From NCBI RefSeq assembly GCF_024502345.1, contig NZ_JALDNN010000001.1: a stretch of 64,000 bases of DNA. One strand, given 5' to 3'. This document shows positions 1 through 64,000 of the stretch, piece by piece; the first letter of the stretch is position 1; the number at the start of each line of letters is the position of its first letter. Below the pieces are notes generated by a model. It was not told where the DNA came from and searched no databases. It saw only the letters and a list, made by a program, of their open reading frames with translations. Origin of the DNA: Escherichia coli (GTDB taxonomy: Bacteria; Pseudomonadota; Gammaproteobacteria; Enterobacterales; Enterobacteriaceae). Made by a program: the position numbers and the translations under genes.

Positions 1-468
1 CTTCACCGAAGACCTTCAGCCCGGTGGAATCAATTACCAGGTGTGCGATTTCACCCCGGGTGGGCGTTTTGAAACTGACGTTAACCGACTTTGCCCGCCT
101 GCTGACACAGCTGTAATCCGGGCAGCGTAGCGGAACGTTCATCAGAGAAAAAATGGAATCAATAAAGCCCTGCGCAGCGCGCAGGGTCAGCCTGAATACG
201 CGTTTAATGACCAGCACAGTCGTGATGGCAAGGTCAGAATAGCGCTGAGGTCTGCCTCGTGAAGAAGGTGTTGCTGACTCATACCAGGCCTGAATAGCTT
301 CATTATCCAGCCAGAAAGTTATGGAGCCACGGTTGATGAGGGCTTTATTGTAGGTGGGCCAGTTGGTGATTTTGAACTTTTGCTTTGCCACGGAACGGTC
401 TGCGTTGTCGGGAAGATACGTGATCTGATCCTTCAACTCAGCAAAAGTTCGATTTATTCAACAAAGCC
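1..468 (-). mobile_element. IS903-like (IS5 family) insertion sequence, partial: terminal inverted repeat plus N-terminal part of the transposase gene; element continues past the window start
   Basis: Minus-strand translation of 1..~400 reads ...TFAELKDQITYLPDNADRSVAKQKFKITNWPTYNKALINRGSITFWLDNEAIQAWYESATPSSRGRPQRYSDLAITTVLVIKRVFRLTLRAAQGFIDSIF...TRGEIAHLVIDSTGLKVFGE, recognised as IS903 transposase; terminus ...CAGCAAAAGTTCGATTTATTCAACAAAGCC ends at about 468 and matches the IS903 inverted repeat as I recall it. Confidence 0.85.
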
Positions 469-799
469 GCCCTGAAGTAAGAAAATGGTAATAGACCCCA
501 CCGATTTTCGACTAAAAAACAACCCAATAAGGCATTTAAAATTAATGCTATTTAAATCAATAGATTAAAGTGATGATTTTGACAATATGCAGCCCAACTT
601 AAGGGTAAATCAACCTTTCAACAATCAAAACCACACTCCATTAATTTTTATTATTGTGACAATCATCACATTTTACACCTGCGGGTGCTTTGATTTTGTA
701 CATTCACAAAGCTCACCAACCCCAACGACTATGAACGTAAAAAACCTCTTTTTATGCACATATTATTTCCATGTAAATCAATTCATTATGGAGATAATC

Positions 800-1153
800 A
801 TGTTCAAGCTCACGACACCCACCAGTCTTCCCCTTCTCAAACTGTCCGCCTCCGCGCTGGAAGCCCTCAGCAATGAAATCCTTGGCCCCGTCGATGATAT
901 CGACCTGTTTACCGCCTTCTGGAACGAAACGGAAACCCTGCTCTGGCATCTCAACCATGATGACACGCTGCCCGAAGACCCGCTGCTGGCAGTTGCACTG
1001 GCTAACCCGGAATACGTCACCGCACTTGATGATGGCTGGTATCTGCTTCTCGGTATCGTCTGTGATAACGGACAGGGTATCTATCTGGTATTCCCGGACA
1101 CGACCATTATCACTCAACTCCAGAACCTGATTGAGGCGCTGAACCATGAGTAA
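800..1153 (+). CDS. hypothetical small strongly acidic protein (117 aa); first gene of a four-gene operon
   Basis: ORF 587..1153 trimmed to the ATG at 800 preceded by GGAG; many D/E and almost no K/R; stop overlaps the next start (ATGA at 1146). Confidence 0.5.
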   Translation: MFKLTTPTSLPLLKLSASALEALSNEILGPVDDIDLFTAFWNETETLLWHLNHDDTLPEDPLLAVALANPEYVTALDDGWYLLLGIVCDNGQGIYLVFPDTTIITQLQNLIEALNHE

Positions 1154-1577
1154 GAAAAAAATCGCTACCGAAGCCGCCGTCATCGAAAGCTATACCGTGT
1201 TCTACAGGGGTGAAGCCGAGAAAATCAGTCCCCACAGTAAGGGTCTGCTGACGTATGAGTTGGGTAAAGAGGGTGAAACCGGAAGCCTTGCCCTGCGCTT
1301 AACCGCCAATGGCGAAGGGGGGCTGTTCTCCCGTGAATGGATAGCGCTTGATGCGATTCACGCCATTCTTGAACAACAGCAGGACAGTTTCCCGTCCCGG
1401 GTATTCCGCCCGCTGTTTGGTCAGGGCAGCACCAACAACGCCGGGTTTCTTGCCGCTGTACTGAGAAGCCCGGATATCTGTCTTATCGAGGCGGACAGCA
1501 GCAGACTCTTTATGCACCGCTGCTACGCCGACTGGCCGCATCGTATGACGCAGCTTGCCGCACTCAGCCAGGACTAA
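1146..1577 (+). CDS. hypothetical protein (143 aa)
   Basis: ORF with start overlapping the upstream stop (translational coupling); no family recognised. Confidence 0.55.
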   Translation: MSKKKIATEAAVIESYTVFYRGEAEKISPHSKGLLTYELGKEGETGSLALRLTANGEGGLFSREWIALDAIHAILEQQQDSFPSRVFRPLFGQGSTNNAGFLAAVLRSPDICLIEADSSRLFMHRCYADWPHRMTQLAALSQD

Positions 1578-1623
1578 TCCCCACTTTTTCTGTGTTCCAT
1601 ACCCCTTAAAAAGGAAATTCACT

Positions 1624-2052
1624 ATGTCATCACCCGCTATATTGCAGGGCGGCTATGTGCTGCCTCTCTCCCGGTCGTTCACCCAACTGCTTCTGGATAT
1701 CCTCGCGCAAAAACCGCCTCATCGTCACCCCATCACCGGATTAACCATTAACTTCCGTGACCCTGAATACTCACCGGAAAAGGGCGGCTGGCATCCGGTC
1801 GAAATACGCCTCATCCCTGCCGGAGAAGACTGGCAGCTCGATTACGTCACCGATTTTCACTATGCAGGACATCCATGGCCTGAGCTTGAAAAAGATGTCG
1901 ATGTGAGCTGGACGCAACAATACACGTGGCTTTCCCGTTGTGGCGATATCTCTCATGTCGACGCCCGTGAGTTCTGGTCGCTATGGGAAAGTAACTTTAT
2001 GGCTTACCACGATATGGGGGTTTTCACGGTCCGTACGTTGTGGGAAAGCTGA
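1624..2052 (+). CDS. hypothetical protein (142 aa)
   Basis: ORF 1555..2052 trimmed to the ATG at 1624 (MSSPAILQGG...); same strand and tight spacing with neighbours. Confidence 0.5.
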   Translation: MSSPAILQGGYVLPLSRSFTQLLLDILAQKPPHRHPITGLTINFRDPEYSPEKGGWHPVEIRLIPAGEDWQLDYVTDFHYAGHPWPELEKDVDVSWTQQYTWLSRCGDISHVDAREFWSLWESNFMAYHDMGVFTVRTLWES

Positions 2053-2110
2053 GTGTTCACTACGTTTCCCCCGCATCCCCCCTCTCCCCCATAGTAAGGA
2101 ACTGAATGTT

Positions 2111-2575
2111 ATGTACCGGCTTCTGCTGCTTAACTTCGTGGATTCATTTATCGATAACTGCATTCTGTCCTGCGTCGATGAACCGGCTTACGGCGGTATC
2201 GTGCAGTGCGAACTGCTTTTTGGCCTTGCCGCACACAGCGGTATCTATGTGGGTAACGGCGATATTGTTCATCTTGATGGCGATGGAACCGTTATCAAAA
2301 GTAAGGCTAAAGGTTTTCTTGACCGGCTCGATGGCTGGAACTCCGCTATCTCGGTGTATACCGACTGTATGGATTTGACGCCTCAGGGTTGTGCGCGGGC
2401 CGCTGAACGGGCAAAGGCGGCAGTGGGTCAGCGCTATCCTTATAGCCTGCTCGACTTTAACTGCCACCGGTTTACTGCCCGCTGCGTTACCGGCGATTCG
2501 TGCCCTGATATCTGGCTTGCCAGACACCTCGATACATTTCAGAAAGGGGACCGATGGCGCGTATGGCAACGATGA
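2111..2575 (+). CDS. LRAT/NlpC-P60-like putative acyltransferase or thiol hydrolase
   Basis: ORF 1940..2575 trimmed to the ATG at 2111; contains a His box (IYVGNGDIVHLDG) and the NC motif (YSLLDFNCHRF) in the order typical of the LRAT (H-box/NCEHF) family. Confidence 0.5.
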   Translation: MYRLLLLNFVDSFIDNCILSCVDEPAYGGIVQCELLFGLAAHSGIYVGNGDIVHLDGDGTVIKSKAKGFLDRLDGWNSAISVYTDCMDLTPQGCARAAERAKAAVGQRYPYSLLDFNCHRFTARCVTGDSCPDIWLARHLDTFQKGDRWRVWQR

Positions 2576-2793
2576 AAGCCAGCCGTTGCAGGCAACGTGT
2601 CACCGGACAGGGAGAACGGCTTATCCGGCTGACCATGGTGCTGTTTTACGGTCAGACAATATCTGTTCGCTACATCATCCGGCAGTTTGACGTGTCTCCC
2701 CGCACAGCAAGACGGGACCTCGCTCAACTGGCCTTTGTGCTGGAATCCGCTGGCCCTCACCTCTGGCGACTGGCTCCCTCGCTGAAACCCTGA
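2554..2793 (+). CDS. short HTH protein resembling the N-terminal HTH of the YfjR-like regulators in this window (possibly a truncated remnant)
   Basis: ...RLIRLTMVLFYGQTISVRYIIRQFDVSPRTARRDLAQLA parallels the N-termini of the ORFs at 4249 and 47188; overlaps the 3' end of the upstream gene. Confidence 0.3.
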   Translation: MARMATMKASRCRQRVTGQGERLIRLTMVLFYGQTISVRYIIRQFDVSPRTARRDLAQLAFVLESAGPHLWRLAPSLKP

Positions 2794-2867
2794 CTTTTTT
2801 CTCTGCCGGACATCTCCTGACCACCCCGTATGGCAGGCTGTCTCCGCTTTTCAATCCATAAGGGAAC

Positions 2868-3254
2868 ATGATGAAAATTTCTAAACTGTTAACCGCCACA
2901 CTTCTGCTTTCAGCCTTCAGCCACAGCGCATTTGCCGACGAGCAGGCTGACGCTCAGATGATAACCAACTCGACCTTCTGTGCGATGTACTCCACCCGCC
3001 TGACCCAGACCAGTGACAGCGGCCTTCAGGTAAAAGGCGTCAATCTCAATGCCCGCATCAACGGACCGGTATTCAACAGGGTACTTCAGGTGATGAACAA
3101 AACCTATGGCAGAACCTGGCTCGAATCAAATGCCCGTAACGGCAGCATGACCGCCATGCAGCTTTCGCAGTCGGAGCTGCTTTATAACCCGGAATATGCC
3201 CGGCAGTGCGATGCCTTTGCGGATAAAGTGGAAAAGGAATGGCGCGGAAAGTAA
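2868..3254 (+). CDS. secreted/periplasmic small protein of unknown function
   Basis: N-terminal signal peptide MMKISKLLTATLLLSAFSHSAFA; followed by an intrinsic terminator. Confidence 0.6.
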   Translation: MMKISKLLTATLLLSAFSHSAFADEQADAQMITNSTFCAMYSTRLTQTSDSGLQVKGVNLNARINGPVFNRVLQVMNKTYGRTWLESNARNGSMTAMQLSQSELLYNPEYARQCDAFADKVEKEWRGK

Positions 3255-3290
3255 TCCCGACGCGTTATACCTCCATCCGGTGAACAGAAA

Positions 3291-3314
3291 CCTGCTTTCG
3301 GGCAGGTTTTTTTT
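3291..3314 (+). terminator. rho-independent terminator
   Basis: CCTGC-TTTCGG-GCAGG hairpin followed by a run of eight T, 37 nt after the stop at 3254. Confidence 0.55.
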
Positions 3315-3333
3315 ACTTTTTTATTTTTCAGGC

Positions 3334-3348
3334 GGACAAACCCTGTCC
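3334..3348. promoter_or_regulatory. palindrome GGACA-N5-TGTCC (copy 1 of 3), candidate operator
   Basis: GGACAaacccTGTCC, 49 nt upstream of the ATG at 3397; same dyad recurs at 4191 and 47113. Confidence 0.45.
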
Positions 3349-3396
3349 GGGGGCTTCCTTAAACTGTCAGGTCCAATATCTGCAATGAGGTGAAAT

Positions 3397-4146
3397 ATGG
3401 CTACCTACCGACACGACCCTGATCTTGAATTTCTGCGCCACTGCCATCGTGACGATCTGGATTTACTGGTTTCTGTGCTTATCTGCGATCCGAAAGACGG
3501 ACTGGCACGCATCACGGAAACGCTGACCTATGATCCTCAGTATAAAAAACACAAGCCCAACCACCCGCGCTACTGGGATGCCATTGCCGCCGAGGTTCAG
3601 ACGTTTGGGGCGAACAGCTTTGCCACGCTGCTCCGCTGGGGTAAAGGGGTGCTGTACCGGGAAATTCTCACCGATGCCTGCGATAAAATGAAGGTGAACT
3701 ACAACAACAAATCCAGTGTTGAAACCATTGAAATGAATCTGCTGATGAAGATCCTGGAGAAAAGTCTTGAGAAGATGACGCCTGACCAGCTAAAGACCGT
3801 GGCGGAAGAATTGCAGACAGGCTACAGCAACCCCACGCCGGAGTTGCTGACCATGGCAATCCAGGCGGGGATAAAAACATCCGGGTTTGCGGCCTATCAG
3901 ATGGCACTTGTTGTCACAAATGGTGTGGCGAAAGCCCTGTTAGGCAGAGGGCTGACCGTTGCAGGAAATGCCATGCTGACGCGTACCATGGGCGCTTTTG
4001 CCGGTCCCGTGGGCTGGGTGCTCAGTTCTCTCTGGCTGCTGATTGATTTAGCCGGTCCCGCATACCGGGTGACGCTACCATCCTGCATTTTTATTGCCTA
4101 CATGCGCCAGAAGCATCTTTATTCACCTGAGAATACTGACGTTTAG
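3397..4146 (+). CDS. YaaW-like (UPF0174 family) protein
   Basis: N-terminus ...DPDLEFLRHCHRDDLDLLVSVL... and overall length resemble E. coli YaaW as I recall it; glycine-rich hydrophobic C-terminal segment. Confidence 0.6.
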   Translation: MATYRHDPDLEFLRHCHRDDLDLLVSVLICDPKDGLARITETLTYDPQYKKHKPNHPRYWDAIAAEVQTFGANSFATLLRWGKGVLYREILTDACDKMKVNYNNKSSVETIEMNLLMKILEKSLEKMTPDQLKTVAEELQTGYSNPTPELLTMAIQAGIKTSGFAAYQMALVVTNGVAKALLGRGLTVAGNAMLTRTMGAFAGPVGWVLSSLWLLIDLAGPAYRVTLPSCIFIAYMRQKHLYSPENTDV

Positions 4147-4190
4147 CACTTACATTTAAGGTATTCAGACTTTAAAAAACTTCAGAGGGC

Positions 4191-4205
4191 GGACAAATCC
4201 TGTCC
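4191..4205. promoter_or_regulatory. palindrome GGACA-N5-TGTCC (copy 2 of 3), candidate operator
   Basis: gcGGACAaatccTGTCCgc, 44 nt upstream of the ATG at 4249. Confidence 0.45.
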
Positions 4206-4248
4206 GCTACTGCTGGCATCATTTCCCGGCTAAATTCGGAAATGATGT

Positions 4249-4962
4249 ATGACGCTGATAACACAAGAAAACGAACATGACAGACTGGCAACCCGCCTTT
4301 CCATCATCCTGAGCCGTTTGTTTCAGGGTGAAAAGCTGCATATCGGGACGCTGGCAGAAGAATTTGGAGTGACGACGCGAACGCTGCGACGGGATTTCAA
4401 CGTCCGTCTGACCTACCTTGATATTGAACAGAGCAACGGCGTGTATCAGCTTGCCTCACATTACTTTCGTCGCCGCACGGAACGGGATATGAAGATACTG
4501 GCGAGGTTGCTGCATCTTGACCGTCTGTTACCCGCGATGGATGCCAAACTACTGAGCCTGATGCTTGACGGGGAACGTCCCTCGCCATACAGGATTATGC
4601 TACCGGAGCCGCGCCAGAAACCCACCCTTTTCGGTGATTTCAGCAGACTGACGCTCGCCATACTTAACCAGACCCAGGTGCGTATCAGAACCGACGAAAA
4701 CGTCAGCCATACCGTTCATCCCTACCGTCTGCTTTGCAGCCATGCGGAGTGGTTTCTTGCCGGATGTACGTCATCGGGCGTGTTCGTTATTTCCCTGTCC
4801 CGAATCAGGCTGGTTGAGGTATTACCGGATACAACGTTTGAGATCGATAACACACTCATTTCGCTGATTGAACAGTCTGACTTTATGGAAGCCTTACCCC
4901 ACATGAACATTATTCATCAGATAATGCATTACGGGAGTAAACAGACGAATAATCGTAATTAA
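4249..4962 (+). CDS. HTH transcriptional regulator, YfjR-like (DeoR-type HTH plus WYL-type C-terminal region)
   Basis: N-terminal HTH RLSIILSRLFQGEKLHIGTLAEEFGVTTRTLRRDFN; paralogous to the ORF at 47188. Confidence 0.6.
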   Translation: MTLITQENEHDRLATRLSIILSRLFQGEKLHIGTLAEEFGVTTRTLRRDFNVRLTYLDIEQSNGVYQLASHYFRRRTERDMKILARLLHLDRLLPAMDAKLLSLMLDGERPSPYRIMLPEPRQKPTLFGDFSRLTLAILNQTQVRIRTDENVSHTVHPYRLLCSHAEWFLAGCTSSGVFVISLSRIRLVEVLPDTTFEIDNTLISLIEQSDFMEALPHMNIIHQIMHYGSKQTNNRN

Positions 4963-5393
4963 AATCACAACATATTATTAGTGATGATTAAATCACATTA
5001 ACATGATAAGTGAGAAAGTTATGATTATCGATAAAGAATACGCACTTGTAAATGCAACAGCAAGACTTAACACTGACCTGAGGGATTATGAATATGAAAT
5101 AAACAACGCCGCCATCATAACATTTGGCAATGACCTCATTGAGGTAATCGTATATCAGTTCAGCTTTGTCATCAGCATCAGGGCAGAGGGTGAAAAAATA
5201 AAGCACGGCCTACTTGTTAACTTCGGTAAAAATATAGCAAGACAGGTTTCATCACTTTGTGCATCCGCAATGCGAGTCTACCCGAATGAAAAACACAAAC
5301 CGAGCCGTCAGCTTTTCCATTGCATAAATTAGTTTGTGCAAAGACTGTACTACCGACACGCAATAAATTAAAATAGGCCAGCTAATATAACAT

Positions 5394-7271
5394 ATGAGGT
5401 TTATGATGGCTGGCCAGTATGAAAAAGCAATAACGATAAAACAAGCGATAGATTCAATTAATTTACGCCACTATCTTCTGCCTGCAATTCAGAGGAAGTT
5501 CGTCTGGAGCAGCAGTCAAATATGTTTGCTGTTTGATTCCATCATGCGAGACTACCCGATAAACTCTTTCATGATGTGGGATATCCGTAGTGCCAGTATT
5601 AAAAATGATTACAAATTCTATGAATTCCTGAAAGAATACTGTCAGCGATTTAATGAAGAAAACCCCTGCGTAGCAACAAATGCTGGATTTCATGATTTCA
5701 AGGCGGTGATTGATGGTCAGCAGCGTCTCACATCATTATATATTGGATTGTGTGGAACGTATGCGTATAAACAGCCCCGGGTGTGGTGGCCTTCGGCACA
5801 GGATGATCGCATCCTGCCGCCCAGAAAGCTTTACGTCGATTTAACAGCGCCACTTAATTCAGACGATGAGCTCATGATGAAGTATAACTTCAGGTTCCTG
5901 ACCGACAAGCAATACGCTGATTCACTTACAGACAACAAGCATCACTGGTTCTGCCTGCACGAAATATTCAAATACGAGCAACATGATTCGCCTGATGATA
6001 TTTTATTTAACGTTGTCGTACCAGAACTCGAAAAAAGAGGACTCATTTCCAGTGAATTTTCCAGAAAAACATTACTGAGACTTTATACAAAAATAAGAAC
6101 TGAGAACATCATCCACTACTTCAATGAGAGTAGTCAGGATATTGACCATGTGCTGGATGTTTTCATACGCACGAACAGCGGGGGGACAAAACTTGAGTTC
6201 TCCGACTTACTGATGTCAATAGCGGTAGCGCACTGGCAGGGTGATTTCAGAAGAGAACTGGATGAACTGACAAAAAACATTTATCAGAATAATGAAATGG
6301 GGTTTTATATTGAAAGAGACTGGTTCTTAAAAACCAGCCTGATGCTTATTGACTCTGACGTCCGGTTCAAAGTAAAAAACTTCACTTCAGAGGAGGTCGG
6401 TAAGATACAACAACAATGGTCTGAAATAAAATCCTGCATCAAGGAGACTTTTATTCTTATCAGGCGATTCGGCATCAATCCACAGTCTTTGATATCTAAA
6501 AATGCAGTCATTCCTGTGGTCTACTGGCTTTACAAAAAGCAAACCAGTGGACATCCATTATATACAACGATTAACCTCCTGAATAAAAACCACAATGAAC
6601 GCTCAGTAATTAGCCAGTGGTTTTACATGGTACTTCTGAAAGGGATCTTTGGAAGCCAGGCAGATGCGCTACTCACGAGTATCAGAGATGTAATGAAAAA
6701 TAGTCTTTCAGATATTCACTTTCCTCTTGAAAAGATTATTGACAGATATAAAGGCTCGAATAAAGACCTCAGATTTGACGACGAATACATCGAAAGCCTT
6801 CTCAATATCAGATATGGCGAAGGTCGTTGCCGCGCACTATTGCATCTTCTGTTCCCTGAAATGAATCCGACCGAGGTGTTTCATATTGATCACCTTCACC
6901 CAAGAAATCACTTCTCAAAGAAATATCTTGAAAAATTAGATTATGTTGCGAACTCACCAGAGAACCTCAGCTTTTATGAAAACCCGGAACACTGGGACAC
7001 CATACCTAATCTTCATTTACTGAATCATTCTCAGAATATAAGTAAACAGGATACTTCCCTGAAACAATGGCTATCTCAGCCATCAAACAACTATTCGCCA
7101 TCAATGCTGTTAGTTTCAGATGAAAATATTGAGTTCAGTCGCTTCCCGGAATTCTACAATGAACGAAGAAACGCCCTGAAGCAAAGACTACTGAATCGGG
7201 TATTTCTTACAACAAAAATAGATTCATCACCATCCACAATCGATACGGATGAAGAAATTCTCACCGACTGA
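5394..7271 (+). CDS. DUF262/DUF1524 protein, GmrSD-like putative type IV (modification-dependent) restriction endonuclease
   Basis: N-terminal DUF262 hallmark ...AVIDGQQRLTSL... (DGQQR motif); C-terminal His-rich HNH-like region ...FHIDHLHPRNHF...; sits directly upstream of hsdM. Confidence 0.75.
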   Translation: MRFMMAGQYEKAITIKQAIDSINLRHYLLPAIQRKFVWSSSQICLLFDSIMRDYPINSFMMWDIRSASIKNDYKFYEFLKEYCQRFNEENPCVATNAGFHDFKAVIDGQQRLTSLYIGLCGTYAYKQPRVWWPSAQDDRILPPRKLYVDLTAPLNSDDELMMKYNFRFLTDKQYADSLTDNKHHWFCLHEIFKYEQHDSPDDILFNVVVPELEKRGLISSEFSRKTLLRLYTKIRTENIIHYFNESSQDIDHVLDVFIRTNSGGTKLEFSDLLMSIAVAHWQGDFRRELDELTKNIYQNNEMGFYIERDWFLKTSLMLIDSDVRFKVKNFTSEEVGKIQQQWSEIKSCIKETFILIRRFGINPQSLISKNAVIPVVYWLYKKQTSGHPLYTTINLLNKNHNERSVISQWFYMVLLKGIFGSQADALLTSIRDVMKNSLSDIHFPLEKIIDRYKGSNKDLRFDDEYIESLLNIRYGEGRCRALLHLLFPEMNPTEVFHIDHLHPRNHFSKKYLEKLDYVANSPENLSFYENPEHWDTIPNLHLLNHSQNISKQDTSLKQWLSQPSNNYSPSMLLVSDENIEFSRFPEFYNERRNALKQRLLNRVFLTTKIDSSPSTIDTDEEILTD

Positions 7272-7474
7272 ACGTTCAGCCCCGATAGTATTGGGGCTTC
7301 AGTATTTATCATCAGCGCAACGTTTCTACTGGCCTGGCTGAAAGAGCATTGGCTACACAACCGGGCAAACGAACTCTCAGTGCAACGTATGACATACAAA
7401 GCCTGTCATCAATATGAAATTGCGATAAAATCGGGCCAATAACAGTACTTAAGAATCATACAACAGGATACAAA

Positions 7475-9031
7475 ATGACAAGCCTTCAGCAGCGTGCAGA
7501 GCTACACCGTCAAATCTGGGCCATTGCCAATGATGTCAGAGGCTCCGTAGATGGGTGGGATTTTAAACAGTATGTACTCGGTGCACTTTTCTACCGCTTC
7601 ATCAGTGAGAATTTTTCCAGCTACATGGAAGCAGGGGATGAGAGCATACATTATGCAGCACTTGATGACAGCATCATTACCGATGACATCAAAGACGATG
7701 CCATCAGGACTAAAGGCTATTTCATCTACCCGAGCCAGCTGTTCTGCAACGTTGCCGCTAAAGCGAACACCAACGACAGGCTGAATGCTGATTTAAACAG
7801 TATCTTCGTCGCTATAGAAAGCTCTGCCTACGGCTACCCGTCAGAGGCCGACATCAAAGGCCTGTTCGCCGATTTCGATACGACCAGCAATCGACTGGGG
7901 AACACAGTTAAAGACAAAAACAGCCGTCTTGCCGCGGTTCTGAAAGGGGTTGAAGGGTTAAAACTTGGTGACTTCAACGAACATCAGATTGACCTGTTCG
8001 GTGATGCCTATGAGTTCCTGATTTCTAACTATGCCGCAAATGCCGGTAAGTCAGGCGGTGAGTTCTTTACACCGCAGCACGTCTCCAAGCTGATTGCACA
8101 ACTGGCTATGCACGGGCAGACCAGCGTTAACAAAATCTACGACCCGGCAGCGGGTTCCGGCTCACTGTTGTTGCAGGCGAAAAAACAGTTTGATAACCAC
8201 ATCATCGAAGAAGGCTTTTTCGGTCAGGAAATCAACCATACGACCTATAACCTGGCGCGTATGAACATGTTTTTGCACAATATCAACTACGACAAGTTTG
8301 ATATCAAGCTGGGTAATACACTGACTGAGCCGCACTTCAGAGATGAAAAACCGTTTGACGCCATCGTATCTAATCCACCGTATTCGGTGAAATGGATTGG
8401 CAGCGATGACCCGACGCTGATTAACGATGAACGTTTTGCCCCGGCTGGCGTTCTGGCCCCCAAATCCAAAGCTGACTTTGCGTTTGTATTACATGCACTG
8501 AACTATCTTTCTGCCAAAGGTCGTGCTGCGATTGTCTGCTTCCCGGGTATTTTTTACCGTGGCGGCGCAGAGCAGAAAATCCGTCAATATCTGGTCGACA
8601 ATAACTATGTCGAAACCGTGATTTCACTGGCACCGAACCTGTTCTTTGGCACCACCATTGCCGTCAATATTCTGGTGCTGTCTAAACATAAAACGGATAC
8701 CAAAGTTCAGTTTATTGATGCCAGCGAATTATTCAAAAAAGAGACTAACAACAATATCCTGACCGATGCCCATATCGAACAGATTATGCAGGTATTTGCC
8801 AGCAAGGAAGATGTTGCTCATCTGGCGAAATCTGTCGCGTTTGAGACCGTTGTCGCTAATGACTATAACCTGTCGGTGAGCTGCTATGTAGAAGCGAAAG
8901 ATAACCGCGAAATTATCAATATTGCTGAGCTAAATGCAGAGCTTAAAACTACGGTTAGCAAAATCGACCAGTTGCGTAAAGATATTGATGCGATTGTGGC
9001 TGAAATTGAAGGCTGCGAGGTGCAGAAATGA
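7475..9031 (+). CDS. hsdM: type I restriction-modification system, N6-adenine DNA methyltransferase subunit HsdM
   Basis: 518 aa; NPPY motif ([10 protein letters not shown]); AdoMet-binding region [10 protein letters not shown]; stop overlaps the hsdS start (ATGA). Confidence 0.95.
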
Positions 9032-10200
9032 GCGAGTTGAGTTATCTGGAAAAATTGCTGGATGGGGTTGAGGTTGAGTGGAAATCATTGGGAGATGTTG
9101 TAAATTTTCAGCGCGGAAGGCGGCTCGTAAAATCTCAGTTAGAAACCAGAGGTAAATATGCGGTTTACCAAAACAGCATGACACCACTCGGTTACTATCA
9201 TGAGTATAATGTCGCAGCTCAATCTTCGTTCATTATCTGTGCGGGTGCAGCCGGTGAAATTGGTTATAGCGAAAATGAATTTTGGGCTGCCGACGATGTT
9301 CATTTCGCAATCACACCAGAATATATAAATGACAGGTTTTTGTTTCATTTTTTGTTGACGCAAAAGAATAAAATTTCAGGACAAGTACGCCGTGCCAGTA
9401 TTCCGCGTCTCTCAAAGTCAGTAATTGAAAAACTTGAATTCCCCATCCCCTGCCCGGATAATCCGGAAAAGTCCCTTGCCATCCAGTCTGAAATCGTTCG
9501 GATTCTGGATAAATTTACTGCACTTACCGCTGAGCTTACCGCTGAGCTTAACATGCGTAAAAAACAGTACAACTACTATCGCGACCAGTTGCTGAGTTTT
9601 GATGAGGGTGAGGTTGAGTGGAAGGCTTTGGAGGAAGTCTCAACTTTTGCTAATGGAAAGGGGCATGAAAAAGACATATCAGAAGACGGTAAATATATTG
9701 TTGTAAACTCTAAGTTTATATCTACCAATGGCGAAGTCGCCAAGTTATCAAACAAACAGCTATGCCCTCTTTTTAAAGACGATATTCTTTTGGTTATGAG
9801 TGACCTGCCCAATGGCAAAGCACTTTCAAAAACATTTATTGTTGATGAAGATCATAAATACACTTTAAACCAACGTATTGGTGGAATTACAGTAAAAAAC
9901 AGTAATGAATTACTCCCTAAGTTTTTGCACTATTTTTTAAATAGAACCCCGCAATTGCTGAAACATGACAATGGTGTTGATCAAACAAATTTGCGTAAAG
10001 GTCAAATACTTGAAGTAAAAATACCAATAATTTCACTCATCAAACAAGTTCAGATCGTTGAAACTCTTGATAAATTCGATACTTACACTAAGTCGATTTC
10101 AGAAGGCCTCCCGCGCGAAATCGAGCTGCGCCATAAACAGTACGAGTACTATCGTGATTTATTGTTCAGCTTCCCGAGACCAGAAACCGCCAGCAACTGA
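9028..10200 (+). CDS. hsdS: type I R-M specificity subunit HsdS (type IC-like)
   Basis: Two target-recognition domains separated by a conserved central region with the TAEL repeats (LTAELTAEL) and a related C-terminal repeat (...[14 protein letters not shown]). Confidence 0.9.
9523..9550 (+). repeat. 12-bp direct repeat CTTACCGCTGAG x2 (plus partial CTTA) in the hsdS central spacer region
   Basis: Read directly: cttaccgctgag cttaccgctgag ctta, encoding LTAE-LTAE-L. Confidence 0.9.
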
Positions 10201-10316
10201 CGGACCATTGATACCGGCAGGGTTTGTTCTCACCCGCCCGGTATCAGGCTTTAAGAATGCCGGAAGATGCTTCTGATACCCTTCCGGAATTTGCCAGATG
10301 ACGCACAGGATGCACC

Positions 10317-13300
10317 ATGACACAACAGATACACACCATTGCTGAATCCAATAACTTTATCGTCCTTGATAAATACACCAAAGTTCTGGAGAACGGCGAC
10401 AGCTACCAGAGCGAATCGGATCTTGAGCGGGAACTGATTCAGGACCTTCTGAATCAGGGCTATGAATTTATATCCGTTAAGTCACCGACAGCGATGCTGG
10501 CGAATGCACGGGACCAGCTTCAGCATCTTAATGGTGTGGTGTTTAACGAAAGTGAATGGCGGCGCTTCGCAGAGCAGTATCTGGACAGCCCCAGTGACAG
10601 CAGCCTGGACAAAACTCGTAAAATCCATATCGACTATATCTGTGATTTCACGTTTGATGACGGTCGTCTGGAAAACATCTATCTGATAGATAAAAAGAAC
10701 CTGCTGCGCAATAAGGTGCAGGTCATTCAGCAGTTTGAACAGACCGGCTCACACGCTAACCGTTATGACGTCACCATTCTGGTTAACGGCCTGCCACTGG
10801 TGCAAATCGAACTCAAAAAGCGCGGCGTGGCTATTCGTGAAGCCTTTAACCAGATACACCGTTACAGCAAGGAAAGCTTTAACAGCGACAACTCCCTGTT
10901 TAAATACCTGCAACTGTTTGTGATATCTAACGGAACCGATACCCGGTACTTTGCCAGTACCACTAAGCGGGATAAAAACAGCTTTGATTTCACCATGAAC
11001 TGGGCGAAGTCGGATAACACTCTGATTAAGGACCTGAAGGACTTTACCGCCACCTTCTTCCAGAAACATACCCTGCTGAATGTTCTGTTTAATTACAGCG
11101 TGTTTGACAGCAGCCAGACTCTGCTCGTCATGCGCCCCTATCAGATTGCCGCCACTGAGCGAATCCTCTGGAAAATTAACAGCTCATTTAAAGCGAAGAA
11201 TTGGTCAAAACCCGAAAGCGGCGGGTTTATCTGGCATACCACCGGGTCAGGCAAAACCCTGACCAGTTTTAAGGCTGCACGACTGGCAACCGAACTGGAC
11301 TTTATAGACAAAGTCTTCTTCGTGGTCGACAGAAAAGACCTTGATTACCAGACAATGAAGGAGTATCAGCGCTTTTCTCCGGACAGCGTCAACGGTTCGG
11401 ATAATACAGCAGGCCTCAGAAGAAACCTGGATAAGGACGATAACAAAATCATCGTCACAACCATTCAGAAACTCAATAACCTGATGAAAGCCGAAGCTGA
11501 CCTGCCCGTCTATCAGCAGCAGGTAGTGTTTATCTTTGATGAGTGTCACCGCAGCCAGTTTGGTGAGGCCCAGAAAAACCTCAAAAAGAAATTCAGACGC
11601 TTTTATCAGTTTGGTTTTACCGGTACGCCTATTTTCCCGGAAAATGCACTGGGGGCAGAAACCACAACCAGCGTGTTCGGGCGTGAGTTACATTCTTACG
11701 TCATTACTGATGCGATTCGTGATGAAAAAGTACTGAAGTTTAAGGTGGACTATAACGATGTCCGCCCACAGTTTAAGTCTCTTGAAACGGAAACAGACGA
11801 GAAAAAACTCAGCGCGGCTGAAAACCAACAGGCATTTTTGCACCCCCTGCGTATCCAGGAAATAACGCAATACATTCTCAATAACTTCCGGCAGAAAACA
11901 CACCGAACCTTCCCGGGAGCTAAGGGCTTTAACGCCATGTTAGCAGTTAGCAGCGTGGACGCGGCGAAAGCTTATTACACGACGTTTAAAATGCTACAGG
12001 AAGAAGCAGAGAAGAAATCTGGCAGCTATAAATGCCTTCGGGTGGCAACCATCTTCTCCTTTGCTGCAAATGAAGAGCAAAGCGCCATTGGTGATATTAC
12101 TGACGAAAGCTTTGATACCAGTGCAATGAACAGCAGCGCGAAGGAATTCCTGGATTCAGCCATTGATGACTATAACAATCACTTTAAAACCAATTTCAGC
12201 ACCGACAGTAACGGTTTCCAGAACTACTACCGCAATTTAGCTCAACGAGTGAAAAATCAGGATATTGACCTTCTCATCGTGGTGGGAATGTTCTTGACTG
12301 GCTTTGATGCCCCGACGCTTAACACTCTTTTCGTTGACAAAAACCTCCGTTATCACGGCCTGATGCAGGCATTTTCCCGCACAAACCGTATCTATGATGC
12401 CACCAAAACCTTCGGCAATATCGTGACTTTCAGGGATCTGGAGCGTCCGACCATTGATGCCATCACACTATTTGGCGACAAAAACACCAAGAATGTGGTG
12501 CTGGAAAAAAGCTACGAAGAGTACATGCAGGGCTTTACCGATGCGGCAACCGGTGAGGCTAAACGAGGTTTTATGGCTGTTGTTTCGGAGCTGGAGCAGC
12601 GCTTCCCTGACCCTGCCAGTATCGACAGTGAAAAAGAGAAAAAAGCCTTCGTCAAACTGTTTGGTGAATATCTGCGGGCAGAAAACATCCTGCAAAACTA
12701 TGATGAATTTGCCACGCTGAAAGCCCTGCAGAAGGTTGATATTAGTGACCCGGAAGCGGTAGAAACCTTTAAAGCAGAGCACTATGTGGATGATGAAAAA
12801 TTTGCTGAATTACAAACCATTCGTCTCCCGGCAGAACGTAAAGTTCAGGACTATCGCTCAGCATACAATGATATCCGGGACTGGCAGCGACGCGAAAAAG
12901 CATCAAACGACAGGGATAAATCAACCACAGACTGGGATGACGTGGTGTTTGAAATTGACCTGCTGAAGTCGCAGGAAATTAACCTGGATTACATCCTTGG
13001 TCTGATTTTCGACCACAATCGTCAGAAAAAAGGTAAAGAAGCCCTGACTGAAGAGGTCAGACGCTTAATCCGCTCAAGTCTGGGCAACCGTGCCAAAGAA
13101 GGTCTGATTGTTGACTTTATTCAGCAAACTAACCTTGATGACATGCCGGACAAGGCCAGTATCATTGATGCATTCTTTACCTATGCTCAGCGTGAACAGC
13201 AACGGGAAGCAGAGGCGTTGATTAAGGAAGAAAACCTCAATGAAGAGGCTGCAAGGCGCTATATCCGCACATCACTAAAACGGGAGTATGCCACCGAAAA

Positions 13301-13433
13301 TGGGACGGAGCTAAATGAGACGCTACCAAAGCTCAGTCCGCTGAATCCTCAGTACAAAACGAAAAAGCAGACTGTATTCCAGAAAATTGGGGCATTTATC
13401 GAAAAATTTAAAGGGGTTGGAGGACACCTCTAG
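10317..13433 (+). CDS. hsdR: type I R-M restriction subunit HsdR (SF2 helicase/translocase plus nuclease)
   Basis: 1038 aa; Walker A ([10 protein letters not shown]) and DEAD-box motif II ([10 protein letters not shown]). Confidence 0.95.
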
Positions 13434-13654
13434 ATGTCAGATAAAAGAACAATGCGCTACCGCAATTTATGGGTAAGATTGTATCTTTTAACCTGCATCA
13501 GACCTGTTATGATCGATGAGGCGCTGGTTAATGTTAATGCTAACTGGATGAGTTTTAATCGCTGATTCAGACAATTAGCGTCCAGAACTCACAGAAACCA
13601 GTGCTTGATTTTGGATGGTAAAGTGCTGAACGGACGTATCACAGGAGAATGCTT

Positions 13655-13993
13655 ATGAGCGTAACTATAAAAGACGATCGACTCCGTACCATCGCTACCT
13701 TTGACGGTAAAACCCTGAAAGACGACCGGCTCAGGACCATCGCAACGTTTGACGGTAAAACCCTGAAAGACGACCGGCTCAGAACCATCTCAACTTTTGA
13801 CGGTAAAACCCTGAAAGACGACCGACTCCGCACCATCGCTACCTTTGATGGCAAGACCCTGAAAGACGATCGACTCCGCACCATCGCAACATTTGATGGT
13901 AAAACACTTAAAGACGATCGACTCAGAACCATCGCGACAGTTAATGGTAATGTTAGTATTGTTGTTTTGGCGTTTGCTGCTCGGCTATTTTAG
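13655..13993 (+). CDS. small repeat protein: five 16-aa tandem repeats (KDDRLRTIATFDGKTL) and a hydrophobic C-terminal tail
   Basis: Copies differ almost only at synonymous codon positions in this frame (for example Arg as cgt, agg, aga, cgc), which argues for real coding sequence; AGGAGA 7 nt upstream of the ATG at 13655. Confidence 0.5.
   Translation: MSVTIKDDRLRTIATFDGKTLKDDRLRTIATFDGKTLKDDRLRTISTFDGKTLKDDRLRTIATFDGKTLKDDRLRTIATFDGKTLKDDRLRTIATVNGNVSIVVLAFAARLF
13670..13939 (+). repeat. 48-bp tandem repeat, about 5.6 copies
   Basis: Direct inspection; units begin AAAGACGA(C/T)CG(A/G)CTC... Confidence 0.9.
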
Positions 13994-14270
13994 GGCTAAG
14001 AGCCTATCTCAACAGAGATTAATACTTTACCCAAAAGATATAATATCAGTATCTAAAAGCCTGCACCGTCTGATTTTTAGTCATTGAATCGCGAGAACGG
14101 GAGATAATTTCTCTTCTATGGGTATAGGCTCATAATGGTAGGATTCTGGTAGCTTCGAAACGCCGTATTTAAGCAATACTTAAGTCATGAAGAACCAAAC
14201 TTAAACATTTTTCTCAAGGTAAACCAGTAAAAAACTGTTAGTGCTGATGGATCGTTTGGGCTCTTTTAAA

Positions 14271-14319
14271 GGGATTGAAAATCCCCGTGTCCTTGGTTCG
14301 ATTCCGAGTCCGGGCACCA
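14271..14319 (+). tRNA. tRNA-Phe 3' fragment (anticodon stem to CCA), not a complete gene; likely an island attachment-site remnant
   Basis: GGGATTGAAAATCCCCGTGTCCTTGGTTCGATTCCGAGTCCGGGCACCA matches the 3' two-thirds of enterobacterial tRNA-Phe (GAA anticodon) as I recall it; no matching 5' acceptor or D arm upstream. Confidence 0.7.
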
Positions 14320-14516
14320 AATTCATATCAACGGACCTCCACGGAGGTCCGTTTTTCGTTTCAGAACGCCACAATTTAAGCGTTCTGCCTCCAAATCAAT
14401 TCTACCGAACTCAACCAGATTCCCCCCACATCAACCCCATTGTGTGGGTATAATTGCGGGTATACCCCAGTTCGACAGAATTTGTACCCTCTTTAACGCA
14501 TTCAGAAGGCTGAACT

Positions 14517-15782
14517 ATGGCACTGACTGACGCAAAAATCCGGGCTGCAAAGCCCACTGACAAGGCTTATAAACTCACTGACGGGGCCGGCATGTTCCTG
14601 CTGGTTCATCCTAATGGTTCCCGTTACTGGCGTCTCCGTTATCGTATTCTGGGTAAGGAGAAAACCCTGGCACTTGGTGTGTATCCGGAAGTTTCTCTCT
14701 CCGAAGCTCGTACAAAACGGGATGAGGCCCGAAAACTGATTTCGGAGGGGGTTGACCCTTGCGAACAGAAAAGAGCTAAAAAAGTAGTCCCTGATTTACA
14801 ACTCTCTTTTGAACATATTGCACGACGCTGGCATGCCAGTAATAAACAATGGGCACAATCACACAGCGATAAAGTACTCAAAAGCCTCGAGACACACGTT
14901 TTCCCCTTTATCGGCAACCGGGATATCACAACACTCAGTACCCCGGACCTGCTTATCCCTGTTCGTGCTGCAGAAGCTAAACAAATTTATGAAATCGCCA
15001 GTCGTCTGCAGCAAAGAATATCTGCTGTAATGCGTTATGCCGTACAGTCTGGCATCATCAGATATAACCCGGCTCTGGATATGGCTGGTGCATTGACCAC
15101 GGTAAAACGCCAGCATCGCCCTGCTCTGGATCTTTCACGCCTGCCTGAACTTCTGTCGCGTATTGACGGTTATAAAGGCCAGCCTGTCACCCGACTGGCA
15201 GTTATGCTGAATTTACTGGTTTTTATTCGTTCCAGTGAACTCAGATATGCCCGCTGGTCTGAAATTGATATTGACAATGCCATGTGGACTATTCCAGCCG
15301 AACGCGAACCTCTGCCAGGCGTAAAATTTTCATACCGGGGCTCCAAGATGCGAACACCACATCTTGTGCCACTCAGCCAACAGGCTGTAGCCATACTGGC
15401 AGAACTTCAGACATGGGCAGGTGAAAATGGTCTGATCTTTACGGGAGCACATGACCCACGTAAACCAATCAGTGAAAACACCGTAAATAAAGCCCTGAGG
15501 GTTATGGGGTATGACACAACCCAGGATGTCTGTGGTCATGGATTCCGGGCGATGGCATGTAGTGCATTAATAGAATCAGGTTTGTGGTCCCGCGATGCTG
15601 TGGAACGCCAGATGAGCCATCAGGAGCGTAATGGTGTACGTGCTGCGTATATCCATAAAGCCGAACATCTGGAAGAACGTCGACTTATGCTACAGTGGTG
15701 GGCCGATTTTCTGGATGCAAACAGAGAAAGATTTATCAGTCCATTTGAATATGCAAAGATTAATAATCCATTAAAACAATAA
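14517..15782 (+). CDS. int: P4-type tyrosine integrase
   Basis: 421 aa; N-terminus MALTDAKIRAAKPTDKAYKLTDGAGMFLLVHPNGSRYWRLRYR is characteristic of P4-like integrases; lies about 200 bp downstream of the tRNA-Phe fragment. Confidence 0.9.
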   Translation: MALTDAKIRAAKPTDKAYKLTDGAGMFLLVHPNGSRYWRLRYRILGKEKTLALGVYPEVSLSEARTKRDEARKLISEGVDPCEQKRAKKVVPDLQLSFEHIARRWHASNKQWAQSHSDKVLKSLETHVFPFIGNRDITTLSTPDLLIPVRAAEAKQIYEIASRLQQRISAVMRYAVQSGIIRYNPALDMAGALTTVKRQHRPALDLSRLPELLSRIDGYKGQPVTRLAVMLNLLVFIRSSELRYARWSEIDIDNAMWTIPAEREPLPGVKFSYRGSKMRTPHLVPLSQQAVAILAELQTWAGENGLIFTGAHDPRKPISENTVNKALRVMGYDTTQDVCGHGFRAMACSALIESGLWSRDAVERQMSHQERNGVRAAYIHKAEHLEERRLMLQWWADFLDANRERFISPFEYAKINNPLKQ

Positions 15783-15786
15783 TCCT

Positions 15787-15827
15787 CCCGGGAAAATGCC
15801 CGGGAACCACCCGGGGATTATTTTTTG
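15787..15827 (+). terminator. putative terminator downstream of int
   Basis: CCCGGG-aaaatg-CCCGGG hairpin region followed by ATTATTTTTT. Confidence 0.35.
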
Positions 15828-15949
15828 TTAAAAAAGGCAAAACGATATTAACTGATGTATTAAATGTTTACCGGATTGCTCCCTGCAGGTGGATTATCAG
15901 AATCCGCAGTTATTCGTTATTTATATATATTCAATAAAAAGAAACATCA

Positions 15950-15983
15950 TAAAAAATCCCGCACCCACAGGGTGATGCGGGAT
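15950..15983 (-). terminator. putative rho-independent terminator for the minus-strand gene ending at 16104
   Basis: ATCCCGCA / TGCGGGAT stem with 12-nt loop, followed on the minus strand by a T run. Confidence 0.4.
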
Positions 15984-16103
15984 AACTGACGTAAGGAATG
16001 CTGCCGGGATTTGGTGGTCCCTTGTGCTGATATGAATACAGGTTCTATTCTATACAGAATCCTTTTCAGTACAAGAGACTGTATTACAGTTTGCCATATA
16101 TGA

Positions 16104-17603
16104 TTACCTGTGGTCCGGAAGAATAAGTGGCTGCGGTTTCAGACTGTCTGCCGGCACATTTTTCTCTCCGTTAAAAACCATAACGGGTTCATTATCTTCG
16201 TCTGTCAGCGGATTGAATGGCGGTATATTTTCGGTACGAATACCGGTCAGCCACTGAAAAATGCCTGCGAAATTACGGGCACTGATTTTCCTGCTGACGG
16301 ACTGATGAGACGTGATGTCACTGGCGGTAATAATCAGGGGAACGCTGTAGCCCCCCTGCACATGACCATCATGATGAACAGGATTAGCACTGTCGCTGAC
16401 CGACAGCCCATGGTCAGAAAAGTAAAGCATTGCAAAGTGACGGGAATGCCGGCGAAGGATACCATCAAGCTGATCGAGAAAGTTATCCAGTTTACTGATG
16501 CTGGCGAGGTAACAGGCAATCTTTCGGGGATACTGCTCCAGGTAATAATTCGGCCAGGAGTTAAGTCGGTCACACGGATTCGGATGAGAGCCAATCATGT
16601 GCAGGAAAATCACCTTCGGCGAGGATTTATCCGCCAGCGCACGTTCTGTTTCCTGTAACAACAACATGTCATCCGTTTTACGGGAAGCGAAGCTGCCTTT
16701 CTTGAGGAAAACGGTATGCTCCGCATCAGAAGCAATAACAGAGATGCGTGTGTCATGCTCTCCCAGTTTTCCCTGATTGGATATCCACCATGTGCTGTAT
16801 CCTGCTTTTGCTGCCAGCGCCACCACGTTGTTGCCGGAGTCAGGGTTCTGCTCATAGTCATAAATCAGTGTCCGGCTCAGGGAAGGTACGGTACTGGCTG
16901 CTGCCGATGTATAGCCGTCAATAAATAAACCGGGAGCCGTATTCAGCCATGGTGTGGTTGGCACGGGATAGCCATATACCGACATATAATCCCTGCGCAC
17001 ACTCTCACCAGTAACGATAACAATCGTGTCATACAACGGTGTTCCCGGCAGGATTTTCCAGTTGTCAGCCCCGTGCTGACTCAGTTGTTTATAACGCTGC
17101 ATTTCACGCAATGTGTCAGTTGTTCCCACAACAATTCCTTTAACCATCCGCAACGGCCAGCTGTTTACAGAGCATAATACGAACAGCAGCAGTGCCAGCC
17201 AGTTACGGTGACCGCGGTGGTGTGTCCGCCAGAAAATCACCATGAATACCAGAATCGCGGCACTGACCAGAAAATGATAAACAGGAATCATCCCGGTAAA
17301 CTCTGCAGCCTCATCAGCCGTGGTCTGCAGCAACGCGACAATAAAACTGTTGTTGATTTTACCGTACGTCATACCCGCAGGCGCATACAGTGCACAACAG
17401 AACAGAAATAACAGCGTTGTAATGGATGTGAGGGTATTTCTGTGTGCAAGGAGAAGAAGGAGAAACAGAAGCAGCACATTTCCTGTGGCATTCTTCTCAG
17501 TGTATCCGCATGCAATTGTGATTATCACAGAAATAACAAAAAAGAATAAAAACAATAAAATCCGGGGTGTGTCGCCCGGACAAAACAGTTTTCTGATATT
17601 CAT
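16104..17603 (-). CDS. sulfatase-family phosphoethanolamine transferase (EptA/YhbX-like inner membrane protein)
   Basis: N-terminal multi-TM region then sulfatase-like domain with ...IVTGESVRRDYMSVYGY... and ...IFLHMIGSHPNP... motifs. Confidence 0.7.
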   Translation of the reverse strand: MNIRKLFCPGDTPRILLFLFFFVISVIITIACGYTEKNATGNVLLLFLLLLLAHRNTLTSITTLLFLFCCALYAPAGMTYGKINNSFIVALLQTTADEAAEFTGMIPVYHFLVSAAILVFMVIFWRTHHRGHRNWLALLLFVLCSVNSWPLRMVKGIVVGTTDTLREMQRYKQLSQHGADNWKILPGTPLYDTIVIVTGESVRRDYMSVYGYPVPTTPWLNTAPGLFIDGYTSAAASTVPSLSRTLIYDYEQNPDSGNNVVALAAKAGYSTWWISNQGKLGEHDTRISVIASDAEHTVFLKKGSFASRKTDDMLLLQETERALADKSSPKVIFLHMIGSHPNPCDRLNSWPNYYLEQYPRKIACYLASISKLDNFLDQLDGILRRHSRHFAMLYFSDHGLSVSDSANPVHHDGHVQGGYSVPLIITASDITSHQSVSRKISARNFAGIFQWLTGIRTENIPPFNPLTDEDNEPVMVFNGEKNVPADSLKPQPLILPDHR

Positions 17604-17762
17604 CGGAGTATATCGACAACATTATTATGAAGAGAACAGGATAATAAAAATCAGAAATTATCTGTAAAACAGATAACAGACAACCCTGCAGTATAATTAC
17701 TGCAGGGTGTTTCCTTTTAATTACAGAAGATAAGTAATTATTATCTTTCAGGAGCAGTTTCG

Positions 17763-18503
17763 TCAGAAGTTATAAGTCACACCAAGCATGATGTCATGAC
17801 TTTTAACATCAACCTCTGATTTATATTTATCGCCCCACTCATCCTTGTAACTCACACTGCTGTCACCTGCATCAATATAGCGATAGCTGAGGTCAAGAGC
17901 GATATCCGGGGTTACGTCATAACGGACACCAGCCCCAAGGCTCCATGCAAAGTTGTCAGCAGAGTCTGAGTGTGACAACGACTCACGCCCACTGTACCCG
18001 TACCCGTAATCCCAAGTACTGATACCAGTTGTTTTCTGATGAATTCTGGCGTAACCAATCCCTGCGGATACCCATGGTGTGAATGCACTGTCGTTCCGGA
18101 AGTCATAGTACGTATTCAGCATCAGAGTGTTGACTGACACTTCATTCTTCAGGTCATCACGCCAGTAACCACCTGACCAGCTGTCTTTATCTACGTTATA
18201 CTTCGAATCAGCTTTTCCACGCGCGTAAAACTCCAGTTCTGTACGAACCGGAATACTGAACTGCGGATAAAAATCATAACCGGCCGCAATACCGCCACTG
18301 AATACCGTATCATGGTCATCGCCGCCTTTATACTTTGACGTTTCTTCCTCATCTCCTGACAGGAAACGCTGGTCTGAAAGTGACACCACAGAGGCACCGG
18401 CTTTACCGGTCAGATAAAAACCGCTTTTACCTTCCTCAGCACCTGCATTTGCTGCAAATACACAGGCTGCGGCCACCACTGAAACAGCAAAAACCTTTTT
18501 CAT
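17763..18503 (-). CDS. outer membrane beta-barrel protein, Tia/Hek/PagN-like (Ail/OmpX superfamily)
   Basis: Signal peptide MKKVFAVSVVAAACVFAANAGA; alternating aromatic beta-strand pattern; C-terminal ...GVTYNF. Confidence 0.6.
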   Translation of the reverse strand: MKKVFAVSVVAAACVFAANAGAEEGKSGFYLTGKAGASVVSLSDQRFLSGDEEETSKYKGGDDHDTVFSGGIAAGYDFYPQFSIPVRTELEFYARGKADSKYNVDKDSWSGGYWRDDLKNEVSVNTLMLNTYYDFRNDSAFTPWVSAGIGYARIHQKTTGISTWDYGYGYSGRESLSHSDSADNFAWSLGAGVRYDVTPDIALDLSYRYIDAGDSSVSYKDEWGDKYKSEVDVKSHDIMLGVTYNF

Positions 18504-18937
18504 TTCAATTATCTCCGTTATTGCTCCGTTGCTGCAAGCAGTACTCAGTGCATTTTAAAACCCGCCATGCGATAGTCTCAATTGAATAAAATCGATCGAA
18601 TCGATAGATGATATCGATCGTCATTAACCAGAAATTTTTATCGTATTCAGTCAGCACAGATACAACAAATGCATGCCATGCAGACAGTCATACCCGGCAA
18701 CAACAGCAGATGGTTGCTGAGCAAGCAGGGAGTGAGGCTGAATCCCGGGGAAGAAAAAACCTGTAAAATTTGTTTATTCTGCCAGGAGATAAAAGTGACG
18801 TGTGTTCATGTAACACACCAGGGACGAAAGATGCATGGACTGACAGTTTGGGGGATATGATGCAACTACAGACCAAAGTGTGAATCAGTATGACCCGGGC
18901 CAGAGTTTGTGCGGTTTCTTTATATAAAAAAGCCCAC

Positions 18938-19379
18938 GGTAATGACTCCAACTTATTGATAGTGTTTTATGTTCAGATAATGCCCGATGACTTTGTCATG
19001 CAGCTCCACCGATTTTGAGAACGACAGCGACTTCCGTCCCAGCCGTGCCAGGTGCTGCCTCAGATTCAGGTTATGCCGCTCAATTCGCTGCGTATATCGC
19101 TTGCTGATTACGTGCAGCTTTCCCTTCAGGCAGGATTCATACAGCGGCCAGCCATCCGTCATCCATATCACCACGTCAAAGGGTGACAGCAGGCTCATAA
19201 GACGCCCCAGCGTCGCCATCGTGCGTTCACCGAATACGTGCGCAACAACCGTCTTCCGGAGCCTGTCATACGCGTAAAACAGCCAGCGCTGGCGCGATTT
19301 AGCCCCGACATAGCCCCACTGTTCGTCCATTTCCGCGCAGACGATGACGTCACTGCCCGGCTGTATGCGCGAGGTTACC
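18938..19379 (-). mobile_element. IS1 fragment (about 440 bp from one end), truncated by the adjacent IS3-family element
   Basis: End GGTAATGACTCCAACTTATTGATAGTG at 18938 and InsB C-terminal coding sequence; homology to IS1 stops at about 19379. Confidence 0.85.
18953..19330 (-). pseudogene. insB: IS1 transposase InsB, 5'-truncated
   Basis: Translation [48 protein letters not shown]...[11 protein letters not shown] matches the C-terminal part of InsB; N-terminal region absent. Confidence 0.85.
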
Positions 19380-19445
19380 TGCTCCCCGTTGATTAATACA
19401 CCGTGATGTTAGTAATGTCTTCATAAGCCACATGAGGACATCCCC

Positions 19446-19709
19446 ATGAAGAAGCGTTTTTCCGACGAACAGATCATATGTATTCTCCGCGAGGCCGAAG
19501 CTGGCGTTTCTGCCCGTGAGCTCTGCCGTAAGCACGCCATTTCCGACGCCACCTTTTACACATGGCGTAAGAAGTATGGCGGTATGGAGGTGCCTGAGGT
19601 TAAGCGCCTGAAGTCGCTTGAGGAAGAGAACGCCAGACTCAAGAAGCTGCTTGCCGAAGCCATGCTGGATAAAGAGGCGCTTCAGGTGGCTCTTGGGCGA
19701 AAGTACTGA
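19446..19709 (+). CDS. IS3-family transposase OrfA (HTH)
   Basis: [49 protein letters not shown]... Confidence 0.85.
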
Positions 19710-19732
19710 CGACAGACCAGAAGCGGGAAGCC

Positions 19733-20566
19733 GTGATGTTGATGTGTGATGCGACCGGTCTGTCGCAACGTCGTGCCTGCAGGCTTACAGGTTTATCCCT
19801 GTCGACCTGCCGCTATGAGGCTCACCGTCCGGCTGCTGATGCGCATTTATCAGGGCGCATCACTGAGCTGGCACTGGAGCGCAGGCGTTTTGGCTACCGT
19901 CGTATTTGGCAGTTGCTGCGCCGTGAAGGGCTTCATGTTAATCATAAGCGCGTGTACCGGCTTTATCACCTCAGTGGCCTGAGCGTAAAACGCAGAAGAC
20001 GTCGTAAAGGGCTGGCAACAGAACGTCTGCCGCTGCTCCGTCCGGCGGCGCCCAATCTGACCTGGTCGATGGATTTCGTCATGGACGCACTTTCCACCGG
20101 TCGCAGGATCAAGTGTCTTACCTGCGTCGATGATTTCACAAAGGAATGCCTGACGGTCACTGTTGCCTTTGGGATTTCAGGCGTTCAGGTCACGCGTATT
20201 CTGGACAGCATTGCACTGTTTCGAGGCTATCCGGCGACGATAAGAACTGACCAGGGGCCGGAGTTCACTTGCCGTGCACTGGATCAATGGGCCTTTGAGC
20301 ATGGTGTTGAGTTGCGCTTAATCCAGCCGGGCAAGCCAACGCAGAACGGATTTATTGAGAGCTTTAACGGACGATTTCGCGATGAATGTTTGAATGAGCA
20401 CTGGTTCAGCGATATCGTTCATGCCAGGAAAATTATTAATGACTGGCGGCAGGATTATAACGAATGCCGCCCGCACTCCACGCTGAATTATCAGACACCG
20501 TCTGAATTTGCAGCGGGCTGGAGAAAGGGTCATTCTGAGAATGAAGATTCCGACGTTACTAACTGA
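19733..20566 (+). CDS. IS3-family transposase OrfB (DDE integrase-like catalytic domain)
   Basis: ...[10 protein letters not shown]...[50 protein letters not shown]... Confidence 0.85.
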
Positions 20567-20812
20567 GTGTTGTATCTAATCGTGGGGGCAGGTCACTCGA
20601 CTTGGTTCCATTAAAAACCATGAAGTTGATATAGGGTCAAGATTTTATACGATATACACATCAAGCATCTTGCATGAGTCGCACTGACTGACCCGGGTTA
20701 GTTACCATCATATTCTTTATGGTTGAGACCATACGGAAATCAGTGAATTAAAAATATTTATTCATCCAAAACACAAATGGTTTTAAGAAAGCCTAATGCC
20801 CTTCTTGTAAAA

Positions 20813-21082
20813 TTATTCAAGATAGTCAAGTATGTTTTTTATATTGTCAATTAAGGCGACATGCAGGTCAGGGTCATCACATTCATCTGAATGGCAATAG
20901 GAAATATGTTGAAGTATAATTCTTTTTTTGAATTCACTAACTGTACACTCCAACTCATACACCGACCGTACGATATCAATACAAGGTTCATCATCGATTA
21001 AAAAATCCTGCATTTTATTATACTTATCAGTCAGATCTTCTATCATAGAAATTAATACGGGGTCATTAACTAACATTGGCAT
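20813..21082 (-). CDS. hypothetical small acidic protein (89 aa)
   Basis: ORF 20813..21232 trimmed to the ATG preceded by AGGAGA; AT-rich; no family recognised. Confidence 0.35.
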   Translation of the reverse strand: MPMLVNDPVLISMIEDLTDKYNKMQDFLIDDEPCIDIVRSVYELECTVSEFKKRIILQHISYCHSDECDDPDLHVALIDNIKNILDYLE

Positions 21083-21470
21083 ATCTCTCCTCATAATCTG
21101 AAAGTAAAGATGGACACAGCGCTGATAAATTCCAATTCCCTTGCTTGCGGTACCGACCGGGAGGAAGATGAAACTTGTTTTTAAAAGCTCTCGTGAAAGT
21201 TTGTTGCGAATTAAAACCATACTGAAGTGCAATGTCTAGGACTGTTCTGGAAGTCAATTTCAGATCAATCGCAGCACATGATAATCGACGAGCACGAACA
21301 TATTCACCCAGCGCAACACCGGTCGTCTGTTTAAACAAACGTTGAAAATGCCATCGTGAATACCCAGACTTCTCAGCAATAAATTCTACTGGCAAGGTTG
21401 TATTCAATGAACTTTCAACCCACTGCAAAATATCTTTGACAACACTTTCAGAATATTTCCTGGTGTCCAT
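21066..21470 (-). CDS. AraC-family transcriptional regulator of the MarA/SoxS/Rob type
   Basis: ...KSGYSRWHFQRLFKQTTGVALGEYVRARRLSCAAIDLKLTSRTVLDIALQYGFNSQQTFTRAFKNKFHLPPGRYR aligns in my recollection with MarA/SoxS dual-HTH domains. Confidence 0.7.
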   Translation of the reverse strand: MDTRKYSESVVKDILQWVESSLNTTLPVEFIAEKSGYSRWHFQRLFKQTTGVALGEYVRARRLSCAAIDLKLTSRTVLDIALQYGFNSQQTFTRAFKNKFHLPPGRYRKQGNWNLSALCPSLLSDYEERYANVS

Positions 21471-21562
21471 TCTCTCCCCCCAAACCATATTCTATGAATA
21501 TATTCAAACCAGAATACGGTCTCTGAGTCTGTCATCCATGAAGAACTCAGGGACCCAACTCT

Positions 21563-24064
21563 TTATTTTCGTAATAACCTCAGGCCATTTGCCACAACCA
21601 GAAGACTGGCACCAACATCAGCAAATACAGCCATCCACATAGTTCCCATTCCCATGAGCGTGAGTACAAGGAATACGGCTTTAATACCTAGAGCGAGGCT
21701 GATATTTTGCACGAGTAAGCTGTACGTTTGTCGGGATAATTTTACAAAGGCTGGGATTTTACGCAGGTCATCATCCATTAAGGCTACATCTGCAGTTTCA
21801 ATCGCCGTATCAGTACCCATTGCGCCCATAGCAAAACCGATATCAGCTGCAGCCAGAGCCGGTGCATCATTGATACCATCACCAACCATCCCAGTGATTC
21901 CAATCCGTGAATGCTCTTCAACTGCACGATGTTTATCTTCTGGCAATTGATTCCCTCGAGCCTCATCGATTCCAACCTGAGATGCGATTGCTTTAGCTGT
22001 ATGTGGGTTATCACCAGTCAGCATAATAGTTTTAACGCCAAGTTCATGAAGTTGTTCAATCGCTTCACGGCTGCTGTTTTTAACAGTATCAGCAACAGCG
22101 AACAACCCAAGCACTTGCTTACCATCATTGAGTAAAATAACTGTTTTACCCTGGCTTTCCAGCCTTTGTACTGTTGCTTTAATCTCTGATGGACAATTAA
22201 AGTGTTCTTCAGTCAAACGCAGGTTACCAAGGTAAAAATCCTTACCTGTAATCGCGCCATGCACACCTCGCCCAACAATCGCTTCAAAGCTGTCAACATC
22301 CTGCTTTTTCAAATCAGCAGAAGCATTCACAATTGCCAGTGAAACAGGGTGATCAGAGTAACTAGCGAGACTAGCTGCAGTAGTACGAACTTCACGCTCG
22401 CTCCACCCATTGAATACCATTACGTCGGTTTGTACTGGTTTCCCATAGGTAATAGTTCCTGTTTTATCCAGCGCAAGGGCTTTTAGCTTACGTCCCTGCT
22501 CAAGATAAACACCGCCTTTAATGAGAATCCCTTTGCGAGCAGCTGCAGTAAGTCCACTAACAATCGTTACTGGCGTAGAAATAACCAGGGCACATGGACA
22601 CGCAATGACAAGCATAACTAAAGCTTTATAGATCCACTCCTGCCATGTTCCTGCCCCAAACAATGGTGGCAATACAGCAACCGCAACAGCAATACCCATA
22701 ACGACGGGGGTATAAATCTGGGAAAAGCGGTCAACAAAACGTTGTGTAGCTGCTTTGGCGCCTTGCGCCTGCTCAACGGCATGAATGATGCGAGCAAGGG
22801 TTGTATTATTTGCAGCTGCAGTGACTTTATATTCAAAAGAGCCTGACTGATTTATTGTTCCAGCAAATACAGCATCGCCCGCAATTTTATCGACAGGCAT
22901 ACTTTCACCTGTAATTGGAGCTTGGTTAATGGTGGTTTGGCCTTTGACGATTTCTCCGTCGAGACCAATTCGTTCACCTGGTTTTACCCTGACAATACTG
23001 CCCGGTTGTACGCTACTGGCGTCAACTTCCTGCCATGTTCCATCAGCTTGTTGGACCATTGCAGTTTCAGGAGTCAGGTTCATCAGGGAACCTATTGCAT
23101 TTCTGGCTCTATCAAGTGATTTGGCTTCTATCAGCTCGGCAATGGTGAATAACACCATAACCATCGCCGCTTCTGGCCACTGCCCAAGGACCAAAGCCCC
23201 AGTAACGGCAATACTCATTAGTGCATTGATATTCAAGTTGCCATTGCGAATCGAAATCCAACCTTTTTTGTAGGTTGTCAGACCACAAGAAAGCACTGCT
23301 ATCAAAGCCAACCCAGCTTCTAGCCAGTCAGGCATATCAGCCCAGTGCATCACTTCGGCTGCAAGAGCAGCTACGCCAGCAAGAGCTAATGGCCACCAGG
23401 GCTTTTTTTTCTCCTGGGTATTTTTCTTGCCGCTAGTATTATCAGAGACTTCTGGCGCGAATCCCAACGAGCGAATTGCAGCCATGATAGCTTCAAGCGA
23501 ATCCGGTGTATGGGTTACAGTCAAAACACGCTGCATCAGGTTGAAATCAAGCTCTTTAACAGCGCTCATTCCACCCAGTTTCTTTTTGATAAGATTTTCT
23601 TCAACAGGACAATCCATCTGCATAATGCGAATTTCTGTCCGTAATCCACCAGCCACAACCTGCGAGCCCCCTAGGCTACTCAATTGTTCTGGAGCAGCGG
23701 AGCAACAATCCCCCTCATGGCCGTGATCGTGGCCTTCATGAGAATGCTCTTGCGCGGCATGAGCATGGTTACATCCCTTATGATTATGCTCATCATGCGA
23801 ATGCCCTTCGCCGCCATGGCTATGGGCATCATGATTATGGCCTTCATGGTTATGGCCTTCATGGTTATGACCTTCATGGGAATGATCATCACTGCATTTC
23901 TTGTGATTATGAGCCTGCTGATCATGTGCATGATCATTTGCTTTATGTGATTCACCAGTATTCTTAACCCGGAGTCCTGTCCCTAAATTGAACGTTTCAC
24001 AGCAACTAGCCGCTTCGTCTCCTGCAGGGTTTTTGCTATTTTTTACACCACCACTCATTTTCAT
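21563..24064 (-). CDS. cadA: heavy-metal translocating P1B-type ATPase (Zn/Cd/Pb-type, CadA/ZntA-like) with His-rich N-terminus
   Basis: 833 aa; N-terminal HEGHNHEGHNHEGHNH repeats; CPC membrane motif (IACPCALVIS); phosphorylation motif DKTGT; [10 protein letters not shown] hinge. Confidence 0.9.
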   Translation of the reverse strand: MKMSGGVKNSKNPAGDEAASCCETFNLGTGLRVKNTGESHKANDHAHDQQAHNHKKCSDDHSHEGHNHEGHNHEGHNHDAHSHGGEGHSHDEHNHKGCNHAHAAQEHSHEGHDHGHEGDCCSAAPEQLSSLGGSQVVAGGLRTEIRIMQMDCPVEENLIKKKLGGMSAVKELDFNLMQRVLTVTHTPDSLEAIMAAIRSLGFAPEVSDNTSGKKNTQEKKKPWWPLALAGVAALAAEVMHWADMPDWLEAGLALIAVLSCGLTTYKKGWISIRNGNLNINALMSIAVTGALVLGQWPEAAMVMVLFTIAELIEAKSLDRARNAIGSLMNLTPETAMVQQADGTWQEVDASSVQPGSIVRVKPGERIGLDGEIVKGQTTINQAPITGESMPVDKIAGDAVFAGTINQSGSFEYKVTAAANNTTLARIIHAVEQAQGAKAATQRFVDRFSQIYTPVVMGIAVAVAVLPPLFGAGTWQEWIYKALVMLVIACPCALVISTPVTIVSGLTAAARKGILIKGGVYLEQGRKLKALALDKTGTITYGKPVQTDVMVFNGWSEREVRTTAASLASYSDHPVSLAIVNASADLKKQDVDSFEAIVGRGVHGAITGKDFYLGNLRLTEEHFNCPSEIKATVQRLESQGKTVILLNDGKQVLGLFAVADTVKNSSREAIEQLHELGVKTIMLTGDNPHTAKAIASQVGIDEARGNQLPEDKHRAVEEHSRIGITGMVGDGINDAPALAAADIGFAMGAMGTDTAIETADVALMDDDLRKIPAFVKLSRQTYSLLVQNISLALGIKAVFLVLTLMGMGTMWMAVFADVGASLLVVANGLRLLRK

Positions 24065-24090
24065 TGCCTCATCTGTTAACTATACTGACG

Positions 24091-24121
24091 ATTAAAGACC
24101 CTAATCTAACTAGAGGGTCAA
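24091..24121 (-). promoter_or_regulatory. MerR-type promoter/operator (divergent region between the ATPase gene and cadR)
   Basis: Minus-strand TTGACC (-35), 19-bp spacer containing the dyad GACCCT...AGGGTC, then TTTAAT (-10); the 19-bp spacer with internal dyad is the MerR-family signature. Confidence 0.6.
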
Positions 24122-24139
24122 GCGCATAAGGGGGGAGGC

Positions 24140-24592
24140 ATGAAAATTGGTGAATTGGCCCGTAAGGCGGATTGTCCGGTGGAAACTATTCGGTACTATG
24201 AGAAAGAAGGATTACTTCAGGCTCCATTAAGAGATATTGAAAATAACTATCGCCGTTACAACAATACTCATCTGGAAAAGTTATTATTTATCCGACGCTG
24301 CCGCTCTCTTGATATGACCCATGAGGAAATACGTGCATTGCTACTGGCAATGAATAATCACGGTAAAGACTGTGGCCCCATTGATGCAATAATCAGTGCC
24401 CATCTCACTCATGTTCAGCATCGTATTAAAGAATTAATAGCCCTGGAAATACAACTCAAAGAACTTAATAACTATTGCAGCTCAGACCGGAGCGTGGACG
24501 AATGCGGGATAGTACAGAAATTGACTGCTGATGAAGAGAATGGTGATCTTCCTTTAACCGTACCAACTGACCACTTGGGGGGTGTGCATTAG
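24140..24592 (+). CDS. cadR: MerR-family metal-responsive regulator, CadR/PbrR-like
   Basis: MKIGELARKADCPVETIRYYEKEGLL...; divergent from the P-type ATPase gene. Confidence 0.8.
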   Translation: MKIGELARKADCPVETIRYYEKEGLLQAPLRDIENNYRRYNNTHLEKLLFIRRCRSLDMTHEEIRALLLAMNNHGKDCGPIDAIISAHLTHVQHRIKELIALEIQLKELNNYCSSDRSVDECGIVQKLTADEENGDLPLTVPTDHLGGVH

Positions 24593-24681
24593 TGGTGTGC
24601 GCTTATAAGTTGATTAGACTGATGGCGTAACACAAGCCCATACAGCTTTGTGCTACGCCATCATGCCCTTAAAATAAGGGG

Positions 24682-25146
24682 TCAGGCTTTTTCCATTTCG
24701 TTACCACGAGAACGACGTTGCACTGCCCCTTCTCTCTTACCGGGATGGCTTTTAGCATCAGCGGTCATTAATGTCTGGAGTATTGGGCATTCAACTCGCT
24801 CATCCCCAGCACAGCTTTTGATCAGAGCTCTGAGTGTATCTGCCATTCGTCGCATATTTTCCATACGTCGCTCTAAATCATCCATATGCTCTTGTGCCAG
24901 ACGTTTAACATCGGCGCTCTGGCGAGATTTGTCATTCCATAACTTGAGCAAATCGGCTATCTCTTCAAGAGAAAAACCAAGATCGCGCGCACTGCGGATA
25001 AAAATCAGACGATGGACATCATTGGGTGCATAATCACGGTAGCCCGCTTCGGTACGGCCAGTAGCAGGAATCAGACCAATTTGCTCGTAATAGCGAATCA
25101 TCTTTGCGGAGATTCCTGATTCGTTCGATGCTTTACCAATGTTCAT
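24682..25146 (-). CDS. cueR: MerR-family copper-responsive regulator, CueR-like
   Basis: ORF 24682..25284 trimmed to MNIGKASNESGISAKMIRYYEQIGLIPA...; C-terminal Cys pair ...CAGDERVEC...; immediately downstream of copA. Confidence 0.8.
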   Translation of the reverse strand: MNIGKASNESGISAKMIRYYEQIGLIPATGRTEAGYRDYAPNDVHRLIFIRSARDLGFSLEEIADLLKLWNDKSRQSADVKRLAQEHMDDLERRMENMRRMADTLRALIKSCAGDERVECPILQTLMTADAKSHPGKREGAVQRRSRGNEMEKA

Positions 25147-25159
25147 AGCTCCCCTTTTC

Positions 25160-27655
25160 TTAGTGCTCAGAGTCTTCTGCCAGCGGAGGCTGGAACCGAC
25201 GCAAACGAAGTGCGTTGCCCAGGACAAATACACTGGATAGCGCCATCGCGCCTGCAGCAAAGATTGGTGAAAGCAGCAATCCATAGGCAGGGTACAGCAG
25301 GCCTGCTGCTACAGGGATCAATGCGGCATTATAACCAAACGCCCAAAAAAGATTTTGCCTGATGTTACCTATGGTTGCCTTAGACAATCCAATAGCATTA
25401 GGCACACCCTGTAGGTTGCCGGACATTAAGACAACATCAGCAGATTCCACCGCTATATCGGTACCTGTACCAATTGCAAGCCCAATATCTGCCACGGCTA
25501 AAGCTGGGGCATCATTAATGCCATCACCAACATAAGCGACCTTACCGTAAGACTCCTTCAACCGACGAACTGCTTCAACTTTCCCTTCTGGCAACACTTC
25601 GGCAACCACTTCATCAATACCAAGCTGTCTCGCAATCGCATTTGCTGTATTGGCATTGTCACCGGTAATCATTGCGACTTTGAGCCCCAGTTGGTGCAAT
25701 GCATTTATGGCAATCGGCGTACTTGATTTAATAGGGTCAGCGACTGCGATAATGGCAGCCAGACGTCCATCAATAGCAACATAGAGTGGCGATTTTCCTT
25801 CGTTTCCAAGGCGTATCGCAGTCTTTGAAAAATACTCGATATCCAAGCCTAACTCACGCATAAATCGATCGGCCCCGACCTCTACGCGCTCTCCGTCTAC
25901 GGTAGCCCTGACGCCCATCCCAGTAATTGAATCAAACTCAGTCAACGCTGGCAGCGATATCTCTTTTCCTAGAGCAGCTTCAACGATAGCGCGGGCAATA
26001 GGATGTTCCGAACGTGATTCAACAGCGGCAACTTTTGCTAATACTAAGTCAAGCTCAAACCCTTCGGCCAACTCCAGGTCTGTCATTACTGGGCGCCCTT
26101 CAGTCAAAGTACCTGTTTTGTCTACAGCGACAACCCTGGCATCTTTAAGCAACTGCAGAGCTTCTCCCTTACGGAACAAGATCCCCATTTCTGCACCACG
26201 CCCAGTACCTACCATGATAGAGGTTGGGGTAGCCAATCCCATTGCACATGGGCAGGCAATGATCAATACAGCCACGGCATTAACCAGTGCGAAAGACAGG
26301 GCCGGTGATGGCCCAAATGTTAACCAGGCAAGGAAAGTTAACAACGCTGCCAGCATCACCACAGGAACAAACCATAATGTCACCTTATCGACCACGGCTT
26401 GTATAGGTAGTTTAGAGCCCTGGGCTTGCTCTACCATTCTGATTATTTGTGACAACATCGTCTGGCCACCAACGGCTGTTGCACGCAACCTCAATGCTCC
26501 TTTCTGGTTAACAGTCCCGCCAACCATTAAGCTTCCGGGAACTTTCTCGACGGGGATAGGCTCCCCCGTTATCATCGATTCATCGACAAAACTTGTTCCT
26601 TCACTCACCTCACCATCAACAGGTATCCGCTCACCTGGTCGAACTTCGATAATGTCATCAAGGGCTACATCACTAATGGGAATATCGATGACAATGCCGT
26701 TACGCAGCACATGCGCCTCTTTGGCCTGCAATCCAACCAAACGCTTGATAGCCTCAGACGTTCGACCTTTAGCTCGCGCCTCCATAAATCGTCCTAAAAG
26801 AATAAGAGCGACGATTACCGCAGCAGCTTCGTAATACACATTGACGGTACCTTGAGGCAAAAGACCTGGAGCAAAGGTCGCAATCATTGAATAACCGAAT
26901 GCAGCGAGAGTCCCGACGGAGACGAGAGAGTTCATGTCTGGGCCAAGTCTTAATAACGCGGGAATACCTTTCAGGTAAAAGCGCCGCCCCGGAATAGCCA
27001 ACACCAGCAATGTTAATACAAACTGGAGATACCAGCTTTCCTGGAGCCCAATGGTATCCATTATCCATTGATGCATTCCCGGTATCACATGCGACCCCAT
27101 TTCCAGAATAAATACTGGTAACGCAAGTACGGTCGCCAGAACTAAATCTTTCTTCAACGCAACCTTTTCAGCATCTTTTTTTTCTGCGGCACTATCATTA
27201 TTCTGGCTTTGGTTATCAACCAGGCTGGCTTCATAACCGATTTTTTCGATAGCAGTTATGAGGTCATCAACTCCTGCGGTTCCACGTACAGTAGCTCTTT
27301 CAGTCGCTAAATTAACAGTGGCTTCTTTTACACCTTTAACCGCTCGGAGCGATTTTTCGACACGCCCTACGCATGATGCACATGTCATGCCCTGAACTGA
27401 TAACTCTACAGAAGCTTGAGGAACCTCATAACCAACCTTTTCAACTGCTTCAACCAACGCCATACGATTAACGAATGCATTTAGGCGGATATCTGCACGC
27501 TCTGTTGCAAGGTTAACGCTTACGTTTTGTACGCCTTCAACCTTAGCCAGAGCGGCTTCAACTCGTCCAACGCAGCTTGCACAAGTCATTCCCTCAATGG
27601 GCAAGCTGACTTGAGTTTCACCATCATTAGAATGCTGTTTTTTTTGAATGCTCAT
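25160..27655 (-). CDS. copA: copper(I)-translocating P1B-type ATPase CopA
   Basis: 831 aa; two N-terminal HMA domains with [12 protein letters not shown]; CPC motif ([10 protein letters not shown]); DKTGTLT; [10 protein letters not shown]. Confidence 0.9.
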
Positions 27656-27691
27656 GATGTATTTCTCATCGTTATGGTCAGATAAAGAACA

Positions 27692-27722
27692 ACCTTAAGG
27701 CTTACCATCGTGGGAAGGTCAA
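27692..27722 (-). promoter_or_regulatory. putative CueR-controlled copA promoter
   Basis: Minus-strand TTGACC followed by a spacer with partial dyad (CTTACC...GGGAAG) resembling the E. coli copA operator as I recall it; approximate. Confidence 0.35.
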
Positions 27723-27840
27723 GCGCATTATTTTGAACATGCCGATGCCGTGGAAGGAATGGATATAAAAACCCTTTACATGAACACATATTCATATGTT
27801 ATATTGAAGGCATCATGTATAACCAACCGCTTGAGGCCCT

Positions 27841-28845
<1,005 letters not shown>

Positions 28846-28890
28846 TCAGGCCTCTGGTGATGCACTATCAATTTAGGAGGGAGAATCATA

Positions 28891-29253
28891 ATGTCCAGCA
28901 CATCAGATTGCGGCAACATACAAGACTGTTCCGCGACAGATCATGTCGCGGAGCCAGATCTATCAATGCTCTCGCAAAACGACATTGGGCAACTTTCCGA
29001 GATTTTCCATCTACTGGGGGACCAGTCAAGACTACGAATCCTGCTTTACTGTATGCGTGGTTCGGTCTCTGTAGGCGACATTGCTGAGTCGCTCCAGTTA
29101 TCACAATCTCTGGTCAGTCATCATCTGAGGTTGTTACGAAGTGCAAGGCTTGTTCGCGGAGAGAGAAAGGGTAAGTACATATTTTATAGCATAATGGATC
29201 ACCATGTAAGTCATGTTCTTCAGGACATGGTATTTCACATAGCTGAAGAATAA
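28891..29253 (+). CDS. ArsR/SmtB-family metalloregulatory repressor
   Basis: HTH ...VGDIAESLQLSQSLVSHHLRLLRSARLV...; start codon choice uncertain. Confidence 0.7.
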   Translation: MSSTSDCGNIQDCSATDHVAEPDLSMLSQNDIGQLSEIFHLLGDQSRLRILLYCMRGSVSVGDIAESLQLSQSLVSHHLRLLRSARLVRGERKGKYIFYSIMDHHVSHVLQDMVFHIAEE

Positions 29254-29487
29254 CCCGAATGAATTTTGATAAGTAGAGCTTGTGTAATTCCAACTCACCT
29301 TAGTTTTTCATTACTTTGGTGAGTTGTTTCATCATTAATTTATTAAAACCTTAATAATTAACCTTTTAATAATGAAACCTGCCCCCTTCCCTTGTATGTA
29401 ATAAATACCTGATGGTTCACTATCACCAGATAAAGCGAAGTGAGCAGGCCACCTCATGAAGGAGAAACCTTGCTTTGCAAGCTTATT

Positions 29488-29550
29488 GAATAGCCACGGA
29501 TAATCTAGTTTGTCTGCTTCGTGCCAAAAGCGGACATTGCTACATCACAA
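29488..29550. repeat. solo IS3-family inverted-repeat-like 21-mer followed by a palindromic element (copy 1 of an inverted pair)
   Basis: GAATAGCCACGGATAATCTAG nearly matches the IS end TGAATCGCCACGGATAATCTAG at 33425; then TGTCTGCTTCGTGCCAAAAGCGGACAT...TGCTACATCACAA, inverted relative to the copy at 32483..32519. Confidence 0.5.
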
Positions 29551-29637
29551 TGCGTTATGGTCAACATCAGAATGCAGCCCTTGTGTTGTGACGTGTAGTC
29601 TGGCCTAAACGCAGTTGCACTACATTACCTCGTGGGG

Positions 29638-29886
29638 TCAGCGACGGCCCCGTTTCAGTTCACGTACACAGGGATCATACTCATCTGCATAGCCACCAAA
29701 GTCATGGCTGGGCATGAAGTACCACTTTTCACCTTTCCAACCAGCGATCCGGGTGGTCGGTTTGGTTTTATTCAGAACAACAATACAGACGCCGACGGGA
29801 GACACTGGAGGAAGAAGTCGTTGCACCACACACTCACGATTGCCCACATCAATCCAGTCTTTGACGTGAATTTCAGGATGGTTCAT
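29638..29886 (-). CDS. hypothetical protein (82 aa)
   Basis: ORF only; overlaps a plus-strand ORF (29632..30057); strand choice uncertain. Confidence 0.3.
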   Translation of the reverse strand: MNHPEIHVKDWIDVGNRECVVQRLLPPVSPVGVCIVVLNKTKPTTRIAGWKGEKWYFMPSHDFGGYADEYDPCVRELKRGRR

Positions 29887-30166
29887 TGTTTATCTTCATG
29901 TGATGGAATTGCTTACCGTAATGCATCCGATTACCGTGCAAGATCATGTATCCTGTCGCCTTCCTGCTCCCTTGAGGTGGCGCTGCCTTGGTACAGTCAG
30001 CACTCTGAATGTCAGGCCCAGCCGCGAGGCCGGAAGCTCATCAGGTCGCTGCGGTAGGGGAAAACGGTCCGGGTAACAGACCGTAATCGCCTGCTGGTGG
30101 TTATTGGCCCTGACTGGAGCCGCACTGAAAACTGAAGCGCATTAATATACTCGCGCCTCCGACAGG

Positions 30167-32305
30167 TCAGGCAATTTCTTCCAGCGCATCGTCATTTGCC
30201 GGTGGAGGAGGAAGTATAAGCGCGTCGCACTCCCTGATGACATATTCAGGAATGAGATCAAACCGGGCAGGATCCAGCTGACAGATAAATTCATTTTCAA
30301 TGTGGTAGGTCTCATTCATGAATTTACGTATTACTGCGTTCTCGAGTCCGGTCTGAAGCAACCTGAACACCTGCAGTTTCTCGTAGCCATTACGGCAGAG
30401 CAGATAAAGCGCACGTATACGATCCGGGTCGGTGAGCTGAACGAAAGTGGCCTGGTAGTCAAAGCCGGGAATGCGATCGGCGATTGCCTGGCAGCCGAAG
30501 GCAACTTTTTCTGCGGACATTTCAGGATGTCCCACTCCCTGCACAACGGGTTCACGGGTGTCGATGGGCGTTTCACGGTGATGAAAAAGGTTTGACAGCA
30601 CCTGATAGGCATCACCGAGGTCGTCCATAATTTCATAATGTCGGCGAAGATAGATCAACTTGATGATGTCTTCACTATCAGAGTCAGTGACAGACTGGCA
30701 GATCTGAGCAAAAGTGCGGATATCACTTTCACCGATGAGCTGCTCGGTGATGCAGCCTGCGCTGTAGTGCAAGTGTGAGGCCGTAACCAGATTACTGAAC
30801 AGCTTCCTGACGGACTTCAGTGTATCAATAATAGGCTCAACATCGTGAGTCAGCATCAGTACCGTTTCATTTTTCAGGCACTCACCGGTATTGCGGCGAA
30901 ACAGCATCTCCAGGATGGCAAATTTCTTGTTCTTATCAAACGATGAAATCGGGTCGTCAAGAATGATCAGGCCTGGCTTCTTGGCTAAGCATTCATACAT
31001 AAACAGAACAATGGCAAAGGCGTTGCGTTCACCGTAGCTGAGATGCTGGCTGCCGCCGCTGACGTAGCCTTCAAAGTCTTCGTGGCGCAGTTTCAGCCGA
31101 CATTTATCGCCTTCCCCAGTGATATCCACCTGATAACGATAGCCTGCGTAAGCCAGAAAGGTATTGATATCGGTTTTATGCTTGAGGATCAGCTTCTGCA
31201 TGCCCTGACGCTGCTTATTTATTTGACCCTGCAGGCGTCCGGCCTGCGTCGTCAGGTCGTCTAAAGAGGTATTGAGACTGGCTACGGTGCGGGCCGTTTT
31301 ATCCGACTGCAGCTCCGGGAAAAACTTCACGTCTAGGCGACAGGCTTCCAGTGCAGCCTTGACGTTGGTTGAAGCGCTGAACGTAAAGCCGTTAAGAGTC
31401 TTAAGGGTATTCAGCATATTTATCAGGCTGTCTGTCTGCTTCTTCACTGTCACGAGATATTCTTCGTGCTGTTTTTCCAGCCCACTTTTTAGGGTTGTAA
31501 TATCAGCGAGGCGGGCACGGGCAGGCTCTGAAAAATATTCGCCGAGTTTATCTAGCACGCCGATCAGGCCGATCAGGTTTTTAATGACAGCCTTATCATA
31601 CTCCGCGCTGACGCGGCTAATCTGCTCGGCCTTTTCACGGGAGTCGCCAGTACAGAACGGACAGCAGCCGTCGGATAGCGCGGAGAATTTCTCATACCCC
31701 CGGGTCTGCCACTCGATCCACTCTACGCTGCTTTTACTTTGGATGTACGGCTTATAAGATTCCAAACCGTCGGGAATGTGCTGAAGCTTGTTGCCAGCGG
31801 ATAAGCCTTTCATACCGGTAGACGTTTTTGCAATCCCGGTACTACTCAGCTTAAATGCGGCGCTGAGTTCCCCCAGGTGCGTGATGAATTCTTCAAGCCC
31901 GACGTTATCAGCAAACTGCTGCCGTATGGCCACGACCATGGCTTCGATTTCGCGTTCTGTCTCGTGATACGCTTCACTTTTGATGAAGATGTCAAAACTA
32001 TTACTTACTAACTCGTCTGGTTGAAAAGTGAATTGATCGACATATTTTTCATTAAAGCACATGACGTTTTGCAGGCCATCGACACCAGTTACCCTAGGCT
32101 GTACTGCATCGGGATTAGAACCACGGTATCTAAACGGAAGCAGGTCGCTGAGACCCTGTTCATCCCCGTTTACCGTACACTGAATCGCGCGGGAAATGGT
32201 GCTTTTTCCGGTGCCGTTAGGCGCAAATTTAATATTTAGTTTTTTTTCTGCCAGAGTTATATTTGCTTTATCGATGTTATTACAGCAATTAATTTCAATT
32301 TCCAT
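30167..32305 (-). CDS. ABC-type ATPase with coiled-coil insert and CxxC zinc-hook motif (RloC/Rad50-like); candidate abortive-infection or anticodon-nuclease-type defence protein
   Basis: 712 aa; Walker A FAPNGTGKST near the N-terminus; long helical insert containing DGCCPFCTGD; Walker B LIILDDP; H-loop LTHD; C-terminal domain of about 220 aa with ...YLRRHYEIMDD...FHHRE.... Confidence 0.6.
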   Translation of the reverse strand: MEIEINCCNNIDKANITLAEKKLNIKFAPNGTGKSTISRAIQCTVNGDEQGLSDLLPFRYRGSNPDAVQPRVTGVDGLQNVMCFNEKYVDQFTFQPDELVSNSFDIFIKSEAYHETEREIEAMVVAIRQQFADNVGLEEFITHLGELSAAFKLSSTGIAKTSTGMKGLSAGNKLQHIPDGLESYKPYIQSKSSVEWIEWQTRGYEKFSALSDGCCPFCTGDSREKAEQISRVSAEYDKAVIKNLIGLIGVLDKLGEYFSEPARARLADITTLKSGLEKQHEEYLVTVKKQTDSLINMLNTLKTLNGFTFSASTNVKAALEACRLDVKFFPELQSDKTARTVASLNTSLDDLTTQAGRLQGQINKQRQGMQKLILKHKTDINTFLAYAGYRYQVDITGEGDKCRLKLRHEDFEGYVSGGSQHLSYGERNAFAIVLFMYECLAKKPGLIILDDPISSFDKNKKFAILEMLFRRNTGECLKNETVLMLTHDVEPIIDTLKSVRKLFSNLVTASHLHYSAGCITEQLIGESDIRTFAQICQSVTDSDSEDIIKLIYLRRHYEIMDDLGDAYQVLSNLFHHRETPIDTREPVVQGVGHPEMSAEKVAFGCQAIADRIPGFDYQATFVQLTDPDRIRALYLLCRNGYEKLQVFRLLQTGLENAVIRKFMNETYHIENEFICQLDPARFDLIPEYVIRECDALILPPPPANDDALEEIA

Positions 32306-32482
32306 ACCTAATCCTTTACGGCAAAGACACTGAGCAGGCCCCGTATATTGCAGGCCCGATTAATTATTTAAGCTGAAGCCAGAACATATAAGCACCGTTT
32401 CATTTTTGAGTAAAGCACTCCGGGATTCGCCCTTGGTACCGCAGCGCCGGAGCAGTTGTTTTATAGAGCGTATGTACGGCGC

Positions 32483-32519
32483 TTGTGATGTATGTCCGCT
32501 TCGTGCCAAGAGCGGACAT
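32483..32519. repeat. palindromic element (copy 2 of the inverted pair)
   Basis: TTGTGATGTA TGTCCGCTTCGTGCCAAGAGCGGACAT; inverted repeat partner of 29511..29550. Confidence 0.5.
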
Positions 32520-32588
32520 TTGCACCCTCAGTACCCGCACCAGACTAAGCCGGCTCAGCAATGTCGGCGTTGCTGATACTGACAGACG

Positions 32589-33424
32589 TTATGCCGTTTT
32601 AAAGCGACGTTTCCGGTGTATCACCATGAGAGCGACAATTACCGCCACCGCAATTGTCGCGGTCCCCCGGAAGACGACTGATGAATCTCCTAGGATGATT
32701 TCCATGAATGATGATAAAAACTGGCCGGAGAATATAGCCATAGAAAGCCAGGCAAGGTTACGTCCCCGGACGCGAGCGTGACTCTGCTCGACTGTCATAT
32801 GATTCACAAGCGGCACCGACAGACCAAACCCACAACTCATTAAAACCCCGCCAGCGATGTAGAACACTACATTATCAGCGAATGAAAATATGAAATGTCC
32901 GGCAGCGTAGCAGCTAAACGCCGTGTACAGATTTCCGTACTCACGTAAACGCGCTATGAGGCGCGGCATCATCGCAGCAGCCCCGACGGCGACCAGTGAG
33001 ATAAACGACAGAAAGTATCCGGTTTCTGCTGCCCCAATAGCCATGCAGCTAAACACCTGCGGAATGATGATAATGCTGGTGAAGAAGCAAATCATGGACA
33101 GCAGGGCTGCAAAAAGCACAGGCGCTAATCGAGTCGCACTCACCGATTCGCTTTCTCCGGCGTTTTCATTCATGTTTTCTGTCCCAGAGGACAATTGTTA
33201 CGGCACAAACGCCAGCTGCATAACCAGAAGAACCTAGGCAAAAAGATGAAGCAAAAACGGCCACTGCCAGCCAAGGGTTGCAAGTAATCCGCCTATAAAC
33301 AGAAAAATGACACCGCCCAGCTCAATCAACATTCCCTGCGAAGGTATCATTTTCAGGCAAGCCTGACCGCTATGAAACGAGGAAATCAATCCGGTTCCTG
33401 CTGACATGACGATGGCGGTATCTG
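32589..33424 (-). pseudogene. MFS-type transporter gene remnant, frameshifted and cut by the IS3-family element
   Basis: ORF 32589..33194 is hydrophobic with about 6 TM helices; more TM-like coding sequence continues upstream in another frame to the IS boundary at 33425. Confidence 0.45.
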
Positions 33425-33442
33425 TGAATCGCCACGGATAAT

Positions 33443-33909
33443 CTAGACACTTCCGAGCCGTTGATAATACTGGTTTTCATATTCTGTCGGTGACATCTGA
33501 TCGCTAGAACCATGCCGACGCCTACTGTTATAAAACATTTCGATGTAATCAAAAATATCGCTGCGGGCTTCTTCCCGCGTTCCGTAGATCTTTTTCTTTA
33601 TCCGCTCGCGTTTCAGTAACTGGAAAAAGCTTTCTGCAACCGCGTTATCGTGGCAGTTACCACGACGGCTCATGCTGCCCTCCAGTCCGTGTGATTTCAG
33701 GAACGACTGCCACTCATGGCTTGTGTACTGACTGCCCTGATCCGAGTGAACCAGCACCTGTTTTTGGGGGTTACGCCGCCATACAGCCATCAGCAGTGCG
33801 TTCAGGACAATGTCCTTTGTCATCCGGGATTGCATTGACCAGCCGATAATTTTACGTGAGAACAGATCAACAACCACGGCAAGATACAGCCAGCCTTCGT
33901 GAGTCCTGA
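33443..33909 (-). pseudogene. IS3-family transposase OrfB, 3' exon-like segment downstream of the intron
   Basis: ...IRTHEGWLYLAVVVDLFSRKIIGWSMQSRM...HSDQGSQYTS...GNCHDNAVAESFF... (DDE domain). Confidence 0.8.
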
Positions 33910-36179
33910 GTAGAGTAAGAGGCAGGGCGTAGTCGGACTATTTCCCTGCCTCTCCTCCCCGAACCGGACGTGCACCTTTCAGCGCATCCGGCTCTCCATT
34001 TAAATGCTGGCGAACGCCATTGCCACTTCTGTAAAGCGCGATGTATACGTGTTTCTGGTCTCCGTCCTCAGATAGGGATTACCTTCGGGTAGCCGCCAGC
34101 GGAACAGCTTCTTGCCTTGCCCCACCAACCGGTACAGTATTTCGCCGCTGAGCTTGCCGTGATTGGTTTTACCAAATAAAACCCACGTTTTGCTCTGACC
34201 CGGTTTCGGTGATTTACACCACCACCTCATCAGGGAAGCGATACCTGTACGGTATTTGCGGGCCAGCCAGTGAGCCAGCTTCCAGAACACGACACGGTCG
34301 ATATAACTGAAGACTTTGGCCTTAAAATCAACGAACTGATAGAACATAGCCCAGCCTTTCAGTTTTCGGTTGAGTTGTTCAGCCATATCGACTTTGCTTT
34401 CACTGTAGTTGCCTGATAACAGTGCTGTCAGCGATGCGGCGAAGTTTCTGGCTTTCTCCTGCGGGATCGTTGAGACCACTCGCATCTCGCCATAACGACT
34501 GCGTTTGCGAATGATCCTGTGCCCCAGAAAGATAAAGCCGTCATTAACATGGGTGATTTTAGTCTTATCCATGTTCAGCCTGAGTTTCAGACTGCCTTCG
34601 AGCACACCCCGACACTCCTCCCTGATGGCTTCCGCCTGTGCTTTGGTGCCTTTGACGATGAGGACAAAATCATCGGCATAGCGGCAGTACGCCACCGCGG
34701 GTTTCCACTGCCAGTTTTCTCTGACCGCCGTACTTCGGCCCCGTTGGATACTGTTATTCCAGTACCACCGATCTTTTCTGGCTTTCCCGCTCAGGTAGCG
34801 CTCATGCAGGTATTGATCGAACTCATTCAGCATGATGTTCGATAATAGCGGCGATATAACACCGCCCTGTGGCACACCTTCACTGGCCGCCCGAAAGAGA
34901 CCGACATCGATATGTCCCGCCTTGATGGTTTTCCACAGCAGAGTCATGAAACGTGCGTCACTGATCCTGCGGCGTACAGCCTTCATCAGCAGTCGATGAT
35001 GTACGGTGTCGAAGTAACTGGACAGGTCGCCTTCAATCACCCAGCGTCCCCGGGTTTCACCACAGTCTGTGAGCTGTAATTTCACCGTGCGGATCGCGTG
35101 GTGGACACTGCGCTCAGGCCGGAAGCCATATGAGAGCGTATGAAAATCACTCTCCCATATCGGCTCCATCGCCATCAGCATGGCCCGCTGAACAATACGA
35201 TCCCGCAACGCGGGGATACCCAGTGGTCGCAGTTTGCCGTTGCTTTTAGGGATGTAAACCCGTCTGGCGGGCAAGGGCTGGTAGTGGCCTGAGAGTAATT
35301 CATCCCTGAGGATTTGCAGCTCAACAGCCAGTCTGGCCTGTAGCATTGTTTTGTTCACGCCATCAACGCCGGGGGTATGGGCCCCCTTTGATGAAAGCGT
35401 GATCCGCGCCGCTTCAGCCAGCCATTCTGGTTGTGTTATCAGACGCAGCAGCCGTTGAATCCGTAGGGACGGATCGGTGGCTGCCCATGTGGCAAGCTTG
35501 CGTTGCATTTCGCTGATTATCAAAGGTCTTCACCTCGTTAGGTCAGTTAATTCACGTCGCAAACACATTCAAACTGCTTCCCTTCGCCATGTAATGGGCT
35601 TTCCCCATCGCGGACTACTACGGAAGCTCCGCCAGCCAGCGCGTCATCGGAGCCATGCCCCCTTAACATCCGTCGCTGACCTTCCCCGGTTTACCTGCCT
35701 GGACTCAGGCATACTGAGGAGGCTGCCCGTCGCACTCTTTATCCTTGCTTGCCGCAAGTTGGCAGAAGTCAGCAACGCAAGCGTGATAGACGCTGCTGCC
35801 CCGGTGTTTCGCATACATGTCAAAACACCTTCGACCGGCAGTGCTTACGTATCACTGCCAGTTCCTCCTGCACGGCCTGTCAGATCACGTAGGCCGTGGT
35901 GACGTTTTCAACCCACAGAGGCGGATTAACGGGTTCATGTTCTTCAGCCTTTCAGTACTTAACCTTGAGGATCATCTCGGCTTAGTGATCTCGCCTCAAT
36001 CCCCGTTGTCAGCGGGTTACATCACCCTGCGGGCATGCCGCAGGTCACTGCCGCTCAGGTTCTCCACCGTCACACCCGGTGGGATTGTTGGGTTTCTCAT
36101 CGTGAGTTACCGGTTCAATATTCCAGACAGACTCGCGGTTCATTTAAGCATCCATGCCCGCCCTGAACTCCGGGCACAC
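33910..36179 (-). mobile_element. bacterial group II intron (about 2.27 kb) inserted in IS3-family orfB
   Basis: 5' end GUGUG immediately after exon codon ...DITY; 3' end ...CUAC (AY); domain V GAGCCGGATGCGCTGAAAGGTGCACGTCCGGTTC about 50 nt from the 3' end; internal RT/maturase ORF; joining the flanks restores in-frame ...DITYIRTHEGWLYLAV.... Confidence 0.85.
34000..35523 (-). CDS. group II intron-encoded reverse transcriptase/maturase
   Basis: 507 aa; RT motifs including ...YCRYADDFVLIV... (YADD box) and a C-terminal maturase region; no HNH endonuclease Cys cluster seen. Confidence 0.9.
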   Translation of the reverse strand: MIISEMQRKLATWAATDPSLRIQRLLRLITQPEWLAEAARITLSSKGAHTPGVDGVNKTMLQARLAVELQILRDELLSGHYQPLPARRVYIPKSNGKLRPLGIPALRDRIVQRAMLMAMEPIWESDFHTLSYGFRPERSVHHAIRTVKLQLTDCGETRGRWVIEGDLSSYFDTVHHRLLMKAVRRRISDARFMTLLWKTIKAGHIDVGLFRAASEGVPQGGVISPLLSNIMLNEFDQYLHERYLSGKARKDRWYWNNSIQRGRSTAVRENWQWKPAVAYCRYADDFVLIVKGTKAQAEAIREECRGVLEGSLKLRLNMDKTKITHVNDGFIFLGHRIIRKRSRYGEMRVVSTIPQEKARNFAASLTALLSGNYSESKVDMAEQLNRKLKGWAMFYQFVDFKAKVFSYIDRVVFWKLAHWLARKYRTGIASLMRWWCKSPKPGQSKTWVLFGKTNHGKLSGEILYRLVGQGKKLFRWRLPEGNPYLRTETRNTYTSRFTEVAMAFASI

Positions 36180-36525
36180 TGTAGGTTATGTCCGTTACCC
36201 AACGCTCATCCGGAGCATCCGGATTGAACTGTCGCTGGAGCCTGTTGGGCGACACAATACTGGCCTCGCCTTTACGTGCCCGCGGGCTCCGGTATCCGAC
36301 CTGAGCCTTTATCCCGACACGTTTCATCAGTCGCCAGACTCTGTTGACTCCGCACTGTTGCCCGCTATCCCGCAGATCCAGATGGATCTTGCGATAACCA
36401 TAGACACATCCCGATTCCAGCCAGAACTGTTTAATCTGTCCTGTCAGTCTCAGGTCTACCTGATGGCGTTGTGAATGCGGCTGCTGAAGCCAGGAGTAAA
36501 AGCCACTGGGATGAACATCCAGCAC
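36180..36525 (-). pseudogene. IS3-family transposase OrfB, 5' exon-like segment upstream of the intron
   Basis: ...RQFNPDAPDERWVTDITY then the reading frame runs into the intron. Confidence 0.8.
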
Positions 36526-36611
36526 CCTACAAAGCAGGCGAACAGGCCAGAAACAGGTGTTGTCGCGGATAAAGGCGTACCTCAGTCGGACAGTTTTGCG
36601 AAGTACGCCGC

Positions 36612-37832
36612 TGTAGATTCAATTGGTCAACGCAACAGTTATGTGAAAACATGGGGTTGCGGAGGTTTTTTGAATGAGACGAACATTTACAGCAGAGGAA
36701 AAAGCCTCTGTTTTTGAACTATGGAAGAACGGAACAGGCTTCAGTGAAATAGCGAATATCCTGGGTTCAAAACCCGGAACGATCTTCACTATGTTAAGGG
36801 ATACTGGCGGCATAAAACCCCATGAGCGTAAGCGGGCTGTAGCTCACCTGACACTGTCTGAGCGCGAGGAGATACGAGCTGGTTTGTCAGCCAAAATGAG
36901 CATTCGTGCGATAGCTACTGCGCTGAATCGCAGTCCTTCGACGATCTCACGTGAAGTTCAGCGTAATCGGGGCAGACGCTATTACAAAGCTGTTGATGCT
37001 AATAACCGAGCCAACAGAATGGCGAAAAGGCCAAAACCGTGCTTACTGGATCAAAATTTACCATTGCGAAAGCTTGTTCTGGAAAAGCTGGAGATGAAAT
37101 GGTCTCCAGAGCAAATATCAGGATGGTTAAGGCGAACAAAACCACGTCAAAAAACGCTGCGAATATCACCTGAGACAATTTATAAAACGCTGTACTTTCG
37201 TAGCCGTGAAGCGCTACACCACCTGAATATACAGCATCTGCGACGGTCGCATAGCCTTCGCCATGGCAGGCGTCATACCCGCAAAGGCGAAAGAGGTACG
37301 ATTAACATAGTGAACGGAACACCAATTCACGAACGTTCCCGAAATATCGATAACAGACGCTCTCTGGGGCATTGGGAGGGCGATTTAGTCTCAGGTACAA
37401 AAAACTCTCATATAGCCACACTTGTAGACCGAAAATCACGTTATACGATCATCCTTAGACTCAGGGGCAAAGATTCTGTCTCAGTAAATCAGGCTCTTAC
37501 CGACAAATTCCTGAGTTTACCGTCAGAACTCAGAAAATCACTGACATGGGACAGAGGAATGGAACTGGCCAGACATCTAGAATTTACTGTCAGCACCGGC
37601 GTTAAAGTTTACTTCTGCGATCCTCAGAGTCCTTGGCAGCGGGGAACAAATGAGAACACAAATGGGCTAATTCGGCAGTACTTTCCTAAAAAGACATGTC
37701 TTGCCCAATATACTCAACATGAACTAGATCTGGTTGCTGCTCAGCTAAACAACAGACCGAGAAAGACACTGAAGTTCAAAACACCGAAAGAGATAATTGA
37801 AAGGGGTGTTGCATTGACAGATTGAATCTACA
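36612..37832 (+). mobile_element. IS30, complete (1221 bp)
   Basis: Terminal inverted repeats TGTAGATTCAATTGGTCAACGCAACAG at 36612 and its reverse complement ending at 37832; one 383-aa transposase ORF. Confidence 0.9.
36674..37825 (+). CDS. IS30 transposase
   Basis: 383 aa, MRRTFTAEEKASVFELWKNGTGFSEIANILGSKPGTIF..., recognised as the E. coli IS30 transposase. Confidence 0.95.
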   Translation: MRRTFTAEEKASVFELWKNGTGFSEIANILGSKPGTIFTMLRDTGGIKPHERKRAVAHLTLSEREEIRAGLSAKMSIRAIATALNRSPSTISREVQRNRGRRYYKAVDANNRANRMAKRPKPCLLDQNLPLRKLVLEKLEMKWSPEQISGWLRRTKPRQKTLRISPETIYKTLYFRSREALHHLNIQHLRRSHSLRHGRRHTRKGERGTINIVNGTPIHERSRNIDNRRSLGHWEGDLVSGTKNSHIATLVDRKSRYTIILRLRGKDSVSVNQALTDKFLSLPSELRKSLTWDRGMELARHLEFTVSTGVKVYFCDPQSPWQRGTNENTNGLIRQYFPKKTCLAQYTQHELDLVAAQLNNRPRKTLKFKTPKEIIERGVALTD

Positions 37833-38089
37833 GCGGCTTTTTTTAATATGTCCCGTTCGTCGGTAACCCGCTTCAGCTCTTTCTGAAGGCGGCGGATCTC
37901 GGTCTGAGCATCTGACTGTTCTTTATTAGTGGAAGAATCCGGGCCGTACTTCTTTATCCAGGCGTAAAGGCTGTGGGTGGTGATATCGAGACGTGTTGCA
38001 ACGCTGGCAACAGAATAACCGCGATCAACAACCTGTTTGACTGCTTCAATTTTAAACTCTTCGGGATAACGCTTACCGCTCATGGGCAC
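37833..38089 (-). pseudogene. IS3-family transposase OrfA, interrupted near its 3' end by IS30
   Basis: MSGKRYPEEFKIEAVKQVVDRGYSVASVATRLDITTHSLYAWIKKYG...ILKKAAV then IS30; the continuation (YFAKLSD*) lies on the other side of IS30 near 36585..36611. Confidence 0.8.
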
Positions 38090-38317
38090 CTCTCTTTAAG
38101 CCATCTTAAATGACTCTGAGGTGTCTGTTAAACCCGTGGCGATTCAAGAAGGTTGAATATGATTCCCGACTCATTAATGGAACGCTGCATGATGTTATGC
38201 ATTACGGGTTGACATTACGATGTGACGGGCCGGGTTAGCTGTATGGAGCCTGTACACAAGTTTGTGTAATTGCCTGATTTTGATATGTTCAATTCAACAT
38301 CAAAAGCAGGTTACTTT

Positions 38318-38708
38318 ATGGACGAAAAACAGTTGTAGGCTCTGGCTAACGAACTGACCAAAAATCTCAAAACCCCTGACGATCTCAACCAGTTCGATCG
38401 CCTGCTGAAAAAAATCAACGTTGAGCGCCGCCTCAACGCCGAAATGCTCCATCACCTCGGCTACGGTAAACATCAGTCTAAACCGGGTGCCAACTCCCGC
38501 AACGGCTATTTCACAAAAACCGTTACCACCGGCGATGGCCCGCTGGAACTGCGTACGCCGTGCGATCGTGACGGCTCCTTCGAGCCCCAACTGGTGAAGA
38601 AAAACCAGACCCGGATCACCGGGATGGATAACCAAATCCTGTCACTGTACGCCAAAGGGATGACCACCCGTGAGATAGTGGCTGCGTTCAAAGAGTTGTA
38701 TGACGCGG
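38318..38708 (+). pseudogene. IS256-family transposase remnant (N-terminal part, in-frame stop, 3'-truncated)
   Basis: MDEKQL*ALANELTKNLKTPDDLNQFDRLLKKINVERRLNAEMLHHLGYGKHQSKPGANSRNGYFTKTVTTGDGPLELRTPCDRDGSFEPQLVKKNQTRITGMDNQILSLYAKGMTTREIVAAFKELYDADVSPTL; TAG at codon 7; similarity ends near 38708. Confidence 0.7.
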
Positions 38709-39766
38709 ATGTCTCACCGACGCTGGTAGTCCTTCATGCTCCGGAAGGTCAGACTGATGTTGTCTTCACTGCCATCATCAGCAAGCGTGTTTTTAACGGT
38801 AAGATTGACTTTTGGGGAATATTCAGAAATGACAGAATCACAATTATTTTTATTCAAATCAACTTTTTTGCGCTCAGACAAGGGGCAGACTCCTGACCAT
38901 TACTGAAGTCGCCCGCCACGAGCAATTTCAGGGGGAGCTCCGTTTTCTTGCTCGCACCACCGGTATGCAAATCAAGTTTTAAATTAATACGCGCTTTAGG
39001 GATTTCGGACTGAAAGGAAGAATTAGACATGGCTGTCCCTGTTCTATGGAGTGATAGAAACGGTCAATGCCAGTGAAAAATAAATAAGAAAAAATTACCC
39101 AGCCAGAACAACTTTCCGGTTCGCGTCATCCGACGTAAATAAAAATCCCGGAACCAAAAAAAGCGGGCGCATTCCATCCACCAGCATGTCGACACTGTAT
39201 TTTCTGGGTATTTGTCTGAAATGAAAAATTTCGGATAAGGCCCAATGGCTGGAGTTTGGGAACGTTCCCTGCCAGATCGAAAATGAAAAAATGTAACAAA
39301 GATTTACATTCCTGGCTTTTAACAAAAAAAATATCATCTTTCTGATTTATAAAAATTTTACACCATAACCCTTCAGGCCCCGCGGGATAAGGATGTACAG
39401 AAAATGATCAATTTGGCTTAGGGTGTATATTTGTACAAAATATCACCAGTCACGTGAAATATCTGATTTTGTACTTTTATCAGAAATTGAGAAGCTGGAC
39501 GTGACTGAGCATGTGAAAAACTGGCGACAGTTTCAGGTTTCCATCATTTCTTATTATTCACGTAAACCGGGCTTATTTATTTTTTTTCAGATTAAAGGAA
39601 TTGCAACGCCCGGACTTTACGCATATCTCATACCTGTACCAGCGATATGAATATCTCAGCCGCCGGTGCATTAGCGCGACCAGGAACAACACCCGTTCGG
39701 TTTACAGAAAGACAGACGTGGACAGTGATGAGCTTTGCTGCGGGTTGAGAACGGTTGTTTTACTGC

Positions 39767-40372
39767 TCAAGGTTGTAACACGATCCGATTCGACTCCAGC
39801 ATGACAGCCGACAGTGTATGAGCCGCAAAAACAGCCATACAGGCTGACAAGTCGCCATTCACAAGAAACTCAACCGGCGCAACGAGTTTCCCTCCATCCG
39901 AAAATCCGCAGGTCAGTGCCGACTTCCTTACCAGCAGTGCATTCGCATCGCTGTATTCCAGGGCCAGAAGCGTTTCATTGTCCCAGTCCCTGTCACTCAC
40001 CGCTGCATTGACCCAGCCCCGCGATTTAAGCTGTTCAATTGCGTACGTCAGCCGATACAAATCCGACTGCGCTGACACCGGTCCGGTGCACGAAGACCAC
40101 AGATATTCCAGACGACTGAATAAGCTGGCGGCAAGGCCTTTGTTACGCCCCAGCGTCAGCAATCCCTCAATATCAGATGCGATTGCACGTGGAAACCGTT
40201 TTTGCTTATACGCCACCGTTAACCAGCGCAGTATAAATGCATGCGTGCTGAGTGGCGACAATGCCTGACCATCCTGCTGAGCGGTACGTAAGGCGACAAG
40301 GGCGCACCAGGCGAAATGCGCAAGTGCTGTGACGGTTTGTTCCGGGGGTAAGGTATCGTGAGCTTTTTTCAT
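39767..40372 (-). CDS. hypothetical protein (201 aa), first gene of a CP4-like module
   Basis: ORF; same strand and tight spacing with neighbours. Confidence 0.45.
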   Translation of the reverse strand: MKKAHDTLPPEQTVTALAHFAWCALVALRTAQQDGQALSPLSTHAFILRWLTVAYKQKRFPRAIASDIEGLLTLGRNKGLAASLFSRLEYLWSSCTGPVSAQSDLYRLTYAIEQLKSRGWVNAAVSDRDWDNETLLALEYSDANALLVRKSALTCGFSDGGKLVAPVEFLVNGDLSACMAVFAAHTLSAVMLESNRIVLQP

Positions 40373-40448
40373 TCAGGGATTATATCGGCGCTGCAGACAC
40401 CGGGGAAGACCTGGATAACTCCCCCATTAATTAGAGAAGCTATTACTT

Positions 40449-41015
40449 TCACGGACAAATCATCCCCGTTCTGGCCGTTGCTATTGGCTCTGACATGGCC
40501 TTAACATGCACGGTAAGCTGGTTAAAGGGTGTTGCGAAGACTCCCTGAGCGACGCGGTTAATAATGATCTGCGTCATACTCGTTACACCGTCAGTGCAGG
40601 CGGTACCGGTCACCTTTTGCCATGCGTCGGCGATGATGGCGTTAAGCCCCGGAGGCGCACTGTCGGTCAGTTGCAGGTTTCGCCCTGTACCCAGCGTATC
40701 GAGATTGAGCAGCAGCACCATTTTGCACTCCGGTGCGCTGGCCGTCTCCCATATCCAGCGTAACAGCGTCGGGAGTGAACGATGTCGTGCCTGCTGACGC
40801 TGGCGCGAATATTCGCCGGTGCGCTGCCAGACTTCAGAGTGAAAACGCAGAATCAATGACCGGTATTCGCTCATGGCTTCACGATACGGTAGCGCCAGCG
40901 TAAAGCTGAATGCCGCCAGTCGCGGGTAATGGTCAACGGCCTGTTGCAGAAATGCACGCGTGCTGACGGCATCCGCGCTGACAGCATCAGACGCCCGTAT
41001 GTAAGAATGATTCAT
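40449..41015 (-). CDS. YagK/YfjJ-like hypothetical protein (recurring paralog family, type A)
   Basis: Clear similarity to ORF 62146..62688 (AFLQQAVDHYPRLAAFSFTL vs RFVQQGVDHWPHLLAFHFTL; LRWIWE...KMVLLLNLD vs LRWLRE...RCLLLLSQT); family name from memory of CP4 prophage proteins. Confidence 0.45.
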   Translation of the reverse strand: MNHSYIRASDAVSADAVSTRAFLQQAVDHYPRLAAFSFTLALPYREAMSEYRSLILRFHSEVWQRTGEYSRQRQQARHRSLPTLLRWIWETASAPECKMVLLLNLDTLGTGRNLQLTDSAPPGLNAIIADAWQKVTGTACTDGVTSMTQIIINRVAQGVFATPFNQLTVHVKAMSEPIATARTGMICP

Positions 41016-41090
41016 AATGCAGACTCTCTTTAGGTTAAATCAGGGAGGACACCGCCTCTACGGCGGTATCTGGTTCATAAAGACGGGGAA

Positions 41091-41507
41091 CTATCTGGTA
41101 CTGCAGCAGTAGTTTCTCTGCCAGTGCGCTTCTTCGATGCTGTAGATACCAGTCAGACACCGGGGACAGTGCTTCACGCCCTGGTAATGGTCGCCGCACC
41201 ACACGCAGTACCAGGAGAGCACCATTACCGTCGCTTCCAGCCCGTTGATGAGACTGCGCAGCTTTCGGTGCCGGGCTTCGGTTTTCACTTCCGGGTCAAG
41301 GTGGGCGCAGGCCATCAGCACATGCCGGGCCACGCTCTGCTGGTCATGTTCAAACCACGGCGGCTCCCCGTATGTCCCCGCATGGAGCACCAGTCGACAG
41401 CCGCAGGACGCGCAGCTCCATATCTGCCCCGGCGCACTCACGGCCTCCCCGGCTGTCGCGAAGTGGCCTTCGCGGTCATTGGCCAGATAACATTTCAGCA
41501 TGCGCAT
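41091..41507 (-). CDS. Cys/His-rich putative zinc-binding protein (paralog 1)
   Basis: Shares the pattern SC..C.......PWFEH....C.....W.C..CG..Y.G...C..C.TG with ORF 41495..41944. Confidence 0.45.
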   Translation of the reverse strand: MRMLKCYLANDREGHFATAGEAVSAPGQIWSCASCGCRLVLHAGTYGEPPWFEHDQQSVARHVLMACAHLDPEVKTEARHRKLRSLINGLEATVMVLSWYCVWCGDHYQGVKHCPRCLTGIYSIEEAHWQRNYCCSTR

Positions 41508-41944
41508 GCCGTCACTTCCTCTATCCGGTTGGTATCAGCACGCACATCACTGTGCTCGCCCGTCCGGCAGGTGAGGCAGTAGCGCTCACCGTGGTAATCA
41601 CTGCCGCAGCCGTGACAGTGCCAGTCTGCGTAGAAAACCAGGGGACGGGCTTCCGGTACATAAGACTGCAGTTGCCGGATATGGCGGGTCTCCCTCACCC
41701 CGGGCTTTACATACGGGCAGTGCTGTCGACCGTTCTCCGAAAGCTTTGCTGCATGATGTTCAAACCACGGACGTTCGGTGTCGTATTCAGGATGGTACTG
41801 CAGGGCACTGGCACACAGATGGCAGCTGTAGCGGTCATACGGCGCGGTCTGCGCGGTTATGGCTCCCGTGAGACGGCCGTTGCCGTCCAGAGCCATAAAC
41901 GATTTTGCATACATAGTGGTACTCTCCTTACCGCCAGACGACAC
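41495..41944 (-). CDS. Cys/His-rich putative zinc-binding protein (paralog 2)
   Basis: As above; overlaps the downstream gene by about 13 nt. Confidence 0.45.
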   Translation of the reverse strand: MSSGGKESTTMYAKSFMALDGNGRLTGAITAQTAPYDRYSCHLCASALQYHPEYDTERPWFEHHAAKLSENGRQHCPYVKPGVRETRHIRQLQSYVPEARPLVFYADWHCHGCGSDYHGERYCLTCRTGEHSDVRADTNRIEEVTACAC

Positions 41945-42203
41945 GCAGGCGTCAGCCGTCCCGGTACGGGCAGCGTGGCAGGGTGAATGGCGGTTCAGTT
42001 ATGCGTTAGCGGGTCGGTACGGTTGGTGGTCGGCACCGGAATACAGAAAGGTTACGGTTGTGCAGGTGCGTCGGTGGGTCTGAAACAAACGGGACAGGGT
42101 CTGGCGCCACAGTACTGTCGCCGGCAACGGGGACACGTCCAGCGAACCGGGATGGCCTGTGGCTGAGTGCGGCGTCGTTTTTCCATTCAGATATCCTCCC
42201 TGC

Positions 42204-42443
42204 TCAGACGCCACGGGAATCAGCAATACGCTGCTGCATCCAGGCTTCCACCTCGCTTCTGCGCCAGCGGGAGCTGCGCCCCAGCTTGATGGGTTTCGGA
42301 AACAACCCGTCGCCAATCAGTTTGTAAAACCATTTGTCGGTCATCCCGGTAAACGTGGTGATAAAGGTCATGTCGATAAGCGGGTCCTGAGCTGAAAGCA
42401 GTGTGTCAGGGCTGGCATTAATATTCGTATTCAACGTGGTCAT
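42204..42443 (-). CDS. AlpA-like phage regulatory protein / excisionase-family HTH
   Basis: ...LIDMTFITTFTGMTDKWFYKLIGDGLFPKPIKLGRSSRWRRSEVEAWMQQR...; highly similar to ORF 62914..63144. Confidence 0.65.
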   Translation of the reverse strand: MTTLNTNINASPDTLLSAQDPLIDMTFITTFTGMTDKWFYKLIGDGLFPKPIKLGRSSRWRRSEVEAWMQQRIADSRGV

Positions 42444-42595
42444 GGTATTTTTCTCCCTCTGAGGATATGGCTATCGGGAGACGTCCGGTGGTGGTTGAAT
42501 CATGGGGTTACCGGTTCTCCTCAGAGGATAGGGGAACGTTGTAAAAAATTACCCGGCCCGCACAATCAGGCCTGATGAATCGAGATATGTCTGGC

Positions 42596-43201
42596 TCAGC
42601 CACGGCTGCAACCGAAGTTACGCTCACCGTCACCGGTGATTTTGGTCTCCAGCTTGGCTAAATAGGCCGCCTGCGACAGGGCCTGTTGCAGTTGAGCACC
42701 ATCGCCACGTGTCAACCATGAGACTGGACTCGCCGGGAAACGAGCCAGAACGGCATGCGCCTGTGCATCCACCTTCAGGGCGCTGCACCACGCTTGTTTA
42801 ATCATACCTGCAAGCGAATCCGGGTCTTTGTAATCTCCCGGTCCGCACCACGTATCGCGGTTCAGCAACAGCACCGCGTGGTAATGCTTCTTCCCTTTGA
42901 TTTCACCAAACTCCCGCGCCCAGATAAAACGCAGCGTGGTCGGCCAGACGCGTTTGCCCTCGCGACGTTGACGCGTCTGAAGGGCATCAATCCGGGCTTT
43001 CAGGGAATCGGTGAAGCGGGAGATAACAGCAGCATCGGTGGCCGCTGGCGTATCCGGCAGACGGAGGTCAACACGCAGGGCCAGTAAGCGGGTGTAAGCG
43101 TTAAGAGCGCAACTGAAGGTATCAGCGATGCGTTGCTGCCAGTAAGGGTCGTATGTGTAACTCATTAAAATGGACTCCGGTGGGTTATCGTTCATAACCA
43201 T
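42596..43201 (-). CDS. YagK/YfjJ-like hypothetical protein (type B)
   Basis: ...KHYHAVLLLNRDTW...; related to ORF 63213..63803. Confidence 0.45.
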   Translation of the reverse strand: MVMNDNPPESILMSYTYDPYWQQRIADTFSCALNAYTRLLALRVDLRLPDTPAATDAAVISRFTDSLKARIDALQTRQRREGKRVWPTTLRFIWAREFGEIKGKKHYHAVLLLNRDTWCGPGDYKDPDSLAGMIKQAWCSALKVDAQAHAVLARFPASPVSWLTRGDGAQLQQALSQAAYLAKLETKITGDGERNFGCSRG

Positions 43202-43336
43202 TACCGGTGCTGTTAAAAAAAACTTATTGCCTTCAGCGAGTCCGCCAGTCGATCCCTCAGAGACGGCTGGCTTCAGTAAAATATCGTGGCTGGCAGAATG
43301 ATTGCGTAAAGGGTAATCGCCTCTCAGAAATCGGTT

Positions 43337-43762
43337 CTAATGCCGGGTGACCCGAAGGCTGCGAAAAAACAGTCTTCCCGTTAGACGATGGCGGGTACGC
43401 TTGACATAAGCGGCGTCAACGAGTTCATCGGGTGGCAAATCACGGGTGATATTACAAATCGTCGCCAGTGCTGTATCGGAGAGTTTAAAACTCCGTGACA
43501 AGGCGTAGTAATCCCCGGTTTTTTGGTTACTGATGTTATCGAATAACGCTCTGAAGAAATCCGTCTGTGAAGGTCTGCGGGCGTTGATAATTGCCTCTGT
43601 CGCTTCATCCCTGAATGTTACCTCCACCTCTTCCATCCCCAGTGAGCGAATGATCCCGGCAATGTCAGGCCAGTAGCGAAGATCGAAACTGTTAAGTCGC
43701 TGCAATTCTGGCTTACAGAAGCAGCTGAAGATTGCGATGCCCTTGTATTGACCTGGACCCAA
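43337..43762 (-). CDS. hypothetical protein (141 aa)
   Basis: ORF only. Confidence 0.3.
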   Translation of the reverse strand: MGPGQYKGIAIFSCFCKPELQRLNSFDLRYWPDIAGIIRSLGMEEVEVTFRDEATEAIINARRPSQTDFFRALFDNISNQKTGDYYALSRSFKLSDTALATICNITRDLPPDELVDAAYVKRTRHRLTGRLFFRSLRVTRH

Positions 43763-45311
43763 AATAGGTTGTGGTTACCCTGAAAAGCAAATATTACCCC
43801 AGAGGGATGTATATACCCGGGGCAAGAGCCCCTGTACCAGTCCCTCATTGCTGTCATGATATTATTACCCCGTTCAATAAGCCCGATAAATAATCGTTAT
43901 CGGGACTACTGCTAAAACGCCCTGTAACGCATCAGGAGCGCCATATTCATACTAACCACAGATTTCCACTATCGTGTTATTCAATGCGCTTATGCAGGCT
44001 CACAGGAAGCTATGGCGGTATAAGACACTACAGCGCTCAATTACTTATTAAATAGCTTGCGGTGATTACCAGGATAATCACCCTATTCCACGTCACCTCA
44101 ATCGGGTTATTCTGTTTACGATACAATCATGACTATTATCACCAACACGGATAATGCCCCGTTTACAGTCGTTACCAATGGCCTTGTTTACACATATCAA
44201 AAAACTTTCAGGGATAACGGGTCACCGTAGTATCTGTAACTGACAGGTATTGTAAGCGTCAATATCAGGCAGACAGAGCAATACCGACAGGCTTACTACA
44301 GGTTAGTTCACTGACTGAGCATTTAACGCTCATCACTAATACGCAGACCAGTAATAAACCATTGATACTCACCTGCTGATTTTCAGGCATGACCATTCAC
44401 CCAAAACGTTACTGTTAACCAGTAACCACCCTGTCGTTATGATTATTAGATTACTGATGTTAATCATCTTCACTTTTATCCTGACGAGGACTAGTCAATG
44501 GTAATATCGACTCAATTCAATTCTGTTTTCTTAATGATAGATTTTTAATGAGTGCTAAACATTCAGGTTGTGACTACATTGAATGGTGTATTTCTTACCT
44601 GATGGCAATGATTGCTCAATGGATACCATCCAATAGTACTATCCCCTTAGTGAATACCTTCAGATAATAATACCTCCCAGGCATAACCCACTTACTGATA
44701 ACACATCATCGATTACTGTTACAAATGATAAGACCCCTTCTTTAATATATTAATACCAATCCAACACGCCAGGCATAACAATAGCTATGAAGATAACCAC
44801 GCCAGACAGCACTTACCTACAACAAACGCCTGCATCAGTTACTCTGGAATTATCTTTTTTCAATAACATGAAAATAGACACCACGTCATATCAAATAACC
44901 TCAATCAAATTAACCCCGTATCATCACTGCCCGCAGAAGCCCTCAATCCTGATTATGAGCAACAAAATGGAAATACCTCATGGCAGCCCGACCTGATACC
45001 AGAAATGCCCCCTGAAGCGAACCAGGCACCATGATGGGGATGAAAACGAAAGCATGCAGGAGAACAAGATAACCTATTGAGACGATACTCATCCAGTAAA
45101 CAGAGAAGCATCTGAGAGATAAACAAAGAAAATGACAACTTTAAAACCATGGTAAAACCTTGTCAAAACCAGTATAAATCAACAATAAAACCTCACGATG
45201 ACTACCAGATGTGTTTTTAAGTGACGATAAAACCATCATCGTGATACTGTGTAGCTACAACAATCACCACCATAACCACTACTATGTAGTTTACGATTAC
45301 AGGTATCCACA

Positions 45312-46280
45312 ATGGTTGTACATTACGACAATGGCAGACAACATCTTATAAAAACCCGTGACCTGAGAGTCTGTGCTTTTTATGCCGGGTGGCTGGGTGT
45401 TAATAAAATAATTAACACCCGTGACATTCCTCACCAGGATGCAGAAAGTTGTCGACAGGCACTCAACAAACTGATTAATCAGTTCATACCGAATGCAGAA
45501 CAGCGGGCAAGACTTTTTTCTGATATGGAAACAGCCCGTGATGAAAACATCCTTCCGCTGGAAAGTTTTGACTGGCTAGAACAGGATGAACGGGCAACAT
45601 TCTGGTTATGGGCGTATATTTGCAAGGCCGGAGACTACGAACTTGGTATTGACAAACCAGCAAATGCAGAGTTCGGAAAGAACTGGTATCAGCGAATGAA
45701 TCTGAGTGTATCTCCGACAAGCCACCAGGAAAGAATTAATATTATCATCTCTTTTTTCGACAACATTATTATTCCGACCCCACCGGTAAATCATCTCAAG
45801 CGCCAGGTCATGGACAGGCTGAAAGACCAGTGGAAAAATATTTACAGCAAACCAGCTCCGCTGAAATGGTTACCTAATGAAGAAGACGCGGTACTGTGGG
45901 CATGGAACAGCCTCAAATCGCTTCAGGAAGAAAGAAATGCGCCCACTATCGGGCTCTCATTAAATATTTCAACGCCAGGAATGAGTACCTGGTTTACCCC
46001 CCTGAGTCATTCTGAACGCAATTTAGCCCTGCGCACGGCGATCGACTTATGGGACGATGCACCGGATACAAAGCGTTTATTCCTTCTGAACCTGAATAAA
46101 GCCTGGAACCAGCAAAAATTACGTCAGTCCCGTACCGATAAAAAAGCACTCAATACGTACCTGAAGAACGAAACAAAAACTCGACTGGACTTTATGGCAG
46201 AACGTAGCGGAGTTCGCATCAGTGATATGCTGGAAATGCTGATTAATGACCATTACCGAAAAACCTGTGGTGGTGAGTGA
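45312..46280 (+). CDS. hypothetical protein (322 aa), orphan gene after a 1.5-kb AT-rich non-coding region
   Basis: Long ORF with normal amino-acid composition; no family recognised. Confidence 0.5.
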   Translation: MVVHYDNGRQHLIKTRDLRVCAFYAGWLGVNKIINTRDIPHQDAESCRQALNKLINQFIPNAEQRARLFSDMETARDENILPLESFDWLEQDERATFWLWAYICKAGDYELGIDKPANAEFGKNWYQRMNLSVSPTSHQERINIIISFFDNIIIPTPPVNHLKRQVMDRLKDQWKNIYSKPAPLKWLPNEEDAVLWAWNSLKSLQEERNAPTIGLSLNISTPGMSTWFTPLSHSERNLALRTAIDLWDDAPDTKRLFLLNLNKAWNQQKLRQSRTDKKALNTYLKNETKTRLDFMAERSGVRISDMLEMLINDHYRKTCGGE

Positions 46281-46629
46281 GGGCTTTGCGCTAAAAACAA
46301 GGTGAGCGGAGGCAGTAATACAGACCAGAAATGACATTCAAAATAATTTCAGACCTATATTACCGGTGTGAGAACGGCAGCAGAAGTGCTGCCGTTTTGT
46401 TATTTCACTCACGGAGGTTAATGTGTCCAGTAAGAACAAACGGGGTCCCGATACCCTGTTACCGTCGTTATTCCTTCTCCCGGGTCAACTGTCCCACAAA
46501 ATACCCGTGCGTATGCTTCTCGCGCTAAGTCACAGCTATGCTTTCTGTTCCGGTACCCAGGTCTCTCTGATACACGGTCCGCCAGCTCATGAAGGCGGCT
46601 ATTTATTGCCAGTAATAAGGGAGAAAGAA

Positions 46630-46926
46630 ATGCATTGTCCGAATTGCGGTTCGCAAAACATACGACTGCGCCATGTGGGTAAAAAGACGGGTGGGGTCAT
46701 TGGCGCAACAGCCGGAGGCATTGCCGGGCTTGAAGGAGCCTCCACCGGTGCGCTGATAGGTTCAGTCATTCCGGTTGTCGGTACGATAGCCGGAGGCCTC
46801 ATTGGTTTTCTGTCCGGCGCCTGTGCTGGTGCGGTGGCAGGCTCTCTGGCCGGAGAACAACTGGACGGTACCGTCTTTGATGAATACGGCTGCACGCAGT
46901 GCGAGCATATCTTCAGTGCACCGTAA
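46630..46926 (+). CDS. small zinc-ribbon / glycine-zipper membrane protein
   Basis: ORF 46423..46926 trimmed to MHCPNCGSQN (GGGAG RBS); CPNC...CTQC Cys pairs flanking a Gly-rich hydrophobic segment. Confidence 0.45.
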   Translation: MHCPNCGSQNIRLRHVGKKTGGVIGATAGGIAGLEGASTGALIGSVIPVVGTIAGGLIGFLSGACAGAVAGSLAGEQLDGTVFDEYGCTQCEHIFSAP

Positions 46927-47112
46927 CGTTAATAAGGGTCAGCCCATCCTGCACAAAGCCTGAGCCGCTGACCGTACTCGCTACGGCACGACTGATGACA
47001 GGGCGTGTCAGCATGCTGTCGTCATTTCAGCTACCTGGCACTAACCCTTTGTTAATTCTCCTGTTTACTGAAAGATGAATTTTACTTTTTCTTTTCCGCC
47101 ATTACGGGGGAT

Positions 47113-47127
47113 GGACATAACGTGTCC
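47113..47127. promoter_or_regulatory. palindrome GGACA-N5-TGTCC (copy 3 of 3), candidate operator
   Basis: GGACAtaacgTGTCC, 60 nt upstream of the ATG at 47188. Confidence 0.45.
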
Positions 47128-47187
47128 CTCCCCGCCCGCATAATAACCGCATGAAATATCAACCTATTTATCGCACACGGAGCGTCC

Positions 47188-47916
47188 ATGCAACGACCCG
47201 ATGAAGAGGCCCGCTACGACCGGCTGGCCGTCAGATTGTCGGTCATTATCAGCCGGTTAATGGCCGGAGAAACGCTGACCCTTCAGACACTGTCCGGTGA
47301 GTTTGGTGTATCGATACGCACCCTGCGTCGTGACTTACATCAACGGCTGGTCCACCTCGACATTATCGGGGAGAACGGCACGTATCGGCTCAGTGAGAGC
47401 GCCACGCGTGATCACTCTCCGGGGGCCGTTTCCTTTGCCCGCAGTACCGGTATCGCACGCATTATCCCGTCGCAGAACCGGCAACTGATGCACCTGCTGA
47501 TGAATGAAACGGGCACCTCACCCTGCTTTATCTGGCACGACTTACCGCCAGCATGGACACAGGCTGACAGTTTTCATCGTCTGGCCGAAGCCATTTGTCA
47601 TCACCGGGTGGTCAGTCTGCTGGTCGGCGGTGTCCGTCACGATGAGCAGGAGCCTTACCGCCTGATTTACCGGCATCAGCACTGGTATCTGGTCGTCTGT
47701 TGCCGGGGGAGCCTTCGGGTGTTCCGGCTGGAAGACATTATCTCGGCCTCACTCTCAGAGCAAACCTTCCGTCGCCGGAGCGAAATCAGTTCGCTCATTA
47801 CTGAAGAGGGATTTATCAGCGCACTGCCCCACTTTCGCTTTATCAGTGATGTCATTCACACCTTCAGGGAACAACACCCTGAACATCCATCCAGACCCAA
47901 AGGAGTCAAATCGTGA
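47188..47916 (+). CDS. HTH transcriptional regulator, YfjR-like (second copy)
   Basis: RLAVRLSVIISRLMAGETLTLQTLSGEFGVSIRTLRRDLH; paralog of ORF 4249..4962; stop overlaps the next start. Confidence 0.6.
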   Translation: MQRPDEEARYDRLAVRLSVIISRLMAGETLTLQTLSGEFGVSIRTLRRDLHQRLVHLDIIGENGTYRLSESATRDHSPGAVSFARSTGIARIIPSQNRQLMHLLMNETGTSPCFIWHDLPPAWTQADSFHRLAEAICHHRVVSLLVGGVRHDEQEPYRLIYRHQHWYLVVCCRGSLRVFRLEDIISASLSEQTFRRRSEISSLITEEGFISALPHFRFISDVIHTFREQHPEHPSRPKGVKS

Positions 47917-48179
47917 AACCTGTCGAAGGCCCTCTGCTGCTCTTCACCCTGATGTTGTCTGCCGTAACCCTGAGCGGCTGTGGCGACAAAAATGAACGCG
48001 AGTTTATCCGGGGATGCAAATCAGGCGGCGGTACTACCGCCGTCTGCGGATGTATCCGGGATGACCTCAAAACGAAATATACGCACGGGGAGCTGGAGAA
48101 AATGAACCAGCAATACGGTTATGTCCCCCCGCGCTTCATGGACAACATGCTGAGCGCTGCTCAGCAGTGCAGAAAATAA
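47913..48179 (+). CDS. small lipoprotein
   Basis: Signal peptide with lipobox LSGC (MKPVEGPLLLFTLMLSAVTLSGCGD...). Confidence 0.55.
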   Translation: MKPVEGPLLLFTLMLSAVTLSGCGDKNEREFIRGCKSGGGTTAVCGCIRDDLKTKYTHGELEKMNQQYGYVPPRFMDNMLSAAQQCRK

Positions 48180-48191
48180 GGAAATCTGAAC

Positions 48192-48503
48192 ATGGCGCTT
48201 GTCATTAAATATTTCGCGATTGCCTTCGCCATCGCGCTTGTGGTCGTGCTGTTTAACGTGTTCGGGAGTACCGGCGAGATACGCAGTTTTGGTCAGGGAA
48301 TGGAATATCTGTTCTGGATGACGCTTGGGCCCGGAGCCGGTATGACGGTCGGTGCTGCTCTTCGACAATGGCTGATGCCGGATGCGGTATACACCCGCGA
48401 AGGAATGACCGGATTACTCAAGGCCCGTCTGTTCTGGCTTGTGGGCCCACAGTATATCGGCTGGCTGGCCGGACTTATCGTCGTGGGTAAACAACTCATG
48501 TAA
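48192..48503 (+). CDS. small membrane protein
   Basis: Three hydrophobic segments; ORF only. Confidence 0.45.
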   Translation: MALVIKYFAIAFAIALVVVLFNVFGSTGEIRSFGQGMEYLFWMTLGPGAGMTVGAALRQWLMPDAVYTREGMTGLLKARLFWLVGPQYIGWLAGLIVVGKQLM

Positions 48504-48549
48504 CACGGCTGCCCCCCAACAACATTTTTGACTGAGAAGGAAAAATACC

Positions 48550-49020
48550 ATGCGATTCATGCACGCCATCCTGTCAGCAGGATTACTGACCTTTGCCATC
48601 ACGGCACAGGCGGTCCCCAATATGTGGAGCAGTGGCTTCGGTATGGGCGTCACCGAGTACATCATCACCAGCCCGGAAAACGTGATGATGAACCTGAACT
48701 GCACCGGCAACCCTGACGACCAGAATATCCTGCAGCATCACGTCATGCTCACCCTGCCTGACGGCAGCGGTGCCGATTCACAGGATGAGAAAACCGCCAT
48801 CACCGTCGTCACGGATGACCAGACGTTCCCCCTGCCGTCCTCTCTGGGCTGGCGTAACGGCGACAACGCCTGGCTGTCGTTCATTGATGCCATCAGAAAA
48901 GCAACGTCGTTTGAGATTTACGTCAACGACAAACAGGTGGGGCACTTTACCCCTTCGGCTGGAAACGTTCACAAGGTTCTGGCTGATATGCCCGAATGCA
49001 CGACACTGACCGCCGGGTAA
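48550..49020 (+). CDS. secreted protein of unknown function
   Basis: Signal peptide MRFMHAILSAGLLTFAITAQA. Confidence 0.5.
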   Translation: MRFMHAILSAGLLTFAITAQAVPNMWSSGFGMGVTEYIITSPENVMMNLNCTGNPDDQNILQHHVMLTLPDGSGADSQDEKTAITVVTDDQTFPLPSSLGWRNGDNAWLSFIDAIRKATSFEIYVNDKQVGHFTPSAGNVHKVLADMPECTTLTAG

Positions 49021-49068
49021 CCCGGCGCATCCCCGGTTTACAGCAAAATCAATCAAGGACAATACGAT

Positions 49069-49581
49069 ATGACCGACATTTCGACACTCAGCCAGCGACT
49101 GACGACGCCAACCCTGCATTTTGTTCTACTCACCGTCGCCACCTGCGGCATCTGGCCGTTACTGTGGCTGTACCGAAAACAGCAGATTATCAGCGACACC
49201 ACCGGATATCCGGTTTGCGGCAATCTGTTTATCATCTGGCTCGCCGTCTGTTTTGGGCTCGGACGACAGTTCGGCGTGATGGCCTCACCGGACCTGGCGG
49301 GCTACTACACGGGCAGCGATACACTGTTGGCCTTAAGCGGCATTCTGTCGCTCACCTGCGGCGTGATGTACATCGTCTGGGCCTTTAAGGCCAGAGCAGC
49401 ACTGCGACACTATGCGCTGAACACCTTCCGGTTTGACCTGAAGATGAATGCGTTTTATACCGTGGTGCTCAACGTCTTCTACATTACATACTGCATCAAC
49501 GATATGCCGCAGGCACTGGCGAAGCACCGCATTATTCATGGTCAGGCCCCTGTGCCGCCGGAGTCTCCGTCACCGCAGTAA
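49069..49581 (+). CDS. membrane protein of unknown function
   Basis: Four predicted TM segments; ORF only. Confidence 0.45.
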   Translation: MTDISTLSQRLTTPTLHFVLLTVATCGIWPLLWLYRKQQIISDTTGYPVCGNLFIIWLAVCFGLGRQFGVMASPDLAGYYTGSDTLLALSGILSLTCGVMYIVWAFKARAALRHYALNTFRFDLKMNAFYTVVLNVFYITYCINDMPQALAKHRIIHGQAPVPPESPSPQ

Positions 49582-49663
49582 CGCAGCTCTCCTCTTATTA
49601 TCCGGCCGGGGCATTCCTGTGTGCCCCAGATTCATCCGGATCCCCCCTCTGAGATTTGACCCA

Positions 49664-49885
49664 ATGACATTACTGAAAATCGTGCTCAACACCCTGCGTC
49701 AGGTGCTGACGTGGTGCGCCAGCAGCCGGGCGCAGCAGTTTGTGGAAGACCACTTCCGCGAAGAAGGCTATGACGAAGACAGTATTTACATCGCCAGACA
49801 GGCGGCAACCCTGCTCGCAGGTGCCTTAATCACAGCGCTCATGGAACAGATACTGCAGCTTATTGCCACACACTTAACCCACTGA
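49664..49885 (+). CDS. hypothetical small protein
   Basis: ORF 49448..49885 trimmed to MTLLKIV...; weak RBS. Confidence 0.25.
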
Positions 49886-49940
49886 TGCCCTGCTCACTGA
49901 GCGGGGCATTTTGTTTTATGCCATTCATCAGGAACTGAAT

Positions 49941-50174
49941 ATGCAAGTCACTGACGATACGTCGTTACCGCCAGGGCAATTCACCCGCCGACAGGCTGAA
50001 GCCGTGGTCACGCTTTACCACAACGTCACTATAGAAGATGACCAGGGTACGCACTTTCGGCTGGTTATTCGCGACAGCGAGGGGACGTTAATCTGGCGGG
50101 CCTGGAATTTTGAAGCCAGTGCCGGGGAATGGCTTAACCGCTATCTGCTCAGCCACGGGATCCCCAAACACTGA
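49941..50174 (+). CDS. hypothetical small protein
   Basis: ORF 49911..50174 trimmed to MQVTDDT.... Confidence 0.3.
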
Positions 50175-50277
50175 CACACCACAGCTTAACCCAATAGCGA
50201 CCACACAAAAAAGCCATGCTCCCACAGGAGCATGGCTGTTTTGTTTATGCCGTTAAATCAACAATAAGGAATTTACC

Positions 50278-50673
50278 ATGAGACTAGCCAGCCGCTTTGG
50301 ACGGACAAACCAGATCCGTCGCGATCGTCCGTTAACCCGCGAAGAACTGATGCAGGTCGTTCCCAGCGTATTCAGTGCAGATCGCCACGGTTCCAGGAGC
50401 GAAAAATACGCTTACATACCCACCATTACTCTGCTCGAAAATCTTCAACGCGAAGGCTTTGAACCCTTCTTCGCCTGCCAGTCACGCGTACGCGACCCTG
50501 ACCGCCGGGAGCACACCAAACATCTGCTGCGCCATCTTTGTAGACCGGAGAATGATGTTTGGATGAAAGCGAGTTTTGGTACCCTCATCATTGAGGGTAC
50601 CAACAGCAAAATACTCGGCGAATGCTATTGTCTAAGCACAGCGCCAAGCCTTAGCGGCACGAATAGTTGTTAA
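50278..50673 (+). CDS. DUF932-like (YfjQ-like) protein, probably 3'-truncated
   Basis: MRLASRFGRTNQIRRDRPLTREELMQVVPSVF... resembles N-termini of CP4-prophage DUF932 proteins as I recall them; ORF ends 2 bp before the convergent res gene. Confidence 0.35.
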   Translation: MRLASRFGRTNQIRRDRPLTREELMQVVPSVFSADRHGSRSEKYAYIPTITLLENLQREGFEPFFACQSRVRDPDRREHTKHLLRHLCRPENDVWMKASFGTLIIEGTNSKILGECYCLSTAPSLSGTNSC

Positions 50674-50675
50674 CC

Positions 50676-53414
50676 TTACTCAGCTTTAGCAAACTGCTGG
50701 GTGAAGTAAGCCAATGAATTAGCTTCTTTTACGGCATCATGCGGAATGAGTAAGTATTTCCAAGGTTTGCCACCGTGCTGTGCAAGGTATTCACTGGCAT
50801 GACTACACCATTTCACACCACTGCGGGCTTTTTCGGTGACTTCCTCATTCCAACTGCCGTCTTGGTTTTGATGTTGAGTACTTTTAGTTTCAATCATCAA
50901 TACATAGTCGGCGGTTTCAGCAACGAAATCCGGCACGTATTCAGGATGCTCGCTACCGCGTTTGTAGTACATCTTGAATTGGCCTTTGGCAGGCTTAAAC
51001 CACTTCTCGCAGTCGCGTTCTAAAATCACCGCAAAACGGCGCTCAGTGTCTGAATCAAACTTTTGCAATGGGTATAGACAACGGCTAAAGCCGCCAAAGA
51101 GCATTTGTTTGATGCGACTGACATCGCGTACTGTATCACGGTAGCTTTGCACCGGCTGGTCTTGCGCTATGGTGTAAGCGCAGTCACGTAAGGTACTAAA
51201 GCCACTGCGTACATCGACGACGTACTCGGTTGCTTCTTCAAAGAAGTGGTTGTTCAGTTGCGCATGAATTAACTTCGCAATCGCATCACTCTGGTTTTGC
51301 AGAATGTTCTCAACCACATCGTCGTCGTTTTCAGCGGCCAGTGTATTGACAGCTTGAGTGGCTAGGTCAAACAAAAGTTCAGCTTGCTCGTCGTAAGGAA
51401 TATCGTCGTAATCGAACAGCTTCTTCAAAATATAGTTTTGTTTCACCGGCTCGTAGTTGCCCGAATCGCCTTCGCCACGAATGGTTTGGTGATTGTCTTG
51501 CAGGCTTTGTTGAATCAGAGTTCGGTCGATAGGTTTTAAACCTTTAATGGCAGCAATGTCCAAATCGAACGGGTGATAGCCGGTACGTACTTCACCTGAT
51601 GGTGAAACAATAATACGCGGAATATCTATGGTGTTATCCACCGTGAGCTGGGTGACTTGCTCAACAATCGCCGCAATATCCACCGATTCTTCAGTAAATA
51701 GCTCCCGTTGCTCTTGGGTTAACTGAGCTTTTACTTGTTCGGTGATCTGTGCTTTTACCTCAGTCGTTAACAATGCTTTGCTGGTCGGCGCATCGGTAGG
51801 GCGTGTTTGATATTGCTTGATCACGTCCAATGCAGCGCGGGCAACGGTTTGTTGGTTAGGCGTGGTATAAGTGGCTTTAGGTTCTTGTACCTCACGGTTA
51901 CCGTCTGCACCGGTTGCGGTTACACCTGAACCAGTCAGTTGCTGCTCTAGGTTCGATTTAACCTGCACACTTTGTTTGGTTACATCGTCTTCTGGGCGAT
52001 CTAATACGCGTGTTTTCAGGCGCAGTGGGTTATTCGGGTCGTTAGCCTCATCAACAATTTCTTGGAATTTGTCGTGCGCAACAATGCTCAGCGTATCGAC
52101 GGCTTCAACACCTGTACGTTTGCCATAAGGTAAACGCAAACCACGGCCAATTGACTGTTCAATTAGGGTTCTGGCGTTGGCTGCACGTAGTGGCACAATG
52201 GTGTACAGGTTAGTAACGTCCCAACCTTCTTTCAGCATGTTAACGTGAATGACGATCTCGGTTGGCTCATCGACATGCTCAACATTGAGCAGTGCTTGAA
52301 TAGTTTCTTCTTCTTTTTTACTGCTATCCACTTGAATGACTTTGCCACGGTAGCGGCCGTCAAACACTGTTTCAAGTTTGGTTAAAAGCTCTGCTGCATG
52401 CGTGGTATCACGGGCAATCACCAACATAAAAGGCTTAACTAACTTAGCATCGTTTTCATGTGCATAAGTGATTAAATCCACCTTGGTTTGCTCATGTAAA
52501 CGAATACCGTCCATTAACTTAATGGTTTCTAGTTCGTCTTTATCATATTGGCTGGCATCAAAGTTACGCTGAGTAACAACGGCAGGCTCTTTAACAAAAC
52601 CATCATCCATGGCACAGGCCAATGGGTAATCAATCACCACATTTTTAAAGTGCACAGGGCCACGACTTGATTCGGTAAATGGTGTGGCCGTTAGCTCTAA
52701 TGCGAATAGTGGATTAAGCTCATTGAGCGCACGCATACCGGCATCGGCACGATAGCGATGCGATTCGTCCATCAGCAGCACTAAGTCAGGTAAGTTCGAT
52801 AGATACTCAAAGTAGCTTTCGCCTAGGGTTTCCGCTAAACGCTTAATACGCGGGGCTTTGCCTCCACGTACTTCGGTGTTAATTTTCGCGATGTTAAACA
52901 CATTGATCCGAACCGAACCAAATAGATCGCCCATGACTTGTGCGCCGCGGCTCTCATAGTTATCACCGGTGATCACTTCTGGCGGTGCTAGCACAAAATC
53001 GGTAATGCCTTTAAACACGTACTTCGGTGAGGCGGGCGAGAAATCGCTGATCAGCTTTTCATAAATAGTCAGGTTAGGTGCCAACACAAAATAATTGCGA
53101 ATGCCATGTACCTGATACAAATAGGTAATAAACGCCCCCATCAAACGGGTTTTACCTACACCTGTTGCCAAGGCAAAACACAGTGAAGGAAAGTCACGTT
53201 CAAAATCGCTGAGCTTAGGAAACTGCGCTTTTAAGGTTTCTAATAGCTCCGGCACATCGCGTTTTGGGTTCAGTAGTTTGTGCTCAGAAGCACTAATCGC
53301 CACTGCCAACGCACGCAGCGAATCTTGCTGCGGCTGGCGTAAGCTTAAACGGCCAATAATATTATTAATGGCACGTAATTGGTCGGGTTTTAAGCTTGAT
53401 AAATCCATGGTCAT
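50676..53414 (-). CDS. type III-like restriction enzyme Res subunit (SF2 helicase plus C-terminal PD-(D/E)xK nuclease)
   Basis: 912 aa; Walker A LATGVGKTRLM; DEAH-like motif LVLLMDESHR; C-terminal ...YVPDFVAETADYVLMIETK... reads as a PD-(D/E)xK core. Confidence 0.75.
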   Translation of the reverse strand: MTMDLSSLKPDQLRAINNIIGRLSLRQPQQDSLRALAVAISASEHKLLNPKRDVPELLETLKAQFPKLSDFERDFPSLCFALATGVGKTRLMGAFITYLYQVHGIRNYFVLAPNLTIYEKLISDFSPASPKYVFKGITDFVLAPPEVITGDNYESRGAQVMGDLFGSVRINVFNIAKINTEVRGGKAPRIKRLAETLGESYFEYLSNLPDLVLLMDESHRYRADAGMRALNELNPLFALELTATPFTESSRGPVHFKNVVIDYPLACAMDDGFVKEPAVVTQRNFDASQYDKDELETIKLMDGIRLHEQTKVDLITYAHENDAKLVKPFMLVIARDTTHAAELLTKLETVFDGRYRGKVIQVDSSKKEEETIQALLNVEHVDEPTEIVIHVNMLKEGWDVTNLYTIVPLRAANARTLIEQSIGRGLRLPYGKRTGVEAVDTLSIVAHDKFQEIVDEANDPNNPLRLKTRVLDRPEDDVTKQSVQVKSNLEQQLTGSGVTATGADGNREVQEPKATYTTPNQQTVARAALDVIKQYQTRPTDAPTSKALLTTEVKAQITEQVKAQLTQEQRELFTEESVDIAAIVEQVTQLTVDNTIDIPRIIVSPSGEVRTGYHPFDLDIAAIKGLKPIDRTLIQQSLQDNHQTIRGEGDSGNYEPVKQNYILKKLFDYDDIPYDEQAELLFDLATQAVNTLAAENDDDVVENILQNQSDAIAKLIHAQLNNHFFEEATEYVVDVRSGFSTLRDCAYTIAQDQPVQSYRDTVRDVSRIKQMLFGGFSRCLYPLQKFDSDTERRFAVILERDCEKWFKPAKGQFKMYYKRGSEHPEYVPDFVAETADYVLMIETKSTQHQNQDGSWNEEVTEKARSGVKWCSHASEYLAQHGGKPWKYLLIPHDAVKEANSLAYFTQQFAKAE

Positions 53415-53435
53415 TATAATTATCCTTATTAACCG

Positions 53436-55142
53436 TTAATCTTGCGCTGCATCGTCATCGGCAGACGCATCGTCAGTTAGGTTTGCCACGTTTAACGAAT
53501 AATCGTCCTGACCAAATTGGCACTTGTCTAAAATGGCTTTTGGCAGTTTTTTCAAGGTTAAATTGGTAAAACGACCTGGCTCGCAGCGAAATGCACCACA
53601 CATAACCAGTAAAGTTCGGTCACTGCCAACTTCTTCTGACAGCGCTTCTAATTTATCTACCGATAAGCTTTGTGTGGTGACATAAATATGATCCGTCTCG
53701 GTTGAATAACCGTGATCCCACCAATTCACTTCCGATGGCGCATAGGTAAAACCTTCCAGCTTACAAACGGCTTCGGCGAGCATTTCTGGGTTGTACTCTT
53801 TATTGATCACTTCCAAGCCAAACTTATCTTTCACAATTAAGGTCGGGGCAAGTTTGTAATAGCGGAAGCCACCGCCACCTTGCCAGTTTACAGACTTAGA
53901 AATACCACCTTGATCTTCGCCATCAATCACTTTTTGCAAGCGCGGGATAATATGGGTATGACAATGATCACCTAGCTCGACCGAGATCCAACGTCTTTTC
54001 ATCTTGTGAGCTACAGCAGCAGTAGTTCCCGAACCACCGAATGAATCAAAGACTAAATCGCCTTCTCGCGTACACATTTCGAAAATCCGCTTCAAAAGCG
54101 CTTCGGGTTTTTTTCCATTTTTGAAACTAACGCCGCCTTCATTTGCTATTCCATTCCAACTAATGTCAGTCCAAACATCAGTTATTAGTTCAGCAGGTTG
54201 CATCTCACCGTCAATTTCCAAAAGCCTATTGGAGTAAAAGACCATTTGCCTACCATTTGCGATATAAAAGCCTTCGACATCCTCATTTGGATGTACATAA
54301 ACCTTATCCCTATCTTTCTTTGACTTCTCGATAGTTTCTTTTCTCTTTATTTTAGCACCACCACCAATTGCAACGGATTGAAATACACGTTCTGCATTAT
54401 CAATTGCGAATTGTGCTAATTCATCATCAAATGTATCAGGCAGTTTTTTCTTGGCTTCTTTTGTATCTTTATAGCCATTGGCCTTTGCAAACGCATCGGC
54501 AATACCGCACCACGTCCAACTTTTATAATGGTCATCTGGGTTTAATAGATATTTGTTATATCCCGTATCATATCCTTTAGGTATATAGATTTTGTTAAGC
54601 GGTTTCTGGGTGCGATCTTTTGCGTATACAAGCAAAAAGTTTACTGTGGAGAAAACTGTGGCCCCTGTTGCCTTAAAGCCTGAAGGGTCATTTGTGGTCA
54701 TCGATATGGTATTTAACTGATTTGCACGACCAAAAATCTCGTCCATCAAAACTTTTAAATAAGCCATTTCGCAGTCATCTAAGTGAACGAATATTACTCC
54801 ATCATCACTTAGTAGATTACGAATTATTTCTAACCTATCCCTCATTAAGCCCAGCCAAATGGAATGCTCCAGACCATCATCATAGTGCTCAAAAGCACTT
54901 CCGGTATTGAATGGTGGGTCTATGTAAACACACTTCACTTTGCCTGCATATTCTTGCTCTAGCGCCTTCAATGCCAATAAGTTATCGCCAAAAATCAGTT
55001 TATTATCAAAAATATCGTTTTCGGTCACTTTTTGGCTGGCGTGATAAGACTTGCTCGGGTCTTCTAACAAAATGCGCGGCTCTAACTTTTTGCGCTCGTT
55101 TTTGCCTATCCAGGTCAGTTCTAATTTGGTTTTGCTCATCAT
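53436..55142 (-). CDS. type III-like Mod DNA methyltransferase (beta-class N6-adenine/N4-cytosine)
   Basis: 568 aa; motif IV DPPFNTG near the N-terminus and motif I FDSFGGSGTT about 290 aa later (order IV-TRD-I). Confidence 0.8.
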   Translation of the reverse strand: MMSKTKLELTWIGKNERKKLEPRILLEDPSKSYHASQKVTENDIFDNKLIFGDNLLALKALEQEYAGKVKCVYIDPPFNTGSAFEHYDDGLEHSIWLGLMRDRLEIIRNLLSDDGVIFVHLDDCEMAYLKVLMDEIFGRANQLNTISMTTNDPSGFKATGATVFSTVNFLLVYAKDRTQKPLNKIYIPKGYDTGYNKYLLNPDDHYKSWTWCGIADAFAKANGYKDTKEAKKKLPDTFDDELAQFAIDNAERVFQSVAIGGGAKIKRKETIEKSKKDRDKVYVHPNEDVEGFYIANGRQMVFYSNRLLEIDGEMQPAELITDVWTDISWNGIANEGGVSFKNGKKPEALLKRIFEMCTREGDLVFDSFGGSGTTAAVAHKMKRRWISVELGDHCHTHIIPRLQKVIDGEDQGGISKSVNWQGGGGFRYYKLAPTLIVKDKFGLEVINKEYNPEMLAEAVCKLEGFTYAPSEVNWWDHGYSTETDHIYVTTQSLSVDKLEALSEEVGSDRTLLVMCGAFRCEPGRFTNLTLKKLPKAILDKCQFGQDDYSLNVANLTDDASADDDAAQD

Positions 55143-55196
55143 TTCTGTGCTCTTATCTTGTGTTCGTTACTTAGCGTTATTATTCTACAGCAATCG

Positions 55197-57062
55197 CTAC
55201 GCAGGTTGTGCTTGGCGATTACTCGCTTGGGTGTTTTGCCCTTGTCGGCGTTGCGCTTGCTCGGCTAAGTAACTGAATAAATTCTGGTTGTGTGGGTCGT
55301 TCGCTTGAAGGCGTTCTTGTTTTGCTACAACTGCCGGGCTTTCTGCCAAGTTTAAATGGCTAATCCACACCGTTTGCATTAAACGTGCGGTATCGCCCAA
55401 GCGTTTGAAGTATGCGTGCGGCGCACTGCCTAATACTAATGCCGTAAAACTATCAAAAAATTGCTGACGAAGTTCATCAAAAGCGTGGCTGATTAATCTT
55501 TTAAATGCCGCTTGCTCGGTAATCTCAGGAGCCGTAATAGCGCCTTCAAACTGCGCCATTAATAGCGTGGTTATGCAGTAAGTAAAATGTCGATATACCA
55601 GTTTTTCTGGGCTTGGACTACTGCGCTCTGCGTTTGTACATAAGACTTGAATAGCCAGATAGCAGTTCACCGCGTTAATGGCGACGGCCCCCTGTAAATC
55701 TGTACTAAAAACGGCTTGGTACTCGGCACTTTCTTGGTTAGTGAATTTGCTTGGCTCTACTTTTAGCTGATAAGGCACGCGTACATCACCGTGCATACAG
55801 GCCAATGCTTTGGCCAAGGTGTCGATAGTAATGCTGCGAATACCCGCTGCTGCGCTTTGTTGTGGGCGGTAGAGATATTCAACACCAAACATTTTCATCT
55901 CTTGGCGCAAGCGTTCTTGGGTATCATCCAGCGCGGCAAAGTTGGCTAAATCGACCGGGTTTTGCAGGTTACGCGCTTTGGTTACTTGTTTGTGAAATGC
56001 ATCGTTACCCGTGTTGATAATGGTTACCATCACTTGAGCTTGGCTGATGTCTGCATTTGGGTTTTCACGCATAAACTGTGCAGCACTAGCAATGGTTTGT
56101 GCACCGTTAACGACGGACAGGCCATCGACTGCAACATGCTTGCTACCTGTGTGGCCTCTAATATTCCCTTTTGGTTTTACTGCATTGCCAACCAGAGTAA
56201 TGCCATTGTTAAGATAAATAAAATTTTCCGGCTCATGTAAAAGGGTGTCTTTAATCGCCCTATTTACCCCACGTCTGCCAGCACCAATAAAATAGCGAAT
56301 ATTTTTCTCGTAAAGTTTACGGTCATGAGTAGTGTGCAAGGCAATTAAATCGGTTAGCTTGGCGATACCAAATACGACTTTTCGTGGTTGTTCTTGCACT
56401 CGGAACTTATATACAGCGACACGCTCGTTTACCGTATCAACCGCATGTTCACTGCGAAGAGCCTGCTCAACATCGGTGGCGGTGTATTCTTGATATTCAG
56501 GTGCGATTTGCTCTTCACCTTCATCAATCAGCTCTTGGATCGCTGGTTGTAGGTAGTTTTGTGCTTGTATGGTAATGCCATTACCTGTGTATGCGACAAG
56601 CAGTTGAATTCTTTCGCACTCGTCTAATGCGGCTTCAATATTTGCTTGAAGGTTTTGAACATTTTGATTAAAGCGGTGAAATTGCTTGTTTAAAAGTAAC
56701 TTTACACCCTCAATAAAAGCCTGTGCTTCGCCCAATTGGAATTGCGCATCTTCCTTCATTTTTGACTGTACTAAGTACAGAGTCTGATCAGCTTCGTGAT
56801 AATAAATTGCATCAATACCATGGTCTTCATAGTCGTCCACCACAGCTTTTGCTGCGGTCACTACGTCTAAATCGAATTTTTGCTGTAGTACGAATGCGCT
56901 AAAAGCCCTGGAAATTTGCTTTTTAGGTTTATCTTCTCGCCCACCTTGCCCAAGCAATGGCGGTAAATGCGGCACAAAACGCTGCTGTAGCAGTTCTTTT
57001 AATAGGGTAAGAAATTGTGGTTGTAATGCTGCCAAGTGAGTTGTCCTTATTTTTATTGCCAA
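55197..57062 (-). CDS. AIPR-like putative abortive-infection protein (tentative) with N-terminal PD-(D/E)xK-like motif
   Basis: 621 aa; N-terminal ...[22 protein letters not shown]... resembles a nuclease core; family assignment from memory only; start overlaps the upstream Abi_2 gene by about 10 nt. Confidence 0.35.
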
Positions 57063-57994
57063 ATTGGCCGCGCTTGCCAGTCGGCTGGAAAGCCCATGCG
57101 GTCAATGTCTATTTGGTGATGATTTATCAATTGGATGAGTCGTTGCTTCCAGTGATGTTCACCACTGATCACATCCATGAGGTAGCCCAACATCACCAAG
57201 GTGTTATAAATTTTTCGTAAACGCCGGTCGCTATCGGGCAGGTTTTGCAAGCTTTGAATCAGTGCCGGTTCACCATGGCGTGGCAGTACCGTGGTTTTAA
57301 TAAAATCACGGTTCCATAGCCTAGAATGATGGGCACTTAAATTGCGCACTAGCGACAAATGCTCACAGAATGAGGTAAGAGTTTTTTCATCTAGGCCGTA
57401 GCTTTTGCTTATTACCTGGCGGTCGGCACGCAGCTTGATATTGCTGTACCAACAGGAAAGTTGCCCCATGGTTAACAGCTCAACACAGGCCCAAATAGGG
57501 GGTAGTGGCTCTTGATATTTTTGCGTAAGGTGCTTGATGAACTCTTCACGACTGCACTTTACCTCACCCGTGAGTTTGCCAAGGCTACTGGCGTATTCTA
57601 ATAAATCACCAAAGAGCTCTGGTTTTAAATGAGGGTGCGCGGTTTGGTATTTTTGGCTCAACTGATACGCAATTTGTGTGCGTAATGACACCTCAAAACG
57701 CTCGATGGCATCTAGCACTAACAAACGTAGTTCACGGTCGAAAACATATAGGCTTAGGACTTGGTCAAACTGAGTACCTGTGATAAACGTATGACTGGCA
57801 TGATCTTGCTCATAGGGCAAACAATAAGCCGCAAAACGATAGTAGTTCAGCTGTGCTAAGTAAAACTCAGCTTTCGGGACATCACTGATCACTAGGCCAC
57901 GTTGTTGCAACAAGCGTACTTGATCGCTAAAGCTTGTAGGGGGCTTGGTAAAAGCGACTTTAGGGACTGGTTTGCGGCTCATTTGACCTCCCAT
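57053..57994 (-). CDS. Abi_2 family (AbiD/AbiF-like) abortive infection protein
   Basis: 313 aa; ...FGDLLEY... and ...[19 protein letters not shown]... match the hallmark Abi-like motifs as I recall them. Confidence 0.65.
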
Positions 57995-58139
57995 GCAACA
58001 GAAGATCGAATTTTGCGGGCCCCAGAAACGAGTAACCCCTCACAGGGCGCTGATCTGACGGGTAGCGGGAGGGGTGTTGTTGCAGTGATCATAGCCCCAA
58101 ACTGAAAAAAGTCAATGCTGGCGTTGAAATTGATTGTCA

Positions 58140-61034
58140 TCATTGAACCGTCCACCCAATGGTAAATAGGGTCTCTTGGCTGGTTTTTTTATTCAGTTTG
58201 CCTTCTAAGCTTTCAATCAGCTGTTCGCGCTTTTCGTCCACTTCATCTTGTTTATCAAACAGTTCACGGCGGCTTTTATTGCGCTGACTTTCTAACTGGC
58301 GCTGCTGTTTTTGCAGGGCAAGTTTCTCTTCCAGGGTTGGAGCTATTTTGGCTTCGCGGCGTACTTGCTTGATTTGCTTATCAAGCTCTTTTATAGATTG
58401 TTCAAGCCCTTCTTTTAAATCGTCTGCCCAAGAATCTAACTTGTTTACCTCTTGCTCGAAGAAGCTGAGATTACGATCGTTAACTTGCTTTTCGATGCCT
58501 AGTCTCGACTGCTGTAACGCATGCTGCAGCGCATATTGATAGCCAGGATATAAGGCGGCAAGTTCTTGCTCACTTACTTCACTTTGCACACAGGCACTAA
58601 GCTGCATCAGCTTTTGCACGACTTCACTTGGTAGCGGATGACCATGTTCATCTTGCGCGGCGAACAATAAATGGTCTTCGCTACGCTCCAATGATTCGAC
58701 ACTAAATTTTTGTAGGCTTAGTACACCTGACAAACCCACTAAGGGTTCTAGCATACTGATTTTTGTTTGGTGGTTGCTGTAATCAAAAATTACGCTGGCA
58801 ATGGGTAATTCACGTTGAAGCGCGTTGCTGATCACCCATTCACCCAGCGGGTGGGTGATACGATACACATGGGCATTGGCTAGTTTACCGGTTTCAATAC
58901 TGCCGCTTTGCTGTCCTCGGCGTACAAGTTGGTAGCTACCTGTAGGAGCCTGATTGATACTTTGATTAAGCGTAAAACTATGGTTGCTTGGGTCAATGTC
59001 TGCGATAGCTGCAAGTTCATGCGTACTGAGTTGCCAGAACCAACGGCCTACTTTATCGAGGCGTTGCTGCGCGGCATCTAGCTGAATTTTGAGTAAGTCG
59101 TGAATATCTTCATCGAAATTTTCCAGCAGCAGTTGCTGGGTCTCGCGCATTTTTTGGTTGATGTCGGCTTCTAGCTCTTTTTGCAATTGATCAAAAGCTG
59201 CTTCTATTTCCGCCGGTTGCCGACAAGTCTCGTATATATTTTGGATGCGTTTTTCAAAATCAATACCAGATTCAATGCTGCCTAGCACATCGTCCGATGC
59301 ACCAAACACGCCATCGAACAGATGGAATTTTTCAGTCAGTAACTCTAAAACACGCTGATCGGCTTTGTTGGCTTCGTTGAGGAAGTTGATCACCACAACA
59401 TCAAATTGCTGCCCATAGCGGTGACAACGGCCAATACGTTGCTCTACTCGTTGTGGGTTCCATGGTAAGTCATAGTTAATAAGTAACGAACAGAACTGTA
59501 AGTTAACCCCTTCTGCAGCCGCTTCGGTTGCGATCATAACTTCGGCATGATGGCGGAAGTAATCAATTAGGGCAGTACGGCGGTCAATTTGCGGTGAACC
59601 ACTCACCTTATCACTACCTTGGTTTTCAGCTAACCACTGCTGATAAACTTTGGTTGCTTCTGGATGGTTATTGCTGCCACTAAAGGTGACTAATTTATCA
59701 GCAAAGCCATTCGCCTCGAGGAAACGAGCTAGGTATTCTTGCGTGCGCTTCGATTCGGTAAAAATAATGACTTTACGTGGCGCCCCCATTTCCTCCATTT
59801 TGGCAAACCCTTGATTAAGCGCCGTTAGCAAGGCTTGGGTTTTACTGTCGGTGGTAATGGATTTAGCCTGCTCGATATAATGCTCAAGCTCGGCTATTTC
59901 AGCATTGAGTAACTCAAAGTCAATATCACTCTCAGGGGTATTGCTTTGTGTTTCTTCTACATACTCGCTGTACTCTTCTCCTAAATCATCACTCTCAACA
60001 AGCTCACTGATAATATCGAGGTCCGATTTAGCCTGTACTTTCAAGTCAACCAATCGGCGCTTTATAGTTTCGAGTGTGTTGAGCACTGCGTGCGAACTAG
60101 ATGCTAATAGCTTTCTCAGTATAAGGCCGGTTAAATGACGTTGGCTCTTGGGTAGTGCATAGCTCTCGTCCTTTTCCAATAAGGCACTAATACTTTCGTA
60201 AAGTGCCATCTCAGCATTAGAGGGTGTAAACGGTACGGTGAGTGTTTGACGTTGGGTATAGCGGACGTATTCGAGTACATCTTTGCGCAAGGTACGCTGA
60301 ATAAACCCGGTAAGTCGTTTCTTTAAATGCCCTAGCGCACTTTCGTTATTGACAAAGTGTTGTTTGAAGCTTCGCTCATCGCCGAAGATTTGATCGTCGA
60401 TAATGGTTGAAAGTCCATACAATTCCATGAGCGAGTTTTGTAAGGGTGTTGCAGTAAGTAATAGCTTTTTACTGCCATCTAATGCGCGGCGTAGCGTTTG
60501 ACCCATTTTATTGCTGCTACGATGTGCATTACGTAGCTTGTGCGCTTCGTCGATGACGACAATATCCCATGGCTCTAGCATTAGCTGCGTTTCCATTCTC
60601 GCAGCATAGTGATAGGACATAATAGAAACGCAGTGATTAGCTAGCGGGTTAGTTTGACCATTGTTAACACTAATGCGCCACGTTTTTGCATCAAGCACTT
60701 GCGTTGGTAAATTAAACTTATCGCCCAATTCCTGCGCCCACTGGCGTCGCAATGACGCCGGGCAGATGATCAATATGCGGCGTTTACGCTCTGCCCAATA
60801 CTGTGACAGTACTAAGCCTGCTTCAATAGTTTTCCCTAAGCCCACTTCATCAGCGAGTACAACACCTTTGCTTAACGGGTTGTTGAGCGCAAAAAGTGCC
60901 GCATGAATTTGGTGCGGATTGAGATCAACACTGGCATCAAAAAGAGATTGAGACAATTTATCAACGCCATTTTCAGCGTGGCGAATGGTTAATTCCTGCG
61001 CAAAGTATTTTGCTTGATAATCAGTTATTACCAT
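58140..61034 (-). CDS. SNF2-family (SWI2/SNF2) DEAD/DEAH-box helicase with long coiled-coil C-terminal extension
   Basis: ORF 58140..61115 trimmed to the ATG at 61034 that overlaps the stop of the upstream HTH gene (ATGGTAATAACTGA); motifs LADEVGLGKTIEAG, IVVIDEAHKLRN, helicase C motif ...QRIGRCHRYGQ.... Confidence 0.85.
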   Translation of the reverse strand: MVITDYQAKYFAQELTIRHAENGVDKLSQSLFDASVDLNPHQIHAALFALNNPLSKGVVLADEVGLGKTIEAGLVLSQYWAERKRRILIICPASLRRQWAQELGDKFNLPTQVLDAKTWRISVNNGQTNPLANHCVSIMSYHYAARMETQLMLEPWDIVVIDEAHKLRNAHRSSNKMGQTLRRALDGSKKLLLTATPLQNSLMELYGLSTIIDDQIFGDERSFKQHFVNNESALGHLKKRLTGFIQRTLRKDVLEYVRYTQRQTLTVPFTPSNAEMALYESISALLEKDESYALPKSQRHLTGLILRKLLASSSHAVLNTLETIKRRLVDLKVQAKSDLDIISELVESDDLGEEYSEYVEETQSNTPESDIDFELLNAEIAELEHYIEQAKSITTDSKTQALLTALNQGFAKMEEMGAPRKVIIFTESKRTQEYLARFLEANGFADKLVTFSGSNNHPEATKVYQQWLAENQGSDKVSGSPQIDRRTALIDYFRHHAEVMIATEAAAEGVNLQFCSLLINYDLPWNPQRVEQRIGRCHRYGQQFDVVVINFLNEANKADQRVLELLTEKFHLFDGVFGASDDVLGSIESGIDFEKRIQNIYETCRQPAEIEAAFDQLQKELEADINQKMRETQQLLLENFDEDIHDLLKIQLDAAQQRLDKVGRWFWQLSTHELAAIADIDPSNHSFTLNQSINQAPTGSYQLVRRGQQSGSIETGKLANAHVYRITHPLGEWVISNALQRELPIASVIFDYSNHQTKISMLEPLVGLSGVLSLQKFSVESLERSEDHLLFAAQDEHGHPLPSEVVQKLMQLSACVQSEVSEQELAALYPGYQYALQHALQQSRLGIEKQVNDRNLSFFEQEVNKLDSWADDLKEGLEQSIKELDKQIKQVRREAKIAPTLEEKLALQKQQRQLESQRNKSRRELFDKQDEVDEKREQLIESLEGKLNKKTSQETLFTIGWTVQ

Positions 61035-61227
61035 CCAACACCCCTTTTCCTTGAGCTGCTTGCGTACTGATCCATTCTTCAAGATCGGATTGTTTAAAGC
61101 GCCAAGCATTGCCAACTTTAAAAGCAGGAATTTTATGTACCGCTGCTAGACGGTAAACAGTTCTCTCATTTACCTTCAAATACTCAGCTACTTCTTTAAT
61201 TGTCAGAACGGTATCAGTCATTTTCAC
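61021..61227 (-). CDS. small excisionase/MerR-like HTH DNA-binding protein, first gene of the operon
   Basis: 68 aa; ...LTIKEVAEYLKVNERTVYRLAAVHKIPAFKVGNAWRFKQSDLEEWI.... Confidence 0.6.
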   Translation of the reverse strand: MKMTDTVLTIKEVAEYLKVNERTVYRLAAVHKIPAFKVGNAWRFKQSDLEEWISTQAAQGKGVLDGNN

Positions 61228-61433
61228 TCGGCCACTTTGAAAAGTGCGTCAATTATCTAATGCGAGTGTCAAAATAGTACAAATAAGTACATGAATCAAT
61301 CTTATTCGGCACTTGCCGGAGCTCCTTGGCTTTAATCCTCATCAATTTTAGGTACAGTTTTCAGGCTCGGGGATAAAGTATAAAGAATGTCGTACTGCCG
61401 CTGCCAGAGCAATATTCCCCCCTGCTGGTTGTA

Positions 61434-62093
61434 TCAGAGATGGTATGCCGGTATTTTGCGGGTTGTTCCCGTCAGGTTATCGTGCACCTCCACGGTCGTC
61501 GTTACCACCGGCATTCCGGCCTTTCTCAGCCTCAGGACATCAGCCGCAATACGCTGACTGCCAAACCAGAACAGGCCGTCCAGTGCAGTCACCAGTAAAC
61601 CTGCCTCCAGCGCATACTTCAGCCGTTCACGGGGCGCTTTCACTTCCCTGGCAACCTGCTGATATGGCGATGATGTGCTTTCATTCCCAACCACGCGACG
61701 AATACGGTGAGACAGATGATACCGGTATATATCCGGCACACCAGAAAGACTGGCCTTCAGGCTGTACACGCAGCCAAACCGTTTATCGTTGAACACCACA
61801 TTTTTCTGGCTGATGCCCCATTCTTCACGCAGCGCGGCAATCAGTTGTGGTGTCCGGGTAAGCAGCAAGCGAAAAGGCAGCTCAAAACTGGTGACGTAAT
61901 CCACATTCAACAATGCAATACGCAGTCGTTCTTCTGGCCCGGCCTCTGTCTGCCGACACTCCTCCAGAACATCCTGCCACTGCCGGCGAAGACGGGGCGA
62001 TTCGTTCCGTTCTGTAAAACAGTATTTATCTGCCAGATAATCAATTCGTGTACGCATACTGAAAAGAATTCCGTATAAAGATTCAGCAGACAA
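61434..62093 (-). CDS. hypothetical protein (219 aa)
   Basis: ORF only. Confidence 0.4.
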   Translation of the reverse strand: MSAESLYGILFSMRTRIDYLADKYCFTERNESPRLRRQWQDVLEECRQTEAGPEERLRIALLNVDYVTSFELPFRLLLTRTPQLIAALREEWGISQKNVVFNDKRFGCVYSLKASLSGVPDIYRYHLSHRIRRVVGNESTSSPYQQVAREVKAPRERLKYALEAGLLVTALDGLFWFGSQRIAADVLRLRKAGMPVVTTTVEVHDNLTGTTRKIPAYHL

Positions 62094-62145
62094 AACTTTA
62101 TCAGTCTGTAAAAATTAACGGAAGAGTCGATATTTCTCCCGGTCA

Positions 62146-62688
62146 TCACCGGATGATTGTTGCAATAACCAGTGGCCTCAGAGACTGAACAGCCGTTTTT
62201 AACGCAACGTATTGCTCTGATGTATCAGGCCGGGTAACCCGAAAACACCTTTCCACCCGACATTGTCCGCCCGTATCCATCCCCCGCCAGGTCTGCTGCA
62301 GTAAATCCACCACTTGCGAACATTGTTCATCAACTGTGACACTGGCTCGCGGGTGACAAATACTCGTCTGGCTGAGCAGCAACAGGCATCGCATTGTTGC
62401 TCCTCCATGTTGTTCCCGCAACCAGCGTAATACCACCGGCGATGATGGACTGGTCGTGTGATTACGCTCAGTAATACGTTCATAAAAGGAAGTACAGAAT
62501 GCATGAATATGTTGCCCGTTGATGTTTCCTTCTGCCGAATGGAGCGTGAAGTGAAATGCCAACAGATGTGGCCAGTGGTCCACCCCCTGCTGAACAAAAC
62601 GCCGGATTTCCCCCGGCGCTGAAAGTAAGGCTTCGGTTATTTGCACTATTTTACCCCTGTGAATTTTGTTAAGCCGGTGCAGACACAC
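62146..62688 (-). CDS. YagK/YfjJ-like hypothetical protein (type A, second copy)
   Basis: Paralog of ORF 40449..41015. Confidence 0.45.
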   Translation of the reverse strand: MCLHRLNKIHRGKIVQITEALLSAPGEIRRFVQQGVDHWPHLLAFHFTLHSAEGNINGQHIHAFCTSFYERITERNHTTSPSSPVVLRWLREQHGGATMRCLLLLSQTSICHPRASVTVDEQCSQVVDLLQQTWRGMDTGGQCRVERCFRVTRPDTSEQYVALKTAVQSLRPLVIATIIR

Positions 62689-62913
62689 GGAAAGCGCACA
62701 TCAACACCAGCACAGTACGATACAAACACCAGTGACTGACGGGACGAAGGAAATGACGAATCAGTCAGGAAATGATGACAAACAGTTGGCTGACCAGAGG
62801 GTGTCAGCAGAAAGATGAGCGGGAGTGTCGCCAGCACCAGGGACAGGGCTGATTTCCGCAATACCAGCGCCGGCATTTTGCACATTGACAGCGTACTGGC
62901 ATTACAACACGTT

Positions 62914-63144
62914 TCATGCTGCTCCTCGTGATTCCTCAATTCGCTGCTGCATCCACTGCTCCACTTCACTTTTGTACCAGCGGCTGCTGCGCCCCAGTTT
63001 GATGGGTTTAGGGAAATGACCTTCACTGATCAGCCTGTAAAACCATTTATCGGTCATGCCGGTGAAACTGGTGATGTAGTTCATGTCGATCAGGGGATCA
63101 TCGGCACGCAGCAATACGCTGTCGTGGCTTGTTGTGGTCAACAT
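62914..63144 (-). CDS. AlpA-like phage regulatory protein (second copy)
   Basis: ORF 62914..63264 trimmed to MLTTTSHDSVLLRADDPLIDMNYITSFTGMTDKWFYRLISEGHFPKPIKLGRSSRWYKSEVEQWMQQR. Confidence 0.6.
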   Translation of the reverse strand: MLTTTSHDSVLLRADDPLIDMNYITSFTGMTDKWFYRLISEGHFPKPIKLGRSSRWYKSEVEQWMQQRIEESRGAA

Positions 63145-63212
63145 GGTCAGAATGTCCTCAGTGAGATTTATGAAGAATGGGGTAATACGGGAAATGGGAT
63201 TGCGTGCTGCTT

Positions 63213-63803
63213 TCAGCACTGCCAACCGGGATTGCCGGCAAGGCAACGGGCTTCCGGATCGCACACTCCACGGCGATCGCGGGCGAAATCACTGAACGCC
63301 CAGATAAGGTCCTTAAACAGGGCTTCGCAGTCCGGTGACCGGCGATCCAGTACCACATCCCGGGTGATCTGCTTCTGGTACAGCTTTGCTTCACCTGGTG
63401 ACGCGAAACCCAGCACATTACTCCAGGCATCCAGTATCAACCGATCCAGTTCGGGGCCGTCGAAATACTCCTGTCTGACGCACAGCACCACGTGGTATTC
63501 CGGCTTTTCCGGATGACGGGTCAGGAGCCAGCAGAGGTCACGCCCGGGCGTTGCATTCATCAGCGCACTGACAGTTTCGATAAAGGCCATACCAAACCAG
63601 GTCTTTCTGCTGCTGAAGGTAGTGTCATATTCACATGGCAGACGAAGCAGGATCCGCCGTACCCGGGAGCCGGACTGCTCACGCAGCGCACGCTCAAGAA
63701 CGCCGATGACTTTGCTCTGATAAGATGGCCAGAAGGGGGCAAGGCTATAGTCGAAATAAGGAATAGCATTCATAAGATATGCTCCGTTATGCGCAGCCCA
63801 CAA
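63213..63803 (-). CDS. YagK/YfjJ-like hypothetical protein (type B, second copy)
   Basis: ...EYHVVLCVRQEYFDG...; related to ORF 42596..43201. Confidence 0.45.
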   Translation of the reverse strand: MWAAHNGAYLMNAIPYFDYSLAPFWPSYQSKVIGVLERALREQSGSRVRRILLRLPCEYDTTFSSRKTWFGMAFIETVSALMNATPGRDLCWLLTRHPEKPEYHVVLCVRQEYFDGPELDRLILDAWSNVLGFASPGEAKLYQKQITRDVVLDRRSPDCEALFKDLIWAFSDFARDRRGVCDPEARCLAGNPGWQC

Positions 63804-64000
63804 CGCGTCCTGCCCGAGAATGAGCTGACGTGTTATGGTTTGCGGATGGGGTTGATGGAATACGTGAAGAACCGAAACAGAACGGGAAGATCAGGTCACC
63901 GACAAGGGGCGAACACCGGATACAGGTTCAGGATGAATGATCTCCGTTGACTTCGGTTCACATCATTAATCAAGGCGGTAAGGTTTTACCGACGGAGTGT

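Follow-up and report, generated by a model that had tools for sequence, protein, structure and literature searches.

An IS1 remnant joined to a probable ISKpn34/ISSen4 recombinant at the left edge of a metal-resistance segment in an Escherichia coli chromosomal island

A complete IS1 of the IS1A type is 768 bp long and carries two terminal inverted repeats, insA, an A6C frameshift window and insB. IS3-family elements end in 5'-TG...CA-3' and encode an orfA with a helix-turn-helix domain and an orfB with an rve/DDE integrase core in 0/-1 frames, joined by -1 frameshifting; within this family, the IS407 group generates 4-bp target duplications. Three members are pertinent here. ISSen4 is listed in the IS3 family, group IS407 (PMC10044399, Table 2), and is 1221 bp long (PMC10741216). 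IS1222 makes its transposase via the sequence G_CGA_AAG (PMC5009743). ISKpn34, also of the IS3 family, has the same length as ISSen4 and is colinear with it, the two differing at 149 sites (87.8% identity). IS1, ISSen4 and ISKpn34 are thus all known already, as are IS remnants, IS-bounded island edges and hybrid IS elements formed by recombination.

In this study, we analyzed a 64,000-nucleotide stretch of DNA (hereafter the window) from an Escherichia coli assembly (GCF_024502345.1, contig NZ_JALDNN010000001.1), in which part of an IS1 directly adjoins an IS3-family element at the left edge of a metal-resistance module. We read the region from 18938 to 20595 as a probable three-layer IS scar, to which we assign a probability of about 0.78: an ISKpn34 that had entered a BREX-linked gene, a deletion joint with IS1 on one side of it, and a crossover between ISKpn34 and ISSen4. 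Only the present recombinant and the point at which it meets the metal module are new.

The IS1 remnant and its flank

The IS1 sequence comprises 442 bp (18938-19379, minus strand) and corresponds to nucleotides 327-768 of IS1 in standard orientation. Direct reading of the letters places the start of the IS1 terminal repeat (GGTAATGACTCC / GGTAATGACTCCAACTTATTGA) at 18938, and the outer terminal inverted repeat (18938-18960, minus strand) reads GGTAATGACTCCAACTTATTGAT. The repeat expected of the IS1 family, beginning GGTAATGAC, is present at this end only. When aligned with the intact chromosomal IS1 of E. coli ET450, the remnant shows 2 mismatches in 442 bp (99.5% identity), and the homology spans the common flank and runs through 19379, where it ends. 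Past this base, IS1 reads GGTTACC followed by GACTG, whereas the window reads GGTTACC followed by TGCTCC; in longer form, the bases after GGTTACC are GACTGCGG in IS1 and TGCTCCCC in the window. The initial annotation had placed the IS1 homology at 18938 to about 19379 and the cut in IS1 at the latter position, and these coordinates are right to the base.

A minus-strand open reading frame at 18953-19330 encodes the C-terminal part of the IS1 transposase (Pfam DDE_Tnp_IS1, PF03400; E=1.5e-73). The NCBIfam model transpos_IS1 matches the remnant with 128 bits, covering profile positions 100-199 of 199 only, and the insB frame is open as far as the joint. The right inverted repeat and the 3' part of insB have therefore been retained in these 442 bp, and the left repeat, insA, the frameshift site and the 5' part of insB are missing. 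A BLAST search of 18938-20595 against the whole window returned the self-hit alone, with no further IS1 sequence, which bears out the earlier statement that the rest of IS1 is not found on the far side of the element. With one end and without a transposase, the IS1 stump is inert, except that its 442 bp offer homology through which other IS1 copies could recombine with it.

The outer end of the remnant adjoins the flank of an outer-membrane-protein gene, and the sequence across this boundary, AAAAAGCCCAC followed by GGTAATG, is identical in ET450. An intact IS1 occupies the same flank in at least 18 complete E. coli genomes, within the tRNA-Phe (pheU) island. Among the genomes that share the joint between IS1 and the IS3-family element, the flanks beyond the IS1 repeat are of at least six different kinds, with that of the window being a seventh, and the IS1 remnants show patchy differences between them. 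Varied flanks and patchy remnants are both to be expected if other IS1 copies have recombined with, or converted, these sequences. The outer-membrane-protein flank of the window may be original or may have been gained through recombination between two IS1 copies.

A probable hybrid of ISKpn34 and ISSen4

The neighbor of the IS1 remnant is an element of 1219 bp (19377-20595, plus strand) that corresponds to positions 3-1221 of its 1221-bp parents. We agree with the earlier description of it as an IS3-family, IS407-group element with intact orfA and orfB, the group assignment following from the listing of the nearest named IS, ISSen4. No gap interrupts its alignment with 1221-bp reference copies (ISSen4 in the PGAP annotation), and its identity is 98.5% to ISSen4 over 1219 bp and 89.3% to ISKpn34. 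The sites at which the two references differ reveal a finer structure. Of the 18 diagnostic sites within positions 3-224, 17 are of the ISKpn34 type in the window; of the 131 within positions 281-1221, 130 are of the ISSen4 type. The type changes only once, the last ISKpn34-type site being position 224 (19598) and the first ISSen4-type site position 281 (19655). The ISKpn34-derived segment (19377-19598, plus strand) holds the left inverted repeat minus its TG and the 5' part of orfA, and the ISSen4-derived segment (19655-20595, plus strand) runs from the last part of orfA through the frameshift element and orfB to an intact right inverted repeat, the final bases of which are GGGGGCAGGTCA. The interval between them (19599-19654, plus strand), in which a crossover would have occurred, is a 56-bp tract that is identical in ISKpn34 and ISSen4.

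A single site in each half, position 128 in the left and position 608 in the right, bears the allele of the other parent. The first of these, a T that is otherwise private, is common to the window and to the ISKpn34 copies that are joined to IS1 in five complete chromosomes and is thus explained by parental lineage. With those five copies the window shares every base of positions 3-280 (0 mismatches), the first difference falling at 281. A search with the left part alone (the region of IS positions 22-224) retrieved ISKpn34 at 99.3-99.6% identity. Two other mosaic relatives differ from the window at 46-48 sites. The exact hybrid was not found in 5,426 complete E. coli genomes, where the best full-length identity was 98.6%, and no PLSDB record spans the crossover, across which the best identity was 98.1%. 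No second copy of ISSen4 or ISKpn34 was found by BLAST against the whole window. Judged by its diagnostic sites, the element is a recombinant of ISKpn34 and ISSen4 and not one IS. Under the ISfinder naming rule, elements that are at least 90% identical in DNA along their full length count as the same element or an isoform; by this rule the element would be named an ISSen4 isoform, though a recombinant. This calls for caution in automated IS typing, as the present copy would receive the label ISSen4 despite a left fifth of ISKpn34 origin and a defective left terminus, and similarity-based labels hide both chimeras and defective ends.

The coding capacity of the hybrid follows the gene layout of the IS3 family. 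orfA (19446-19709, plus strand) encodes 87 amino acids with the Pfam domain HTH_Tnp_1, and orfB (19703-20566, plus strand, -1 frame) encodes the rve/DDE integrase core (Pfam rve, rve_3 and HTH_21). A programmed -1 frameshift element lies at 19676-19793 (plus strand), with the slippery sequence G_CGA_AAG at 19697-19703 and a downstream stem; over this interval, the Rfam model RF00383 (IS1222_FSE) matches at its full length (1-118 of 118) with 156.6 bits against a gathering score of 45. The 373-amino-acid OrfAB fusion scores 310.5 bits with NCBIfam transpos_IS3 (cutoff, 160). OrfA and OrfAB are intact in the hybrid, whereas the ISKpn34 parent has an internal stop; the hybrid OrfAB is intact because the part that is defective in the ISKpn34 parent came from ISSen4. 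A scan for promoters and terminators gave nothing above the shuffled expectation. The element is probably immobile or strongly impaired, since its left end lacks the conserved terminal dinucleotide. The left end of IS2 likewise lacks CA-3', yet it functions in the second transposition step. With an intact transposase regained and a competent right end, it is a less likely possibility that the hybrid is still mobile, by way of circles or one-ended movement.

The joint with IS1, its BREX-linked relatives and the metal-resistance segment

The joint between IS1 and the IS3-family element, J1, is a 3-bp overlap, ACC (19377-19379), which in a seven-sequence alignment belongs both to the IS1 end GGTTACC and to the IS3-family left end TGACCTGC. 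Intact relatives start with TGACCTGCTCCCC and finish with GGGGGCAGGTCA, and the element in the window begins with ACCTGCTCCCC (ACCTGC). The imperfect left end mentioned in the initial annotation is therefore the absence of the first two bases, TG; at the right, the terminus GGTCA is present and ends at 20595. A clean IS3-family insertion into IS1 would have retained the terminal 5'-TG of the element. In agreement with the habit of the IS407 group, intact relatives are flanked by 4-bp duplications, namely ACTC (IAI1), TCGC (pCTXM15_085104) and GGAT (pE28_001). We carried out the suggested check for a target-site duplication around the element of the window and found none, with GGTT or GAGG on the left versus CTCG on the right. 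Because the TG is missing, the ACC is shared and there is no target duplication, J1 is not a clean transposition product. A single illegitimate join or deletion at a 3-bp microhomology accounts for all of these features, whereas insertion needs an additional change. By our own calculation, an overlap of at least 3 bp is expected by chance at about 5% of random joins, so that microhomology-mediated joining at ACC is no more than suggested.

The joint is not private to the window. A 101-bp query across J1 matched at 101 of 101 positions in five complete E. coli chromosomes (NMBU_W05E18, ESBL 15, ET729, PSS-11 and LR-28). A look-up by the BrxL protein led to 10 places, 8 of them with J1; these include the PSS-11 and LR-28 chromosomes again and thus add 6 further assemblies. 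Exact-pattern scans of GTDB species genomes and of JGI metagenomes gave 0 matches to the left junction, and no PLSDB record spans it. J1 is identical by descent in many E. coli, an old joint that they share.

The IS next to J1 in the five chromosomes is a pure ISKpn34, which PGAP annotates as a pseudogene with an internal stop in orfB (SFN*RFRDE). Its right end is intact and is followed by CATCTACTGAACC, a 65-codon open reading frame and then brxL, pglZ and pglX of a BREX-1 system. One metagenome scaffold has the same site free of IS, and there the 65-codon frame is the start of an intact 882-amino-acid gene; the unoccupied site reads GTAGATG followed by GTGTTGATAAAATCC, versus GTAGATG followed by TGACCTGCCCCC in the genomes carrying ISKpn34. 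As the unoccupied site is known, ISKpn34 therefore entered the BREX-linked gene, not IS1, by transposition. The IS1 joint on the other side of ISKpn34 most likely arose later, as a deletion or illegitimate join. One further locus was considered as the ancestral state and rejected, being another deletion variant in which ISKpn34 is truncated internally.

On the right of the hybrid, the terminus GGTCA abuts CTCG, and homology to plasmids begins exactly at 20596; the sequence of this junction is GGGGGCAGGTCACTCGACTTGG. The ISSen4-type right end appears to sit at a clean site, with CTCG (20596-20599) as the presumed 4-bp target of the ISSen4 parent, the left-hand copy of which is lost. The metal-resistance segment (20596-33424) encodes two P-type ATPases, a CDF transporter, ArsR, an AraC-type regulator, and MerR-type and CueR regulators. 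It is 100% identical to the IncHI2A plasmid p17277A_477, the IncHI2A call applying to this plasmid as the sole one replicon-typed. Among the matches listed, 15 other plasmids of 213-477 kb are also 100% identical over 20596-33424 and one further hit is at 98.8%; the hosts are Klebsiella, Raoultella, Citrobacter and E. coli. None of these plasmids has an IS at this point; they read GCTACT followed by CTCGACTTGG and continue leftwards into lpxC and cueR, and these two genes of the plasmid-type island are absent from the window. The right edge of the module, at 33425, is a different IS3-family element. The initial annotation took the IS region as the left edge of the metal module; the homology does start at 20596, but the edge is one made by an IS and lies inside a larger island. 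The joint-bearing ISKpn34 and ISSen4 scar marks the join of the metal segment to the E. coli chromosomal island.

The right junction was found in none of PLSDB, the GTDB species representatives or the JGI metagenomes, nor in complete E. coli genomes, where a match would cover more than 50% of the query and rank first. A composite transposon carrying the metal module was considered and rejected, as the window has no second copy of IS1, ISSen4 or ISKpn34. Three plasmids with IS1 and ISSen4 or ISKpn34 close together were likewise rejected as precursors, since their neighborhoods are unrelated.

Proposed history, alternatives and comparison with known elements

Our results are consistent with a history in three steps. 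In the first, which comparison of occupied and unoccupied sites shows, ISKpn34 transposed into the gene for 882 amino acids that lies downstream of brxL in a BREX island of E. coli. In the second, a deletion or illegitimate join at ACC would have fused IS1 nucleotide 327 to ISKpn34 nucleotide 3; the product of this step is observed directly, and the event would have removed the left 326 bp of IS1, the TG of ISKpn34, its target duplication, the rest of the BREX-linked gene and all that lay between. Separately, as the clean right end suggests, a copy of ISSen4 would have inserted at CTCG of the metal island that is also found on IncHI2A plasmids, and the left junction expected of this parent in the plasmid-type island is GCTACTCTCGTGACCTGCTCCCC. 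In the third step, RecA-type homologous recombination between the resident ISKpn34 and this ISSen4, within 19599-19654, would have swapped the BREX flank for the metal module in the lineage of the window. We infer this crossover because the chimera has a single switch and the flank changes simultaneously with it. A chimera of two ISs points to homologous recombination, not insertion plus deletion, as what brought in the metal module. No reciprocal recombinant, with ISSen4 on the left and ISKpn34 on the right, was found. Nor was an ISSen4 found at CTCG with both flanks intact, so the ISSen4 parent is one that we infer and do not observe.

The alternative that survives best, though we consider it distinctly unlikely, is gene conversion, in which an ISSen4 donor patched an IS1-joined ISKpn34 over positions 281-1221 and the metal module arrived by an unrelated event. 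The patchy differences among the IS1 remnants of the joint-bearing genomes are typical of conversion tracts, and the single allele of the other parent in each half of the hybrid would also suit such an origin, the one at position 128 having its explanation in lineage. However, a second, independent event would then have to exchange the BREX flank at precisely the final IS base, whereas a single crossover covers both the chimera and the change of flank. Gene conversion with a separate flank change is therefore possible but less parsimonious than a crossover, and the same holds for an artefact of assembly.

More improbable still is the course proposed in the initial annotation, namely that a single IS3-family element inserted into IS1, at about nucleotide 326/327, and thereby truncated it, with a later deletion from its right end joining the metal module. 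It has in its favor that IS1 and the element directly adjoin, that the right end of the element is intact and that the window lacks the distal part of IS1; moreover, the T at 19375 could stand for IS position 1 if position 2 had changed from G to T. Against this, the absence of TG requires an extra deletion of 1-5 bp or a mutation that recreated the next bases of IS1 (TTACC), and the element is a chimera of two parents. The identical J1 occurs elsewhere, next to a pure ISKpn34 with the BREX right flank, and for that BREX-linked site an unoccupied counterpart is known. IS3-family transposition proceeds by copy-out/paste-in, which is not expected to yield adjacent deletions such as this course requires. 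Together with the shared ACC and the lack of a 4-bp duplication, these points lead us to set aside insertion into IS1 as the cause of its truncation. Least probable is a misjoin in assembly of a chromosomal IS1-ISKpn34 contig to a plasmid ISSen4-metal contig through the 56-bp tract: the switch does fall precisely where the two ISs have the same sequence, plasmid DNA matches the right-hand 12.8 kb at 100% identity, and the hybrid and its right junction occur in no other record, but the window runs unbroken through an IS30, another IS3-family element and a group II intron and re-enters chromosomal sequence of E. coli near 50.5 kb. This repeat-spanning pattern suggests a long-read or finished assembly, and an artefact would demand more than one false join.

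Under the preferred reading, a crossover between ISKpn34 and ISSen4, the junctions speak for homologous recombination between ISs that are related though named differently, and not for transposition. The main value of the locus lies in annotation and in tracing how a metal segment of IncHI2A megaplasmids reached an E. coli chromosomal island. It leaves the knowledge of IS biology unchanged and is ordinary mobile-element archaeology, of which it is a well resolved example. We also entertain, as a speculation with rather poor odds, that, in the tRNA-Phe islands of E. coli, the joint of IS1 stump and ISKpn34 serves repeatedly as a "homology adapter." On the IS1 side, it may recombine with the many IS1 copies of a genome, in keeping with the at least seven different flanks, and its IS407-group side may recombine with related ISs on incoming DNA. 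If this were true, cargo (BREX in most genomes and metal resistance here) would be swapped at the scar without transposition.

The window thus shares features with several known elements and coincides with none of them. What it shares with IS1 is the right inverted repeat together with the 3' 442 bp, placed where ET450-type pheU islands carry an intact IS1; missing are the left repeat, the 5' part of insB, insA and the A6C frameshift window, so that its IS1 is a dead remnant. With IS1222 it shares the G_CGA_AAG -1 frameshift site and the downstream stem, but IS1222 is a different element, and the comparison concerns the frameshift cassette alone. It is like ISSen4 in positions 281-1221, which differ from the IAI1 copy by one base, and in its right inverted repeat, orfB and frameshift site. 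Its 373-amino-acid OrfAB differs from that of IAI1 by 3 residues, and PGAP names close copies "IS3-like element ISSen4 family transposase." Of its 18 mismatches to ISSen4, 17 fall in positions 22-224, where it bears ISKpn34 alleles, and it has neither the terminal TG nor a target duplication. It resembles ISKpn34 in positions 3-224, with one mismatch to plasmid references, but from 281 onward it departs from ISKpn34 at 130 of the 131 sites that separate the latter from ISSen4. Also close to it are the joints of IS1 remnant and ISKpn34 near BREX-1, which agree with the window in where IS1 breaks off, in the loss of TG and in the sequence of the joint. There, J1 leads into a pure ISKpn34 with its stop and then into the truncated gene and brxL, pglZ and pglX; the window, whose flank past the IS1 end is also different, switches instead to ISSen4 and then to the metal-resistance segment.

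ISKpn34 copies and their target beside BREX

In five complete E. coli chromosomes that carry the same IS1/ISKpn34 joint with BREX beyond it (L015-L019), the IS1-joined, BREX-adjoining ISKpn34 (locus coordinates 8117-9237) has an internal stop in orfB (SFN*RFRDE), and PGAP labels these copies as pseudogenes. The window's ISKpn34/ISSen4 hybrid, in contrast, has an intact OrfAB (19446-20566), because ISSen4 is the source of the stretch that holds the stop in the chromosomal copies. We found an unoccupied form of the ISKpn34 target at 6120-8768 of the metagenome scaffold HAYD20-1...scaffold_238 (L029), where an intact gene of 882 aa, for which no Pfam match is on record, lies directly downstream of brxL. 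Only the first 65 codons of this gene are left in the IS-bearing genomes.

Variable flanks of the IS1 stump and the region of the tRNA-Phe repeat

The outer end of the IS1 remnant is abutted by at least six different sequences among the joint-bearing genomes (L015-L028), and the window's own flank beyond the IS1 repeat is a seventh type. L017 and L019 share the same flank, with a 19-bp shift as the sole difference. The IS1 end itself occurs in two variants among L015-L028, GGTAATGACTCC and GGTAGTGACTCC. Such variety suggests that the stump has recombined with other IS1 copies more than once, or that deletions have occurred next to it. Directly to its left in the window is a gene pair (within 16104-18503) encoding a 499-aa phosphoethanolamine transferase, whose neighboring homologue is annotated with a Sulfatase domain, and an adjoining 246-aa outer-membrane beta-barrel protein; the pair is likewise kept in pheU islands of the type found in ET450, an E. 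coli strain with an intact IS1 at the same position. Farther left, an att-like repeat at 14271-14319 corresponds to the final 49 nt of tRNA-Phe and is followed by a tyrosine integrase gene (14517-15782); the window contains no complete tRNA. A type I restriction-modification cluster stands separately upstream, and for this reason the 14271-15782 region resembles part of a tandem or mosaic arrangement of islands at a tRNA-Phe locus.

The metal island, its right edge, and the defense cluster

Within the version of the metal island carried by the IncHI2A plasmid p17277A_477 is a 180-bp remnant (28314-28492 of the plasmid locus) that matches window positions 20414-20591, at the right end of the hybrid IS, with 79% identity, so the island has been visited by IS407-group elements on an earlier occasion. 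The 12.8-kb metal segment is bounded on the right by another IS3-family element at 33425-38146 (ends TGTGAATCGCCACGG... and ...CCGTGGCGATTCA), which has two interruptions: a group II intron (Rfam Intron_gpII, 33910-33996; reverse transcriptase/maturase ORF, 34000-35523) and an IS30-family element (transposase, 36674-37825). At this point the IncHI2A plasmid has ~31 kb of extra sequence (RND efflux, eno, and crcB), and it appears to keep 33 bp of the IS end, judging from a coordinate overlap at 38114-38146. An intronless version of this IS3::IS30 composite is present in ESBL 15 and NMBU_W05E18, in opposite orientation and ~1.3 kb from the IS1 stump, and in LR-28 it lies far nearer to the stump. 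At the far right, homology to the plasmid island stops at 50533 and chromosomal homology begins at 50524; from there to 61115 the window shares 99% identity with a defense cluster of the E. coli chromosome, as in APEC E16002, where it is annotated with a DEAD/DEAH helicase, a DNA methyltransferase, AIPR, Abi, SNF2, and mads1 (methylation-associated defense system).

Follow-up and report, generated by a model that had tools for sequence, protein, structure and literature searches.

The window analysed here, the whole stretch of 64,000 nucleotides from Escherichia coli (GCF_024502345.1 NZ_JALDNN010000001.1), contains a 3-kb segment in which an ATPase gene and an 82-aa ORF lie between two copies of a palindromic motif. 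The question this locus raises is what the palindromes are, and whether they are the ends of something that moves. A reading made from the sequence alone took them for an inverted pair and offered three options: a mobilised cassette, a miniature transposable element pair, or a recombination site. The first and third fit the comparisons presented below; the second does not, given that the copies are direct by their asymmetric centre and that the 22-mer beside the first copy comes from an unrelated and very common IS. The features concerned are presented in Table 1.

Table 1. Features of the locus, in window coordinates.
Feature	Position	Strand	Description
Solo 22-nt terminal repeat, IS3-family IS	29487..29508	+	One mismatch to 33425-33446
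B site copy 1	29510..29537	+	TTGTCTGCT-TCGTGCCAAA-AGCGGACAT; GTGCCA at 29521-29526; left junction of the cassette
Cassette, delimited by comparison	29521..32502	.	B1 centre (GTGCCA) to B2 left arm
82-aa ORF	29638..29886	-	Translation; no family match
712-aa AAA_13/ABC-type ATPase, candidate single-gene anti-phage system PDC-S06	30167..32305	-	PADLOC PDLC04889
TTGTGATGTA, inverted complement of TACATCACAA	32483..32492	+	Where 215 bp are deleted compared with the E. coli copy
B site copy 2	32492..32519	+	ATGTCCGCT-TCGTGCCAAG-AGCGGACAT; GTGCCA at 32503-32508; right junction of the cassette
IS3-family IS end	33425..33446	+	IS inserted in the MFS gene of the neighbouring module and split by a group II intron

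That the motif is present twice was borne out: its 26-nt form occurs at exactly two places in the 64-kb window, with 0.00 expected from shuffles, at 29511-29536 with two mismatches and at 32493-32518 with none. Each belongs to a 28-bp site, here called B, in which 9-bp inverted arms (ATGTCCGCT / AGCGGACAT) enclose a 10-nt asymmetric centre, TCGTGCCAAR, whose GTGCCA is invariant; GTGCCAA is read at both 29521-29527 and 32503-32509. As DNA, each copy folds into a 9-bp stem with a loop of 8-10 nt (-6.2 kcal/mol and z -2.1 for copy 1, -9.1 kcal/mol and z -4.2 for copy 2). No further full or half site was found in the window.

The orientation is not the one first proposed. The asymmetric centre, TCGTGCCAAA in one copy and TCGTGCCAAG in the other, runs in the same direction in both, and the repeat search, with which the alignments agree, gave 90% identity over 31 nt in the direct register versus 70% in the inverted one. 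The inverted repeats of about 37 bp likewise reduce to a 10-mer, TACATCACAA at 29541-29550 and its inverted complement at the other end. Where the window has a deletion, the E. coli copy of the module reads CTTGTGATG, then 215 bp, then TATGTCCGC, and the deleted stretch took out the remnant of a serine-recombinase gene. Given that the right-hand 8-mer TTGTGATG lies 215 bp from the palindrome in the E. coli copy, the adjacency of the 10-mer to copy 2 is a product of the deletion and not the terminus of an element.

The near-copy of an IS3-family terminal repeat directly left of the first palindrome is present as described: the 22-mer TGAATAGCCACGGATAATCTAG matches the IS end at 33425-33446 in all but one base, with 0.00 such matches expected by chance. 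The two represent one and the same IS end, oriented alike, and no copy of the opposite (reverse) end was found in the window. The empty site of the insertion in the MFS gene was found in pNUITM-VR1_1, and the intron within the IS (Rfam RF00029, 33910-33996, minus strand) was the only match in an Rfam search of 28500-37000 at E<=1, in which the palindromes had none. PLSDB has this IS in 2061 plasmids, and its solo ends are found elsewhere as well. The left flank of B1 is confined to this plasmid family; the 22-nt end is a remnant of an unrelated IS3-family insertion beside the site, outside the cassette system.

These observations bear on the possibility that a transposon, with inverted terminal repeats or as a pair of MITEs and possibly related to IS3, mobilised the 3-kb segment. 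It would account for the 10-bp inverted flank and the adjoining IS end. However, the palindromes are direct and the inverted 10-mer became adjacent through deletion, no target-site duplication was found around the segment (29509/32520), both IS ends in the window are the same end with no reverse partner, and most records of the common IS3-family element show no relation to the sites. We regard this explanation as effectively refuted.

The same 3-kb module, consisting of the 82-aa ORF and the ATPase gene, is present in 83 E. coli chromosomes with 98.3% identity over 29521-32490, and in the K. pneumoniae IncFIB plasmid pKpn13-1 with 94.3% identity. In E. coli chromosomes of the ST648 type, homology to the window begins at 29521, in the GTGCCA centre. 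The megablast match to the K. pneumoniae IncFIB plasmid starts earlier, at 29511, because the left arm there (TGTCTGCTGT) is similar; by eye, the left arms differ and the sequence is common from GTGCCA onward. The left arm of B1 is thus different in each of the three contexts (TGTCTGCTTC, CTTCCGCAAT and TGTCTGCTGT). At the right end, the left arm of B2 (ATGTATGTCCGCTTC) is common to the window and the E. coli copy, which diverge beyond the centre. At least three replicon contexts that are unrelated to one another therefore contain the segment, and in them homology stops at the palindrome centre, which supports its being a mobilised cassette. No recombination product was observed for this cassette, neither a circle nor an empty B junction, and the evidence is comparative throughout.

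In terms of cargo, the ATPase matches PADLOC PDLC04889 (PDC-S06) over its full length (residues 1-698 of 712, E 1.3e-297) and carries the Pfam domain AAA_13 (PF13166). The 82-aa ORF, for which no family was found in PADLOC, NCBIfam or PHROG, accompanies the ATPase in both E. coli and K. pneumoniae, and is also found without it elsewhere.

Searching other genomes for the palindrome, as the sequence-only reading had proposed, showed that the same sites separate differing gene modules, and that in many genomes the palindrome forms the junctions of cassette arrays, which supports the view of it as a recombination site. The motif was found in 180 plasmids, in about 1046 of 5426 E. coli genomes (about 19%) and in many other taxa. 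E. coli has 1-3 site places per genome, and the enteric copies all lie inside mobile elements. The same 24-mer, including the non-pairing GTGCCA, occurs in Alpha-, Beta- and Gammaproteobacteria; sites extend to Hyphomicrobiales and Nitrosomonadales, with high copy numbers in Hyphomicrobiales and Nitrosospira MAGs only.

B has a partner site, A, which has the same arms around another centre (YCGCTCA in enterics) and usually lies 14-22 nt upstream of B. Arrays of A and B sites, all in one orientation, part gene modules in islands at ychF, in Rac/Qin-like prophages and on plasmids. In E. coli ST648, the module under study is the third cassette of an array beside a P4-type integrase at ychF, with six B sites on the same strand (6/6), three of them preceded by A. 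Strain RM14723 has the integrase-B junction found in ST648, followed by different cassettes and again by B, A.B and A. In Rac/Qin-like prophages, the flanks outside the interval from B to A are conserved and the cargo varies, with breakpoints inside the sites; one strain has a near-empty interval, B-225 bp-A. The Rac prophage of E. coli K-12 (trkG region), in which no A or B site was found, is consequently unusable as an anchor. On the parent plasmid of the window, the next module (the MFS gene and two ORFs) terminates at an A-like site (locus L003, 15337), and an additional B site lies at 17147 of the same locus.

These patterns were quantified in a survey of 120 loci, one genome per species, which were gathered via the site itself and are therefore subject to ascertainment. 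In 67 of 143 cases B has another palindrome 30-75 nt upstream of it, and in 3 of 143 one downstream; where B sites neighbour each other, 21 of 23 pairs share a strand (p = 7e-5), and positions flanking the 24-mer are conserved. Of 136 endpoints of homology between unrelated loci, 27 lie no more than 20 nt from a site centre, against 1.4% expected, an enrichment of about 15 times, although module boundaries are intergenic anyway and some coincidence would be expected with any intergenic repeat. Examples include the Providencia loci L136 and L139, the Rahnella loci L109 and L131, and a Salmonella plasmid (L005) compared with Citrobacter (L072). In enterics, AAC or AAT often stands before A and GTT or ATT after B, and the breakpoints are at the GTGCCA or CGCTCA centres.

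The sequence-only reading had foreseen that the palindrome might turn out to be a common repeat unrelated to cargo boundaries. It is indeed common and always intergenic, yet strongly tied to such boundaries. The corresponding explanation, that the sites are REP-like dispersed palindromes, selfish or structural and possibly multiplied by a transposase, which mark cargo boundaries only through their position between genes and serve passively as hot spots for exchange by short homology or stimulated by hairpins, with no dedicated machinery, is in our view unlikely, though it is the most serious of the alternatives. It would fit their wide intergenic distribution, the absence of a recombinase near most loci, and the fact that an identical stretch of 24-28 nt comes close to the shortest that RecA-dependent exchange can use. 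It also fits the Hyphomicrobiales, where each MAG has dozens of sites as two or three tandem hairpins beside fabF, dinB-like and fatty-acid genes; in Hyphomicrobium MAGs, the very numerous sites, with triple palindromes flanking housekeeping-type genes such as fabF and dinB, are closer in appearance to a dispersed repeat of the REP type than to an array of cassettes. Against it, REPs are lineage-specific and number tens to hundreds per chromosome, whereas here the sequence is kept across Alpha-, Beta- and Gammaproteobacteria, the unpaired GTGCCA included, and enteric genomes have 1-3 copies, all in mobile elements. The strict polarity of the arrays whatever the gene direction, the breakpoints at the centre, and the linkage of a recombinase gene to a half site, presented below, argue in the same direction.

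A further explanation is that the palindromes are transcription-level signals, such as terminator or insulator hairpins or the operators of a regulator, which merely accompany the genes. The hairpins are stable, and B lies about 28 nt past the vapC stop codon in four loci. However, there is no T-run and no Rfam family, the sites take either orientation relative to the adjacent gene but one orientation along an array, and the conservation of both the unpaired centre and the arms across phyla beside unrelated genes is unlike the operator of one regulator. We give this explanation very little credence.

The explanation we consider probable is that the two direct 28-bp sites are core-type sites for a tyrosine recombinase and bound one cassette of a site-specific system that is integron-like but distinct from integrons. 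The cassette at 29521-32502 would then be one unit of a short cassette array on a megaplasmid. A recombinase would bind the arms and exchange strands within the GTGCCA centre, such that two direct B sites would release the module as a circle with one hybrid B, which could re-enter any other B on a plasmid, prophage or island. A, whose centre is different, presumably cannot cross with B; such heterospecific sites would explain the polarity of the arrays and the swapping of segments flanked by B and A.

As for the enzyme, all-against-all clustering of the ORFs from 135 loci yielded no recurrent family of large recombinases or of transposase-like proteins. Two candidates were set aside: the P4-type integrase (Arm-DNA-bind_3) next to the ST648 array is of the ordinary kind found in islands, and the serine recombinase directly beside B in Pantoea and E. 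coli occurs in only 4-5 loci, for which reason it is taken as cargo. The likely enzyme is instead a tyrosine recombinase of about 200 aa that consists of the catalytic domain only. In 7 of 7 examined contexts of its close members, the gene is followed by half a B site, GTGCCA-NN-AGCRGA, 20-50 nt past the stop codon. The downstream element of these members is a hairpin fused to GTGCCA-NN-AGCGGAC, that is, the centre and right arm of B with a foreign left arm, and it may serve as a primary site in the manner of attI or sfx. Copies from an E. coli prophage and from Hyphomicrobiaceae, 57% identical, each adjoin a site. Near more distant members there are related palindromes, among them a co-varying arm (ATGTTCGCT/AGCGAACAT), with only degenerate sites, and in homologues on alphaproteobacterial plasmids the downstream half-site is weak, degenerate or absent.

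The family, of which WP_023147793 from E. coli is one member, is large, with more than 7900 clusters and 77-95% identity across genera. A PDB sequence search gave weak XerD matches only (E 0.004), and the single integron-labelled NCBIfam match is to the XerA/integron model NF040815, at 54.6 bits against a cutoff of 220; a 309-aa recombinase encoded in the ST648 island likewise stays below the cutoff of integrase_gron (60 against 265). The small recombinase has no homologue encoded in the window, hence it would act in trans here, and most site-bearing loci have none nearby either. Strains with arrays as well as the recombinase do exist, for example E. coli A2 and K71-77. Given that the Pantoea version of the module has a serine recombinase gene directly beside B, the assignment to the small recombinase is not exclusive.

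More tentatively, we raise the possibility that the window holds one cassette of an undescribed system parallel to integrons, with a recombinase of about 200 aa, palindromic double-strand sites and two heterospecific centres (GTGCCA in B, a lineage-specific one in A), which excises, inserts and swaps multi-gene cassettes among Enterobacterales plasmids, lambdoid prophages and islands with P4 integrases, and reaches Alpha- and Betaproteobacteria. The cassettes of that system would carry defence, toxin-antitoxin, metal and metabolic functions. Full-text literature searches did not find the palindrome or its Hyphomicrobium variants, and keyword searches on integron-like, tyrosine-recombinase and cassette systems gave no matching description.

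Were this so, there would be a second integron-like route by which ready-made modules spread among the plasmids, prophages and chromosomal islands of clinically important Enterobacterales. Its cargo would be a candidate anti-phage ATPase here, and toxin-antitoxin, transporter, regulator and metal-resistance genes elsewhere. It would also explain the sharply bounded, interchangeable accessory and defence units at hot spots, such as the positions that adjoin island integrases or follow the replication genes in Rac/Qin-like prophages, and would provide a search signature for them, ATGTCCGCT-N2-GTGCCA-N2-AGCGGACAT. With a recombinase of 200 aa, a site of 28 bp and heterospecific centres that occur naturally, the system could also serve as a compact tool for genome engineering. 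Even as a REP-like recombination hot spot, the motif would be a useful marker of module boundaries.

Four known systems invite comparison. With integrons, the sites share arrays of promiscuous gene cassettes in one orientation, parted by structured palindromic sites; a composite site made of two simple sites with inverted arms; a recombinase gene followed by a hybrid primary site; and defence, toxin-antitoxin and resistance cargo in arrays on plasmids, phages and chromosomes. This raises the question of whether they are unusual attC sites (as in CALINs), recombined by an integron integrase on folded single strands. A and B with the variable spacer between them, the AAC/AAT and GTT/ATT boundaries seen in enterics and the single orientation of the arrays are in keeping with this, and in the ensemble the outer arms of adjacent palindromes are able to pair (centroid, L065). 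However, since each half is a perfect self-hairpin, the minimum-energy fold gives A and B, and in Hyphomicrobium also C, a hairpin each (two or three in all) instead of a single imperfect one that has extrahelical bases and, on the bottom strand, an unpaired central spacer. Many junctions consist of B alone or A alone, the presumed crossovers map to the centre of B or A and not to a terminal G/TT, and the integrases adjacent to arrays are P4-type or the 200-aa enzyme. Cassettes reach 5 kb with several genes in both directions, and sites abound in Hyphomicrobiales; to our knowledge, integrons are reported absent from Alphaproteobacteria. We therefore consider an attC identity very improbable. 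Integrons differ from the system proposed here in having IntI, in place of which the candidate enzyme has 200 aa and the catalytic domain only, and the sites here are short perfect palindromes with a conserved centre of double-strand type, presumed crossover at the site centre, and two classes, A and B, told apart by that centre. The cassettes are also larger, multi-gene and bidirectional, and the sites are present in Alphaproteobacteria.

REP/REPIN elements, which are associated with RAYT transposases, are likewise short intergenic hairpin repeats, at times doublets or triplets, and resemble the sites in their high copy number in Hyphomicrobium. They differ in that the sites here have sequence conservation across classes, a conserved loop, a low enteric copy number confined to mobile elements, and an association with a tyrosine recombinase, not an HUH enzyme. 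The pdif (Xer) modules of Acinetobacter plasmids are similarly bounded by 28-bp core sites with an 11-6-11-like layout, in many plasmid contexts and with no linked recombinase gene. However, their flanking sites are inverted and those here direct, a dedicated small recombinase is linked here, and the arms ATGTCCGCT/AGCGGACAT are unlike the XerC/XerD consensus of dif and cer, GGTGCGCATAA/TTATGTTAAAT.

The R64 shufflon is also based on a tyrosine recombinase, Rci, of about 384 aa. No rci-like gene was found near the sites in the window, and no IncI plasmid appears among the 40 matches listed of 1352 (tblastn, E<1e-8). The sfx site used by Rci has the crossover core GTGCCAA (PMC4176322), identical to the 7-bp core here and set in the same arm-core-arm layout. 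Its core and right arm are conserved and its left arm is not (PMC11852207), as in the half-site that follows the small recombinase gene. Symmetric sfx sites are reported to allow excision, and Rci, a larger enzyme, carries an additional C-terminal domain (PMC11852207). The systems differ in that the 12-bp right arm of sfx, TCCGGTACGTGG, is unrelated to the right arm here, (G/A)AGCGGACAT, and that sfx sites are inverted within pilV, beside rci, and produce inversions within one gene, whereas the sites described here are direct, have symmetric arms and enclose whole genes.

The palindrome-containing motif occurs exactly twice in the window (29511-29536 and 32493-32518), with 0.00 copies expected from shuffled sequences, and both palindromes fold as a 9-bp stem with a loop of 8-10 nt. 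The loops are asymmetric (TCGTGCCAAA / TCGTGCCAAG) and keep one reading direction in both copies, hence the copies are direct repeats, matching at 90% over 31 nt in this arrangement vs. 70% as an inverted pair. The sequence-only reading had described inverted copies of the motif: two copies are indeed present, but the only truly inverted piece is a 10-mer (TACATCACAA at 29541-29550 vs. TTGTGATGTA at 32483-32492). The full palindromes, 28-bp sites with the centre GTGCCA, are referred to as B sites (B1 and B2).

Features of the cassette locus and of the adjoining insertion sequence
Feature	Coordinates	Strand	Remarks
Solo IS3-family 22-mer end	29487-29508		Remnant, 2 nt from B1
B1 palindrome	29510-29537
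82-aa ORF	29638-29886	minus
712-aa AAA_13 ATPase	30167-32305	minus	PADLOC candidate defence family PDC-S06, full length, E = 1.3e-297
B2 palindrome	32492-32519
Group II intron, domain V/VI match	33910-33996	minus	Intron splits the IS
Group II intron, reverse-transcriptase ORF	34000-35523	minus

The window comes from a large conjugative Klebsiella/Raoultella-type megaplasmid, and positions 29300-32700 are 100% identical to pNUITM-VR1_1, p17277A_477 and about 15 others. The module between the two sites is also held by 83 E. coli chromosomes at 98.3% identity, the match spanning 29521 to 32490, and by a K. pneumoniae IncFIB plasmid at 94.3% identity. By these comparisons, the 3-kb segment has moved as a unit. 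At the left end, the sequence from GTGCCA onward is common to the three contexts, and the left palindrome arms are unlike (TGTCTGCTTC, CTTCCGCAAT, TGTCTGCTGT). On the right, the window and E. coli have the left arm of the second palindrome, ATGTATGTCCGCTTC, in common and diverge past its centre. The E. coli copy carries 215 bp extra between TTGTGATG and the second palindrome. These 215 bp are what is left, at the C-terminal end, of the gene for a 198-aa serine recombinase (annotated as an 'HTH' ORF, L001 11043-11171); Pantoea has this gene intact in its own version of the module, with the stop codon 18 nt ahead of B (L154 6640-7236). The corresponding deletion in the window (joint 32490/32491) shows ATG microhomology and brought the inverted flank beside the second palindrome, so the apparent inverted repeats of about 37 bp noted earlier are a product of that deletion. 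The cassette thus comprises 29521-32502, its edges lying at the centres of two direct sites.

The 82-aa ORF is found without the ATPase in other Klebsiella and Citrobacter plasmids (L153 5010-5258), and the Pantoea ATPase homologue has an Abi-family gene as partner instead (L154 3131-4135); hence the two are not an obligate pair. Elsewhere in the window, an (ACGAAC)n tandem hexamer (28772-28798) encodes a His-Glu repeat at the C-terminus of a cation-diffusion-facilitator transporter (27841-28845), whose gene cluster includes a P-type ATPase gene (25160-27655). A collinear plasmid record annotates a second P-type ATPase and MerR/CueR and ArsR regulators upstream.

The possibility that the segment is a transposon or MITE, raised earlier as a transposable-element pair, fails, given that repeat orientation, target duplication and IS-end polarity are all contrary to it. 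The solo IS end itself was correctly recognized: its 22-mer recurs at 33425-33446 (0.00 expected from shuffles) and belongs to an IS3-family element present in 2061 PLSDB plasmids. Since the two 22-mers represent one and the same IS end and point the same way, no composite transposon lies between them. The copy at 33425 (33425-36700) interrupts the MFS transporter gene of the neighbouring module, and the empty site is seen in pNUITM-VR1_1; the far end of this IS copy is missing, beside an IS30-type transposase gene (36674-37825). The left flank of the solo end is found in this plasmid family only.

The sites recur in arrays. In E. coli ST648, the module sits in an island adjoining ychF, in which a P4-type integrase is followed by six B copies on one strand, each separating gene modules; three of the six are preceded by an A site, a palindrome with the same arms and the centre YCGCTCA. 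Further cassettes of this island carry defence-like genes, including a TmtA/MkoA-like helicase and a PDC-M68A-like nuclease. Strain RM14723 shares this integrase-B junction but has other cassettes, and its sites again run B, A.B, A. In Rac/Qin-like prophages at rspB, B follows a DUF977 replication-region gene and A precedes hokD; the outer flanks are kept, the cargo varies, and the breakpoints lie inside the sites. The cargo consists of BCCT transporter, DUF2254 and LysR genes in one strain and of hypothetical proteins and a 200-aa integrase in another, and strain A20 has a near-empty B-225 bp-A interval. In the megaplasmid, the neighbouring module (the MFS gene and two ORFs) closes at an A-like site, with a further B beyond.

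Elements of the IS3 family are met repeatedly at or next to B. The A20 interval contains about 75 nt left over from the window's IS (L135 1820-1896), and ISEc24 interrupts the left arm of the B nearest the integrase in ST131 and in about 540 further E. coli genomes (L159 12350-12370; L160 12360). IS3-family elements may preferentially target the palindrome. In addition, four plasmid or chromosome contexts (L005 3545-4027, L006 241-711, L048 and L112), belonging to Salmonella, Cronobacter, Phytobacter and Escherichia sp., have vapBC directly upstream of B, with about 28 nt between the vapC stop codon and the site; this looks like a recurrent toxin-antitoxin cassette.

In an all-against-all comparison of non-redundant loci, 27 of 136 homology endpoints fell within 20 nt of a site centre, vs. 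1.4% expected from site density. Two Providencia islands with different integrases and attachment loci share a 6.5-kb segment between B sites (L136/L139), and all four ends of a Rahnella cassette fall on sites. Modules are common to a Salmonella plasmid and Citrobacter, to Kosakonia and Escherichia, and to Erwinia and Serratia, and the cargo near sites is very diverse. Sites coincide with module boundaries in general.

B is always intergenic. It is present in 180 PLSDB plasmids (Klebsiella, Pantoea, Enterobacter, Citrobacter, Cronobacter, Salmonella and others). Of 5426 complete E. coli genomes, about 1046 have it, each at one to three places. The matches listed in a cross-taxon scan, for which each species was represented by one genome, include many Enterobacterales, Hyphomicrobiales, Nitrosomonadales, Alteromonadales-type and other genomes. 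Among these listed matches (143 instances), flanking bases lengthen the arms to ATGTCCGCT / AGCGGACAT(T), 67 instances have a second palindrome 30-75 nt upstream of B and 3 have one downstream, and 21 of 23 neighbouring B pairs are on one strand (p = 7e-5). The scan pattern itself fixed the centre GTGCCA; plasmid, prophage and island loci collected by BLAST show independently that it is conserved across genera. At A sites the centre differs between lineages (TCGCTCA in enterics, TTACCCCCGAA in Hyphomicrobium), and in Hyphomicrobium a third palindrome is located about 91 nt upstream of B.

Hyphomicrobium MAGs (L065, L069, L071, L085) contain a repeat unit of about 115 nt with three same-armed palindromes (loops TTGGGTCAAA, TTACCCCCGAA and AAGTGCCAAA), in dozens of copies beside housekeeping-type genes such as fabF and dinB, a copy-number behaviour very unlike that of enterics.

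The main alternative is that the palindrome is a REP-like repeat at which recombination is passively concentrated, as the high copy number and housekeeping neighbours in Hyphomicrobium and the lack of a nearby enzyme at most loci would suggest. Such a repeat fits poorly, however, with an unpaired centre conserved across classes, with low copy number and restriction to mobile elements in enterics, with the strict polarity of sites, and with a recombinase gene linked to a half-site. A terminator or operator fails on orientation and on the missing T-run, and canonical attC/IntI sites fail since fold, crossover position and integrase type are all unlike. We consider it fairly probable that the palindromes are cassette-junction recombination sites.

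No recurrent large recombinase was found near sites among the compared loci. A candidate enzyme is a 200-aa tyrosine recombinase (PF00589 only) encoded in an E. coli prophage cassette. In all seven contexts examined of its close members, a hairpin AGGGCTG-n5-CAGCCCT lies 20-50 nt past the stop codon, fused to GTGCCA-NN-AGCGGAC, i.e., the B centre and right arm, the left arm being foreign; an A-like left half is often upstream of the gene. Related palindromes adjoin the genes of distant members, including co-varying arms ATGTTCGCT/AGCGAACAT, a Hyphomicrobiaceae genome encodes, about 90 nt from B, a homologue 57% identical to the E. coli prophage enzyme, and alphaproteobacterial plasmid homologues show weak site remnants only. 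The family is broad (>7900 clusters at E<1e-20; 526 50%-identity clusters at E<1e-30), and members are 77-95% identical across Escherichia, Providencia, Proteus, Pantoea, Idiomarina and Cycloclasticus, which fits a highly mobile gene. That this recombinase acts on the sites is, in our judgement, an evenly balanced proposition. No homologue is encoded in the window, so the enzyme would have to act here in trans. Upstream of these genes, a conserved inverted repeat AAATCTC...GAGATTT overlaps the ribosome-binding region (L009 18183-18221; L136 7963-8000) and could be an autoregulatory or translational control element.

In the core sites of tyrosine recombinases, an asymmetric centre is typically enclosed by inverted arms of about 9-11 bp. 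The sfx site of the R64 shufflon has exactly the B centre, GTGCCAA, as its crossover core (PMC4176322); conservation in sfx is limited to the core and right arm and symmetric versions reportedly permit excision besides inversion (PMC11852207). From this layout and identity a recombination mechanism is proposed, all of its steps being drawn from comparison. The GTGCCA centre would be the place of strand exchange, and a direct B pair would yield a circle with the cassette and one hybrid B, which could insert into any B, the half-site that follows the recombinase gene among them. Because their arms are common and their centres are not, A and B would be heterospecific, which would set array polarity and permit double-crossover swaps of B...A-flanked cargo, as in the prophages.

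No Rfam family was found for the palindromes and no curated NCBIfam name for the recombinase past 'site-specific integrase', and no paper with these sequences or such a system was found in the openly accessible literature. Integrons and pdif modules are likewise cassette systems based on site-specific recombination, yet the system proposed here differs from both in the enzyme class member, the site anatomy and the two-centre logic.

What the first reader, a model, noticed from the sequence alone, without database searches (positions are those of the whole stretch)
30167..32305. Zinc-hook ABC ATPase (RloC/Rad50-like) as an isolated defence-type gene
The 712-aa protein has Walker A (FAPNGTGKST), a long helical insert with a CxxC hook (CCPFC), Walker B (IILDDP), H-loop (LTHD) and a C-terminal domain with R...E...HH residues spaced like an anticodon-nuclease triad. 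That architecture is the hallmark of RloC-type tRNA anticodon nucleases, which act as suicidal anti-phage backups for R-M systems. It sits between the metal-resistance module and a nest of insertion sequences.
Basis: partly seen in the sequence, partly recalled or inferred. Interest (0 to 1): 0.75.

Follow-up and report, generated by a model that had tools for sequence, protein, structure and literature searches.

The report
RloC-like hook ATPase, different tail
This plasmid gene encodes a real, intact ATPase with a zinc-hook motif that is related to the anti-phage tRNA nuclease RloC, but its C-terminal domain is an uncharacterised family-specific fold, not the RloC/PrrC nuclease domain, so it is a catalogued but untested defence candidate and not a proven tRNA-cutting enzyme.

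Summary
The 712-aa ORF is real. It lies on the minus strand (30167-32305), is intact, and is 100% identical to RefSeq 'AAA family ATPase' WP_009654821.1 on large conjugative Klebsiella/Enterobacter plasmids.

All the ATPase motifs and the CPxC hook are present. They are invariant in 92 homologues down to 28% identity. They align collinearly with a published RloC orthologue (hhalign probability 98.4%).

PADLOC already has a full-length model for this subfamily: PDC-S06, PDLC04889, E = 1e-297. PDC-S06 is an untested candidate single-gene defence system whose other models cover RloC.

The C-terminal 224 residues do not match RloC or PrrC:
- no Pfam or PADLOC PrrC match;
- hhalign probability 1% against an RloC nuclease-domain profile;

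The RloC triad spacing (R-x3-E-x36-52-H) is not met.

The family does conserve R554/R555/E558 and K661/N664/H668. These mimic PrrC's essential R320/N321/E324 and R349/N352/H356, but with about 100 residues between the blocks instead of 24. That is a lead, not a demonstrated homology.

The surroundings look like defence islands, and no partner gene is conserved.

Verdict: a new variant of the RloC-like design. Its defence role and ribonuclease chemistry are inferred, not shown.

The parts
30167..32305 (-). Complete ORF, 712 aa plus stop. Standalone AAA_13-type ABC ATPase; PADLOC PDC-S06 sub-model PDLC04889.
   Evidence: ORF. (PDLC04889, E = 1.3e-297, residues 1-698). (100% identical to annotated WP_009654821.1 'AAA family ATPase').
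32006..32305 (-). ATPase head, N-lobe (aa 1-100), with Walker A FAPNGTGKST (aa 27-36 = 32198-32227).
   Evidence: K34 is 92/92 conserved. Aligned to the RloC P-loop.
31136..32005 (-). Helical insert (aa 101-390) between Walker A and the signature motif. It has an outgoing helix pair (aa 111-150), a helical cap, and a 53-residue return helix (aa 335-387).
   Evidence: AF2 model, pLDDT 90.5. Collinear with the RloC insert in hhalign.
31652..31666 (-). Hook motif C-C-P-F-C (aa 214-218). The conserved core is C215-P216-x-C218, in a loop between helices 193-207 and 226-235.
   Evidence: C215 is 92/92, P216 is 91/92, C218 is 91/92; C214 is clade-specific. Aligned with the invariant RloC C260-P-F-C263.
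30842..31135 (-). ATPase head, C-lobe (aa 391-488): signature-like LSYGERN (31022-31042), Walker B LIILDDP (30950-30970), D-loop ISSFD (30935-30949), H-loop LTHD (30842-30853).
   Evidence: S423, D450, D451 and H487 are 92/92. hhalign probability 98.5% to RloC over this stretch. AAA_13 4.7e-12.
30170..30841 (-). Family-specific C-terminal domain (aa 489-712): a short beta-sheet followed by about 9 helices. No Pfam, PDB or AFDB neighbour outside the family.
   Evidence: 413 clusters at 50% identity, nearly all at the same position in ~700-aa proteins. (pLDDT 91.6). (no foreign match). (hhalign 1.1% vs RloC C-domain).
30632..30649 (-). Conserved block 1, L-R-R-x-x-E (aa 553-558): R554 92/92, R555 84/92, E558 87/92.
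   Evidence: Same local pattern as RloC R651-R652-x-x-E655 and PrrC R320-N321-x-x-E324 (PMC3025547). This is a motif-level resemblance only.
30290..30325 (-). Conserved block 2, K-F-x-N-E-T-Y-H-x-E-N-E (aa 661-672): K661 89/92, N664 73/92 (D in 12), E665 88/92, H668 92/92, E670 83/92, N671 90/92.
   Evidence: The pattern [K/R]-x2-N-x3-H is as in PrrC R349/N352/H356 (PMC3025547). Compare RloC W-I-N-D-G-S-H. DCA couples 551-667 and 547-657.
29638..29886 (-). 82-aa ORF downstream on the same strand. It travels with the ATPase in a ~3-kb module but is not a conserved partner.
   Evidence: Module 29521-32490 is shared at 98.3% with E. coli chromosomal islands. No PADLOC family. Absent or unrelated beside 62-88% homologues.

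Best explanation
The gene encodes a standalone member of a large, widely spread family of ~700-aa proteins (Pfam AAA_13 / 'CR006 P-loop'; PADLOC candidate single-gene defence system PDC-S06, sub-model PDLC04889).

SHOWN:
- It has an intact ABC/SMC-type ATPase head split by a ~290-residue helical insert. That insert carries an invariant C-P-x-C hook. This whole module is homologous and collinear with that of RloC.
- It ends in a 224-residue domain that is unique to this family and is not detectably related to the RloC/PrrC nuclease domain.
- It moves horizontally as a single gene among plasmids and chromosomal islands that are rich in defence genes.

INFERRED:
- By analogy with RloC and with Lamassu LmuB, two protomers pair through their ATPase heads and share a Zn2+ through the two-cysteine hooks.
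- The ATPase responds to a DNA cue of infection, most likely free DNA ends.
- ATP-driven rearrangement then unleashes the C-terminal domain as a toxic effector, giving abortive infection.
- The effector is most likely a metal-independent ribonuclease. Its site would be built from R554/R555/E558 and K661/N664/H668, with E665/E670/N671/R648 nearby. These residues mirror the six residues essential in PrrC's nuclease (R320, N321, E324, R349, N352, H356), but the two blocks are separated by an extra ~75-100 residues of helical, HTH-like insert.
- The RNA target need not be a tRNA anticodon.
For: - Family identity: PDLC04889 E = 1.3e-297, full length. AAA_13. More than 3,400 homologues. 413 clusters at 50% identity share the C-domain at the same position.
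- Homology of the ATPase and hook to RloC: the Shewanella ANA-3 RloC orthologue, listed as no. 60 in Table S1 of PMC2610378, was located. hhalign gives probability 98.4-98.5%, collinear over residues 2-488 including W..G..CPFC.
- Intact catalytic motifs, invariant across 92 homologues.
- Confident models: pLDDT 90.5 and 91.6.
- Conserved polar set in the C-domain. Coevolution places the RRxxE helix against the His helix: pairs 547-657, 551-667, 567-669/670, 647-669, with Neff 186.
- PrrC's essential residues and the idea of an R/E/H transesterification site come from PMC3025547 and PMC2610378.
- RloC is switched on by ATP plus linear DNA, and by hook mutations (PMC3458546). The Lamassu LmuB hook and ATPase motifs are required for defence, and Lamassu senses DNA ends (bioRxiv 10.1101/2025.03.14.643221; PMC12663957).
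- Context:
  - an E. coli integrase island with a TmtA-like helicase and a nuclease-like gene;
  - a Pantoea plasmid with an Abi gene, a restriction endonuclease and VapBC;
  - a 62% paralogue next to VapBC, TIR, KAP NTPase and an AAA_15/21 ATPase;
  - Serratia next to a TIR_2 gene;
  - Cronobacter next to EcoRII R-M.
- No conserved neighbour.
Against: - I found no experimental evidence of phage defence, toxicity or nuclease activity for this subfamily. PDC-S06 is described as an unpublished candidate (PMC11811056).
- The proposed RNase site rests on short motifs chosen by eye. Profile-profile comparison does not support it: probability 1.1%, and 0.6-3.4% after cutting the domain into pieces or deleting the insert.
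- K replaces R at the HEPN-type position, and there is no R within 4-6 residues of H668.
- The AF2 insert is a broken helical cap with a short stalk, not a long Rad50-like coiled coil.
- I could not inspect coordinates, so the clustering of the conserved residues is supported only by weak DCA.
- tblastn found no copy in 50,697 phage genomes.
Confidence: 0.5

Rival explanations
1. It is a true RloC orthologue: a wobble-nucleotide-excising tRNA anticodon nuclease that backs up R-M systems.
For: - Same ATPase and hook module as RloC.
- Same PADLOC umbrella.
- R-x3-E is conserved and a conserved His lies downstream.
- The local contexts RRxxE and aromatic-I-N-acidic-x-x-H resemble RloC's RRIIE and WINDGSH.
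- The same window carries a type III R-M system that could act in trans.
Against: - The defining triad spacing R-x3-E-x36-52-H (PMC2610378) is not met: 109 residues to the only invariant His, and no Ser before it.
- The PADLOC PrrC HMM and the six full-length RloC-type PDC-S06 HMMs cover real RloC end to end, but match only the ATPase part of this protein.
- hhalign probability is 1.1% for the C-domains.
- Foldseek on AFDB50 returns only 73 significant hits, and the 50 shown are all the protein's own family.
Confidence: 0.12
2. The C-terminal domain is not an enzyme. It is a sensor, DNA-binding or protein-docking module that contains an HTH-like four-helix unit. The protein then defends, or excludes foreign DNA, through ATP-dependent DNA binding, or by recruiting a host or unlinked nuclease, as Rad50 recruits Mre11 and LmuB recruits LmuA.
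For: - Helices 617-625 and 627-636 are separated by one residue, like a helix-turn-helix.
- No known nuclease fold or motif was detected.
Against: - No conserved neighbouring gene that could be the effector.
- The most conserved residues of the domain are the charged or catalytic-type set R, R, E, K, E, H, E, N. They lie outside the HTH-like segment, which fits an active site better than a docking surface.
- The HTH hits are statistically insignificant.
Confidence: 0.25
3. It is not a defence gene. It is an SMC/RecN/RecF-like DNA maintenance or repair factor carried by plasmids and islands.
For: Weak hits to the SMC_N, AAA_23, RecF and archaeal SMC-related models, limited to ATPase motifs. Rad50-like hook.
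Against: - Patchy, horizontally transferred distribution: 84 of 5,426 complete E. coli genomes and 18 of 72,556 plasmids at >=95% identity.
- Always in variable accessory regions next to defence or toxin-antitoxin genes.
- No Mre11/SbcD-type partner.
- All NCBIfam hits are far below the curated cut-offs.
Confidence: 0.08

Closest known systems
RloC (wobble-nucleotide-excising anticodon nuclease; Geobacillus kaustophilus, Acinetobacter baylyi; PMC2610378, PMC3458546)
   Same: - Single polypeptide, usually not linked to an R-M locus.
- ABC ATPase with DDP-type Walker B, ISSxD D-loop and LTH(D/N) H-loop.
- A helical insert with an invariant CP(F/Y)C hook, preceded by W-x-x-x-G.
- A C-terminal extra domain of ~165-225 residues that starts with a beta-hairpin and carries an invariant RRxxE helix and an invariant His.
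- hhalign probability 98.4% over the ATPase and hook.
- Same PADLOC umbrella, PDC-S06.
   Different: - The C-domain is not alignable (probability 1.1%).
- The triad spacing is 109 residues instead of 36-52.
- There is no Ser-His.
- The PrrC HMM does not reach the C-domain.
- The insert is ~45 residues shorter before the hook and ~35 shorter after it.
- No activity data exist.
PrrC (E. coli tRNA-Lys anticodon nuclease; PMC3025547)
   Same: An ABC-type NTPase fused in cis to a C-terminal effector. The residues essential in PrrC (R320, N321, E324 / R349, N352, H356) have pattern counterparts here: R554, R555, E558 / K661, N664, H668.
   Different: - PrrC has no hook insert.
- PrrC is embedded in a type Ic hsd locus.
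- In PrrC the two motif blocks are 24 residues apart, not 102.
- The PADLOC PrrC model matches only aa 446-468 at E = 0.0014.
PADLOC PDC-S06 (phage defence candidate, single gene)
   Same: Full-length match to model PDLC04889. Single-gene organisation.
   Different: PDC-S06 is a bundle of 13 HMMs. Those that cover RloC (04890, 04886, 04897, 04894, 04896, 04898) match only the ATPase part of this protein. The system is an unpublished, unvalidated candidate.
Lamassu LmuB / Rad50-SbcC
   Same: An SMC/Rad50-type ATPase with a zinc hook. The LmuB model matches at E = 4.4e-14 over aa 209-488. The DNA-end-sensing paradigm comes from PMC12663957 and bioRxiv 10.1101/2025.03.14.643221.
   Different: There are no LmuA/LmuC or Mre11/SbcD partner genes. 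The effector candidate is fused in cis. The helical arm is much shorter.
HEPN superfamily ABC-HEPN fusions (PMC3710099)
   Different: All structural scores are below significance. Lys replaces the hallmark Arg. No HMM-level match.

Membership tests
RloC | ABC ATPase motifs (Walker A, signature, Walker B/D-loop, His switch) | tested here: met
   Motifs read and mapped. They are invariant in 92 homologues. hhalign to the RloC alignment gives probability 98.5%.
RloC | Coiled-coil/zinc-hook insert with CXXC between Walker A and the signature motif | tested here: met
   C215-P-x-C218 is invariant, sits in a ~290-aa helical insert, and aligns with RloC CPFC. Zn binding itself was not tested. The arm is shorter and more broken than in Rad50.
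RloC | C-terminal triad Arg-X3-Glu-X36-52-His, Ser often before His (PMC2610378) | tested here: not met
   R554-x3-E558 is present. No conserved His lies 36-52 residues later (H593 is at x34 and is H in only 7/92). The invariant H668 is at x109 and is preceded by Tyr/Phe.
RloC | C-domain homologous to the RloC/PrrC anticodon-nuclease domain | tested here: not met
   hhalign A3 vs A5 gives probability 1.1%; segment tests give 0.6-3.4%. AAA_13 stops at model position 572 of 713. The PrrC HMM covers the nuclease region of real RloC but not of this protein. Fold searches find the own family only.
RloC | Excision of the tRNA wobble nucleotide; activation by ATP plus linear DNA | not testable with these tools
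   Needs expression, RNA analysis and in vitro assays.
PrrC | Compact ABC NTPase without a hook insert, embedded in a type Ic hsd (R-M) locus | tested here: not met
   A hook insert is present. The neighbours are metal-resistance genes, a truncated MFS gene and IS elements, with no hsd genes.
PrrC | Match to the PrrC profile including the nuclease domain | tested here: not met
   PADLOC PrrC E = 0.0014, aa 446-468 only.
PADLOC PDC-S06 | Full-length match to a PDC-S06 HMM | tested here: met
   PDLC04889, E = 1.3e-297, residues 1-698 on profile positions 1-688 of 693.
PADLOC PDC-S06 | Single-gene system (no obligatory partner) | tested here: met
   Neighbours differ in every context examined.
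PADLOC PDC-S06 | Anti-phage activity | not testable with these tools
   Only census papers and a remark that it is an unpublished candidate were found.
Pfam AAA_13 (PF13166) | Significant match to the family HMM | tested here: met
   i-Evalue 4.7e-12 (aa 286-490) and 0.0014 (aa 20-98). The match is partial, ATPase only.
HEPN superfamily | Rx4-6H motif in an alpha-helical bundle with detectable fold similarity | tested here: inconclusive
Lamassu (LmuB) / Rad50-Mre11 | Partner genes LmuA+LmuC, or an Mre11/SbcD nuclease, in the operon | tested here: not met
   No such neighbours in the window or in related loci.

The most novel reading that the evidence does not exclude
The C-terminal domain is a previously undescribed effector fold, with no neighbour in PDB or AFDB outside its own family. 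It carries a PrrC-like R/N-E ... K/R-N-H catalytic constellation, split by an inserted HTH-like helical module. This would define a second, independent class of ribotoxins gated by a zinc-hook ATPase. Its RNA (or DNA) target would differ from the tRNA wobble position. It is spread across many phyla and sits on clinically important conjugative resistance plasmids.
Probability: 0.3. Interest if true: 0.65.

Novelty: new variant of a known kind. Interest (0 to 1): 0.45.

Why it matters
If the protein is active, it is a one-gene abortive-infection device. It would use the same logic as RloC and Lamassu: a Rad50-like hooked ATPase that reads DNA ends. But it would have a different, structurally orphan warhead.

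Relatives are very common. A 62%-identical paralogue is indexed in more than 12,000 blocks of the assembly collection and sits on large plasmids. This allele is found on conjugative Klebsiella, Citrobacter, Raoultella and Enterobacter plasmids and in 84 of 5,426 complete E. coli genomes. It could therefore affect phage therapy and plasmid-phage interactions in Enterobacteriaceae.

The work also sets a practical caution. An 'AAA_13 / PDC-S06 / RloC-like' label should not be read as 'tRNA anticodon nuclease' unless the C-domain has been checked.

Tried and rejected
1. The plus-strand reading of 30167-32305 is full of stops. The gene is on the minus strand.
2. NCBIfam gives only ABC-transporter, SMC and RecF ATPase-motif hits far below the cut-offs. 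The JGI and NCBI names 'EcfA2' and 'cobalt transporter ATP-binding subunit' on homologues are mis-transfers.
3. Sequence search of PDB with the protein and with the C-domain profile gave nothing useful.
4. Pfam on the C-domain and on 50 family members gave nothing.
5. hhalign of the C-domain against RloC was negative in every form tried: whole domain, two halves, with residues 577-649 deleted, and core only. The best local pairing (FRLL..KF with FKILG..KF) does not put the histidines in register.
6. An R-x3-E-x36-H reading using H593 was rejected. The gap is 34 residues and H593 is not conserved.
7. The 82-aa downstream ORF as a partner or antitoxin was rejected. It has no family hit and is not conserved beside homologues.
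8. Phage-borne copies: tblastn against 50,697 phage genomes found none, although phrog_2801 matches the protein.
9. Literature searches for PDC-S06, AAA_13, PF13166 and recent RloC work found no functional study of this subfamily.
I also could not read model coordinates.
Full report
**1. The observation**

The window has a 712-codon ORF at 30167..32305. It reads on the minus strand; the plus-strand frame is full of stops.

- Walker A FAPNGTGKST, aa 27-36
- CCPFC, aa 214-218
- signature-like LSYGERN, aa 422-428
- Walker B LIILDDP, aa 446-452
- D-loop ISSFD, aa 453-457
- H-loop LTHD, aa 485-488
- LRRHYE, aa 553-558
- LFHHR, aa 573-577

The DNA is 100% identical to a gene annotated 'AAA family ATPase' (WP_009654821.1). 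That gene sits on large conjugative plasmids of Klebsiella, Citrobacter, Raoultella and Enterobacter, for example an IncHI2A plasmid of K. quasipneumoniae.

The stated location is right. One side carries P-type ATPases, CadR/CueR-type regulators, a ZitB-like CDF transporter and ArsR. The other side carries a truncated MFS gene, an IS3 transposase fragment, a group II intron reverse transcriptase and an IS30 transposase.

**2. The family**

PADLOC gives a full-length match to model PDLC04889 of 'PDC-S06' (E = 1.3e-297). It gives only ATPase-restricted matches to the other PDC-S06 models, and to LmuB, AriA and PrrC.

Pfam finds AAA_13 (PF13166) only over model positions 15-80 and 363-572 of 713, which is the ATPase part. 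NCBIfam gives only sub-threshold ABC, SMC and RecF motif hits.

More than 3,400 homologues were scored. The 120th best is still 57% identical and ~700 aa long. The hosts include Legionella, Vibrio, cyanobacteria and alphaproteobacteria.

I searched 1.84 billion cluster representatives with only the last 224 residues. This found 413 clusters, and almost all carry the domain at residues ~490-700 of a ~700-aa protein. The shorter entries are most likely fragments. The hosts extend to Firmicutes, Bacteroidota, Chloroflexi, Actinobacteria, Campylobacterota and a Paceibacterota MAG.

The C-terminal domain is therefore a signature of this architecture. It is not a shuffled module.

**3. The ATPase and hook are RloC-like**

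I needed a genuine RloC for comparison. Table S1 of the RloC paper (PMC2610378) lists an orthologue on Shewanella sp. ANA-3 plasmid 1 (746 aa, flanked by IS200/IS605). I located it at L005:35258-37495, next to a type I R-M system.

This protein behaves as RloC should:
- It has CPFC, and RRIIE-x38-SH.
- It is covered end to end by six other PDC-S06 models.
- The PADLOC PrrC model covers it, including the start of the nuclease region (E = 1.6e-13).
- JGI names several of its homologues 'wobble nucleotide-excising tRNase'.

I then compared a 92-sequence alignment of the window's family (A2) with a 35-sequence RloC alignment (A4). hhalign gives probability 98.4-98.5%. With greedier settings the alignment is collinear from the P-loop, through W-x3-G-x9-11-CP(F/Y)C, to the signature, Walker B, D-loop and H-loop.

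In A2 the key residues are essentially invariant:
- 92/92: K34, C215, S423, D450, D451, H487
- 91/92: P216, C218

A CxxC by itself is not remarkable; 0.4 are expected by chance in this protein. Its invariance and its registration with the RloC hook make it a real feature.

Only two conserved cysteines are available. A zinc site would therefore have to be shared between two chains, as in Rad50, RloC and LmuB. That is an inference.

AlphaFold2 models the protein confidently (pLDDT 90.5). The insert is a helix pair leaving the head (aa 111-150), a helical cap with the hook in a loop between helices 193-207 and 226-235, and a 53-residue helix returning to the head (aa 335-387). This is a shorter and more broken arm than a Rad50 coiled coil.

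**4. The C-terminal domain is not the RloC/PrrC nuclease domain by any test I could run**

- Pfam finds nothing in the domain or in 50 family members.
- A profile search of PDB sequences finds nothing.
- hhalign against a profile of RloC C-domains (A5) gives probability 1.1%.
- Cutting the domain in pieces, or deleting residues 577-649, gives 0.6-3.4%.
- The domain alone folds confidently (pLDDT 91.6).
- Foldseek on AFDB50 returns 73 significant hits. The 50 shown are all from the protein's own family, named 'Protein CR006 P-loop domain-containing protein'.

The RloC triad is defined as R-x3-E-x36-52-H, often with Ser before His (PMC2610378). In this family:
- R554 (92/92) and E558 (87/92) fit the first half.
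H575 is H in 70 and K in 22 sequences. H576 is H in 5/92. H593, 34 residues after E558, is H in 7/92.
- The only invariant histidine is H668, which lies 109 residues after E558.

A defining feature of RloC was therefore tested and not met. I do not file the protein as an RloC.

**5. What the C-domain may still be**

Its most conserved residues are of the catalytic type: R554, R555, E558, S571, K643, R648, K661, N664, E665, H668, E670, N671.

Alanine scanning of EcoPrrC found R320, N321, E324, R349, N352 and H356 essential, with N352 and R349 also conserved in RloC (PMC3025547). The window's family has the same two patterns:
- R-[R/N]-x2-E: R554-R555-x-x-E558
- [R/K]-x2-N-x3-H: K661-x-x-N664-x-x-x-H668

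RloC has RRxxE and W-I-N-D-G-S-H, against F-I-N-E-T-Y-H here.

A mean-field DCA on 225 non-redundant C-domains (Neff 186) couples positions 547-657, 551-667, 567-669/670 and 647-669. This suggests that the RRxxE helix packs against the helix that ends at H668. The analysis is weak, and I could not inspect coordinates.

I treat the PrrC-like site as a specific, testable lead. It is not a demonstrated homology.

**6. Context and mobility**

A ~3-kb module (window 29521-32490: the ATPase plus an 82-aa ORF) recurs at 98.3% identity in E. coli chromosomes. There it lies in an integrase island beside ychF, together with a 1,589-aa TmtA/MkoA-like helicase and a nuclease-like protein.

Other contexts:
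- An 87% DNA-identical copy (88% over the gene alone in a second Pantoea plasmid) lies on a Pantoea plasmid beside an Abi gene, a restriction endonuclease and VapBC.
- A 72% homologue in Serratia follows a TIR_2 gene.
- A 70% homologue in Cronobacter abuts EcoRII R-M.
- A 62% paralogue, indexed in over 12,000 blocks of the assembly collection, sits on large plasmids among VapBC, a TIR protein, a KAP NTPase and an AAA_15/21 ATPase.

No neighbour is conserved, and the 82-aa ORF has no relatives next to other homologues. This fits a single-gene system.

At >=95% identity the allele occurs in 84 of 5,426 complete E. coli genomes (82 of them chromosomal) and in 18 of 72,556 plasmids.

No copy was found in 50,697 phage genomes, although phrog_2801 matches the protein.

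**7. Mechanism**

Shown:
- an intact ABC ATPase;
- an invariant two-Cys hook;
- homology of this module to RloC;
- a family-specific C-domain with a conserved R/E/K/N/H set;
- single-gene mobility among defence islands.

Inferred from RloC and Lamassu. In RloC, ATP plus linear DNA, or hook mutations, unleash the nuclease (PMC3458546). In Lamassu, the hook and the ATPase motifs are required, and the system senses DNA ends (PMC12663957). By analogy:
- a head-to-head dimer is bridged by Zn at the hooks and held inactive;
- a DNA cue of infection triggers an ATP-dependent rearrangement;
- the rearrangement frees the C-domain;
- the C-domain most likely cleaves RNA by metal-independent transesterification and aborts the infection.

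I put about 0.5 on this package. Family identity and RloC-like gating are much more secure than the RNase chemistry.

Rival explanations:
- a true RloC tRNase, 0.12;
- a non-catalytic sensor or DNA-binding tail, 0.25;
- a repair or maintenance function, 0.08.

**8. Novelty**

The subfamily is already catalogued: PADLOC has a dedicated HMM and Pfam/InterPro cover it as AAA_13/CR006. However, it is described as an unpublished candidate (PMC11811056). A 2025 preprint reports that an E. coli AAA-ATPase called PDC-S06 by PADLOC was not called by DefenseFinder. I did not verify that this is the same subfamily.

I found no functional study.

It is best described as a new variant of the RloC-like design: the same gate with a different, structurally orphan tail. 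Interest is moderate. The result is not a surprise to specialists, but it is a concrete and cheap experiment with a clear set of point mutants.

Noticed in passing
window 50676-61115 (minus strand) and 47188-47916: A compact defence cluster about 18 kb from the gene. It holds type III restriction (Res, 912 aa) and methylase (Mod, 568 aa) genes, an AbiU-like gene (621 aa), AbiD (313 aa) and a DrmD-like SNF2 helicase (991 aa). A WYL-domain protein lies nearby. An R-M system is therefore present in trans on the same replicon.
   Followed up: partly
window 33443-35523 and 36674-37825: A group II intron reverse transcriptase/maturase (34000-35523, minus strand) lies directly beside a C-terminal fragment of an IS3 transposase (33443-33877). 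An IS30 transposase follows. The intron may have landed in or next to the IS.
   Followed up: partly
window 29521-32490; L002 8001-10971: The ATPase and an 82-aa ORF (29638-29886) form a ~3-kb module. It is shared at 98.3% identity between this plasmid and an integrase island next to ychF in many E. coli chromosomes. The module ends were not examined for repeats or recombination sites.
   Followed up: partly
window 32589-33194: The ORF upstream of the ATPase is annotated in reference plasmids as a 585-bp 'MFS transporter', far too short for a full MFS protein. It gives no NCBIfam hit. It is probably a remnant left by the insertion that brought the module in.
   Followed up: no
NZ_CP020848.1 85294-87431; NZ_CP103666.1; NZ_JBSWBG010000002.1 71412-73549: In a few plasmids the match to the gene is 2,138 bp instead of 2,139. 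In K. variicola and K. aerogenes records no CDS is annotated under the match. This suggests frameshifted copies.
   Followed up: no
L006-L011, gene at 5001-7139: A 62%-identical paralogue (P0029) is extremely common. It is indexed in 12,421 blocks of the assembly collection. It sits on large plasmids between an AAA_15/AAA_21 ATPase with two small ORFs and VapBC, with a CAP12/PCTIR TIR protein and a KAP NTPase beyond.
   Followed up: partly
L005 35255-45386 (Shewanella sp. ANA-3 plasmid): The published RloC orthologue lies next to a type I R-M system (M, S, R), an HTH gene and IS200/IS605 tnpA, with a Qat system further on. This is a textbook RloC context and is useful as a positive control.
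   Followed up: yes
homologues P0022, P0029, P0042, P0083 and others: Public annotations of family members include 'cobalt transporter ATP-binding subunit', 'EcfA2', 'ABC-type Mn2+/Zn2+ transport system ATPase' and 'SCCmec type IVc protein'. These names are transferred from ABC motifs or from the S. aureus CR006 ORF and are misleading.
   Followed up: no

Follow-up and report, generated by a model that had tools for sequence, protein, structure and literature searches.

Two distantly related AlpA/YfjJ operons in adjoining genomic islands of Escherichia coli

Why does one 64,000-nucleotide stretch of Escherichia coli DNA (here, the window) carry two minus-strand blocks of AlpA-like and YfjJ-like genes, and what are the two Cys/His-rich genes inside the first of them? 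The first-pass annotation placed the blocks at 39767-43201 (module 1) and 61434-63803 (module 2), both in the order YfjJ-like, AlpA-like, YfjJ-like, unknown gene. It proposed either two related integrative elements or an internal duplication, and left the Cys-rich pair unexplained. Both blocks are present at these positions and in this order. Here, we report that their relationship is distant and not one of duplication, and that the Cys-rich pair is a regular component of an operon found in many Enterobacterales.

Two blocks in two islands

Window positions 38114-50533 were mapped (megablast) to an island of E. coli EH09-18-41 at 99.95% identity, and positions 50524-64000 to a different island, from APEC E16002, at 99.0% identity. 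The window is a mosaic of two enterobacterial genomic islands joined at about 50524-50533 (Table 1), with a truncated DUF932 gene on the island 1 side of the junction and MADS defence cargo on the island 2 side. The proposal of two related integrative elements is supported, as the halves map to two different islands of the same architecture, in which cargo is followed by the AlpA/YfjJ operon and then by a divergent YfjP/DUF932 block. The EH09-18-41 island is collinear with the window over 45312-50533 and itself continues to YeeU/CbtA. AlpA and YfjJ/YagK, together with a distal DUF932/antirestriction/RadC/YeeU-CbtA block, probably place the islands in the CP4-57/CP4-6 type. An integrase gene sits in the 760-19379 block, no tRNA or tmRNA was found in a scan of the window, and the ends of both islands lie outside the window or have been deleted.

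Pairwise alignment of the modules gave significant similarity, in alpA DNA and in the YfjJ-like proteins. The AlpA proteins are 77% identical (E 2.5e-38) and the 3′ YfjJ-like proteins 26% identical (blastp E 3e-10). The 5′ YfjJ-like proteins match marginally by blastp (E 0.03); because a homolog search with the module 2 copy returned only close E. coli relatives with no Pfam domain, its family was settled by profile-profile comparison with intact YfjJ, which supports homology (hhalign probability 95.9%, E 5.8e-9, 180 columns). The paralogy claimed between the modules thus holds for AlpA and both YfjJ-like pairs and fails for the last genes (DUF2913 versus ECs1377), which are not homologous.

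An internal duplication within one element would account for the common strand, the similar gene order and a spacing of about 20 kb, but it is very improbable, given that the only DNA similarity spans 176 nt of alpA (77%), that the YfjJ-like pairs are 23-26% identical at the protein level with unrelated last genes, and that the two halves match different islands, in different E. coli genomes, at ≥99%. We consider it probable that the blocks are backbone operons of two separate, adjoining CP4-57/CP4-6-type islands, working by the nickase mechanism outlined below. Module 1 is a complete copy of the operon. Module 2 is a reduced copy, without the Cys/His-rich genes (ZnR1 and ZnR2) and DUF2913, with both YfjJ-like genes degenerate and a small zinc-ribbon open reading frame (mini-ORF) retained; the Cys-rich pair is, as first described, confined to module 1.

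Table 1. Positions of the operon features and of the island junction in the window
Feature	Position	Strand	Basis
Module 1 DUF2913 protein, last conserved gene	39767-40372	minus	PF11140, E 5e-20
Module 1 3′ YfjJ-like paralog	40449-41015	minus	weak YagK_YfjJ_C match
ZnR2, distal Cys/His-rich paralog	41091-41507	minus	DUF7828, E 4e-33; Zn_ribbon_11, E 2e-18
ZnR1, AlpA-proximal Cys/His-rich protein	41495-41914	minus	DUF7828, E 1e-29; Zn_ribbon_11, E 9e-11
Module 1 mini-ORF, 44 aa, basic zinc ribbon (MEKRRRTQPQAIPVRWTCPRCRRQYCGARPCPVCFRPTDAPAQP)	42052-42186	minus	Shine-Dalgarno GGGAGGA; homologs at same position
Module 1 alpA, AlpA/excisionase-type helix-turn-helix regulator	42204-42443	minus	PF05930, E 1.3e-8
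Module 1 conserved alpA leader	42444-42595	minus	alignment of 6 genera
Module 1 5′ YfjJ/YagK gene, Rep-like HUH endonuclease homolog	42596-43201	minus	YagK_YfjJ_C, E 2e-45
Island 1/island 2 junction	50524-50533	no strand	megablast mapping of window onto L001 and L002
Module 2 ECs1377-family protein, last gene	61434-62093	minus	NCBIfam NF052300, E 2.9e-97, residues 28-217
Module 2 3′ YfjJ-like paralog	62146-62688	minus	blastp to module 1 3′ copy, E 3e-10
Module 2 mini-ORF, 37 aa, zinc ribbon (MKRVVMPVRCQCAKCRRWYCGNQPCPWCWRHSRSSFC)	62804-62917	minus	tblastn with module 1 mini-ORF
Module 2 alpA	62914-63144	minus	PF05930, E 1.2e-10
Module 2 5′ YfjJ-like gene, degenerate	63213-63803	minus	Pfam only E 0.016; hhalign to intact YfjJ

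The operon and its zinc-ribbon proteins

A canonical operon was derived from 23 loci in about 15 Enterobacterales genera (genome scan with a ZnR1-only alignment). Its order is intact YfjJ/YagK, AlpA, a mini zinc ribbon of 37-44 aa, ZnR1, ZnR2, a motif-less YfjJ paralog, DUF2913 and sometimes ECs1377. Of the 20 species-representative loci that extend far enough upstream, 18 have AlpA and YfjJ upstream of ZnR1 on the same strand. In 17/23 loci, ZnR1 is directly followed by another ZnR gene, whole or in fragments, and distant metagenomic ZnR members have the same gene arrangement. DUF2913 keeps its position in L018, L019, L021, L022 and L024, and an ECs1377-family gene follows it in one locus (L022); the true start of the module 2 ECs1377-family gene is probably near 62057. 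The Cys-rich pair is therefore no oddity and no cargo, being position-conserved in the same operon across many Enterobacterales. Literature searches on YagK/YfjJ, DUF3279, DUF2913, DUF7828, DUF3296, PF11726, PF11682 and inovirus Gp2 returned genome descriptions and no functional study.

Both AlpA proteins exceed the PF05930 gathering cut-off (35.0 and 41.6 bits versus 21). The alpA leader of module 1 contains a hairpin resembling a terminator (42555-42572), with a T run after it (terminator scan), and a possible helix in which CTATCCTCTGAGG pairs with the alpA Shine-Dalgarno region CCTCAGAGGGAG; RNAalifold gave 28 pairs with almost no covariation. A PPP leader peptide was rejected, as its reading frame is not kept in L017.

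A conserved small zinc-ribbon ORF lies just 3′ of alpA in both modules and was overlooked in the first-pass annotation. The module 2 copy is 60% identical to that of module 1 (tblastn E 1.3e-8), and homologs occupy the same position in L017, L020, L021, L022, L027, L039, L012 and L002. With dN/dS of 0.12-0.34, the mini-ORF is under purifying selection. The module 1 copy matches the ZnR HMM in its ribbon part (E 3.7e-5) and is absent from the RefSeq annotation and from a collection of 15 billion proteins. At the APEC E16002 locus, RefSeq has a 79-aa ORF in another frame (window about 62639-62878), which overlaps the 37-aa mini-ORF and may be a mis-call.

ZnR1 and ZnR2 are proteins of about 135 aa with a C-terminal C4 zinc ribbon, and both exceed the Pfam gathering scores (DUF7828, 102-113 bits versus 25.7; Zn_ribbon_11, 42-66 bits versus 24). 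They are alike as first described (33% identity, blastp E 1e-18, PWFEH in both), and the 13-nt overlap at 41495-41507, between the ZnR2 start and the ZnR1 stop, is real and kept in L017-L023. Of the span first given to the pair (41091-41944), the genes stand and the upper end shifts: an ATG start at 41914 is more likely than the GTG at 41944, because the N-terminus MYAKSF is conserved in the family and 41914 is the RefSeq start. Orthology is position-specific, with a conserved proximal copy (ZnR1 orthologs at the same position, 42-74% identity across loci) and a divergent distal one (17-30% between clades); the duplication is ancient. Both zinc sites are invariant or nearly so among 42 family members. 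The family is small and confined to Enterobacterales. A search of PDB sequences with the ZnR profile found nothing, and an AF2 model of ZnR2 (pLDDT 76) gave no PDB fold match. A 454-aa ZnR fusion (P0273, from a single Logan contig) was too weak as evidence of gene fusion; its C-terminal part matches REP_ORF2-G2P weakly (E 0.019), and neither blastp nor phmmer links it to the YfjJ paralogs.

Two other roles were weighed for these genes. The ZnR pair, perhaps with the inactive YfjJ paralog and DUF2913, could act at the first cargo position as a small unit of anti-phage defence or counter-defence, since the ZnR genes border variable cargo that is often defensive (MADS, type I R-M, Dnd), ZnR2 diverges fast, in the manner of many sensor or specificity proteins, and the genes are dispensable, being missing from module 2 and from K-12 CP4-57 and CP4-6. 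We think this unlikely: PADLOC 2.0 gave no defence-model match for ZnR1, ZnR2, the YfjJ-like proteins, DUF2913 or ECs1377, PHROGs none for ZnR, the synteny of ZnR with AlpA/YfjJ stays fixed while downstream cargo changes completely between loci, ZnR1 is conserved like a backbone gene, and no enzymatic effector domain is present.

Somewhat more doubtful still is that the mini-protein, ZnR1 and ZnR2 are transcription factors acting with AlpA on island or helper-phage genes, as functional analogues of the zinc-finger activators Ogr (P2) and Delta (P4). The zinc-ribbon genes do follow alpA directly, with their translation coupled to it (the module 2 mini-ORF ATG overlaps the alpA stop codon as ATGA, and in L012 the mini-ORF follows that stop in frame), the mini-protein is strongly basic (+7.5), and P4 Delta itself consists of an Ogr-like zinc finger duplicated in tandem. 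Against this, Ogr_Delta is not among the 25 most frequent of the 90 families matched by 42 ZnR members at E up to 1, nor listed for either window protein at E up to 0.1; no ZnR1 homolog occurs among 50,697 phage records, and the module showed no genes for hijacking capsids or packaging.

YfjJ/YagK and a putative nickase apparatus

The label "YfjJ-like" holds for all four genes as a statement of homology, but the HUH and Tyr motifs are kept only by the module 1 5′ gene. There, the HUH motif is HYH (H106/H108; HxH invariant in 23 homologs at the 5′ position) and the Tyr motif, C-terminal to it as in Rep proteins, is YLAKLETK (Y180-x-x-K183-x-x-x-K187, invariant or nearly so in the same 23). The predicted structure has an HUH nuclease fold, and a weak Pfam match to REP_ORF2-G2P was obtained (E 3e-5), with no match in a PDB sequence search. 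From motifs and model, this protein looks like an active Rep-type HUH nickase. RefSeq starts the gene at 43165.

The module 1 3′ paralog is related to the 5′ copy (blastp E 3.5e-7; its family versus intact YfjJ, hhalign 97.2%, E 4.7e-11), has ECK where the HUH motif is expected and lacks the Tyr motif; both motifs are missing from 10/10 copies at the 3′ position, and the protein is predicted to be catalytically inactive. In module 2, the 3′ paralog has MRC in place of HxH and no Tyr motif, and the 5′ gene has EYH for HxH and DFAR for YxxK (Tyr to Phe). Judged by these residues, the three genes are HUH homologs but not to be classed as active nickases. Within the window, module 2 lacks an intact HUH gene; in the reference island, the closest intact copy is found just past the window end.

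In the nickase mechanism that we favour, AlpA would turn on excision and the operon. AlpA reportedly activates intA and the excision of CP4-57, a result credited to Kirby and Trempy in 1994. The intact HUH protein would nick the excised circle at an origin, giving rolling-circle replication or single-stranded DNA, the zinc-ribbon proteins and the inactive YfjJ paralog may form an accessory or specificity complex around it, and the variable ZnR2 could provide island-specific recognition. K-12 CP4-57 excises without any ZnR genes, so excision as such does not require the ZnR proteins. Their near-neutral predicted pI (ZnR1, 6.5; ZnR2, 7.6) does not favour strong DNA binding. No candidate origin was found near the operon, with neither iterons nor convincing conserved hairpins; the 2.2-kb divergent intergenic region gave no iterons or convincing origin-like repeats, and an Rfam scan of 38000-64000 matched no family.

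A bolder form of this idea, which we hold to be improbable, is that the operon is a previously unrecognised nickase-based replication/mobilisation apparatus of CP4-like islands, in which a zinc-finger heteromer and a pseudo-nickase direct the HUH enzyme to an island-specific site. We know of no conjugation or packaging genes in the very common CP4-like islands of enterobacteria.

Significance and comparison with known systems

In E. coli, Klebsiella, Citrobacter and Salmonella, few carriers of defence, resistance and virulence cargo are as common as CP4-57-type islands; to our knowledge, the replication and spread of these islands are poorly understood. A string of "hypothetical" genes becomes a defined, testable module, a fixed operon recurring across about 15 genera. 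It holds one apparently active HUH nickase with a conserved, putatively inactive paralog, two zinc-finger proteins translated together, of which one is conserved and the other variable, and a conserved mini-protein missed by annotation pipelines. In annotations, the ZnR1 start should move to 41914. If the operon is the apparatus described above, island replication after excision and movement between hosts become directly testable; if it is unrelated to mobility, this is an ordinary case of two neighbouring islands with common backbone genes.

Pseudomonas tmRNA-linked islands transduced by a jumbo phage have a likely core of a tyrosine integrase (intY), alpA, an inovirus-Gp2-like protein and RadC, with defence-rich cargo (10.1101/2024.08.29.610337). 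Compared by description, they differ in genus, in the presence of YqaJ and in that no zinc-ribbon genes are reported (10.1101/2024.08.29.610337).

The competence D-loop resolvase CoiA, whose zinc finger sits on a structure-specific DNA nuclease, may resemble the ZnR proteins in the DUF7828 zinc site (CxxC...[WF]FxH...C), which gives recurrent CoiA_N matches below the gathering score: 14/42 members match in the N-terminal finger at E up to 1 (best E 2.4e-7), and 10 members scanned singly scored 15.3-22.7 bits, under the 26.3-bit cut-off. Neither window protein matched CoiA_N at E up to 0.1, nor ZnR1 at E up to 1. Unlike CoiA, the ZnR proteins have no PD-(D/E)XK nuclease domain (PF06054, no Pfam match) and end about 40 residues past the ribbon that they have instead.

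In the synteny comparison suggested at first pass, with CP4-57 and CP4-6 of E. coli K-12 (P4-type integrase islands), the features in common are AlpA and a single intact YfjJ/YagK beside variable cargo, and a distal block of YfjP-like GTPase, DUF932, antirestriction, RadC, DUF987 and YeeU/CbtA toxin-antitoxin genes; a six-frame search of the K-12 elements found no ZnR genes, mini-ORF, inactive YfjJ paralog or DUF2913. In CP4-57, alpA, yfjI and yfjJ share the orientation of the distal block, from which cargo separates them. The window operon is oriented divergently from that block, towards the cargo.

The 5′ YfjJ protein shares an HxH motif followed by a Tyr motif, and a predicted HUH fold, with Rep-type HUH endonucleases (nuclease domains of parvovirus NS1 and AAV Rep, SIRV1 ORF119, pMV158 RepB, Helitron transposase and filamentous-phage gpII). 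Unlike these, it is about 200 aa long with no helicase domain and shares its operon with a conserved paralog that is predicted to be catalytically dead.

Two islands in one mosaic

Both minus-strand modules that the first-pass annotation had described, with their like gene order, were found (Table). Module 1 lies in a segment 99.95% identical to an island of Escherichia coli EH09-18-41 (island 1), and module 2 in a segment 99.0% identical to another island, that of APEC E16002 (island 2). At the junction, the DUF932 gene of island 1 is cut and adjoins the methylation-associated defence system (MADS) cargo of island 2. The equivalent point in APEC E16002 adjoins an IS66 element that is missing from the window, which suggests that an IS-mediated deletion joined the two islands. 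Both share one plan, namely, variable cargo, then the AlpA/YfjJ operon transcribed into the cargo, then a divergent outward block (322-aa protein, GTPase, HTH protein, DUF905, DUF932, antirestriction, RadC, DUF987, and YeeU/CbtA). Given the mosaic mapping and this shared plan, the earlier proposal of two related integrative elements holds. The other proposal, an internal duplication, was discarded, since the halves map to different islands and DNA similarity between the modules is confined to 176 nt within alpA (77%), with nothing else aligning. Each is an ordinary island of the CP4-57/CP4-6 type.

According to the APEC E16002 annotation, the MADS-like cluster contains a MAD1 HTH protein, an SNF2-related protein, Abi, AIPR, a DNA methyltransferase, and a DEAD/DEAH helicase. 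In island 1, the divergent operons are separated by an AT-rich stretch (~1.5 kb; 35 to 42% GC) that has no annotated genes and in which searches returned neither an Rfam family nor a clear repeat. Downstream of module 1 is mobile-element and secretion-system debris (an apparently intact IS30 transposase gene, pieces of transposase genes from the IS3 family and others, and a remnant of the type VI sheath gene tssB with a frameshift). The left region of the window is a patchwork of island segments, with type I restriction-modification, a DUF262/GmrSD-like gene, and a tyrosine integrase, followed by heavy-metal cargo (P-type ATPases, CueR-type regulators) that is common to the window and EH09-18-41.

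Table. Features of the two modules and their surroundings (window coordinates)
Feature	Position	Strand	Assignment
Module 1	39767-43201	-	
5' YfjJ (module 1)	42596-43201	-	YagK_YfjJ_C, PF11726, E 2e-45
alpA leader (module 1)	42444-42595	-	
alpA (module 1)	42204-42443	-	AlpA, PF05930
mini-ORF (module 1)	42052-42186	-	44 aa, between alpA and ZnR1; strong Shine-Dalgarno, two CxxC pairs
ZnR1	41495-41914	-	DUF7828 (PF25165) + Zn_ribbon_11 (PF11682), both far over Pfam cut-offs
ZnR2	41091-41507	-	DUF7828 (PF25165) + Zn_ribbon_11 (PF11682), both far over Pfam cut-offs
3' YfjJ (module 1)	40449-41015	-	weak YagK_YfjJ_C, E 2e-3
Last gene (module 1)	39767-40372	-	DUF2913
Module 2	61434-63803	-	
5' YfjJ (module 2)	63213-63803	-	YagK_YfjJ_C, E 0.016
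alpA (module 2)	62914-63144	-	AlpA
mini-ORF (module 2)	62804-62917	-	37 aa; 60% identity to module 1 mini-ORF, E 1.3e-8
3' YfjJ (module 2)	62146-62688	-	Pfam: none
Last gene (module 2)	61434-62093	-	NCBIfam ECs1377 family, E 3e-97
EH09-18-41 segment	38114-50533		island 1
APEC E16002 segment	50524-64000		island 2
Junction	50524-50533		
MADS-like cluster	50676-61227	-	island 2 cargo
AT-rich stretch	43770-45310		
Debris	36674-39030		
IS30 transposase gene	36674-37825		apparently intact
Left region	760-19379, 20596-29680		

Intact and degenerate YfjJ-like genes

Genes were named by transcription order, so that 5' YfjJ is the YfjJ-like B and 3' YfjJ the YfjJ-like A of the first-pass annotation. Pairwise alignment of the modules gave significant similarity for AlpA (77% identity, E 2.5e-38) and 3' YfjJ (26%, E 3e-10), and a weak score for 5' YfjJ (23%, E 0.03). 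Membership of the module 2 5' gene in YfjJ/YagK was settled by profile-profile comparison, in which its family matched intact YfjJ/YagK with a probability of 95.9% (E 5.8e-9; 180 aligned columns); the 3' YfjJ family matched at 97.2% (E 4.7e-11). The paralogy recognised earlier extends to AlpA and both YfjJ-like genes and stops at the last gene, as the DUF2913 and ECs1377 proteins had no similarity when compared.

An HxH motif and a Y-x-x-K-x-x-x-K/R motif are kept in every 5' copy aligned, including K-12 YfjJ and YagK, and H106, H108, Y180, and K183 are invariant (23 5'-position sequences). Both motifs are lost in all 10 of the 3' copies. In Rep proteins, the HUH motif lies upstream of the Tyr; because the order here is the same, the 5' protein, with a predicted HUH-nuclease fold, is probably a Rep-like nickase, and from motif loss the 3' protein is probably a conserved pseudo-enzyme. 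The 5' gene of module 2 is degenerate (EYH; Tyr replaced by Phe). No intact YfjJ copy for module 2 is present within the window; the next one in the APEC E16002 reference island falls just past window position 64000.

The alpA leader (150 nt) is strongly conserved across six genera and has a terminator-like hairpin and T run immediately 3' of the 5' yfjJ stop codon. A putative long-range helix could possibly hide the alpA Shine-Dalgarno; covariation was almost nil.

The zinc-ribbon pair and the mini-ORF

The adjacent Cys/His-rich genes ZnR1 (AlpA-proximal) and ZnR2 (distal) proved mutually similar, as first reported (33% identity, E 1e-18), with PWFEH in both and a 13-nt overlap. The most likely ZnR1 start is ATG 41914, favoured because of a family-conserved MYAKSF N-terminus and RefSeq agreement. 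The family is small (a set of 1.84 billion representative proteins holds 245 clusters of it at 50% identity), and all matches carrying organism names are from Enterobacterales. Distant metagenomic members lie directly 3' of AlpA, with a YagK/YfjJ gene beside AlpA, and tandem pairs are common.

When a ZnR1 alignment was used to scan a single genome for each species, 23 loci from ~15 genera were obtained; they were annotated with purpose-built HMMs. The recurrent order was 5' YfjJ, AlpA, small ORF, ZnR1, ZnR2, 3' YfjJ, and DUF2913, followed in a Hafnia locus (L022) by an ECs1377-family gene. Same-strand AlpA and YfjJ lay upstream of ZnR1 in 18 of the 20 loci having sufficient upstream sequence, and a second ZnR gene or its fragments lay immediately 3' in 17/23. 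Alternatively, a short-type YfjJ is immediately 5' of ZnR1 with AlpA farther upstream (L018, L023, L032, L033, and E. coli L003). The Cys-rich pair, at first left unexplained, recurs between AlpA and 3' YfjJ across these genera and, judged by synteny, is a regular operon component. It also sits at the cargo boundary, where it might act as a small defence or counter-defence unit, a reading we consider unlikely.

By neighbour-joining tree and identity matrix, orthology follows position. AlpA-proximal copies are 42 to 74% identical across loci, versus 17 to 30% between clades for distal copies; on this evidence the duplication is ancient, with one partner conserved and the other fast diverging. 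The 13-nt overlap is conserved in L017-L023, which suggests translational coupling and a ZnR1/ZnR2 heteromer.

No ZnR1 homolog was found in 50,697 phage records; 29 of 72,556 plasmids carried one (Klebsiella, 16; Escherichia, 11; plus Raoultella and Citrobacter), of 213 to 379 kb among the matches listed (12 of 29). A search of K-12 CP4-57 and CP4-6 in all frames found ZnR genes in neither. CP4-57 and module 2 are without them, so the basic life-style of an island does not require these genes.

Invariant or near-invariant residues across 42 diverse members mark two sites, an N-terminal C31/C34...F51-x-H53...C66 and a C-terminal C4 ribbon, W98-x-C100-x2-C103...C113-x2-C116. Recurrent sub-threshold Pfam matches were to CoiA_N (14/42; best E, 2.4e-7) and DUF7830 (17/42). 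CoiA, which resolves D-loops and acts as a structure-specific endonuclease, bears a small zinc finger at its N terminus; ZnR proteins have no nuclease domain, so membership of the CoiA family was ruled out. P0273 (L006, 2797-4161; single Logan contig) is a 454-aa protein with a ZnR2-type domain fused to a ~310-aa C-terminal region, possibly a YfjJ-paralog-like domain, that weakly matches a Rep-like model (REP_ORF2-G2P, E 0.019).

The mini-ORF just downstream of alpA has no RefSeq annotation in either module, and a search of 15 billion collected proteins did not find its exact sequences. In module 2, its start codon and the alpA stop codon overlap (ATGA). Position-matched homologs occur in Superficieibacter, Siccibacter, Tenebrionibacter, Hafnia, Buttiauxella, and Erwinia loci. 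In five genera, pairwise dN/dS (0.12 to 0.34) and variable sites by codon position (13, 11, and 24) indicate purifying selection on the protein. By its match to the ribbon part of the ZnR HMM (E about 4e-5), the product is a stand-alone Zn_ribbon_11-like mini-protein. In metagenomic locus L012 (5059-5457), the mini-ORF is without its own start codon, in the alpA frame right after the alpA stop, and could reflect read-through, a sequencing error, or an earlier fusion of AlpA with the ribbon. For APEC E16002, RefSeq has a 79-aa "hypothetical protein" (WP_000335228.1; window equivalent, ~62639-62878) whose frame differs from that of the 37-aa mini-ORF; the 79-aa call may be a mis-annotation.

Proposed working and known islands

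That the modules are backbone operons of two related islands, with the ZnR pair belonging to the operon, is very probable from sequence comparison. How the operon works can be proposed tentatively. AlpA turns on intA and CP4-57 excision, and HUH Rep proteins nick origins to start rolling-circle replication. AlpA would trigger island excision, after which 5' YfjJ would nick the circular island for replication or single-stranded DNA. The mini-protein, ZnR1/ZnR2, and inactive YfjJ paralog might form an accessory or specificity complex, with variable ZnR2 supplying island-specific recognition. Translational coupling signals are present in the operon; no origin-like element was found near it by repeat search or leader alignment. 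It is improbable, more so than a defence role, that the ZnR and mini-proteins are AlpA-associated transcription factors analogous to Ogr/Delta. The mini-ORF product is strongly basic (computed, +7.5). Strong DNA binding by ZnR1 and ZnR2 is not favoured by their near-neutral computed pI (6.5 and 7.6).

Islands of this kind are known. Not found described in the literature searched are the extended operon, the split between intact and dead YfjJ, the position-specific ZnR pair, and the mini-ORF. A study of Pseudomonas islands listed, independently, a likely core of integrase, alpA, and an inovirus-Gp2-like gene (10.1101/2024.08.29.610337).
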